A stretch of 64,000 nucleotides of DNA from Macrostomum lignano (Eukaryota): NCBI GenBank assembly GCA_002269645.1, contig NIVC01002722.1, positions 62,001 through 126,000 of the forward strand. Reading direction: 5' to 3'. The translations under genes were made by a program, and so were the position numbers. Shown piece by piece: positions 1 to 64,000 of the stretch; position 1 is the stretch's first letter, and each line of letters opens with the position of its first letter. Below the pieces are notes generated by a model. The model saw only the letters and a list, made by a program, of their open reading frames with translations, was not told the DNA's origin and made no database searches.

Positions 1-2707
1 ACATTGTCTAACAGGCTTAAAAACTTTTTTAATTAGGGCATTAAAGTATACGCATCAGAGTATCATGCATTTAGAAAAAGATAGTTTAAAGCATCGCATG
101 CTTTATTTTTATTGAATAATTTTCAACTGGAAAGTTCATTTTTAATTCCTACGGTTCTGGAAGACAACAGAATATTTTAAACTTAATGCGGACGCCGTGG
201 GAAACCTTTGGCAAGCATCTGAGTCAAAGACAAAGTCTATTTCCTCTTCAGAACTAGACTATGCATGAAAAATCTGATCCAACCCTTTGAACTGGATCCC
301 ATCATCATGATGGACTGCTCGACACACTTGATCCTAAAAGCTGCAGGCTATACATGTATATACTGTAGCTTCCTAGCTATGTACATGTACATGGTAATCA
401 ACACTTAAAGTTATACTACGCCATATTAACAATTTGATCCATTATGCATCAATTACTGAAACTTGGCTACCGATCGGATCCGACGTTGAAATAATTAAAT
501 CAAGAATGGCAAAGCTGATCAGGTTTGTTTTTATACATTATGTTTTGACGTAACCCTGGCTGCAGAAAAACGCCTGTTCTAATTCCCCTGGGCTGTGCCG
601 CTGAAAGGTACAGCCGCTAGGCGTCATCCCTTAGACTTTGTCTGGTAGTTGACGTTTGCGTCCGAGATCCCATCATCTAGACAGCGGGCCCCGCGGTTAT
701 GTTTGAAGATACACGCCAGAGGCGCGGCTGCCACCAACACCGCAGCAGGGAGTACATGTACACCTCGGGAAAAACTGTCACTAACGATACGGGACACCCC
801 GGTCTGTAACAGACGAGGATTCTTGAACCCAACTGTACTAGAAATGGCCGACTAAGGGACTGTATACGAGGCACACAAGGACCGCTGTCTATGTCAGTGC
901 TGGAAATGAGGACTTTTAAATAGAGAAGGGTTCTTTTAGCTCGTGAGAGGTTTTAGACTACAATTCCCTCCTTGAGCCCCAGGATTCCAAAAATGGATAA
1001 TAGATAACGCCATCTTAATTTTTTTCCTCCTATACATAGATGGGTTCGATGCTGTATTGGCTGGGGAAATGCAGGTCCTAGAGCTCACTCGTGATAATTC
1101 GGCTCATACTATGTAATCTTCCACTTAGCTCTGATCCTCAGCAAGACCTTCCAGACGCGGCCGACGGCCAGGGGCTGTTTGGCCTGCGTGGTCGTCGGAT
1201 GGTCATGGCGGCGGCTGCAGTCACGGATAACCTCCGTCCAGATGAGACGCGTCAGGAGGTCAAAGCCAAGGGAAGTTCAGCTCAGCACCGAAAAGGGAGA
1301 ACGGGCTCCGAACGGTTGTTACAGCTCCAAAGGGGGGAAAAGGAAACAAAAGGGGAAGGAAACGGTCTGTGAACATAGAACGTTGCCTCTCAGAGCTCAA
1401 AACAGCTCTTATTTATAGCCCTGAGATCACGCGTCACGCGATTACGTAAGCGTGATGCGTGATTTTGAAAGCCGTGACTTGTCCTTGACCTCCGTTACCG
1501 AGCAGCCCTGATGACGTCACCCGTCAGTCGTCGCGCTGTGATTGGACGAGAAATTGGGGTATAGCGCGCAGCAGAGAAAAACGATTTATGATGGGGTATT
1601 ACGTACCAGGCAGGAAAAGATTTTGGAGATAGGGGGGAGGTCATAAAACTGTCACACGCATGAATGATTTGGAACAGAATGAATAATCCTATAGCTTGCT
1701 GGCAAATATCGGTTGGCTACTAAAAACTGACAAAATTCTACTAGAAAATTTCCTGAGACTGACTGAGAAGATTTTTCTGCCTATCAAGTGCAATGGGAGC
1801 TGCGCATGTTTAAGCATACAGATGCCAACACAGCAGCCCCAGTTCCCATCAAATTAAGCAACAGTTCCCCACTGACTAAGTACTCAACACACACTTTGCC
1901 AACTTTGCGTAATCCTTGAGCTAGCCCATAAAGTCAACTAAAATCGGTCAACTGAGCTTGAGTAAGTCCATGCATACAAATGAGCCCGCCAGCTAATTGA
2001 ATATACTGCACGCTTTACTCTACTGATTGCCTACCTCTCGTCTCTCGATCAACCAATTGGAGCACTTCTGCAGGAATGAAATGATGAAGAAACTAATCCA
2101 AGCAGCACACATGTAACCCAAGGACTAATAATAACGATAAATATAGATTCATAAAACCTATATGAGTCAAGCTGGGCCATTCTTATCAATTTTAGGTAAA
2201 TATATACATTATGTATTTAGGATGTAAAATTAACATAGAATCCTAAATTTCTAAGCTATATTATAGAGATATAAGAAAGGCACAGCATATCAAAAGATGA
2301 ACATTAGGTTCTGCCTTCTATTAAAAGCTTCCCACGTCCTTCTTATACTTGAGCTACGTCCTTGATGTAGCCTCGATGTGCACTGGCTCCTGCCGCCAGG
2401 CGCAACTAATTTTTATACTGTAAATTGAGGAAGAATTTGCATGAATGCTCAACTTACTTTAAATGCATTTAAAAGCTTTCTCGTTTCAGTTTAATATCAA
2501 TTTTTCTCAAATTTCACTGCTCGGAATTTTCTTACCGTGTGAGGCCTAATTACGATTAATTACGTTGGGCAGCATCTGCGGATACTATGTCCTTTGCTTG
2601 GACTAGTAAACTAATCATTCCATAACACAAACACAAACTAATGACGGGAGTTACGCTTGTACATGTACTATCGACGTAGCTGGGAAAAATCGTATGTACA
2701 AAATGAT

Positions 2708-3290
2708 TGCCTGCAGCGCGAAAAAATGAGTGCCTGCGGTGCCAAAATAAGTGACTGCCTGCGGCGCTAAAATAAGTGCCTGCGGCGCCAAAATAAGTGA
2801 CTGCCTGCGGCGCCAAAATGAGTGCCTGCGGCGCCAAAATAAGTGACTGCCTGCGGCGCCAAAATGAGTGCCTGCGGTGCCAAAATAAGTGACTGCCTGC
2901 GGCGCCAAAATAAGTGACTGCCTGCGGCGCCAAAATGAGTGCCTGCGGCGCCAAAATAAGTGACTGCCTGCGGCGCCAAAATAAGTGACTGCCTGCGGCG
3001 CCAAAATAAGTGACTGCCTGCGGCGCCAAAATAAGTGACTGCCTGCGGCGCCAAAATAAGTGACTGCCTGCGGCGCCAAAATAAGTGACTGCCTGCGGCG
3101 CCAAAATAAGTGACTGCCTGCGGCGCCAAAATAAGTGACTGCCTGCGCCGCCAAAATGAGTGCCTGTGGCGCCAAAATAAGTGCCTACAGCGCCAAAATG
3201 AGTGCCTGTGGCGCCAAAATGAGTGCATGTGACGCCAAAATGAGTGCCTGCGGCGCCAAAACGAGTGCCTGTGGCGTTAAAATGAGTAAC
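2708..3290. repeat. Minisatellite, mixed 25-bp (GCCTGCGGCGCCAAAATAAGTGACT) and 21-bp (GCCTGCGGCGCCAAAATGAGT) units
   Basis: Tandem units read directly; they explain the repetitive ORFs 2556-3329. Confidence 0.95.
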
Positions 3291-4259
3291 AACACCGATT
3301 CCCAAAAAGTAATGTAGGAATTTAGTCATGTAAAATTCTTAGGTTTGTTCCCCCCACCTAAGCATAAAATCCATGGCGACACACCCCTCTTGGCCGATGT
3401 GGCAAGTCTAACGTTGTCATCCATCGTTGTATTCACCGATTAGGAGGCCTCCATGGGTAAACCAACCAGCTGAGCATAAATTCTAATTAACGTTAAAAGC
3501 ACTTTTCGAACTTCCTTAGCCGTGTAGCAAAACTTGGCCGCTTATCGGGAGCTGTAAATCTTCTCAAGACAGGAAACCCGATTAGCGTTAACTAGGGAAA
3601 GGGGATAGCAAGGCTGCTCTTGGACAAAACTGGATAATCAATCGATAGCAACTTTCTCTTCCAGACGCGATCGAAGTCAGAATACGACAGGCTCGCGCGC
3701 TATACTACCAGGAAAGTCAATTTACATGCGCATCGCGGTTATAATTTGACTTAAAGACGACACCGCCGCGCTCGGAAGAAGGGAACTTTTATCGGTTCCA
3801 AGCAGTCAATTGGATACGATTTTATCGGCCAAGTTCTAAGGCGTAGAAATCTCTGACTAGGGTTATACATGTAGGTTATGCATCATAAAGTTGGACAGAC
3901 TGATAGAAAAAGAAGCTTAATTGATAACTAACCGTTTCTTTTTTGCTTATCTTTCGTGCGGCAAATAGCTGAGGTACAACCGATAGAGGCGTTGTCAATT
4001 TTCTGTGCTGAAAGATTCTAAATGTGGTTACCGAAACGTTCCAAATATCTTTAGCAATCGTATATCTACTTCATATTACAGAGTGGGGAATTGGATGTAC
4101 CCATGCACATGTAGCGAAACTACAGACATTTTTGTGTCCAATTTGCATGCCTTTCGGACGGTTTCTGTTTCCATCGATAATTACTAAAACCAAGGTTCAA
4201 CTTAGTTGCCAAGTGAACCCGATTCAGGATTTAGAGATGCCGATTTTGGATCTAGACTG

Positions 4260-4662
4260 CAGGGGTCGGCGAAATCCGGCCCGCGGGCCACGTGCAGCCT
4301 GCGAAGCCTCTCTATCCTCTCATGTCTGTCTTCAGCTCTCGCTCTTCTCTCCTCCTCTCCTCTCTGCCCTCTCCTATTCCCTCTCTTCTCTCGAGCCTCT
4401 CTCCTCTCCCCTCTCTTCTCTTCCTCCACTCTCCCCTCTCTCCCTCTACCCTTTCCTCTCCCTCCCCTCTCTCCCCTCTCCTTTCCCCCTCTCCTCTCTC
4501 TCCTCTTTTCTCCTCTTATCTTTTGCCTTTCTCTCATCCCATCTCTCGCCTCTGTTCTCGTCTCTCCTTCTCTACGAGCTCGCATTCCCTCTCTTTTCCT
4601 CTCTCATATGGCCCGCTGGTTTCCTTATCTGGCCCTTGGGTAAATAAGTTTGCCAACCCCTG
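4260..4662. mobile_element. hAT (Charlie-like) MITE remnant with internal CT-rich expansion
   Basis: Termini CAGGGGTCGGCGAA (4260) and TTTGCCAACCCCTG (4649-4662) are imperfect inverted repeats. Subterminal GGCCCGCGGGCC motif is typical of hAT MITEs. No matching 8-bp TSD. Confidence 0.6.
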
Positions 4663-5215
4663 AGCTAAAGACACTAACTGGGTTTCTAAGGACGCTGATT
4701 TAGCATTACTAGTCAAAAACGCCAATTTCGGATCCATGGGCTTTAATCAGGTTTCTAGGGTCACAAACGGGATCGAGGGACACAATTCTGGTTGCTAGGG
4801 ACTTGACATGGGACCCAGGATCACTAAATCTGGTTGCTCAAGGATGTACATGTAGGATCACCGACTTAGGTTGCTATAGACATACAGCAAGACAAGCCTT
4901 ATTAGGCAAGTAAAGTCGATCCCCAAAAGGCAGACAGATCCCCAAAATTTCCCAAGCACCATTCGTCATTGCTACGTACAAGGCATCGAGGCAAGGGGGG
5001 GGGTTTCAAGGAAATTACAGGATAAATGCAAAATCCGATTGGTTGCAGAAGCCATCCACCAATCAAACTGACCTGGGGATCAGTTGTTAGAAATCATTTC
5101 GAAAGTTAGAATATGGCTGCCCCAATATCCCAGGGACTTCAAGACAATATTGAAAACTATTTATTACCGAGTAGTTTGAATTCTACATGTATAAGAATCG
5201 GAACTGCTAATTGAC

Positions 5216-7834
5216 ATGGCTCGGGGCGGCGGCGCAAGCGGTAGGGTCAGGTTCCATAGCGTTTCAACAATCAGCGCCCAGTCGCAGTCGGAGTCTGGAA
5301 GTTTGCACGGAGACACTAGTAGACGCGGAAATATCACCGGAGGGAGTCTGTTCAGCTTCATCAATAGCGGATGCTTCTTTCATCGGAGTGGGAAGTTGGC
5401 GCAGTACTGCCCGAGCCGTCTGACGGACTATCGCTGCATCATGTGGACAGAGGGTAGCAGCGAGGAAGGACTCGACGACTCGTCAACTGCTTCGTTGGCT
5501 TCCACTGGCGGTAAGAACTAACAGCATCCGTCATCATAATTGAATTTCACCTTTGCTTGAAATCAAAGAGGTCGACGGCTCCTCATAGAAGGAATTTTTT
5601 TCCAAATTAAAGGTGATGAGTTATCTTTTGATGGGATGCTTGTTAATTAGTCAGCACCAAGGACTGCATGGTAGATGTAACACGTATCAGTAAGATGGGT
5701 GCCTCAGGAAAAGAAAAAAACTAGACAGAGGATTTGAACTGAAGAGAGCAAAGAAAGTTACAGTGCATGAATAAAAATAAAGTCATGCAAAGTCGTGAAG
5801 AGAAAGACCATATGCAGAGAAAACCAAAAGACCCACAAGGAAAGTGAAAGATTCTAACAGTACATAAATAAATATCAGCAGAAGTAGCTTGAGTGCGATT
5901 GAAAACATTTAATTTCCTTTCCATCGCAACAGCTGGAGGCAGAATTTTAAGTGTCCTGCAGCAGCAGCAGCAACGCCAGCTTCAAGCATCAGCCTCTGCG
6001 TCCCAATTGTCCACAACCGATCAGCCCGTTGCCTGGGATATTGAATGCACGGGGAATTACTCAAGCGAAATTCTTCGTCAGCTGGACTGCTTCCTGCCTC
6101 TGGCACTGCTGATTTTCGGCACTCTGACCAACTGTCTGACCGGCCGGTTGCTCCTCACCTACAGCGGGCGTCAGCTACCAGTCTGTCTCTACCTGATGCT
6201 TCTGGCCTGCACAGACACGGTTCTGCTGTGGAGCCGGTGCCTCGACCTGTGGATGCAATCGGCCCTGGACGTGAAACTCAGCCTGAGCCTGGCTCTGATG
6301 GACGAGTCCAGTTGCCAGCTGATTAATCTGGCCTACTCATCCTTGTACCATTTTAAATCTCTGCTACAAACGGCACTGGCGATTGACACTTATCGATTAG
6401 TGCGCCAACCATTTGACCGGGTGAACAGCTACTCCCGAGAGTGGGTTAAGAACAGCACCATTCTTGCCTGCGTGCTGGTTGTCTTGTTCAACGCGCACCA
6501 CCTGTGGACTCTCACGATTGTGACGGAGAGCCCATTAGCCAGTGGAGATACCACCAATAGAATTCTGCACTGCGGTTGGACCGAGCGCTGGCCAATCACA
6601 GACACGTTCACCAATTGGTTCTGGCCAATAGGCGATCTCCTAGTTGGTGACGTCATTCCCGTGACGCTGACAATACTATTCTCATTGGCCAGTTTGTGCT
6701 GGTTAATTTCCGGTTGGAAAAACCGATTGCGGAATGATGTCTCGATGTAAGTACGACCTTTTGAACACATTTTGACTTGAAGAAATGTCCAGTAATTCCC
6801 AAAAACAGACCTTAATTCGCACAAAGGTTGTGGGCAGCCTGGCGAAGTCGATTCGGCGAAATTTTACCGGAAGTTTACCAGATTGTGTTATCTGCTTTTA
6901 GATAGCCTGACCAAATCCGAATCCCACGAAGTGGGAGTTTTTGATTATTTTAAATGAATAGATCACTTAACCCTGGGCTAGTGACAAAGGCTCTGAATTT
7001 TAATACTCAGAAAAAACCGCTTTTAAGGTTTTCAAGATGGTGCTGAGAAAAGATTCGTTCACTTTAAATGTGCTTCATGGTAGCAATTTAATTTACAGTC
7101 TAACCAGCAACAGTTATTTTTTCCCTGTTTTCTATAGTGCCTCAACGGCTATCAAAGCACTCGAAAAGCTCTTGGTTCGGTACCAGTTTCAGCGTAGTGA
7201 CAAAATGGATTGATTTTTTAATTGCAGAAATCAGCAGCAGCAGCAGCAAAAGCGGCGGCTATTATTGCAGTACGTCATCGATTCGGAGCTCTACTGCAGC
7301 ATACAGACAGGACTGGTGGCTTGCTGCTTTGGCTATGCGCTGCTGTGCCTGTTACCGGCTGTGTACAACTGTTTGATGCACCTGCACTACCACCTATTGA
7401 GAGCTGGCACTCATCCGCATGTGCGGAGGCAACAGCGAGAGAATTGGCTAAAATTTGGCCAACAGCATCAAACAGCATCGGTTTATCAGATCGATGACGA
7501 GTTGTACCTCTACATGAGCAGACTGCTGACTTCGATACAACTGTGCGCCAGTCCTCTGCTGCTCATGGCCACTGTACCAAGATTTCGTCACGATTTCAGA
7601 CGCTTGTGCGCAACCGGATGTCTGCGTTTGATTAAACCTTTCCACGAGTATTCGTCTAGAATAATTTGGCGCGTTAGAAAACGTAGCCGAAAAGCGGCTA
7701 TTCGACACGATAGAACCGACTGGCAAGCTCAAAACTTTGAAATCGACAACAGTTATGGAGGAGACGACAGGCAGGACTGCTGGAATCCAATGCTGACGAT
7801 GGTGCCGCCACCGCCTCCGCCGCCTGTTCTGTGA
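5216..7834 (+). CDS. Atypical rhodopsin-like (class A) 7TM GPCR; model join(5216..5510,5933..6746,7228..7834)
   Basis: ORF 5893-6750 has TM1-5-like hydrophobic segments with LAIDTY at the DRY position. GTAAGT donor at 6747 (phase 2) joins acceptor TTGCAG/7228 in frame with the ORF holding TM6-7. Exon 1 (donor GTAAG 5511, phase 1; acceptor 5933) is phase-compatible but less certain. Confidence 0.75.
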
Positions 7835-7874
7835 TTAAGATTAAGATTAAGATTAAGTTAAGATTAAGATTAAG
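7833..7874. repeat. (GATTAA)n hexamer repeat overlapping the GPCR stop codon
   Basis: About 7 units read directly. Confidence 0.9.
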
Positions 7875-8283
7875 ACATCCTTCAATGCACTTCTTCGACC
7901 TATTTGTTGTTATCGGAAGTTAATTAATTCGATAAAAGTTTCCTCTAATTTAATAGCAAATCAAAACTATTTAATTTATATTTACGAAAATACAATGCAT
8001 CGTATTTATCATTAAGATTTGAATCATGGTTAACTAATGCGAGCTAGCTAGTCTATCAGCACTTATTCTGAAATACTTCTATTAGCAAAATATAGCTAAT
8101 CAAAAAAGTTGTTGGGTCATTAACACCGAGTTAGGATTTACGCAGAGTTGAAAGAAAGCTGCTGCACACCAACAGGCGATAAAGTGAGGCCAGTGCAGGG
8201 TATTTTGATGGTGGAAAAGAATGGAAAATTGATAGATCACCAAGCAACCCTTCAAAAACGCCCGATTGGAACCGAGGCCGGAG

Positions 8284-8655
8284 CAAGGCCAAAATCGATA
8301 AAACAGGGCGTGGGTCGGCGGGCCGAGGAGGGGTGGAAAAGGGGGGTGAGGGACGGACTGGAAATCTGATAAGCACTAGCGACCACCCCTCCCCCGCGCG
8401 CGCGAAGAGGCAACAAAGCAATAGTGGGGGAGGGGTAGAAAAGTTAGTGGGGGAGAGAGGGGGGAGGGGTAAGGGACGGACTTGAAAACCGTTAGAACAA
8501 CAATCACTCTCTCATGCACAAACGGGCAAGGCCAAAATCGATAAAACGAAGCCTGGGTCAGCGGGAAAAAAAGAGGGTGAGGGACGGACTGGAAAACTGA
8601 TAAGCACTAGCCACCACCCCTCCCTCTGAGAAGAGGCAACAAATCGATAAAGTGA
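8284..8655. repeat. Imperfect local direct duplication (~120 bp)
   Basis: GCAAGGCCAAAATCGATAAAAC...GAGGGACGGACTGGAAA...GATAAGCACTAGC occurs at ~8284 and ~8526. Confidence 0.8.
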
Positions 8656-8866
8656 GGAGATGGGGGAAGAAAAATTAAGGGGTTGTGGGATGGGGGAAGA
8701 AAGTGTTACAGAAAACTGTTAGCGACACCTCACGCGCTCAGCTGCGTCTAGACTAGCTTAAAATGAAAATCGATAAACTTGATCAACCCCAAAATTTAAA
8801 ATTGACACAACAGGCGCAGGCGCAAAAAAATTGTTGTTTTATAAAGTTGAATTACTTATTAAAAAA

Positions 8867-11385
8867 TTACAGAAGCCCCAAACCCAGTTTTTCATTCGCC
8901 CTATCAGCCACAAACTCGGCAATCGCCAACGACGACGTGGCAGCAGGCGAGGGCGCATTGCAGACGTGCATCACACGACCCTCGGAATCGCCTACAATAA
9001 CAAAATCGTCAACCAAAGCGCCCGTATCGGCAAGGGCCTGAGCTCGAACCCCGCTAGGACCTCTAGCCACGTCGTCTCGACTCAACGACGGCACAAATCG
9101 TCGTAATTCTTCCACCATTGCGCCAGTGTCGATAACCCGACGAAGTTCTCGCAGTCCCGGACCAATATTGGCTGCTAGTAGTCTCCACAGGCCCGGCTTG
9201 CTCAACGCATCGGCCAAATCTCTGGCACTGATATCCCACAGACCGTAGCCTTCTCGTTTGAAAGCCAATACAGCGTTGGGCCCCAGCCACACTGAGCCGT
9301 CAACTCTGGGCGTGAAATGAACTCCCAGGAATGGGAATCTGGGATCGGGCACTGGGTAGATGTTGCCACGGACTAGCGACTCTCGGCCAGGACGAAGGAC
9401 CAGATAATCTCCCCGAAATGGTACGATAGATGGCGGCGGCGGTGGAGACTGAGCAGTCTTAGAATCCGATGATGCGTCATCCTTGGTTAGAGTCATGGCG
9501 GCGACGCGGTCGCTGTGCAGGCCGGCGCATGTGATGAGGCGTCGGCAGCTGACCGATTCGCCCGTGGCGGGTTGAAGAGTCAACGGGTAGCCTGCCGGAC
9601 GGATATGGATGACTGAGATTCTTAAAGAACGAAATGAGATTCTCAAGGGATGTGGTGAGATTCTCAAATGGATGTGGTGAGATTCTCAAGGGATGTGGTG
9701 AGATTCTCAAATGGATGTGGTGAGATTCTCAAGGGATGTGGTGAGATTCTCAAGGGATGCGGTGAGATTCTCAAGGGATGCGGTGAGATTCTCAAGGGAT
9801 GCGGTGAGATTCTCAAGGGATGCGGTGAGATTCTCAAGGGATGCGGTGAGATTCTCAAGGGATGTGGTGAGATTCTTATGGGATGTGGTGAGATTCTTAT
9901 GGGATTTGATGAGATTCTTATGGGATTGTAATGATATTCTCAAATATATGTGGTGAGATTCTCAAAGGGATGTGGGGAGATTCCCAAGGGATGTGGTGAG
10001 ATTCTCAAAAGGATGTGGTGAGATTCTCAAGGGATAGGGTGAAATTTTGGGCTGTAAGGGCGAGGAGAGAGATTGTTAACAATTTTACTGACAATTCCGC
10101 AACCAGCCTACTAACACCGCTAAAATAAGTAGCAAAGTGTAGACAATAAAGCACAAACCATTCGGTTCCGACAGCTGCGCAGAATCGAAGCGGACGGAAG
10201 TGAGTTCAAAGCCCAGACGAATTTCGCCGCCAGAGGTCAGAAAATCGTCCCCGAAGGAGCGGGTCACGGCGCCAAAGTCGGCGATACCCGTGTGCGGCGA
10301 GTGCAAAGCCCGAAGGCCACCGGTGCAGTTGGGCTCTACGGCGAGAATCTCCGATTGGTTAGTCAGCAAACGAAGGTCCGGGACTCGATTCTCCTCGCCG
10401 CGGCGTTTTAATTCTGCTAGCCTGAGAAAATATAGGTTCTTTATTATAACAAATAGTATAACCAATGTGCGTATTATGCTACTAATTTTCCAAGTAGGAA
10501 TGTAGCGAATATGATTTATAATTATTTAAAATCATATTTAATCACTTAATTAATTAATATGCACTAGAGATAGGGTGAGATTTCTTACTGACGTGGTGAG
10601 ATTTCTTAGGAACAGGGTGAGGTTTCTTAGGGACAGGGTGGGAGTTTATAGAAATTGGGTGAGATTCTTCAGGGATGGGGCGAGATTCTTTAGGAATAGG
10701 GTAAGATTCCTTAGGGATGGAGTGAGATTTTTTAGGGATAGGGTGAAATTCTTTAGGTATGGGGTGAGATTTTTTAAGGACGGGTGAGATTTTTTAGGAA
10801 TAGGGTAAGATTCTTTAAGATAGGGTGAGACTTTTTAGGGATAGGGTGAAATTCTTTAGGGATGTGGTGAGATTCCCTAGAGATAGGGTGAGATTCTTTA
10901 GGGATGGGGTGAGATTCTTTAGGGATAGGGTAAGATTATTTAGGGATGGGGTGAAATTCTTTAGGGATGGGGTGAGATTCTCAAGGGATGGGGTGAGATT
11001 CTTTAGGTATGGTGCAAGACTCTCTAGGACTGTAGAATGAGATTTTTAGATCTCAGACCTAAGGTACTCACCTATCAAACTCGCCTTCCCTAGTGGCCAC
11101 AATGAGTTTGCCAACCTTCTTACACGGCAGCCGTCTAGCATCGCAATAGTCGTACATGAGCCGCATTCCGCGAACGCACAGCTTAGCTTTCAAACTGCCA
11201 GGCTGATAATAAATTCCCGCGTGAATCACGCCTGAGTTGTGGCCGCTCTGATGCCGGGCCAAGCCGGACTCTTTTTCCAGTAGGAGGCAGCGAAGTTTTG
11301 GCCACCGTTTCGTCACTTCACGGGCTGTGGCAGCGCCAACAATACCGCCGCCTACGATGGCCAAGTCGAAGCGGTGACCCGGCAT
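8867..11385 (-). CDS. L2HGDH: L-2-hydroxyglutarate dehydrogenase; complement(join(8867..9591,10159..10421,11072..11385)), ~433 aa
   Basis: FAD motif FDLAIVGGGIVG, HQSGHNSGVIHAGIYY, IVPFRGDY, VPDPRFPFLGVHFTP, NAPSPAATSSLAIA. GT-AG introns with matching phases (2, 1). Confidence 0.93.
9620..10040. repeat. Intronic 21-bp minisatellite (GTGGTGAGATTCTCAAGGGAT), L2HGDH intron 2
   Basis: Tandem units read directly. Confidence 0.95.
10570..11020. repeat. Intronic ~21-bp degenerate minisatellite (GGTGAGATTCTTTAGGGATAG), L2HGDH intron 1
   Basis: Tandem units read directly. Confidence 0.9.
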
Positions 11386-11454
11386 GGTGGACAGGGGCTG
11401 CAGATGGGGAACGTTTGGTGAATGGGGATCTTTTCACTACTAGATGGCTGGTCT

Positions 11455-12815
11455 CTCGATCTTACCCTCCCGACTATCAATCTTACCCTCCCGACTATCA
11501 ATCTCACCCTCCCGACTCTCGATCTCACCCTCCGACTATCAATCTTACCCTCCCGACTATCAATCTCACCCTCCCGACTATCAATCTCACCCTTCCGACT
11601 CTCGATCTCACCCTCCGACTATCAGTCTCACCCTCCCGACTATCAATCTCACCCTTCCGACTCTCGATCTCAACCTCCGACTATCAGTCTCACCCTCCGA
11701 GTTTGAATCCACCCTCCGACTATCAATCTCACCCTCCCAACTATCAATCTCACCCTTCCGACTCTCGATCTCAACCTCCGACTATCAGTCTCACCCTCCG
11801 AGTTTGAATCCACCCTCCGACTATCAATCTCACCCTCCCAACTATCAATCTCACCCTTCCGACTCTCGATCTCAACCTCCGACGATCAGTCTCACCCTCC
11901 GAGTTTGAATCCACCCTTCGACTATCAATCTCACCCTCCCAACTATCAATCTCACCCTTCCGACTATCGATCTCACCCTCCGACTATCAATCTCACCCTC
12001 CCGACTATCAATCTCACCCTTCCGACTCTCGATCTCACAGGCCTGAGACTATCAGTGACTATCAGTGTCACCCTCCGAGTTTGAATCCACCCTCCGACTA
12101 TCAATCTCACCCTCCCAACTATCAATCTCACCCTTCCGACTATCGATCTCACCCTCCGACTATCAATCTCACCCTCCCGACTATCAATCTCACCCTTCCG
12201 ACTCTCGATCTCACAGGCCTGAGACTATCAGTGACTATCAGTGTCACCCTCCGAGTTTGAATCCACCCTCCGACTATCAATCTCACCCTCCCGAGTATCA
12301 CACCCTAATCTCAATTATTCTCACCATCCGAATATCAATCTCAACCTTCAACTATCAATCTCACCCTCCGAGTTTGAATCCACTCTCCGGCTATCAATCT
12401 CACCCTCCCGACTATCAATCTCACCCTCCCGACTATCAATCTCACTCTCCCGACTATCACACCCTAATCTCAATCAATCTCATTATCCGAATATCAATCT
12501 CAACCTTCAACTATCAATCTCACCCTGTAACTATTAATCTCACCATTTGATTATCAATCTCAACCTCTCGACTATCAATCTCACCCTCCAAACTATCAAT
12601 CTCACCCTCTCGACTATCAATATCACCCCCAAACTATCAATCTCACCCTCTAAACTATCAATCTCACCCTCTAAACTATCAATCTCACCCTCTAAACTAT
12701 CAATTTCACCCTCTAAACTATCAATCTCACCCTCCAAACTATCAATCTCACCCTCCAAACTATCAATCTCACCCTCTAAACTATCAATCTCACCCTCTAA
12801 ACTATCAATCTCACC
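11455..12815. repeat. 21-22-bp minisatellite (CTATCAATCTCACCCTCCCGA) with higher-order blocks
   Basis: Tandem units read directly; its reverse complement contains GGTGAGATT. Confidence 0.95.
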
Positions 12816-13244
12816 ATATGCCTCACCCAATCCTCCCAAAAGCTCACAGAAACGCAATAAAAATAACCAACAGAAAAAACCACAGAATTCTGTGGAAAAA
12901 ACCGCGTGTTCAATTAATCAGGTTTCAATACTGGACATCTGTCTAACAATTCTCTTTACAACAGTACACATAGAAAGGCACAATATCAATTTACTTAGGC
13001 ATCAATTAAATGTAAGTCTTGAAAATAAAGTGTTAATAATATCTGACTAATATTTCATTTATTCATCTAAAGAACAGGGGTTTTGCTATACAAGTAGAAG
13101 ACATATAAAGCCTTGAAAAATCAATAATAATTTCTAAAAAGACTACACGATTGTCAGTAGGAACATCACGATATCAGAAATCTTCTGCTATCAAATGAGC
13201 AGCAGAATTTTAGTAACTCAGAAAGTCTCAAGGGAGACAGAAGA

Positions 13245-13915
13245 GTCAGTAAGGATGTCAGAAGAGTCAGTAATGATGTCAGAAGAGTCAGTAATGACGT
13301 CAGAAGAGTCAGTAATGACGTCAGAAGAGTCAATAAGGATGTCAGAAGAGTCAGTAATGATGTCAGAAGAGTCAGTAATGACGTCAGAAGAGTCAGTAAT
13401 GACGTCAGAAGAGTCAATAAGGATGTCAGAAGAGTCAGTAAGGATGTCAGAAGAGTCAGTAAGGATGTCAGAAGAGTCAGTAAGGATGTCAGAAGGTCAT
13501 TAAGGATGTCAGAAGAGTCAATAAGGATGTCAGGTCATTAAGGATGTCAGAAGAGTCAGTGATGGCGTCAGAAGAGTCAGTAAGGATATCAGAAGAGTCA
13601 GTTCAAGGATGCCAGAAGAGTCAGTTTAAGGATGTCAGAAGAGTCAGTTTAAGGACGTCAGAGGAGTCAGTAAGGATGTCAGAAGAGTCAGAAAGGATGT
13701 CAGAAGAGTCAGTTTAAGGATGTCAGAAGAGTCAGAAAGGATGTCAGAAGAACCAGTAAGGATGTCAGAAGAGTCAGTAAGGATGTCAGAAGAACCAGTA
13801 AGGATGTCAGAAGAGTCAATAAGGACGTCAGAGGAGTCAGTAATGACGTCAGAGGAGTCAGTAAGGATGTCAGAAGAGTCAATAAGGACGTCAGAGGAGT
13901 CAGTAAGGATGTCAG
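13245..13915. repeat. 21-bp minisatellite (GATGTCAGAAGAGTCAGTAAG) just downstream of the FMO stop
   Basis: Tandem units read directly. Confidence 0.95.
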
Positions 13916-13950
13916 TAAGAGCAGAAGTTCAGTTCAATTAGTTCAAAGCA

Positions 13951-16900
13951 TCAGCTCACAAACCGCTTCTCAAAGCTGTCAGGCCCAGTAATACTGTAAT
14001 CCCATTGCCTGAAATCAACTAATCTCAGTTTTCTTTCCAGCCTCACATCGTCGTAGATAAGCCTCATCACGACAGGCAACCTTTGGCAGCCAGCCAAATC
14101 GGCCAATTGATCATTATAATCCCATTGATCATCGCCCAGCAAATGCAAATGCCTTGCAGGCACACCGCTAGCCAGCTTCTCAGCTTCATCTCTCAGACTA
14201 GTCGATTCAGCATCGTCAGGCAGTTTTAGCTGGCCAAGCAGAATTGCTTCAATGAGTTTGGATTGCAGATGAAACTGCGGGAATGGCACCACATGAGTGC
14301 ACAGGCCTACGAAGAACAGACCCTGCAGAGTGCAGTGGGCCACCTGCATGTACAGGTTGGGCACGTGACTTGGCCTGGTCAGCTCGCTGGCTAGAAATGG
14401 AAAATTATAATCGTAACCTGTGCAGAACATCACGTGATCGACTTGCACTTTTCCAATTGCTGATGAAGAATCATCAGTCGATACGAAAATATGAAATTGA
14501 TTGTTATTAGCGTCAAAGTTGACACTATCCATGGCGTACAACTCTGTAAGGTTCTTTGGAAGCGCTGACTGTAATCTGGGACCACGGTGGCACAGGTAGA
14601 CGTGTTCGGCCGATGAGGTCAGTTCAAGGGCGATGTCCTGGCCGCTGGAGGCCGCACCAAGGAGTGCCACAACTTTGTCCTGACGGGTTGAGGGAATTTT
14701 GGTTTGGATTGTACTTTTGTAGAACTTTCGGGGAACTATGTAATGTTAGAGCAATTCTCAGGGTGGATTAGTGGCGATTCTTGCGATGGATTAATGGCGA
14801 TTCTTATGGTGCTCTAATGGCGATTCTTGTGGGGGATTACTGGTGATTCTTAGGGTGGATTAATGGCAATTCTTGTGGGGGATTATTGGCGATTCTTGTG
14901 GTGGATTAATGGCGATTTTTGTGGTGGATTAATGACGATTCTCACGGTGGATTAATTGATCGCAATTCTTGTGAGGGATTATTGGCGATTCTTAGGGTGG
15001 ATTGAGGGAGACTCAATTATGGTGGATTATTGTTTTTTATCGATTTTTATTTATGTTGGATTAATAGCGATTCCTCTGGTGGATTAAGGACAATTCTTGT
15101 GGGGGGGGTCATTGGCGATTCTTAGGATGGATTAATGGCAATTCTTGTGAGGGGTGTCATTGGCGATTCTTAGGGTGGATTAATGGCAATTCTTGTGAGG
15201 GATAATTGGCGATTTTTTAGGGTGGATTGAGGGAGACTCAATTATGGTGGATTATTGGCGATTCTTTGGTGGATTAATGGCAATTCTTGTGGAGGGGTGT
15301 CATTGGCGATTCTTAGGGTGGATTAATGGCAATTCTTGTGGAGGGGTGTCATTGGCGATTCTTAGGGTGGATTAATGGCAATTCTTGTGGAGGGGTGTCA
15401 TTGGCGATTCTTAGGGTGGATTAATGGCAATTCTTGTGGAGGGGTGTCATTGGCGATTCTTAGGGTGGATTAATGGCAATTCTTGTGGAGGGTGTCATTG
15501 GCGATTCTTAGGGTGGATTAATGGCAATTCTTGTGGAGGGGTGTCATTGGCGATTCTTAGGGTGGATTAATGGCAATTCTTGTGGAGGGGTGTCATTGGC
15601 GATTCTTAGGGTGGATTAATGGCAATTCTTGTGGAGGGGTGTCATTGGCGATTCTTAGGGTGGATTAATGGCAATTCTTGTGGAGGGGGGTCATTGGCGA
15701 TTCTTAGGGTGGATTAATGGCAATTCTTGTGGAGGGGTGTCATTGGCGATTCTTAGGGTGGATTAATGGCAATTCTTGTGGAGGGGTGTCATTGGCGATT
15801 CTTAGGGTGGATTAATGGCAATTCTTGTGGAGGGGGGTCATTGGCGATTCTTAGGGTGGATTAATGGCAATTCTTGTGGAGGGGTGTCATTGGCGATTCT
15901 TAGGGTGGATTAATGGCAATTCTTGTGGAGGGGGTCATTGGCGATTCTTAGGGTGGATTAATGGCAATTCTTGTGGAGGGGTGTCATTGGCGATTCTTAG
16001 GGTGGATTAATGGCAATTCTTGTGGAGGGGTGTCATTGGCGATTCTTAGGGTGGATTAATGGCAATTCTTGTGGAGGGGGGTCATTGGCGATTCTTAGGG
16101 TGGATTAATGGCAATTCTTGTGGAGGGGTGTCATTGGCGATTCTTAGGGTGGATTAATGGCAATTCTTGTGGTTGATTAATAACGATTTTTATGGAGCAT
16201 TAATGGCGATTCTTGTGGTGGATTAATGGCGATTCTTATTTATGTTGGATTAATAGCGATTCCTCGCTAAGGAAAAATTCTTGTGGTGGATTAAGGGCGA
16301 TTCTTTGAGTGGATTCATGGCGATTCTTAGGGTGGATAATTGGCGATTCTTAGAGTGGATTAAGGATAATTCTTGTGGAGGATTAATGGCGATTTTGTGG
16401 TAGGAGAAGGGCGAGTCTTATTGAGGCTCAAGGCTAAAATCTAAGCAAAACGGCTAAGCAGTGTAATCAAAAAGAGAATCAAAACTTCAGCTTTAAAACC
16501 CACCTTAAAATCTTCAGCCCTTCGATAAGTGCAGCTATGACTGACCAACCCAGAAGGCACATTCTCAATACCTGGCAGCCGGGGCAACATGGGTTTAGCA
16601 TAGTGACCATTCGCTAGAACCACTGCATCAAATGTCCGAGGACCACTGCGACTGGTCTGTACTATCCAAGACCTACTGCCGGTGTCAGTTGGTGAAGTGT
16701 CATCGATGGATGCACTTTGACTAACCGAAAGTACTTCGTGGCCGAATAGAATGTGCTTATATAGGCCCTGAAACAGAGGAATGAGGGGAATACAGGTCTT
16801 CTACTGAAATATTAACTGGCTTTGTACTTTACAGCAGGAGTTTCCTTCACTCAACACATCTCATATCGATTCTCGTCATCTCATATCGATTCTTTTTTTA

Positions 16901-17468
16901 TCTCATATTGATTCTCGTTCTCTCATATCGATTCTCATCCTCCCATAAAGTTTGTCAGACTCCCATACCAATTCTCATCCTCTCATAACGATTCTCATCC
17001 TCTCATATTATTTCTCATCCTCCGATATCTATTCTCATCCTCTCATATATCGATTCTCATCCTCTCACATGTCATATCAATTCTCATCTTGTGCTATCAT
17101 TTCTTATCATGTCCTGCTGTTTCTCACGCAGCCCTCACCTGGTCATAGCAATAAGACCTCAAATACTCGAGCACGCTATCATGATCCACAAAGCTGACAC
17201 CGGCTGGTCGGCGCCACTCCCAGTCAGGATAGGCCATGATCTCCTTAGGCAGGTTAGTCCTCAACCGACAGTACATGGGACCTCCGTTCCGGTCTGAGCT
17301 GTAGTTCCACACGCCACCAACGAAATCTGAACTCCGCTCAAACACGGTCACCAAGCAGCTGCGTCTCAGAGTGGCCGCAACGGCCAGGCCTGCAGCGCCA
17401 GCGCCAACCACCGCCACAGACTTTTTCGCCTTAGCAACCGCTTGACAACCGCTGACTGATTGCGCCAT
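13951..17468 (-). CDS. Flavin-containing monooxygenase (class B FMO, short soluble type); complement(join(13951..14679,16504..16767,17139..17468)), ~440 aa
   Basis: FAD motif VAVVGAGAAG, GGVW, MYCRLRTNLPKEIM, FDAVVLANGHY, NADPH motif GAASSG, FCTGY. Two phase-0 GT-AG introns. Confidence 0.93.
14750..16400. repeat. FMO intron 2 minisatellite: homogeneous 49-bp dimeric unit core, degenerate ~23-bp flanks
   Basis: GGCGATTCTTAGGGTGGATTAAT + GGCAATTCTTGTGGAGGGGTGTCATT repeated. Confidence 0.95.
16855..17105. repeat. FMO intron 1 degenerate ~21-23-bp minisatellite (ATATCGATTCTCATCCTCTC)
   Basis: Tandem units read directly. Confidence 0.85.
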
Positions 17469-17679
17469 TAAAGAATGGAGAAGACAGCTCAGTTGTCTGC
17501 AAATGTTTTAGCTTGTAATTTTATAAGTTTATGTCATCATTTCTCTAAAATGTACTTCTTTACGACCACCATTCTACTCTTAAACACGACATCTAAAGTC
17601 TTCTTCTTGAGTTGATTCAACTTTAGATTTAATATAATCCATCATCAAAACTAGTCCTCTCAAATAGATCCTCTTCATA

Positions 17680-19060
17680 TTACATCTACTCTACCTCATT
17701 ACATCTGTTCTCGCGAATTAGATCTACTCTACTCCCATTTGATCCATTATCCTAAAAATGGTTTTCTATTCTTTAGAACTATATCTACTCTCCCCCATTA
17801 TATCTATTCTCCAGAATTATATCTACTCTACCCCATTATATCTATTCTCCAGAGTTATATCTACTCTCCCCCATTAGATCTATTCTCCAGAATTATATCT
17901 ACTTTACCCCATTAGATCTATTCTCCAGAATTATATCTACTCTGCCCCATTAGATCTATTCTCCAAAATTATATCTACTCTACCCCATTAGATCTGTTCT
18001 CCTGAATTATATCTACTCTGCCCAATTAGATCTATTCTCCAAAATTATATCTACTCTACCCCATTAGATCTATTCTCCAGAATTATATCTACTCTACCCT
18101 ATTAGATCCATTCTCCAGAATTAGATCTACTCTACCCATTAGATCTATTCTCCTGAATTATATCTACTCTGCCCTATTAGATCTATTCTCCAGAATTAGA
18201 TCTACTCTACCCCATTAGATCTGTTCTCCTGAATTATATCTACTCTCCCCCATTAGATCTATTCTCAAAAATTATATCTACTCTACCCCACTAGATCTAT
18301 TCTCCAAAATTATATCTACTCTCCCCATTAGATCTATTCTCCAAAATTATATCTACTCTAATCCATTAGATCTATTCTCCAAAATTATATCTACTCTCCC
18401 CCATTAGATCTATTCTCCAAAATTAGATCTACTCTACCCCATTAGATCTGTTCTCCTGAATTATATCTACTCTGCCCTATTAGATCTATTCTCCAGAATT
18501 AGATCTACTCTACCCCATTAGATCTGTTCTCCTGAATTATATCTACTCTCCCCCATTAGATCTATTCTCAAAAATTATATCTACTCTACCCCACTAGATC
18601 TATTCTCCAAAATTATATCTACTCTCCCCATTAGATCTATTCTCCAAAATTATATCTACTCTCTCCCATTAGATCTATTCTCCAAAATTATATCTACTCT
18701 GCCCCATTAGATCTATTCTCCAAAATTATATCTACTCTCCCCCATTAGATCTATTCTCCTGAATTAGATCTACTCTACCCCATTAGATCTGTTCTCCTGA
18801 ATTATATCTACTCTGCCCTATTAGATCTATTCTCCCGAATTAGATCTACTCTACCCCATTAGATCTGTTCTCCTGAATTATATCTACTCTCCCCCATTAG
18901 ATCTATTCTCAAAAATTATATCTACTCTACCCCATTAGATCTATTCTCCAAAAATAGATCTACTCTACCCCATTAGATCTATTCTCCAAAAATAGATCTA
19001 CTCTCCCCCATTAGTTCTATTCTCCCAAACTGGATCCACTCCACCTCCACTCCATTAAAT
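17680..19060. repeat. 38-bp minisatellite (ATTAGATCTATTCTCCAGAATTATATCTACTCTACCCC) between QTGAL and FMO
   Basis: Tandem units read directly; internal 19+19 substructure. Confidence 0.95.
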
Positions 19061-19438
19061 TAGATCGATTCTCCAGAGTCCACTAATTCATCTACTCTCA
19101 ACCTTTAGACATAGATCTAGTCTCCACAACTAGAATTTAGTCTCAATACGACTAAATCGCCGCCTCACTTTAAGTGTAAAACAAATAAAAGAGGTAAAAA
19201 ACGCAAAACTAGTTTTTCAGTACCGTACAGAACCTGTGCATTCTCTGTGGAGGATGGCTCATCGACTGCAATAAGACGCTTTTATTTTGATAAATTTAAA
19301 ACTTGCTATTATTAAATACTTGTTGTCTTTACAATAAAATAAAAACCTTACCAAGCACTTTGGCCAAGTCTACAGTAATTACAAGCATAAAGAGAAAAAC
19401 AGCTACATAAAATGCTACACCTACTACTTCTACTATAC

Positions 19439-22016
19439 TTAGCTAAACCAGTAGTAGTCAACGCCTTCAGTGAGTCCAAGAGAGTCTAAATTGGATTCCA
19501 GCTGACCTCCGGTGAGGTCCAACTTCGCGCAGATGATTAACGGCGGCTTAACTGTCGAGAAATGAACGATTGGAATGCGGGGCTTCGGCCGCTGCTGCAG
19601 TGGGTGGAGGCGGGCGGTGGAATTCAGGGAGAGTTCAAGGAGTGGCCTGAATGTTCAGTCTGAGGAGCAACTGAGGATCTGGGAGGCTGGTGGCCCAGCA
19701 ACTGAGGATCTGGGAGGCTGGTGGCTCAGCAACTGAGGATCTGGGAGGATGGTGGCCCAGCAACTGAGGATCTGGGAGGCTGGTGGCCCAGCAACTGAGG
19801 ATCTGGGAGGCTGGTGGCCCAGCAACTGAGGATCTGGGGGGCCGGTGGCCCAGCAACTGAGGATGTGGCAGAAGCACTCACTGAGCTCTCCTCAAAGGTG
19901 TAAAACCCAAGCTGAATCTTCTTAGGATCCACATCGCAGAAGGCCGCCACTTTCCGTCGAAGGTCGGGCGGCAGTGCTCGGTAGAACCTGCGGCCCTGCT
20001 TGCCCGCATTCCACACACTGAAGCTGGGCCACCCTGGCAACACCCTGGCAACAAGCCGATCCATGCGCAGACGGAATATTGCACTCCTGTAGTTGCGCGC
20101 GAAAAGCGCAGTGGTTAAGGGCGATTTTTACAGTGGCTCAGGGGCGATTCTCAGTGTGGTTCAGGGGCGATTCTCAGTGTGGTTCAGGGCGATTCTAAGT
20201 GTGGTTCAGGGGCGATTCTCAGTGTGGTTCAGGGGCGATTCTCAGTGTGGTTCAGGGGCGATTCTCAGTGTGGTTCAGGGGCGATTCTCAGTGTGGTTCA
20301 GGGGCGATTCTCAGTGTGGTTCAGGGCGATTCTAAGTGTGGTTCAGGGGCGATTCTCAGTGTGGTTCAGGGGCGATTTTCAGCGGTTCAGGGGCGATTCT
20401 CAGTGTGGTTCAGGGCGATTCTAAGTGTGGTTCAGGGGCGATTCTCAGTGTGGTTCAGGGCGATTCTCAGTGTGGTTCAGGGGCGATTCTCAGTGTGGTT
20501 TAGGTGTGATTCTCAGGGTGGTTTAGGTGCGATTCTCAGTGTGGTTTAGGGGCGATTCTCAGTGTGGTTCAGGGGCGATTCTCAGGGTGGCTTAGAGGCG
20601 ATTCTCAGGGTGGTTTAGGTGCGATTCTCAGGGTGGTTTAGGGGCGATTCTCAGGGTCATTTAGGGGCGATTCTCAGGGTCATTTAGGGGCGATTTTCAG
20701 GGTGGTTTAGAGGCGATTCTCAGTGTTGTTATCAATGCTGCACAATCAGAGCTCACTCGTGCACGGAGAATGTGGTGGCAGCTGGTTGGTATCTGTACAT
20801 GAGCAGATCGGCGTCAACTCTTGCCACACCACCGCCGCAGTCAAGATGCTTAAAGAAAAACTCCAAATCCTCCGGAAAGCCCCTGGCTGTAGACTGATTG
20901 AAGCCTCCCACACGATCAAATACCGATCGATGCATGAACCAAGTTGGCATGATCACGGTGGGTCCGTGAGAAGTGTACACCTGAGTCACCAGCTGCACAG
21001 GAGTCAGCTGATTGGCCCAGGCTGTGAATCGCGCTGTGGAACCGTCAGGCTTACGGTGAAACTGACTGCCGACAATCTTAGTGAATATTTTGGGGGGGGG
21101 CAATAAACGATTTTATAACATTTAAATTATCAATTAATATTTGAGCGACAAAAATAATTAATAACTATTGTTCTCTTTATACTGTACTAACAGTAGAAAT
21201 ATAAAACATTCTGGTAAAAAATACTAATATTGAATTTTAAATAACTACTCTACTTACAGTAGAAATATGGGAAAAATACGCTAAATAACAATACAAATAT
21301 TTATAGGATACTAGACAGGTCACACCCTTAGCTAATGACAGTATGTAAAAAAGAAAAGTAAAATAACTTCAGTAGACAGTAGCTCACAGCATGTTTGTTT
21401 TTCAGTGACACTGCTAGAGAAAGTTGTTCAGCAATCCGGTCAGGCAGCATGACATCATCCTGAAGATATTTACACAGATTATAAAATATCTTTATGTTTT
21501 ACACACAAAATACTTAAAATTCTGTAACACAAAGACCCACTTACAGCATCTAAAAAGCAGAGATATTCTCCAGAAGACTGAGCTACAGCACAATTTTTGG
21601 CATATCCACAGCCTCTTGCTTCACCATTGTGTCCAGATATGACAAAATTGTACACTTTTTGTGAAAATTCTTGTTTTAAATTGTTCAAGATGTTGGCGCT
21701 GCTATCCTAGTTTGTTTGTTAAAAAATTACATTGACAATAGATTAAATTATAAATTATATAATTACATATATATTATAAGATGTAATGACATAAAAAAAC
21801 TTACAGAACTAGCATCATTGTAGACAGAAATCTCTAAATTGCCAGAAAAGTTTTGATTGACAGTGGATTGAATGGCTTCACTAAGCCATGATTCAGCATT
21901 GTGAACTGGTATGATAACAGACTACAATGGATTAAAATTAATCTAATAAAACAATGTACTTTAGTATTATAAATATTAAATATTAACAATGCAAAGAATC
22001 TTACCACAAGGGCCAT
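19439..22016 (-). CDS. B3GNTL1: Queuosine-tRNA galactosyltransferase (QTGAL/B3GNTL1 orthologue, GT2); complement(join(19439..19594,19882..20086,20757..21076,21388..21459,21545..21706,21805..21921,22005..22016)), ~347 aa
   Basis: [94 protein letters not shown] match my recollection of human B3GNTL1. Six GT-AG introns with consistent phases. Confidence 0.92.
19665..19865. repeat. 31-bp minisatellite (GCAACTGAGGATCTGGGAGGCTGGTGGCCCA), QTGAL intron 6
   Basis: About 6 units read directly. Confidence 0.95.
20130..20725. repeat. 23-bp minisatellite (GGGGCGATTCTCAGTGTGGTTCA), QTGAL intron 5
   Basis: Tandem units read directly. Confidence 0.95.
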
Positions 22017-23021
22017 TTAAAGAAACTTAATAATTTTTCTATACTAGCATAATGTATAAAATAAGCTTCTCTGAAAAAGAATAGAGATAAAATTATTTTT
22101 ACTTTAGTTTCATAATGTTAATAGCATGTTATCTGGTTGTGCTTTAAAGTTGACACTAGTAATGCGTCTTCAATGATATATAAAAAATCAGTTCTTAGAT
22201 AGACTTGTATAAACATCTACCAATTGTTTTGCCCTAATGTCAGTTTAAAAAGCCTTTTTTAAGCTAGCCATCTCACATTAATTGCTAGACTGGATTTTGT
22301 TTTTATGCTATAGAAATAAAGCAAGCCAATAGCCAATGACAATACAACTTTGGCCATAATACCATTAGAAAATCTGTATTTATTATATATACCCAATATT
22401 TTATTGATTAATCTGAGGAGGAGAAGGCACTAATAAAGGTTAAGGCTGATTTGAAGCTCAAACAAGGATGCTTCTCCTTGCCTAGAATTTATGTTTAATT
22501 ATATTATTTTGGCAACTGTTGTTTGTCTAGTGACTAGACAAATAGCAATGTGGTTATTCATCTAGTTATGGGATACATAGCCATTTCACTATTCATTCAG
22601 TTGTTATAGGCCTACTGGACAAATAGCTATTTTTTATTATATAAGTTAGTGAATATTTTTGGATTTTAAAGGTTTCTTACTTGTATCTTGATTAATATAT
22701 TGTTTTATTAGTATATATCTAGTCTACACTTAGGCCCTAGTCTGACTGTTTCCTGTCTTGTATAGCTTATACCCTTTTATAAGGCAAAGCGCATGGAGAA
22801 TAACAAGGTGTAAGAAGGTATAAAAATCAAACTGAATAATGAGAAGTTTTAATAATCATGCAGTCAATATGCAAGTAAAACTTTTAAGTGAGTTAATCAT
22901 ATATATATACATAGTTATAGGTATCCTAGGCTTACTAAGTAAAACAAAAGATTATTTAAGGTAGGAAAAAACTCTTAAAAATCTAGAATATAAATCACTT
23001 AATAAATACTTTAAAATAAAA

Positions 23022-23372
23022 TAGAGGTCGGACGGGATCCGGATCCCAATCCCAAAATCTCGGGATCCCGAGACTCGAGATTCGGGAACAGGTCTTTCGA
23101 TTAATAATTTATAGAATTAGTGATTACTTGAAGGTATTTTGCTTTATCTTGTACTCGTTACATTATTTACTTTGTTGGTTACAAAACTTCATATCAATTT
23201 CGTTGTGTTTTACTTCTTGATCTTGACAATCTTTTCTCAATTTTGTTTAACTTTACATGGAAAATACACTAAAAGACCTGATCCTGATTCCTGAATCCCA
23301 ATCCCGATCCTGAGAAAAAAATTATTCCCGATCCCAATCCCGCCCGAAGATTTCAATCCCGTCCGACCTCTA
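23022..23372. mobile_element. hAT-type MITE (351 bp)
   Basis: 17-bp perfect TIR TAGAGGTCGGACGGGAT; perfect 8-bp TSD AAATAAAA (23014-21 and 23373-80); subterminal GATCCC repeats. Confidence 0.85.
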
Positions 23373-23852
23373 AAATAAAACACTTGTATATAGCAATTTA
23401 AGTAGACAAATAACAAATGGCTATTTGTCCAGTAACTAGACAAATAACCATGTTGCTATTTTTCTGGTCACAGGACAAATAACTGCTTATTATTTTTCTT
23501 GACTATTTAAGACAAAAATAAATATGAGAAAATATTTTGAAAATACAAGTAGTAAAACAAAAAGTTTTTCTTAGATTTTCACTCATTTAAAATGCATTAA
23601 AGTTTCATAATTTTTGGGTAAAAAAGAGGCTTAGGCCTATCTCATATATTTAAAATCTTGACTAAAAGTTTCATTGTTTTTTACCTTTTTAGTATTTTAA
23701 CCAATTAGCTATATTGCACTTGTTTAGACCTATAAGTATGGACCTAATCAATATTAGAGACACGGCCACCATTTCTACAAGTTTTTTGGATGTAGACACG
23801 GCCGCCGTGTCTTTAAGTGTGGCGAAATAAAAACCCAGCCAGATGGCCTTTC

Positions 23853-23964
23853 GGCTATCCTGTAGTTTCGCACGTTAAATTATTTTACGGAATTATTTCG
23901 CCCTCTATTCAAGGGTGGTGGGGGGTGGGGGTTATAATTAAACGTGCGAAACTACAGGATAGCC
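23853..23964. mobile_element. 112-bp MITE, GG-terminal with 8-bp TSD (Merlin-like)
   Basis: 24-bp perfect TIR GGCTATCCTGTAGTTTCGCACGTT; TSD GGCCTTTC at 23845-52 and 23965-72. Confidence 0.8.
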
Positions 23965-24543
23965 GGCCTTTCTTTATTAAAAAACTTGAACTAATTTCTC
24001 TACATCTCTACAAACAAACTCTACAAACAATCTCTACAAACAACAAGCTTTTAAAAACTTAAAAGTAAATAAAGTTTGACTAGACCCATAGTCGGACAAA
24101 AATATTAGAATTCAAGGTTTTGTATAACCTCAAAGTAATTACTTAAGAGATATATATCAACAACGTAAAGAAAAAAACACATTAAAAAGAAGGTGTCCTG
24201 GAATTTTACAAATTTAAAAACCATTTACCGTTGTTTAGTAGTAAAACAAAGTCAATATTTTATACTTCAACTAAATAATATAAGTAGAAATTGCAGCTAA
24301 ACAAACATATTAAAAACTTTGTCAAATTATAATTTATAAAAGATATTCTGCTTAAGACTTGCAAAAGAGAGTTATTTATAATTCAAATTACATAATTTCA
24401 TCAATATATATACTTGCGACGACCACGACTACATATAAAAGTTGCAGTTGTAGTCAAATAGTTTAGGTTTATTTTCATTACTCTCATTCGCAAGGCTACG
24501 TTTTCGATTTTTAGCTTTTCATTTCAATAGTTTTTTAGCCTAA

Positions 24544-27500
24544 ATGGGAAATATACACACAGTCGGACCTAATGAAGCCTTGGTAATTTCAGGTATGTAA
24601 GTTAGAGTATTACTTTCACGTTTAAAGTGTTTTTGTAATTAGAAAAAATATTTAAAACTAGGCTAAAATTGCAATGATTCTGATTGTTTTTTAAGAATTT
24701 CTTAGACTTGATTAGGCCCCTAATATAATATAACTTTTATAATTGTTTTTTTGTGTACACTACAGTTATTTTGTCTGCCACCAGTTACTCTGGACACATG
24801 ATTAAGGACTTCTTTAAGTTTAATGTTGATAAAATACTTTCGATTTTTTAATTTTTCTGTAATTTTCACTAGACACTTGGGGGATGCTAGAAATGATAAA
24901 AAAGTGAAAAAATCTCCAAAAAATACATTCTGTGGTGATGCAACCTCAGTTTATTAATCCCTTAGGCCAGGCCCTATGATGTCAATAAGAATTTGAAAAA
25001 AATTGTTTCAATGAATTTTGTATTTATAAATGAACATTTTTTAAAACAAAAAATAAGTTAATATGTTTTGTGAATATAAAATATATAAAAAAGAAATCAC
25101 AAGTAATAAACCACTTTCCAATTATAATGTAATGCTTATAATGCTTTTCGGTGCCTGGTATCTCGTTGCCCCAGTTTATATTACCCCAAAATTATGATAA
25201 TAAAAAATCTTATAATAAACATAATAAATACTTTACAAAATGTTCAATATTCCTAATAAAAGCAGTGTTAATTTTGTTCAACTGGCAGGTTTCTTTAAAT
25301 TGGAAAAATCCGTTCAATTTAATTGCATATATTTGCTATATCTTGTATATACAATACAAGTTGGCTGCACTCAGCAAGTGTGCTAGTGCTATGAAGACTT
25401 AGTTAGGAAAGTTGAAATCCATCAACGATGCTACATATAGTTTTGATCAAAATTCTGAAATGTGACAAGTCTATATGTATTTTAGTTAGTATTGATTTTT
25501 TCCCTATTGGAATAAGTTGACGAAACCCGGACGACCGTCCGTCGCATTTTTGGATTCTCCTGGTGTCGCGTCGCGCGACAGTGGTGTCAAGTGGAAACCT
25601 GGTGTCCTCATGCATTGTGTCGTGCGACACGACACAACGAGACGCGAAAGTGTGGCAACTTGGCGGCTGGTGTCGTCATGTGTTGCGTTGCACCTAGATC
25701 TGCAGCCAAAACCTTGCAAACTGTGTTTCATTGTAATAATATGTTCACAGTTATTTCTCGGTATTTAACTATTTCAAACACATTTAATGAAAACTAATTC
25801 TTGAATTGTTTTTTTTATTTCGACAGTAAAATAACTAATACTTCAAATATACTGTTGTACCTTTGTTGTTTTACTCTTTATTGTTTTTAAATTTCATTTC
25901 TTTTTCCGCAAAATTGAAAGGAATACTCTTGTCCCTCGCTCCATGGTCTTGGTGTCGGGAGTGAACGGCAGAACAAGAATTGTCAATTGCAACGTGGCTG
26001 CTGTGGCGTCCTTCCCCCCCCCCCCCCCGGTCATTCGGTCAACAGACATCACTGTTGCGTCGCGCGTTGCCGCCCCCGTCAAAAAAATTTGGTATTGCGT
26101 CGCACTTTTAAGGGCATAATTTTGGCACCCGTGTCGCACGTCCGCGGGTTTTTGAAACTTATTCCAATAGGGGATTTTTTGAATCACCCAATCATGTTTT
26201 ATTTCATAAAACTGCCTAAGAAATAAAGCAAGTATTATTTAATGAAGTAAAATCTTTTTGGGCATAACTATTGGACCATAATTAATCTATAAGATTTTAT
26301 TACAAGTGCATTTGGGACATTAGTTTAAAATTTTGACATGGCTGAGATGCACGGCTATAACGACATGAAAATAAATCAAAGTTCAAGTAACCAAAAACCA
26401 TTTTTTGAATTAAAACAGCAGGTCAGCTTAACTAAATAAAGAATACCTTTTTTATAATAAATAAGTACTGCAAAGACAAAGCACTTACTGCTAAATTAAG
26501 GCTCAATTTCTATATTTTGGGTCCAATTTTAATGTATAATTTGGGCACCAAAAAGCAAGCTGGGGCACCAAAATGACAGGCACCAAAAAGCGTGGATACC
26601 AGGTTTATCTCCCACCCAAGTCTAGAACTTATCAATATCATCTTGAATATGTCTCTATGCCTCTATTCAAGTTTATGTTGATAAAATCAATCCCTATAAA
26701 GAATCTCCCCATCCTAAAACCCCATATTCCCCATGACCTAATGGTTGGTTTTAAGCTACATATAGTTGGGTTAAAGCTACAAAAAATGAAAGCTCAAATT
26801 TGAAATCAGCACTATTAAAAACAAAATTATGCTCCTGTTAAAATTGCAACTAATTTATCAATATAAACTTGAAGAAGTCACATGATGGCCTTTTGTATTT
26901 TCTCAGACATTTGCTTTCAAAATATGTTTTGTAAAGGGTGCCACTAAATTCATCATTTGACATACTTTCTATTTATTTATGTCAATGCTTTTTTAGGATA
27001 GAAATTTTTGCTTGGGCCTATAAAATTTTTAAGCATCATAGACCATGATAATGTCAATTGAATTGTCACAAGTGGCAAACCTTATATATATTAAGTTTAT
27101 ATTTAAGGGAAATTTTCTATTTTTGGTATAAAATGGTATATTTAGCTAAAAAGGATTCTTGTTCCTGTTTATATTACTTTTACAATCTGGACCATATATG
27201 CACAACCTCCAAAATTCGGTTGGCTGTGTGACATAGTGACATAGTGACATGTGACATAGAAAATGCAACTTACATGTAAAGAAACACAATTAACACAACT
27301 TTGGATAAATTGCAGGAGTAACTGTGACTGTCTTATAAAGCCAAAATGCCTCGTCAGCTACTTAGTACTACTAGGTGTTTTTTGGGTGGGCATTTTTGTG
27401 ACTTCCTTGGTTGGCCGCCAAATTGGTCAGCCAGATCAGCTGACTGTTGCGCATGTATGATCTAGACCCTGGCAACATGGTATATAAAAATATTATATAG

Positions 27501-30500
27501 CAATGGCATTAATTTCTATACTTTTACTGCAAGCAACATATTATGCAAAAAATAGTACTTCATGCAAGTAAAACCAAGTGAAACAGAGCCTATGATTTTA
27601 TTTTCACTTTTGTTATAATCATTTTAATGAGATTTATGACAAAGTGATCATAGGACAAAAATAGGAGAGTATAATTTTGGCTCTTTGCTTATTGTGTGCC
27701 CCAAAGGGAGGCACTAGATTGCTAGTTTTTACTAATAATAAATGTCAATTAGTCATTTCATAGATAGGCCTAGTGTCTGATCAATATCAAAATAATAAAA
27801 ACTATGTCTATAGACTCATTTATAAATATTTAAGTCAATAAAATCTAATAATAATATATACTTTTTAATGCTTTTATATAGACATTACGAGTAACTGTGT
27901 TCTATAAAAAGATGGGATAGATAAAAATAAAAGAAGGTGCACATATCTTTAGCTACTTTAATACATTGGATGTGCTATAACTTTATGCTATGATTTCATA
28001 TTATGATCTAGTAAAATCAATCTTATATTAATATATGTAATTTTACTATTAACTTCAAGTGATTGTAGAACAAAATAGATATCTTCAGTTTGTCTGACAA
28101 TCAGCTTCATTCAATCATTTATATGGTAGTATAACAAAAGTGAATATATATGCTCTTTTAATAAAGATATAAGTCCCATCTAGTGTTCTGGAGGTTCATA
28201 TTTTGTTACACAAGCTCATATTTTTGGGGTTTTACTAATTTAATTGTATATGTATTTTTTATTTATTTAATCCAACCCCCCTCTCTCTTTGCTAACCTCA
28301 CCCCCACGTTAAATTATTAAATAAAAATGGCGTGATTTTGGTAAGCGTGCTTTTTGCTAAGTGGTTGCTTGTTTTGTTTGCCTGCGCAAGAATTCAGAAG
28401 TATTGAAGGCTACAAACATCTGATTATACTTAATTATTTTTTTGGTTTTTGAAGAGTTAGTCAATTTAATGTCTAGTATATGCTTTCTCAGTCATGCGCA
28501 ACCTTTGGATTCACTTGGCTGTTTCTATTGGCAACACACACATGTAAGTTGCTATTGGACCATACATGCGCAACCCCCTTGATTTACACTGGCCATGCAA
28601 CTTACTTTTTGACCAAAAATGCGACTTACCTGTGAAAGAAACCCTAACACAGTTTTGGGTAAACGGCAGGAGTAATTACGACTCTCTTATAAGGCCTAAA
28701 TGCCTCATCATCTAATTAGTACTAGGTCTGTATTCTTTAGGCTGGGCATTTTTGCGACTTACCCCTAGTCCACCACAATTTACGGTGGCCAGATCGGCCA
28801 GGTCGGCCAGCAGTTGCGTATGTATGCTATTGGACGGAATAGTAGTCATGTGACTGCTCTCAGCCAATAGCAACTTACATGTGTGTGTTGCCAATAGAAA
28901 CGGCCGGGTGAATCCCTAGGTTGTGCCCAAGCATGTGCTTTCTTAAACTCTAAATTAATTTTAATTATTTTTGGGATTGCATAAAAAAACACCTACTCTC
29001 ATATAGACAGGGGATAGGAGATAGGGGATTATGAGACAAAATACTATTACTGTTACTATTACAAAAATTAATTAAAAATAAAAACTAATGGACATTAATG
29101 CAAAATGATTTTGATAATTAATTTCTACTCAAAGATAAAGTAAATTTAAATGCTTAGAGATTTTTTTCTTTGTATGAGTATATAAGCCTAATGCATATAT
29201 TTTTTCTTGATAATCTAATGCCTAGATATTTTTGTCCATAGTATTAGCATTTTTTCTAATAGACATATGATTGTCCTTGCCTGTAGGATAAACTCTAATA
29301 AATTAAAATAAATTTTTATTTTATTCATTTGTTTAAAGACAACAAACAACTACAACAAAATATAGTAAATTAGTAAAAAGAGTGTCAGATGTCATGTCAA
29401 AGTGCTAATAAGTAGAAAAATCAACCTTTTCAAATAAAAGTTTTATAAATAATATACCACATAACTTAATATGTTTTGTTTCTTATATCATATAATATAT
29501 AATAAAACAATAGACCCTTAATTAGGACCCGATTCTTGAGTACTTGATTTAGAATTCTTAGTGCTCCAACTTTATATAGCTTAAATATCAAAACTTTTTA
29601 TAGCAGAAAATGATCAAACTGGTAGGCAACTTTTCACAAATATTAGAAAACAAAAGGTAGCAGACTAAATGTAGTCATTTTTACCTTTTTTGAATATCTA
29701 CAAGTATTATTTTACAATCTGTTATATATGCAACTATTTTTACAAAGATCTTGCTCAACCCTTATGTTCACCCTTAGCCAGTATCAATATTACCAAGTTA
29801 ATATTGCCAATTTAAAATCCAAATCCAATCCAAACAAGTAAAATAATCAGTTTGAAATCATAATATCAATTACTTCAAACTTTTAAGGTGGTTGCTGTGG
29901 CGACCAGAGTGTCCGTCGCATCATTGGAGGCTGGGGCTGGGCTTGGTGGCTTGTAACACAAACTCAGAAGTGAGTAATTAGTTATTGTTAAACTTGATAA
30001 TATATTAATGTAGTGGGTCCAGCGCGTTTGTCTATAATTTTTTGTTTATTTTTTCAGACTAACTTTGGAGGTGTTCACACTGAAGCCGCGCTGTGAGAGT
30101 GTTGAAACCTCCGAGGGTGTAGCTCTGACAGTGACAGGTATGATATTGATTTATTTTATTCATTTTTCTGGAGTTGGGAGTGATAAGATTTAAACTGGAA
30201 GTGACGTATGGAAAATGGGATATTTTAGTGGGGATGTAGAGAGGGGAAAATACAGAAGGGATGTAGAGAGGTGAGACCCCATAGGGAGTGTAGAGAGGAG
30301 AGAACCCAGAGGGGTGTAGAGAGGGGAGAACCCATAGGGAGTGTAGAGAGGTGAGAACCTAGAGGGGTGTAGAGAGGGGAGAACCCATAGGGAGTGTAGA
30401 GAGGTGAGAACCCAGAGGGGTGTAGAGAGGGGAGAACCCATAGGGAGTGTAGAGAGGTGAGAACCTAGAGGGGTGTAGAGAGGGGAGAACCCATAGGGAG

Positions 30501-33500
30501 TGTAGAGAGGTGAGAACCCAGAGGGGTGTAGAGAGGGGAGAACCCATAGGGAGTGTAGAGAGGTGAGAACCCAGAGGGGTGTAGAGAGGGGAGAACCCAT
30601 AGGGAGTGTAGAGAGGTGAGAACCTAGAGGGGTGTAGAGAGGGGAGAACCCATAGGGAGTGTAGAGAGGTGAGAACCCAGAGGGGTGTAGAGAGGGGAGA
30701 ACCCATAGGGAGTGTAGAGAGGTGAGAACCCAGAGGGGTGTAGAGAGGGGAGAACCCATAGGGAGTGTAGAGAGGTGAGAACCCAGAGGGGTGTAGAGAG
30801 GGGAGAACCCATAGGGAGTGTAGAGAGGTGAGAACCTAGAGGGGTGTAGAGAGGGGAGAACCCATAGGGAGTGTAGAGAGGTGAGAACCCAGAGGGGTGT
30901 AGAGAGGGGAGAACCCATAGGGAGTGTAGAGAGGTGAGAACCCAGAGGGGTGTAGAGAGGGGAGAACCCATAGGGAGTGTAGAGAGGGGAGAACCCATAG
31001 GGAGTGTAGAGAGGTGAGAACCCAGAGGGGTGTAGAGAGGGGAGAACCCATAGGGAGTGTAGAGAGGTGAGAACCCAGAGGGGTGTAGAGAGGGGAGAAC
31101 CCAGAGGGAATGTAGAGGGGGAAGAACCCAGGGGGATGTAGAGAGGGGAGAACCCAGAGGGAATGTAGAGGGGGAAGAACCCAGGGGGAATGTAAAGAGG
31201 GGAGACCCAGAGGGAATGTAGAGGGGGAAGAACCCAGGGGGATGTAGAGAGGGGAGAACCCAGAGGGGTGTAGAGAGGGGAGAACCCAGAGGGGTGTAGA
31301 GAGGGGAGAACTCAGAGGGGTGTAGAGAGGGGAGAACCCAGAGGGGATGTAGAGAGGGGAAAGTTCTGGGTGATGTTAAAAGCAGCGAGTCGACAGTAGA
31401 TGACACGAATGGCATCCCTTTAATCAAAGGCGTCGCCCAAGTGAAGGTGATGCGAGATGATGAGATTCTGGCCACCGCCTGCGAGCAGTTTCTGGGCAAG
31501 TCGCGCCAAGAGATGGAGGAGACAATCCTGCAGACCATGGAGGGCCATCTGCGCGCCATCCTGGGCACCCTGACTGTCGAGGCCATCTACAAAGATCGTG
31601 ACCAATTCGCTGAACTTGTCCGCGAAGTGGCCGCACCGGATGTAGGCAAAATGGGCATCGAAATTCTGTCCTTCACCATCAAGGACATCTACGACAAGGT
31701 GGACTATCTAAACAGCCTCGGCCGCACGCAGACTGCCGTTATCAAGAGAGACGCCGATATTGGCGTGGCCGAAGCCGAGAGAGACGCCGGCATTGTTGAA
31801 TCGTCCTGCCAGCGAGCCAGAATGGATGTCAAGTACGACATGGACTCGAAAATTGCCGACAGTGCCAGGACCTTCCAGATGCAGAAGGGCGCTTTCGATG
31901 TGGAAGTGAATAGGGCCAAGGCCGAGTCCGAGCTGGCCTATAATCTCCAGGGTGCCAAGGAGAGGCAGAAGATCCGAGCTGAGGAAATCGAAATTGAGGT
32001 GAGATAATCTAATGCTTTGTGGGTGGAAAACAGGGTGTGAAGAGGATAACAGGGGAGGGTGAGAAGAGGGTAACAGGGGAGGGTGAAAAGAGATAATAGG
32101 GGAGGGTGAGAATAGGGTAACAGGGGATGGTGAGAAGAGGGTAACAGGGGAGGGTGAGAATAGGGTAACAGGGGAGGGTGAGAATAGGGTAACAGAAGAG
32201 GGTGAGAAGAGGGTAACAGGGGAGGGTGAGAAGGGGATAACAGGGGATGGTGAGAAGAGGGTAACAGGGGATGGTGAGAAGAGGGTAACAGGGGATGGTG
32301 AGAAGAGGGTAACAGGGGAGGGTTAGAAGAGGGTAACAGGGGAGGGTGAGAAGAGGATAACAGGGGATGGTGAGAAGGGGATAACAGGGGCTGGTGAGAA
32401 GAGGGTAACAGGGGATGGTGAGAAGAGGGTAACAGGGGAGGGTTAGAAGAGGGTAACAGGGGAGGGTTAGAAGAGGGTAACACGGGAGGGTTAGAAGAGG
32501 GTAACAGGGGAGGGTTAGAAGAGGGTAACAGGGGAGGGTTAGAAGAGGGTAACAGGGGAGGGTTAGAAGAGGGTAACAGAGGAGGGTGAAAAGGGTAACA
32601 GGGGAGGGTGAAAAATGGGTAACAGGATAGAGTTAGAAGAGGGTAACAGGGGAGGGTGAAAAGGGTAACAGGGGAGGGTGAAAAATGGGTAACAGGATAG
32701 AGTTAGAAGAGGGTAACAGGGGAGGGTGAGATGAGGTTAACAGGGGAGGGAGAGGGTAACAGATGATTTGCTCTGTTGTTATTTCAAGTGATAGTTAAGA
32801 TTAAAAAGTTAAATTTACTAATTTGATTTCAAATTGCTGCAGGTTCTGTCTCACTTTGTGTGTTAGAAACAGAGATAGTCAAATAAATCAATCCTGAGTT
32901 TGCGCACCCCTTCTCATTCACAGCGAACAGCAGAATTCAGACAGTGCTCAATGCGTATTGACTGTATATTTAAGATAAGGCGAGAACCTTTATAGATTTA
33001 CAACTAGCTAGGTACTCGCATATCAGTGTGCAGCAATTACGTTCGTCTATTTTTTTGTTTTCTGAACTTGAAACATTTAATTTGATCTTTTTGCCATTAG
33101 TAAAGGTCAAGTAAGGTCAAATGAATATTATTTATGTACTGCATTGACAAAAAACTTAATAATATAGTACGTTACACTGTCTATTTGTATCGAAAACAAG
33201 TTTAATAATTACCACGCCGATATGTATCGAAAAAATCATTAATCATCACTTCACCGCCTATATGTATAAAAATTGGTTTCTTAATTACCCTGCCGAAATG
33301 TATTGAAAGCAGGTTTAATAAGTATCCCGCCGATATGTATCGAAGGCAGGTTTAATAATTATCCTGCCGATATGTATCGAAAGCAGGTTTAATAATTATC
33401 CCGTCGATATTTATCGAAAGCAGGTTTAATAAATATCCCGCCGATATGTATTGAAAGCAAGTTTAATAATTAACCTGCCGATATGTATCGAAAACTGGTT

Positions 33501-34220
33501 TAATAAAGTATCCCGTAGATATGTATCGAAAGCAGGTTTTTTTATAATTCTCCCGCCGATATGTATCGAAAGCAGGTTTAACAAATATCCCGCCCATATG
33601 TATTGAAAGCAAGTTTAATAATTAACCTACCGATATGTATCGAAAACTGGTTTTTTTAATTATTGCGCCGATATGTATCGATACAAATAAAATAAGTGGC
33701 ACCTCCACTACCCTGGCAGGTTCGCGAGAAGCGCAAGCTGATTGAAATCGAAGAGAAAGAAATCATTCGCAACGAGAAGGAGCTTGACGCCAACGTTCGC
33801 CGCCCTGCCGAGGCGCAGGCCTTCAAAGTGCAGACCATCGCGGCCGGTGACCGGTTCCGCAAAGTGAAGGTGGCCCAGGCCGAGGCTGAGTCCATCCGAG
33901 TGCGCGGCTCAGCCGAGGCCGCCAGCATCGAGGCGGTTGGCAAGGCCCAGGCAGAGGAGATGCGACTCAAGGCCTCGGCTTTCCGAGCCTACGGCGACGC
34001 CGCCATCTTGGAGCTGACACTGGACGCTCTGCCGCGCGTTGCTGCCGAGGTGGCCGCGCCGCTGTCCAAGATTGACGAGATTGTTGTGCTGGGCGACGAT
34101 CGAACCACGTCTGAGGTGTCGCGCCTGCTGAGCAGCCTGCCGCCAGCTGTGCAGGCCCTGACGGGAGTTGATCTGTCCAAAGCCCTTGGCAAACTGCCAG
34201 GAGCCACGGCCACCGCTTAG
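24544..34220 (+). CDS. FLOT2: Flotillin-2 (reggie-1); join(24544..24592,29888..29969,30058..30137,31430..31998,33720..34220), ~426 aa
   Basis: MGNIHTVGPNEALVISG-GCCG...GGWGWAWW, SPFH core EGHLRAILGTLTVEAIYKDRDQF, EAEA coiled coil, ALTGVDLSK. Four GT-AG introns with consistent phases. Confidence 0.95.
25502..26172. mobile_element. Non-autonomous DNA transposon (671 bp) in FLOT2 intron 1
   Basis: 17-bp TIR CCCTATTGGAATAAGTT; 8-bp TSD GATTTTTT at 25494-501 and 26173-80; GC/CpG-rich interior in AT-rich context. Confidence 0.8.
28495..28930. mobile_element. MITE-like element with ~60-bp TIRs; diverged internal-only copy at ~27260-27460
   Basis: GTTTCTATTGGCAACACACACATGTAAGTTGCTATTGG at ~28530 and its reverse complement at ~28863-28900. 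Interior resembles 27260-27460. Confidence 0.65.
30255..31365. repeat. 53-bp (26+27) G/A-rich minisatellite, FLOT2 intron 3
   Basis: AGAACCCAGAGGGGTGTAGAGAGGGG / AGAACCCATAGGGAGTGTAGAGAGGTG units alternate. Confidence 0.95.
32035..32760. repeat. 24-bp G-rich minisatellite (GGGTAACAGGGGAGGGTGAGAAGA), FLOT2 intron 4
   Basis: Tandem units read directly. Confidence 0.95.
33175..33680. repeat. ~37-38-bp minisatellite (CCGCCGATATGTATCGAAAGCAGGTTTAATAATTATC), FLOT2 intron 4
   Basis: Tandem degenerate units, each with the quasi-palindrome CGATATGTATCG. Confidence 0.9.
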
Positions 34221-35234
34221 GCGATGGACTTGACTTTGAAAAACCCCCCCAACTATCAGGTGTGGGTTCTTCTAGCATGGCCTGTTTTACTAACTCCTAA
34301 AATTATATCCTGTTGATTAAATTAATTATTTTATACTCTATCTTCATTGTCTAGAGCACATAAAATTATTAATAAAGATAATAGAAAAGTTTTGTCGTTT
34401 TTTTCTTAAAATTTCTATTAAAAAACAGTAAAATTCAAAACTGCCTACTGACTGTTTGTCTGTCAGTAGTCTCGTCAGGGTGTTTTTTCGGCGTTTTAAT
34501 TTGCGCACAGTTTGATTGGCAGCTCGATTCTGTCAAGTAATTTTGTTATTGTTCGGCAAAAATTTTCGCGCTAAATTCAAAATTCAATTGTACGCCTTGC
34601 ACGTTTGGCATCTCATTAAATAATGAATTATTTATTATTAGAAACGCTTTGTCTGTCCACCTTGTTCTGCTAAGTGCATGTGCAATACGCTCTATAAACT
34701 TAACCTTCTTTGAATTATTTTTCTTTGTCTTTAATAATATCAAGACTATATTCTCCTTTCTGTCTAAACAATACTGCTTCACTCGCTAATGATGTACAAG
34801 CGTGTATCCCTGTCCAAATATTTATCGATGGCTTTGCCTAACCGGATACTAATAAGCTTGTTTTTTATTTGTCTATCCAATATTTATTATCTGTATTCGA
34901 TATGTTGAATATGGGCCACTAATTTCGCCGACTTATATATTGAAAAAAACGATTATAGTTTTTTTACTATAGTGGTATCTGAGCCATGCGTTATATATTA
35001 ACTCGAAACTAATGATTGTGTAAGTGTTACTTTTTTCGAAAATTTTAGTAGGCAAGTTTTACCAAAAATACAATTACGGGGATAGAGGGTCTTCCTTTTT
35101 TCAGCACAAATATTTGTATTGCTTTTGATAGGAGACAGACTTAATGTTCATCTTTGGATATGCTTTGTTCTTATATAGCACTTATGAGTTCTAGGCATAG
35201 GGCCTTCAAAGTATATAGTGATATAGGCAAAAAT

Positions 35235-35525
35235 GGGTTTTAACCTAGTGGTTACAGTGTCAGACTCACGGCTTGAGGGTCGGGGGTTCGATTCCCTATC
35301 CCACTGGAACGATTTGTGTCCTTGAGCAAGACACTTAACTCTGCATTCCTTCAGTTCCCCCCAGCTGTAAAATGGTTCCCAGCATTAGCTGTGGTTATTG
35401 AGGGTGGGTGGCGACCCCCAGTCCTTGGACTGAACAGCCGTACGCAGCCTTCAGATGCGGCGCGCAATAGCTGCGACTGAGCTGTCGGTTGCACATCTGG
35501 CCATTACAGCAGGTGTAATCAATTA
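35235..35525 (+). mobile_element. tRNA-derived SINE with CORE-like central domain
   Basis: A-box-like CTAGTGGTT, B-box GGTTCGATTCC, then GTGTCCTTGAGCAAGACACTTAACTC...CAGTT...CTGTAAAATGG resembling the MIR CORE. Its 3' half recurs at 60737-60870. Confidence 0.75.
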
Positions 35526-38500
35526 TTAAATTAGGAATAGGAAACGTGCGTTGTATATAAAACTAAAATTGAACCCTCATTTTCTTAACGAAAAGCTCTT
35601 TAAATATCAATCTATAAAGATTAAATTTGCCTCCTATCAAAAGCAATAGCAGTTTTTGTGCTGCAAAAATGGAAACCTATTATCTCCCGTAATGTATTCT
35701 TCGGTAAAAACCTGCCTTTTTTAAATTTCTCCAAGAAACATAGCTTCCCGTCCTTCGTGAGTTGTCCTTGGTGTTGCCTGCACATGGGTCGACACGGACA
35801 CTGAATAAATTCCTACGTGCCTCAGGATAGTAGACTCACCTATGATAGAAAATCACCAGGATAGTAGACTCTTCTATGAATGAGTTTTAACTCGACAAAG
35901 TTTTAAGTGCATCAGGAAAGCAATCACGGATATCTCTGACGCAAACAGCTCGATACAAAAAGAAGATCGTTGCATCAACTGGCCAAACCAAGCAGACTTA
36001 ATTGGCTCATCAAGATTAAGACAAGATCAAAAAGACACAAAATATTTATTGACGCCCGTTGGGAGAGGTGTACGCCTATCAACATTATAAAACTCTCAGT
36101 TTTGTAAATGAATCTTAATTTTACAATGAACAATTTACAAGGATGAAAAACTTGAAAAAGTTCCAAAATGTGGCTTACTTCTCAACAACACGTTAATTCT
36201 AATAACGTTAGAATTTTTACGTCAAGGGTCCTGAGAATTAACAGAAGTTCAAATTCAAATCTGCTTAAGCGTGGTTTCTTTCAGAACGTATTTAATTATA
36301 AATTGCAACAGGGTTTCAAGCCTAAAATGGTAATCTAAAAGCCCGCTTATTATTCTGGTTGGTTACTATATAATAGTATATTGCTCTTTCTCGTCTGTGA
36401 GCACGTTACATAAAGTTCTTTGTTCATTGGTTAATAATCATAGAGTTGTGTACATAAAGTTATTATTGATGAGAAATAAGAAGTTATTGTTAGGTGTGCA
36501 TAAAGCAGGTTAATTATTATTTCTTTTTTAGCAAACCGGCTTGAGCCAGCGGAGGGGTCGACACCACCTGAGCTGCACCCCAGCAAAACTTATTTACTAA
36601 TCTTCTATCATGCGTGCATTGAAATTATTTTTTCATCGAATATTGTTATTTTCTCTTGTCAATCCAGTTTAAGTACTGTAACAGATCGTTTATCGGTAGC
36701 TAGTCTCTGAAGGCCTCTCACACCAACTACCTTACACGCCTGCTACCCCTCTGCCACGACAGACAGAAGCTTCGAAGAACTGAGACAAGTCCTTTCTTAG
36801 GTTTGAGCTCAAACTTTACTAAACTCGGCAGTGGAGAGCCTCGGCTTTTCCAATTGCATTGTATTTATAATGCTCGGCATTGTGCTCGGGGGCATGCAGT
36901 GTTGGGGTGGTCGCGTGATATTTTTCCGCCCCACCCATCTTATTTTCTTGTTTGCATGGTTAGCTAGTTTGATGAATTAACACAGAGAGGGCACGCATGG
37001 TCTGCGTGGCTGTTTTAGTGCAGGCAAATGGGTGGGTTTATCATTAATTATCTTGATAAGTTTGTAATAGCATATCAGCGTTTTGAACGCTGATAAGTAC
37101 CAAGTAAATTTCTTGAATATACCTCGGAAATAGAGACCATCAGCGAGTCTGCCGAGACAGCTCCCATGCACAACTCGATCGCCCTGACAGCTGTGCCAGC
37201 AGGCGGAGCTCTCCGATTCAAATGAAGCAAGTTTGTGTTTTTTCTGTGCTTGGTAAATATAGAGGGGCAAGGGTAACGGAGAGGTATACCAGCCAGTTCA
37301 GTTAATTATTCTAAATAAAGTTTTTACCTGCTGTACAGAGACTTGTCTCAAATCTCTAAGAGCGAATGGCCGCATAGAGGTGGGCAGCTGGGTACTAACC
37401 GCCTTTCTTGCAGCCTTTTTAGTAGACCATTCTTCCTTTAGCACTGACAGCCCCTCGACACCCAGCCCATTACGCTTGCGTTCTGAAACTGCTAGCCTGG
37501 CTTCTCAGTGTAAGTTTTTCTTTGCTTTTTGTTAGTCTGATAGAATTCAGAAATGTTAACGGCACAATAAAAAATCGATCTCGTTCCGGTGTCCATTAGT
37601 CGCCTGATGCCATCTTTTGAAGGTGCCGACGGCGTCGGGTGATGAAGGGATGCTTGAGAGACCAGCTGAGGATGTCCAGCAGTTGAGGTTTGCCCACTGT
37701 TGAGGCTTGATCAGTGAAACTGAAGAAATTAGCAACGGGGTGTCATCTGACGCCGCCTTGCACACCGGTCTTGTGGCTATTTCTACAGTTGACTGTCCCA
37801 ACTGTGGACTGAACTTCAACTGGGCAAGCTGTTCCTGTGGGAGTAGTCTGAGGATTTCAGCCGTTTCAGGGCCTTTGTACGTATTTGTCTTTAAAGGAGT
37901 ATGTAAGGAAGGCTCTCCTACAATTCTAGCTTAAAAACCATTGCATTTTACATTATAATGGGGTACCTTCATTTTCATAAATAACCATTACATATACGAG
38001 TAATGTTTTAAATAGCTATTAAAAGTGATGCTTGGGTTGTAAATATCTCACGCTCGTAATGGCAAAAAAGATAAACAGAGGGTTGAGCATGGGTAAAGCT
38101 AGTTGAGTCATGCTTACGTTGCGTTTTTATTTTTCCACAAATTTCTAGAGCTGCATATACTATACATACTATACAACTTACTACATACAACATACATTGC
38201 TCCTATTGTACTGCTTGTTCAATTTATGCACAGTGATTGTTGTTGTTGCCACGTAGTTTTCTAAAATATGAGAGGCTGAGTGGTTTTCTAACAATAACAT
38301 TGTTGATTCTTAAACTATTTGAGAAAGCAATTTTACTAAAACTTCATGACGGTTCGATCGAAGATACTGTAAATTCGAGAAAAAATGGGTTGCGGAAAGA
38401 ACGAAAATTAATGGATAAATGGGTGAATCGACTAGATAATTTTTGTAGATCAAGCATTTTATTTTCCGTCTAACTTTATAGAATCAAGGCTAAAATTAGA

Positions 38501-38831
38501 AAAAACGTTGGCACTAAGCAGAGTTTGGATGATGCAGGAGCATCTTCTGCAGGAAATGTCTAAATTCCATACGCTCTAATGGTCCAGCAGGACTCTCATG
38601 CTTCCGGTAGACAGCAGTCTGACCTTTTGACTTGCCAAAAATTACACCTTAAGTTAAAAGAGAGCAAGCCAGAAAAAAGTATACCGCCAATGCTCATGTA
38701 CCTGCTTTTAACAAATTTCATTCTCAGCTAAACATACCGACTTTCTAGAATATGAAGTGAGAAGCTGACGATTCGGTCCACTAATTGAAACAAAGGCACT
38801 AAAGCTGAAACAAGTGTAGCTTTAAGCAGCA

Positions 38832-41800
38832 ATGAATCTGCTCCCGGAGCTGAAGAGCGCCGCCATGGACGGCAGAGTCGGCAAGGTGCGGCAGTTTCTA
38901 CGGAGCAGCGTCAGTCCGGACGTCGCTGACGACCGGCAGCGGACGGCGCTGCACTGGGCAGCCGAGCGAGGCCAGTCCAGGGTGGCGAGGCTTCTCATCG
39001 AGGCCGGAGCTCAGCTGGACGCTCAGGACAGCAGCGGGGCGACCGCTCTGCACCTGGCCTCGATGCACGGTCACCGGGATGCGGTCCGGCTGCTGCTCGA
39101 GTCCGAGGCCAACACCAGCCTGGTGACGAAGTCCAGCTCCTCGGCGCTGCACCTCGCCTCGCGGAACGGCCACCTCGAAGTCGTGCAGCTGCTGAGCCGG
39201 CAGGCCGACTGCGATCAGCAGCTCGCAGACGGAGACTCGCCGGTGCACCTGGCTGCTCCGCTCGGGCAGCAGCTCGTGCTCGCTGCTTTGCTGCTGGCAG
39301 CCGCGGATCCGAGCGCCAGGAATGCGCGCGGCCAGACCCCGCTGCACTCCGCGGCTCTCCACGGCCAGCGGGCCGCCATTGAGCTGCTCGTCCGGGCGGG
39401 AGTCGCCGCCGACTCGCTGGCAAGCGATGGGTCGACGCCGCTGCACGCCGCGGCAGCAATGGGGCACGAGGCCACCGCCCAGACTCTGCTGCAGCTCGGC
39501 TGCGGGCTCGTCGACCTCAACAAGAACGGGCTCAGCCCCGCTGCCATCGCCTGTCGCTTCGGGCATCGCGAGGTCTTGCATCTGCTGCTCAAGCAAGTGA
39601 CTCACGCCAGAGAGCTCGGAATCCGGCACGAAGAAACCAACGAAAGGCTGCAGCGATTCAAGAATTCGCTTGTTCCTGCAGCTCAGTCTCGCGGAACGTT
39701 TTTGCACGAAGAGCGGTAAGCGTTTGTGATGTCAGTAATGAAACGGTCTAAACGTATGTTACATAAGTACAGAATAAGGATATTTTGTTGCCAACTGATA
39801 TCTCGACAGCTTGATATGTACCTGATATTCGAAACATCCCTCTTGCTAGTAACACATCTCACAATCATCCGTTAACACTATTAATTATTGTACCTTGCAT
39901 CTGGAATCGTGGCTCTAGGCTACTTGGTGTGACGAAGTTGTAGGCCTACTTTTCTTTTGCTAATGTTGATGAGTTGTATAGCGGTCTATCAGGATTTACA
40001 ACTTTAACATGTATGAATAAGTAGTAGTAAACTTGGCGAATTACAGGGAGCTGTCGAAATACTGTTGAACACGAGTATATTTATCTATTAAGTATTAGGG
40101 CCAGCACAAAGCCAAGAGCGACGAGCGACAAAACCAGACCACCAGCTTGGAGGCGAAATTCAAAACGTTTTTATAGTAATTTGAAATTGGAGTATAAAGA
40201 TTTAAACAAAAGAGAGTAAACTTAATCTGCTTAACGTGTCAAACAATACGTACAGATGTACAGTTAAATAGAATAATAAAATACCGATAATTACTTTGTA
40301 AAGACTTTCACAACGACGGCGGCACATGAAACGATCTACAAAAGCTCAAACCGTCACATTGGATTTATTTTTGTTTCAACCTTTCTGAATACTGCATGGT
40401 TTGATTTGGCAGTCTGTGACGTACGCAGTCACGGTAAGCTTTATTACGTACTTCGATTTAAATATATTCAAATCATGCTTGCGTTGACAAAGATTGTATT
40501 GCCCTTGAAAACCATTCATTCAAGCTCCTCTCACGGCCAACTGACGTACATACGGTGGGTCCCGTATGTCTAAGTAGTGATATAAGTGAAGTAGTGATTT
40601 AGTATCATTCGTACTCAATATCAATATTTCACTGCAAATCCCTATATTTAGTCACTTGGTCTGTTTCTAATACAGTTCCAAAATTGTATTACTTTCATTA
40701 TTGATAATTAATTGCCAATGATATGCAGCTGACAGAACCACTGTAACTCAACAAAACTTTCAGTGAGCAGCCCGACTCAAACAGCCTGCGCGAGGTCCTC
40801 ATCGATATGGATGCTGTGGCAGATGAACCAGACGAGCACAAGAGCGCTCAGCTGCACATAGCCCTGAAGGAGTCCGGGTTTGAGCTGAATCGTGTGAAAC
40901 TGCAATCCGCATGTTCTGATGTCCTGCAGCGCATCACTAGAAACCGCCTCGACGCTCAGGAGTACAATGACTGCGAAGTGTACATCGTCGGGAGCTTCAG
41001 TGAAGGCTGGTCCAACAGTCTGGTTCGGTTGGATGGCCAAACCGACGCAGACTCCGACATCGACGTCTGCTTCGTTGCGAGAGGGATGCTCTTTCATCTC
41101 AAAGGCAGCTGCAGCTGCATCAACTGCAGATTCGATGAAGAACGACATAGGGCAGTTGAATATGAAGACGGGCACATTAAGTGGCCTGGATCGCGTAAGA
41201 GGATATTGGCTGGAATCTGTGATTTTCATTTTCACTTGTGTACCCTCATTTGCATCATTTTACCAAAAGCATCATTTTCCTAAAAGCTCACCCACTAACA
41301 ATTTCGCCCCAAACAGCCTCGAATCCGTCGCAGACCTGGGCCGGGTCGGAGGTCAGACCGGCAGTGGATCTTGTGTGGGCGTTCCGCTGCTGTTGCTATC
41401 CAAAACTGGAAGTGCTGCAGCCAGGATACAGTACTCACATTGCGCCATCAGTGCTGCAGAGCCTGAGGCAGGAGATGCTGGAGTCTCCATGTCACCTGGT
41501 GGCAGCGGCTCCCCCCAGCAAGGACGGGCAGCAGCTGAGGATCAGCACCACCTTCCTGGAACGAAGGCTGCTCAGAAGCCTCACAACTGAGCAGGGACAC
41601 GTGTTCGTGCTTATCAAGTTTATCATTAAGAAAGTGATTTCAGCTCGAGTTAATGGACTCAAGACCTACATAGCCAAGAGTCTGATGTTTTACCTGCTGG
41701 ATGAGACGCCTGCTACTCACTGGCAGTCCGAAAACCTCATCAGTCTGGCGAAAGGAGCACTTTCGATTCTGTTGCGGTGTCTGCTGGACAAGGGTATTTC

Positions 41801-43330
41801 AGATGCGGACAAGTGCATGAAGCACTTCTTCATGAGAGATGCCTGGGTGTACTTAAAGAAGCGCCACAGTGGAAAGAAGCTGATTTCAGATGTTGTGAAG
41901 GACATCATCGAAAAGCTGTCAGAAGTTGTGTCGTGTTTTTACGAAACGCTGCGACCACTGGAGGATGCGAAAAACTTTAGCTTTCATCCGTTCCTGGTGC
42001 TGCCAGTTTTGATTCCGAGGCCAGTTCCGATGGCATCAAACCTGCAGTTCCACGATGTGTATGACGCGATCCGGTCCATTCTGCTGAACTTGGCTCATGA
42101 AGAGTGCCGCGAAGAAGACAAAAAGGTCATGATGAAGCTGGCTCGCAGAGTTCCTAACTACGCTGCATGTCCGAAGCACTGCCTCTTCGCGCTGATCTAC
42201 TTGAAATTCGAAATGCGCTACGCGGCGCGAAGGGTCTTGCGCTCGTTCCGCTATCAACAGGTCAGCCGAGGACTGTCACACTGGAAGGTGCGCGCCACTG
42301 ACGCAGAGTCTGAGTTGGCGGTGTGGCAGCACCTGGAAAGATCCAGTTCGGTTTGGAAGCTCCTGATTCAATCCGACAAGCCGCCCGTTCTGTCGTTTTT
42401 GCCGGACAAATTCAGGCAGCATTTTTCACTGAGCTGTGGCCAGTTTGACTGGTACTACGTGAACTTTGACGCGCTGCTGAAAGCCCTCAGCCTCTATCTG
42501 GATCACGATATGGGACTTGAACTGTGGTTTGAAGAAACTCTCCGCTGTGCGAGTCCAGACGTTCAGGAGCTGCTTGTAACTCTTGAGCTTTGTGGGGATA
42601 GCGACCTGCTTGTCCAACTGGTTCAGAGACACAGGCGAGCCATTTGCGACCACCAGGGCACGAGAGAGAAGGTCGAGCAGCTGATGCAGGAGTCGGTAAG
42701 TCAGACTGGTCATTGCAATACCTTTATAACAATTATTAAAAATGAAAAAAGCTAGAGGCCACATCAATTATTGCTCATGAGTGATTTCCGATTCTCTTGC
42801 AGCAGTCCCTGGCTGAAAGGAGCTTCCGAAGGACAGCGCGAGCGTTGCCTGGGGCAGAAAGCACTGATGAGGACCAGCTGTTTCTAGGCCGGGGAAGAGA
42901 CCGACCCGTAAGGTTCATCCTTGTTAAGCTATTCATCTGCCTTTGCAGCCTGTCGCCCCTGGTCTTCTTAGCGCAGAAGTCCCGGCGCTACGGATTTTCC
43001 ATTGGCAAGGAGTGCCTGGTGGCAGCCGTTCGCAAGCATCTCGCTCGCCGCGTCAGAGGAAGCGTTCTGGGCCGGTACTCGTCTGCTAGAAACATTATGA
43101 TTGGCAATTGCGTCTTGTTTGTCTTCCTTGGAACCTATGTGCTCATCTGTTCAAGTAGCTACTCCCATCACAAAACCTGGCTGTCGACTTTAATTTTTTT
43201 GATTTTTATTACTGCATGCTTAATAATTCTCATTTGTACCTGCGGAATTTCCTGTATAACGCACCGGGCTGCGTCAAATATGGTTAACCACACAGTTGCA
43301 AGTGCTGAAGTGACTCATGCAGAGACGTAA
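38832..43330 (+). CDS. Ankyrin-repeat / Mab-21 (cGAS-like, cGLR) nucleotidyltransferase / C-terminal hydrophobic-tail fusion; join(38832..39715,40764..41194,41317..42695,42803..43330), ~1073 aa
   Basis: Exon 1 has ~7 ANK repeats (TALHWAA, TALHLAS, TPLHSAA...). Exon 2 has IVGSFSEG...SDIDV. Exon 3 has VDLV, ISTTFLERRLL, LKTYIAKSLMF and KHFF. Donors/acceptors 39716/40763 (phase 2), 41195/41316 (phase 1, branch CACTAAC) and 42696/42802 (phase 0) all keep frame. Confidence 0.8.
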
Positions 43331-44076
43331 GCTCTTACGAACTTGAGTTAAAAACTGACGCTTCTAGCGTTCTTAAATGCGTTCGATTAAACTTCCACAG
43401 ACATGTCGTAACCTCCTGACTTGCCCCGCCAACGGAATTTTTACTGCGCTAAATTTTTATTTTAATTAACATATGTTTCTGTCTGAAGTTTTTTCACTTA
43501 GGTTCTGGGATTTGTTTGCTCATAACTTTGTCTGTGTTTCATTTTATCTATTGTTATAATCGCAGATTGTTATCTGTGTTTAATTTCTGTTATAATCGCT
43601 GTTGTTCAATTCAGTTCAATTCAGTATCAATTCAAACAGTTAATTTGGTTATTAGTTATCTGTAGGAATGCGAGCTGGTCAGTCAGCCACTGCTAATTAT
43701 CCAGCCCCATACTGATCATTTGCCCGCTTTGCCCTCCCCGCCCGCTCAGCCTCGTGAATCCGCCGTCCCCTCACAGGCCCGCAGCTGTTCAGTTGTTGCT
43801 GAGGTCACAAGTTCGAGTCCCTTCACCGCCGTCCCAGCTGGACAAATTTGAGTCCAGTATATGACTGTACTGCGACTAATGATCAAAAACAATGGCTAAT
43901 AAACTACGTGCTCGTAGTAGACTACTAAACTGTCAATAATATTTAGAGGCACTTGTTATTATGCGTGACAATCAAGCAGTTCACTTATAGCGTCAAGCAG
44001 TAAAACTGAATAATGTATTTGGAGCTTTCAAAGTTAATTTATTTTCGAAATTCGAGTTTACCGCACTGTTTTAATA

Positions 44077-61536
<17,460 letters not shown>

Positions 61537-61966
61537 CTGCATTTCATTTATTGTAGTAGTTGGAATTTCAGGTGCACACAGCGAAACAAAAAAATTCATG
61601 AATATCTTTTGGACTCGGCAATAAAAAACTCAGAAACGGAAACGGGCGAGTGGGAGATTTGTGAGGCCTAACCGCCCAGAAATAAGAGCTCCGCCACGAC
61701 TCCTCCGAGGTGAACCCGGCCAGGGGCAAAAAACCACGAAAATTGCAGCAAAAGGACGCGAAAAGACCCGTATCCCGCCCGGAACACTATCCGCTCAGGC
61801 CCGACTCAGCGCGCGAAGCAGCTGCTGGACACCGTCAAAGTTCAAAACTGCAGCAACCAGCCCAGTGTCACCACTGCTTCTCTATCGGACAACAGGGCTG
61901 AGAATCCGGACACTGCCCCAGTGGCGACCTCGCCCTTGACCGAGGAAACCATCAGGAAAGGAGTCT

Positions 61967-62134
61967 ATGGAAGAGGCAGCAGTGAACATCCTGCAGACTA
62001 ACCTGCTTCACTGCATCGAGGCCAACCTGATGAAGGTAACGGACTTAGCAAAACCGATAGTTATTCTGCTTGAGGAGACCTGGACGACGAAAGGTAAGAT
62101 TCCGGACATTCTTGTTGGTTCTGACATTTTTTAG
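61967..62134 (+). pseudogene. Truncated 5' end of a LINE ORF2 (APE endonuclease)
   Basis: MEEAAVNILQTNLLHC...PIVILLEETW resembles the APE N-terminal motifs (ILQxNL ... QE[PT]W); early stop. Confidence 0.5.
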
Positions 62135-64000
62135 GACCCTCAGAACCCTAGAGCAGCCTATTCGAGACTACCCTTCTCAAAGCTTGGCACAGATTGGACC
62201 TCTCTGACAGAGACCTCTGTGTCATTCATTCAATCCAATCATATTATCACCAACCCCTACGACCATCATTGTTTCGATTTATATCCCTGACAATGACTTT
62301 TGCGGTTCCGCCTAACCTCACCTCACGTCCCAATGTTCTTGTTATACCTATTGCAATGTTGGGCTGCTCTAACAGCGATACAAGTTGGATCTACCCATGG
62401 AGGAAAGAATAGAATCTATATAACTAAATCTGAAAAGTTTCTTCTTCTAATCTTCTATCTATATGTATATAAATCTATCTTCTAAATATACTAAATCTCT
62501 AAGGTTTGTATGTTTGTCCATAATCTAAATATACTAAATATTCGAAAAACAAGTTTATCTAAATGCTTTTAATGGAAGGCCAAGCAGCGTTGAATTCTTG
62601 ACTGGCTGAATTCCAATTCTAAATGATTGCGCCACAACTGCGTACTGCATATTCTCGCTATAAACTGACTCTGAGCTTTTCAGCAGGAGGCAGTGTGCCA
62701 AGCATTGCGCAGGCACTCTGGAGGGAGAAAGAAATCAGCCAGTGCATTTTAAAAGTATTGAAATTGAGAGATTTACTTAACTGTGCAATACCTTTGCCAG
62801 CACCAAAACTGTGCACACTGAGCAGGCTATCACTGCTATGTATTTGACTGCAGTGCCGAAGCATATGTCTGATTTTTGCGCCCTTCCATCAGTAGGCGGA
62901 ATAGCCGCAGTGTAGGCACTAGGACTAGGTTTAGGCTAGGCGTAAGGTCCAAGGTTCGAGTCCGCCTCCCCGGTGGATAATTAAAATAAGTAAATTCATT
63001 CATTTGTAGCTTGTGACTTGACTAAATATAACTTTTTTTAAATTTAAATTGCAACATTTTTTATTAATTAGCAAATAATTTTTGCTACTTGGCACAAGCC
63101 GCTTATCAAATTTGATTTTAAAAAACTGCTTCGTGTATTACTGATCCCATCAACGAGTACTGCCTCGCACCATGAAGTATGAAATTGCTATTAAACTGCA
63201 GACCATGCTGTTAAAACTGCTTAAAGGTATTGCTAAATTTTGAGCTTTTTAAGAATGCCGATATGTACTTAAAATTGTTTAGTGAGCCGTAAAATGCTGA
63301 GCACATTTTTAGATTATCGGAAGATTGGAAGATTATTGGAAAGGAGAACAGAAGATGCTGAGGGGAACTGCAGATTGTCAAAGGGATCATTCATGCAGAC
63401 TGCAAAGGGAAAAATGGAACAAAGTGCTGAGGTAGTTCCTCCACACTTATGAGCGCATAGCAGCAAACTGTTAAGGGGATAACTATCTAGAGAGTTTAAA
63501 GTGGATAATAGCTGTGAAGAATTAAGTGCAAGTTGTTGAGTGGATAACTGCGGACTGCTGAGTGAAGCATTGTAGTTTGCTGATGTTAATGAAAGTTGTA
63601 GACGGCACAGTGGATATCTGCAGGCTGCTAAGAGTATGACTGCAGTCTGTTTGTGGGATTAGAAGTGATAGCTAATTTCAGGATGTTGTGGAGATAACTG
63701 CCGATTTCTGGGGGGGGGGTTAACTTCAAACTGCCGAAGTTACTAAACTTCTTGAATTTAGTTTGAATCTTGAATCTTGAATTAGAAGTTTTAGTAACTG
63801 CCGAAGTTACTAAACTTCTTGAATAGTATAAGGCTTTTAGCAGAAGGTCGGCAGTTCGAGTCTGTATTGAAGCAGCGAATTTATCTTTGTGACAATAATC
63901 ATTGTTTCCTATGAGGATTCATGCAAATTTTTAGCATTTTCATTTTGTACCTACTTTTGCTGGGGCTACGCTAAGCTTTAAGAGCAGCGCTAATCGGGGA

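What the first reader, a model, noticed from the sequence alone, without database searches (positions are those of the whole stretch)
38832..43330. Ankyrin + cGAS-like nucleotidyltransferase + membrane tail in one polypeptide
Seen: the separate ANK, NTase and hydrophobic ORFs join through three canonical introns with matching phases (2, 1, 0) into one ~1073-aa frame. The NTase keeps GS(FSEG), DID and the downstream VDLV aspartate. Known: Mab-21-family cGLRs (cGAS, Drosophila cGLR1/2) make cyclic dinucleotides that activate STING. Inference: ANK repeats could act as a protein-sensing or autoinhibitory module on a catalytically competent, membrane-anchored cGLR.
Basis: partly seen in the sequence, partly recalled or inferred. 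Interest (0 to 1): 0.85.

Follow-up and report, generated by a model that had tools for sequence, protein, structure and literature searches.

The report
Flatworm ankyrin–cGAS-like receptor gene
This is a real, already annotated gene of the flatworm Macrostomum lignano, one of a large expansion in that species of ankyrin-repeat-fused cGAS-like immune enzymes that has already been catalogued; its only unreported feature is a hydrophobic tail that may tie it to a membrane.

Summary
Exons 38832-39715, 40764-41194, 41317-42695 and 42803-43330 (+) join through three GTAAG...CAG introns (phases 2, 1, 0) into an open 1073-aa frame. That protein is letter-for-letter GenBank PAA55664.1 (Macrostomum lignano, RNA-seq-based annotation).

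It has about 7-8 ankyrin repeats (Pfam E 1e-43), then a divergent Mab-21/cGLR nucleotidyltransferase. An AlphaFold model of a 97%-identical copy matches only cGAS, cGLR, MB21D2 and MAB21L1 structures. G371-S372, D393/D395 and D456 align with human cGAS G212-S213, E225/D227 and D319.

Next comes a roughly 250-aa family-specific domain with no structural match, then three hydrophobic segments.

Li et al. 2023 already listed ankyrin-fused cGLRs, including M. lignano relatives of this gene. They cloned five of their NTase domains, and none is flagged among the 15 active enzymes.

The membrane tail rests on hydropathy. Only the first segment is conserved in paralogues, and the last 53 codons show a composition shift. 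Catalysis, ligand, product and a STING partner are untested.

Verdict: an uncharacterised member of a known kind, of moderate-to-low interest.

The parts
38832..39715 (+). Exon 1: start codon, about 7-8 ankyrin repeats (residues ~5-262) and the start of the linker. GC 0.68, GC3 0.82-0.92.
   Evidence: Pfam Ank_2 E 1.4e-43 and Ank E 2.6e-37, 6 stretches. TALH/TPLH motifs recur at 33-residue spacing. Composition.
39716..40763 (+). Intron 1, 1048 nt, phase 2, GTAAGC...CAG.
   Evidence: The junction peptide HEER|EQPDS is present in PAA55664.1 and in P0001. Paralogue P0020 has a phase-2 intron in the same linker.
40764..41194 (+). Exon 2: acidic linker and the N-terminal half of the NTase core. Carries G371-S372 (40990-40995), D393-I-D395 (41056-41064) and a Cys/His-rich insert, HLKGSCSCINC (41095-41127).
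   Evidence: G-S and S-D-x-D are invariant in 15 paralogues. They align with cGAS G212-S213 and E225/D227.
41195..41316 (+). Intron 2, 122 nt, phase 1, GTAAGA...CAG.
   Evidence: The position and phase are conserved in paralogue locus L001.
41317..41966 (+). Exon 3, first part: the rest of the NTase core with the third acidic residue D456 (PAVDLV, 41358-41375), the LRISTTFLE motif (41535-41561), and the Mab-21 C-terminal helical lobe with KTYIAK (41661-41678).
   Evidence: Pfam Mab-21_C scores 20.4 bits, E 5.9e-4, below the 24.1-bit cut-off. 12 of 15 paralogues hit Mab-21_C. The family profile against PDB finds only cGAS/cGLR. Foldseek gives the same result.
41967..42695 (+). Exon 3, second part: a family-specific alpha/beta domain of about 243 aa (residues 656-898; motifs FHPF, LPDCAR-like VPNYAAC, DSAWKF-like SSVWKL, NFDALL).
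   Evidence: Conserved in paralogues. AF2 pLDDT 80, pTM 0.82. No PDB fold match, best E 0.9. No PDB sequence match.
42696..42802 (+). Intron 3, 107 nt, phase 0, GTAAGT...CAG.
   Evidence: The junction peptide LMQES|QSLAERS is present in PAA55664.1, P0001 and P0035.
42803..43330 (+). Exon 4: basic tail (pI 9.9) with hydrophobic segments H1 (936-955; 42914-42973), H2 (996-1014; 43094-43150) and H3 (1024-1050; 43178-43258). A very basic loop (42974-43093) lies between H1 and H2. Stop TAA at 43328-43330.
   Evidence: Kyte-Doolittle peaks of 2.4, 2.3 and 3.0. H1 plus the basic loop is 82% identical in P0035 and 43% in P0002/P0003. H2-H3 are seen only in this gene. GC3 falls to 0.39 in the last 53 codons.

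Best explanation
Shown: window 38832-43330 (+) is one four-exon gene of Macrostomum lignano (GenBank PAA55664.1, BOX15_Mlig031018g1). It encodes, from N to C terminus:
- about 7-8 ankyrin repeats;
- an acidic linker;
- a divergent cGAS-like receptor (Mab-21 family) nucleotidyltransferase with the full G-S / D-x-D / D active-site signature;
- a domain of about 250 aa found only in this family;
- a basic tail with three hydrophobic segments.

It belongs to a very large ANK-cGLR expansion seen so far only in M. lignano.

Inferred mechanism, by analogy with characterised cGLRs: the protein is a cytosolic innate-immune sensor. It is held inactive until a ligand is bound. Two Mg2+/Mn2+ ions held by D393, D395 and D456 then drive synthesis of a nucleotide second messenger, most likely a cyclic dinucleotide.

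The near-neutral NTase domain (pI 7.2 against 9.1 for human cGAS) and the appended ankyrin array suggest a ligand or regulator bound through the repeats or the extra C-terminal domain, rather than bare nucleic acid on a basic surface.

The tail probably attaches the protein to an internal membrane with all globular parts in the cytosol. There is no signal peptide, and the strongly basic loop after H1 should stay cytosolic. A H2-H3 hairpin anchor is therefore the most likely topology.
For: Gene model:
- The spliced frame is open with canonical introns.
- It is identical to PAA55664.1, with the same gene span.
- That annotation derives from RNA-seq transcript assembly.
- Intron position and phase are shared with a paralogue.

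Ankyrin: Pfam E 1e-43.

cGLR fold and family:
- The AF2 model of the 97%-identical copy has pLDDT 86.6 and pTM 0.87.
- The Foldseek top 50 are all cGAS, Cv-cGLR1, Sp-cGLR1, MB21D2 or MAB21L1, with E from 3e-7 and target TM 0.43-0.56.
- The family profile against PDB hits only cGAS/cGLR, E 1e-4.
- The profile reaches bona fide Pfam Mab-21 + Mab-21_C proteins of annelids and bivalves at E 1e-14 to 1e-24.

Active site:
- G-S and S-D-x-D are invariant, and the third Asp is kept in 13 of 15 paralogues.
- These columns align with human cGAS G212-S213, E225/D227 and D319. RISTTFLE aligns with RLSFSHIE. The cGAS sequence used is identical to row 1 of Table S3.

Literature: family members are classed as ANK-fused cGLRs with predicted active sites.

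Tail: hydropathy, H1 conservation, and an open frame unlikely by chance.

pI values.
Against: - No activity data exist for this protein. Five NTase domains of the same family were cloned for the Li et al. screen, and their 'Note' fields are blank, so they are not among the 15 active enzymes.
- The Pfam NTase-core model PF03281 does not hit any of 15 family members, and Mab-21_C is below the cut-off for this protein.
- The catalytic residues were aligned by sequence and by secondary-structure position only. No coordinates were available to superpose.
- Li et al. state that most platyhelminths lack immune cGLRs. M. lignano is absent from their table of cGLR and STING gene counts per species. STING in M. 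lignano was not tested here.
- H2 and H3 have no counterpart in any other protein model, and GC3 drops to 0.39 there.
- Older models of near-identical copies (P0001, P0166) end at GRGRDR, just before H1.
- Most paralogues have no hydrophobic tail.
Confidence: 0.6

Rival explanations
1. It is a non-enzymatic Mab-21-fold scaffold. The NTase fold binds a nucleotide or partner protein but makes no messenger, as in MAB21L1 or the mitochondrial-membrane adaptors MiD49/MiD51. The ankyrin repeats and the tail make it a membrane-bound adaptor.
For: The five family NTase domains screened by Li et al. are not flagged as active. MAB21L1 and MB21D2 are among the Foldseek matches. The Pfam NTase-core model does not hit. 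Membrane-anchored Mab-21 proteins exist (my own knowledge: MiD49/51, TMEM102, ITPRIP).
Against: G-S and S-D-x-D are invariant, and the third Asp is nearly so, across paralogues that are only 32-44% identical. That pattern is hard to explain without catalysis. Li et al. say Mab21L1/2/3 lack a predicted functional active site. Inactivity in vitro is common for cGLRs whose ligand is unknown (Limitations section).
Confidence: 0.2
2. The hydrophobic tail is not a functional membrane anchor. H2-H3 would be a recent stop-loss or read-through extension into former 3'-UTR-like sequence, or the usual transcript would end or splice before H1. The working protein would then be soluble, like most paralogues.
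For: GC3 is 0.39 in the last 53 codons against 0.55-0.92 elsewhere. No other protein carries H2-H3. P0001 and P0166 end at GRGRDR, immediately before H1, and a GTAAGG lies at 42908-42913. Most paralogues lack any such segment.
Against: The RNA-seq-based GenBank model includes the whole tail. The distal frame is open in only 0.9% of shuffles, while the other five frames carry 4-7 stops. H1 plus the basic loop is conserved at 82% and 43% identity in two paralogue lineages.
Confidence: 0.25
3. The enzyme is active but not a cyclic-dinucleotide/STING sensor. It could make linear 2'-5' or 3'-5' oligonucleotides like OAS, or another nucleotide signal read by a receptor other than STING.
For: STING was not found or sought in this genome. 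Li et al. report that most flatworms lack immune cGLRs and have lost other receptor families such as TLRs. cGLRs with unidentified products are reported (legend of Fig 1D). The family is very divergent from tested cGLRs, at 12-16% identity.
Against: The structural neighbours are cGAS and cGLRs rather than OAS. The most frequent cGLR product is 2'3'-cGAMP.
Confidence: 0.12
4. The ankyrin, NTase and tail ORFs belong to separate genes that were wrongly merged.
For: Many M. lignano models in the databases are visibly merged: P0035 is 3379 aa, P0046 carries a Delta-like part and P0102 a Pecanex part.
Against: The introns are canonical with matching phases. The GenBank model is transcript-derived. 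More than 20 paralogues carry ANK + NTase in one model, from two independent annotations. Intron position and phase are conserved. There is no in-frame start or stop structure that would suggest separate genes.
Confidence: 0.03

Closest known systems
Ankyrin-repeat-fused cGLRs catalogued by Li et al. 2023 (PMC9980059), including M. lignano PAA86972.1, PAA45980.1, PAA68676.1, PAA58690.1, PAA67649.1 and PAA68216.1
   Same: Same architecture of N-terminal ANK followed by a cGLR NTase, same species and same paralogue family. For example, PAA57558.1 is the P0019 sequence, 37% identical to the window protein. Same GSxxEGW...SDxD signature.
   Different: PAA55664.1 itself was not found in the held, partly truncated, supplement tables. 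The hydrophobic tail and the extra C-terminal domain are not discussed there. No member has a reported ligand or product.
cGAS and characterised invertebrate cGLRs (Cv-cGLR1 8GJW, Sp-cGLR1 8GJY, Drosophila cGLR1)
   Same: Bilobal Mab-21 NTase fold (Foldseek E 3e-7 to 4e-5). The catalytic G-S, [DE]x[DE] and D columns and the R-x-S-x-x-x-E and Y-H/I-x-K motifs align.
   Different: Only 12-16% identity. There is a 9-residue insertion between G-S and D-x-D, and a Cys/His-rich insert in the N-lobe in place of the cGAS zinc thumb. The pI is near neutral, 7.2 against 9.1. It also has the ANK array, the extra 250-aa domain and the hydrophobic tail. cGAS and these cGLRs are soluble and stand-alone.
Lophotrochozoan Mab-21/cGLR proteins of 600-1500 aa, some TPR-fused (e.g. 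Lamellibrachia KAI0227343.1, Sinanodonta KAL3855470.1)
   Same: These are the nearest non-Macrostomum relatives, at profile E 1e-18 to 1e-24. They share GSxxEG...SDxD, W-P after the third Asp, WRxS..E and SYHxK. They also carry repeat-domain fusions.
   Different: They pass the Pfam Mab-21 and Mab-21_C thresholds, whereas this family does not for the NTase core. Their repeats are C-terminal TPR rather than N-terminal ANK. The Macrostomum C-terminal domain is not matched in them (matched stretches end near profile position 330-400).
MiD49/MiD51 (MIEF2/MIEF1), membrane-anchored Mab-21-fold adaptors (comparison from my own knowledge, not tested here)
   Same: A Mab-21-type NTase fold tethered to an organelle membrane by a hydrophobic segment.
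   Different: Their anchor is N-terminal and single-pass, they lack the catalytic acidic triad, and they have no ANK. They were not among the top 50 structural matches.

Membership tests
Mab-21 / cGAS-like receptor (cGLR) family | Sequence match to the Pfam Mab-21 C-terminal (HhH/H2TH-like) domain PF20266 above the gathering score | tested here: inconclusive
   The window protein scores 20.4 bits, E 5.9e-4, below the cut-off of 24.1. 12 of 15 paralogues match at E<=0.01, best 7.7e-10. Several database paralogues carry a precomputed PF20266 hit.
Mab-21 / cGAS-like receptor (cGLR) family | Sequence match to the Pfam Mab-21 nucleotidyltransferase core PF03281 | tested here: not met
   There is no hit for the window protein or for any of 15 paralogues. 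The link is indirect: the family profile reaches PF03281-positive proteins at E 1e-14 to 1e-24.
Mab-21 / cGAS-like receptor (cGLR) family | Bilobal cGAS-like NTase fold | tested here: met
All top 50 Foldseek matches are cGAS, cGLR, MB21D2 or MAB21L1, E from 3.4e-7, target TM 0.43-0.56.
Mab-21 / cGAS-like receptor (cGLR) family | Active-site signature: hG[GS], then [DE]h[DE] on the next strand, then a third acidic residue | tested here: met
   G371-S372, D393-I-D395 and D456 align with cGAS G212-S213, E225-F-D227 and D319. They are invariant or near-invariant in paralogues and lie on predicted strands. Spatial superposition was not possible because no coordinates were returned.
Mab-21 / cGAS-like receptor (cGLR) family | Ligand-dependent synthesis of a nucleotide second messenger | not testable with these tools
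   This needs biochemistry. The five family NTase domains cloned for the published screen are not flagged as active.
cGLR-STING pathway | A STING (or other) receptor for the product encoded in the same genome | not tested
   M. lignano is absent from Li et al. Table S5. No paper in the library addresses it. A word-index protein search with human STING was judged unable to give an interpretable negative.
Ankyrin-repeat proteins | Tandem 33-residue ANK repeats | tested here: met
   Ank_2 E 1.4e-43, Ank E 2.6e-37 with 6 stretches, residues 9 to about 250. T/SxLH motifs occur at residues 38, 71, 104, 169 and 202.
Integral or tail-anchored membrane protein | One or more hydrophobic helices of about 19 residues or more that span the bilayer | tested here: inconclusive
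   Three Kyte-Doolittle peaks of 2.3-3.0 over 19-27 residues. No dedicated TM predictor or experiment was available. The very basic loop after H1 conflicts with a simple three-pass topology. Only H1 is conserved.
MiD49/MiD51-type inactive membrane Mab-21 adaptors | N-terminal anchor and loss of the catalytic acidic residues | tested here: not met
   The hydrophobic segments are C-terminal and the acidic triad is intact.

The most novel reading that the evidence does not exclude
This would be a membrane-tethered cGLR whose activity is gated by its ankyrin array and/or by the fold-orphan C-terminal domain, through a non-nucleic-acid ligand such as a pathogen or host protein at a membrane surface. 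It would sit in a flatworm lineage with more than 80 diverged paralogues, in a phylum otherwise reported to have lost immune cGLRs. Its product would signal through a receptor other than canonical STING.
Probability: 0.1. Interest if true: 0.75.

Novelty: new member of a known kind. Interest (0 to 1): 0.3.

Why it matters
No cGLR fused to ankyrin repeats has a known ligand or product. M. lignano is a transgenic, RNAi-amenable flatworm with a very large ANK-cGLR expansion, in a phylum mostly reported to lack immune cGLRs. A member with a plausible membrane anchor and an intact active site is a reasonable entry point for three questions: what repeat-fused cGLRs sense, whether the repeats autoinhibit, and what reads the signal in flatworms. 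The gene, its architecture class and its family are already public, so it adds a candidate rather than a concept.

Tried and rejected
I used the 97%-identical paralogue segment P0001 296-909 instead.
- Single-sequence phmmer of the NTase part against PDB found nothing relevant.
- hhalign of the family profile against human cGAS aligned only the C-lobe, probability 11%. The N-lobe correspondence came from a 25-sequence MAFFT alignment that bridges through lophotrochozoan Mab-21 proteins.
- A database search with the exon-4 tail gave no hit.
- P0035, the paralogue with the best tail match, has no contig on record, so no synonymous/non-synonymous test of the tail was possible.
- Hydrophobic segments in P0046, P0102 and P0107 looked like further tails. 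P0046 and P0102 turned out to belong to merged neighbours, a Delta-like and a Pecanex_C protein. P0107 was not looked up.
- The C-terminal domain alone gave no fold or sequence match.
- A tandem paralogue within the window was sought and not found.
- The splice search for paralogue P0013 returned no solution within my shift limits.
- A search for STING in M. lignano was considered and left out. The word-index search with a human query could not give an interpretable negative.
- A merged-gene artefact was considered and rejected.
Full report
**1. The observation**

I read 38400-43800 and joined the four proposed exons: 38832-39715, 40764-41194, 41317-42695 and 42803-43330. Together they give 3222 nt with no internal stop, encoding 1073 aa and ending in TAA.

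All three introns are GTAAG...CAG. A 19-residue Kyte-Doolittle scan finds three strongly hydrophobic stretches, all in exon 4. By residue count they are 936-955, 996-1014 and 1024-1050.

**2. It is an annotated, transcript-supported gene**

An exact-sequence look-up shows that the 1073-aa model is already public. It is GenBank PAA55664.1, 'hypothetical protein BOX15_Mlig031018g1 [Macrostomum lignano]', UniProt A0A267E408. A script confirmed the identity.

The encoding contig is NIVC01002722.1 of assembly GCA_002269645.1. The called gene spans 4499 nt, exactly window 38832-43330, and the locus DNA is identical to window 28832-53330.

The paper describing that assembly states that the GenBank annotation comes from a genome-guided RNA-seq transcriptome (StringTie/TACO, boundary trimming with trans-splicing and poly(A) evidence, TransDecoder) (PMC5730564). 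I could not inspect the reads themselves.

Independent support comes from paralogues. More than 20 M. lignano proteins from two different annotations carry ANK and the NTase region in one model. In paralogue locus L001 (P0020), the intron inside the NTase core sits at the homologous alignment column with the same phase 1 (GHVELAEYS|ESHP against GHIKWPGS|PSNP). The ANK-NTase linker there also has a phase-2 intron.

**3. What the protein is made of**

*(a) Ankyrin repeats, residues ~5-262.* Pfam Ank_2 scores E 1.4e-43 and Ank E 2.6e-37 with six stretches. T/SxLH motifs recur at 33-residue spacing. This gives about seven to eight repeats.

*(b) cGAS-like nucleotidyltransferase, residues ~331-655.* Sequence evidence alone is weak:
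- Pfam Mab-21_C scores 20.4 bits, below its 24.1 cut-off. The NTase-core model PF03281 does not hit.
- phmmer against PDB finds nothing.

A profile of 15 paralogue NTase regions (A2) does better:
- Against PDB it finds only cGAS and a cGLR, E 1e-4 to 9e-4.
- Against 1.84 billion representative proteins it finds 1108 proteins at E<=1e-3 and 85 at E<=1e-30.
- Every strong hit I looked up that carries an organism name is from M. lignano (8 of the 10 looked up). The first outsiders are an annelid (Lamellibrachia, E 4e-24) and a bivalve (Sinanodonta).
- Ten of the weaker hits all pass Pfam's thresholds for both Mab-21 and Mab-21_C, and two also carry weak TPR matches.

Structure evidence is clear. 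An AlphaFold2 model of the 97%-identical copy (P0001 296-909) has pLDDT 86.6 and pTM 0.87. The 50 best Foldseek matches in PDB are all cGAS, Cv-cGLR1, Sp-cGLR1, MB21D2 or MAB21L1, with E from 3.4e-7 and target-normalised TM 0.43-0.56.

The active site aligns with human cGAS in a 25-sequence alignment that bridges through the lophotrochozoan proteins:

| Window protein | Human cGAS |
|---|---|
| G371-S372 | G212-S213 |
| D393 / D395 | E225 / D227 |
| D456 | D319 |
| LRISTTFLE | WRLSFSHIE |
| KTYIAK | SSYHVK |

It is identical to row 1 of Li et al.'s Table S3.

Across paralogues that are only 32-44% identical, G-S and S-D-x-D are invariant. The third Asp is kept in 13 of 15. In the model these residues lie where the Pol-beta-type fold puts them: G-S after strand 1, D-x-D at the start of strand 2, and the third Asp on a later strand. 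I could not superpose coordinates, because none were returned.

It folds confidently on its own, with pLDDT 80 and pTM 0.82. It has no structural match (best Foldseek E 0.9) and no sequence match in PDB. The profile matches to non-Macrostomum proteins stop before it.

*(d) The tail, residues 899-1073.* It is basic (pI 9.9) and holds the three hydrophobic segments.

**4. How solid is the membrane tail?**

For:
- The transcript-based model includes it.
- Whole exon 4 stays open in 0.035% of shuffles, and its last 83 codons in 0.9%. The other five frames carry 4-7 stops there.
- H1 plus the following basic stretch is 82% identical in P0035 and 43% identical in P0002/P0003, with the hydrophobic character kept.

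Against:
- H2 and H3 have no counterpart in any other protein.
- GC3 falls to 0.39 in the last 53 codons, against 0.55-0.92 elsewhere.
- Two older models of near-identical copies end at GRGRDR, directly before H1. A GTAAGG sits at 42908.
- Most paralogues have no such segment. Two of the apparent further examples belong to merged neighbouring genes.

Topology is inference only. There is no N-terminal signal sequence. The loop after H1 has eleven Lys/Arg against one acidic residue, so it should stay cytosolic. That argues against a plain three-pass topology. It favours a H2-H3 hairpin anchor, with H1 peripheral or re-entrant. I had no TM predictor.

**5. What is already known**

Li et al. 2023 (PMC9980059) surveyed about 3000 cGLRs. 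They report:
- 87% are stand-alone, but some carry TPR or ankyrin modules and some are tandem cGLR fusions.
- 'Most platyhelminthes' have only Mab21-like proteins.

Their domain table lists Ank_2 domains in M. lignano PAA58690.1, PAA67649.1, PAA68676.1, PAA86972.1, PAA45980.1 and PAA68216.1.

Their construct table lists five M. lignano NTase domains, rows 89-93, cloned for the screen. They have the same GSFxEGW...SDxD signature, and row 91 is the P0019 sequence.

The 'Note' column of that table marks the 15 active enzymes. It is blank for rows 89-93. The paper itself cautions that many cGLRs look inactive for want of their ligand.

PAA55664.1 itself was not found in the held supplement files, two of which are truncated. 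I found no paper describing a cGLR with a transmembrane segment.

**6. Most likely function**

Shown: one gene, with ANK, a cGLR fold with an intact catalytic signature, an orphan domain and a hydrophobic tail.

Inferred: a cytosolic, probably membrane-attached pattern-recognition enzyme that makes a nucleotide second messenger when activated.

The NTase region has pI 7.2 against 9.1 for the human cGAS catalytic domain. Li et al. associate high pI with nucleic-acid-sensing cGLRs. This weakly favours a ligand or regulator bound through the ANK array or the C-terminal domain.

Rivals, with my probabilities:
- Non-enzymatic Mab-21 scaffold: 0.2.
- Tail not a functional anchor: 0.25, for that part only.
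- Active, but with a non-cyclic-dinucleotide product or a non-STING receptor: 0.12.
- Merged-gene artefact: 0.03.

**7. Verdict**

This is an uncharacterised member of a known kind. The hydrophobic tail and the orphan C-terminal domain are the only features not described before, and the tail rests on hydropathy alone. Interest 0.3.

Noticed in passing
window 38832-39715 (exon 1) compared with 40764-42695: The ankyrin exon has GC 0.68 and GC3 0.82-0.92, while the NTase exons have GC3 0.55-0.75. It is 96-100% identical to paralogue models P0003 and P0001. The NTase and C-terminal domains of P0002/P0003 are only 60-65% identical. The ANK exon looks homogenised between paralogues, perhaps by gene conversion with GC bias, while the enzyme part diverges.
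   Followed up: partly
window 41967-42695 (residues 656-898): A conserved domain of about 243 aa follows the Mab-21 domain. It is confidently predicted (pLDDT 80, pTM 0.82) but has no fold or sequence match in PDB and is not matched outside M. lignano.
   Followed up: yes
window 41095-41180 (residues ~406-434): A Cys/His-rich insert lies between strand 2 and the next strand of the NTase N-lobe (FHLKGSCSCINC...EDGH). The H...C.C...H pattern is kept in most paralogues, so it may be a zinc site, in a different place from the cGAS zinc thumb. The nearly invariant CCYP and PCH motifs lie nearby.
   Followed up: no
window 43172-43330 and 42908-42913: GC3 drops to 0.39 in the last 53 codons. A GTAAGG lies within exon 4 just before the first hydrophobic segment. 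Older models of near-identical copies (P0001, P0166) end exactly there, at GRGRDR. An alternative 3' end or a soluble isoform is possible.
   Followed up: partly
protein P0004 (1346 aa) and P0006: Some family models carry two NTase units with ankyrin repeats between them. These are either true tandem-cGLR proteins, as reported for other animals, or merged tandem genes.
   Followed up: no
family as a whole: The profile finds 85 clusters (at 50% identity) with E<=1e-30 and 240 with E<=1e-10. Every strong hit looked up that carries an organism name is M. lignano. This is a very large expansion, known so far only from this species, in a phylum said to have mostly lost immune cGLRs.
   Followed up: partly
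window <28832-34220 (+) and 44077->53330 (-): The annotated neighbours are a flotillin gene (Band_7, Flot) upstream, and downstream on the opposite strand a 1569-aa gene with a faint F5/8 type C (discoidin) match. No second cGLR lies in the window.
   Followed up: partly
window 8867-9667 (-) and 13951-14670 (-): ORFs with FAD-dependent oxidoreductase (DAO, E 3e-17) and flavin monooxygenase-like (E 2e-10) matches, probably exons of other genes.
   Followed up: no
window 2704-3260, 9635-20730, 30231-33681, 46537-48609, 60177-60733: The window has many minisatellite arrays (periods 20-62 nt, up to 65 copies), a 1.5-kb (CTGT)n and a 0.56-kb (TCTA)n. These explain the strong strand skews. A block at 22-30 kb has GC 0.31.
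   Followed up: no
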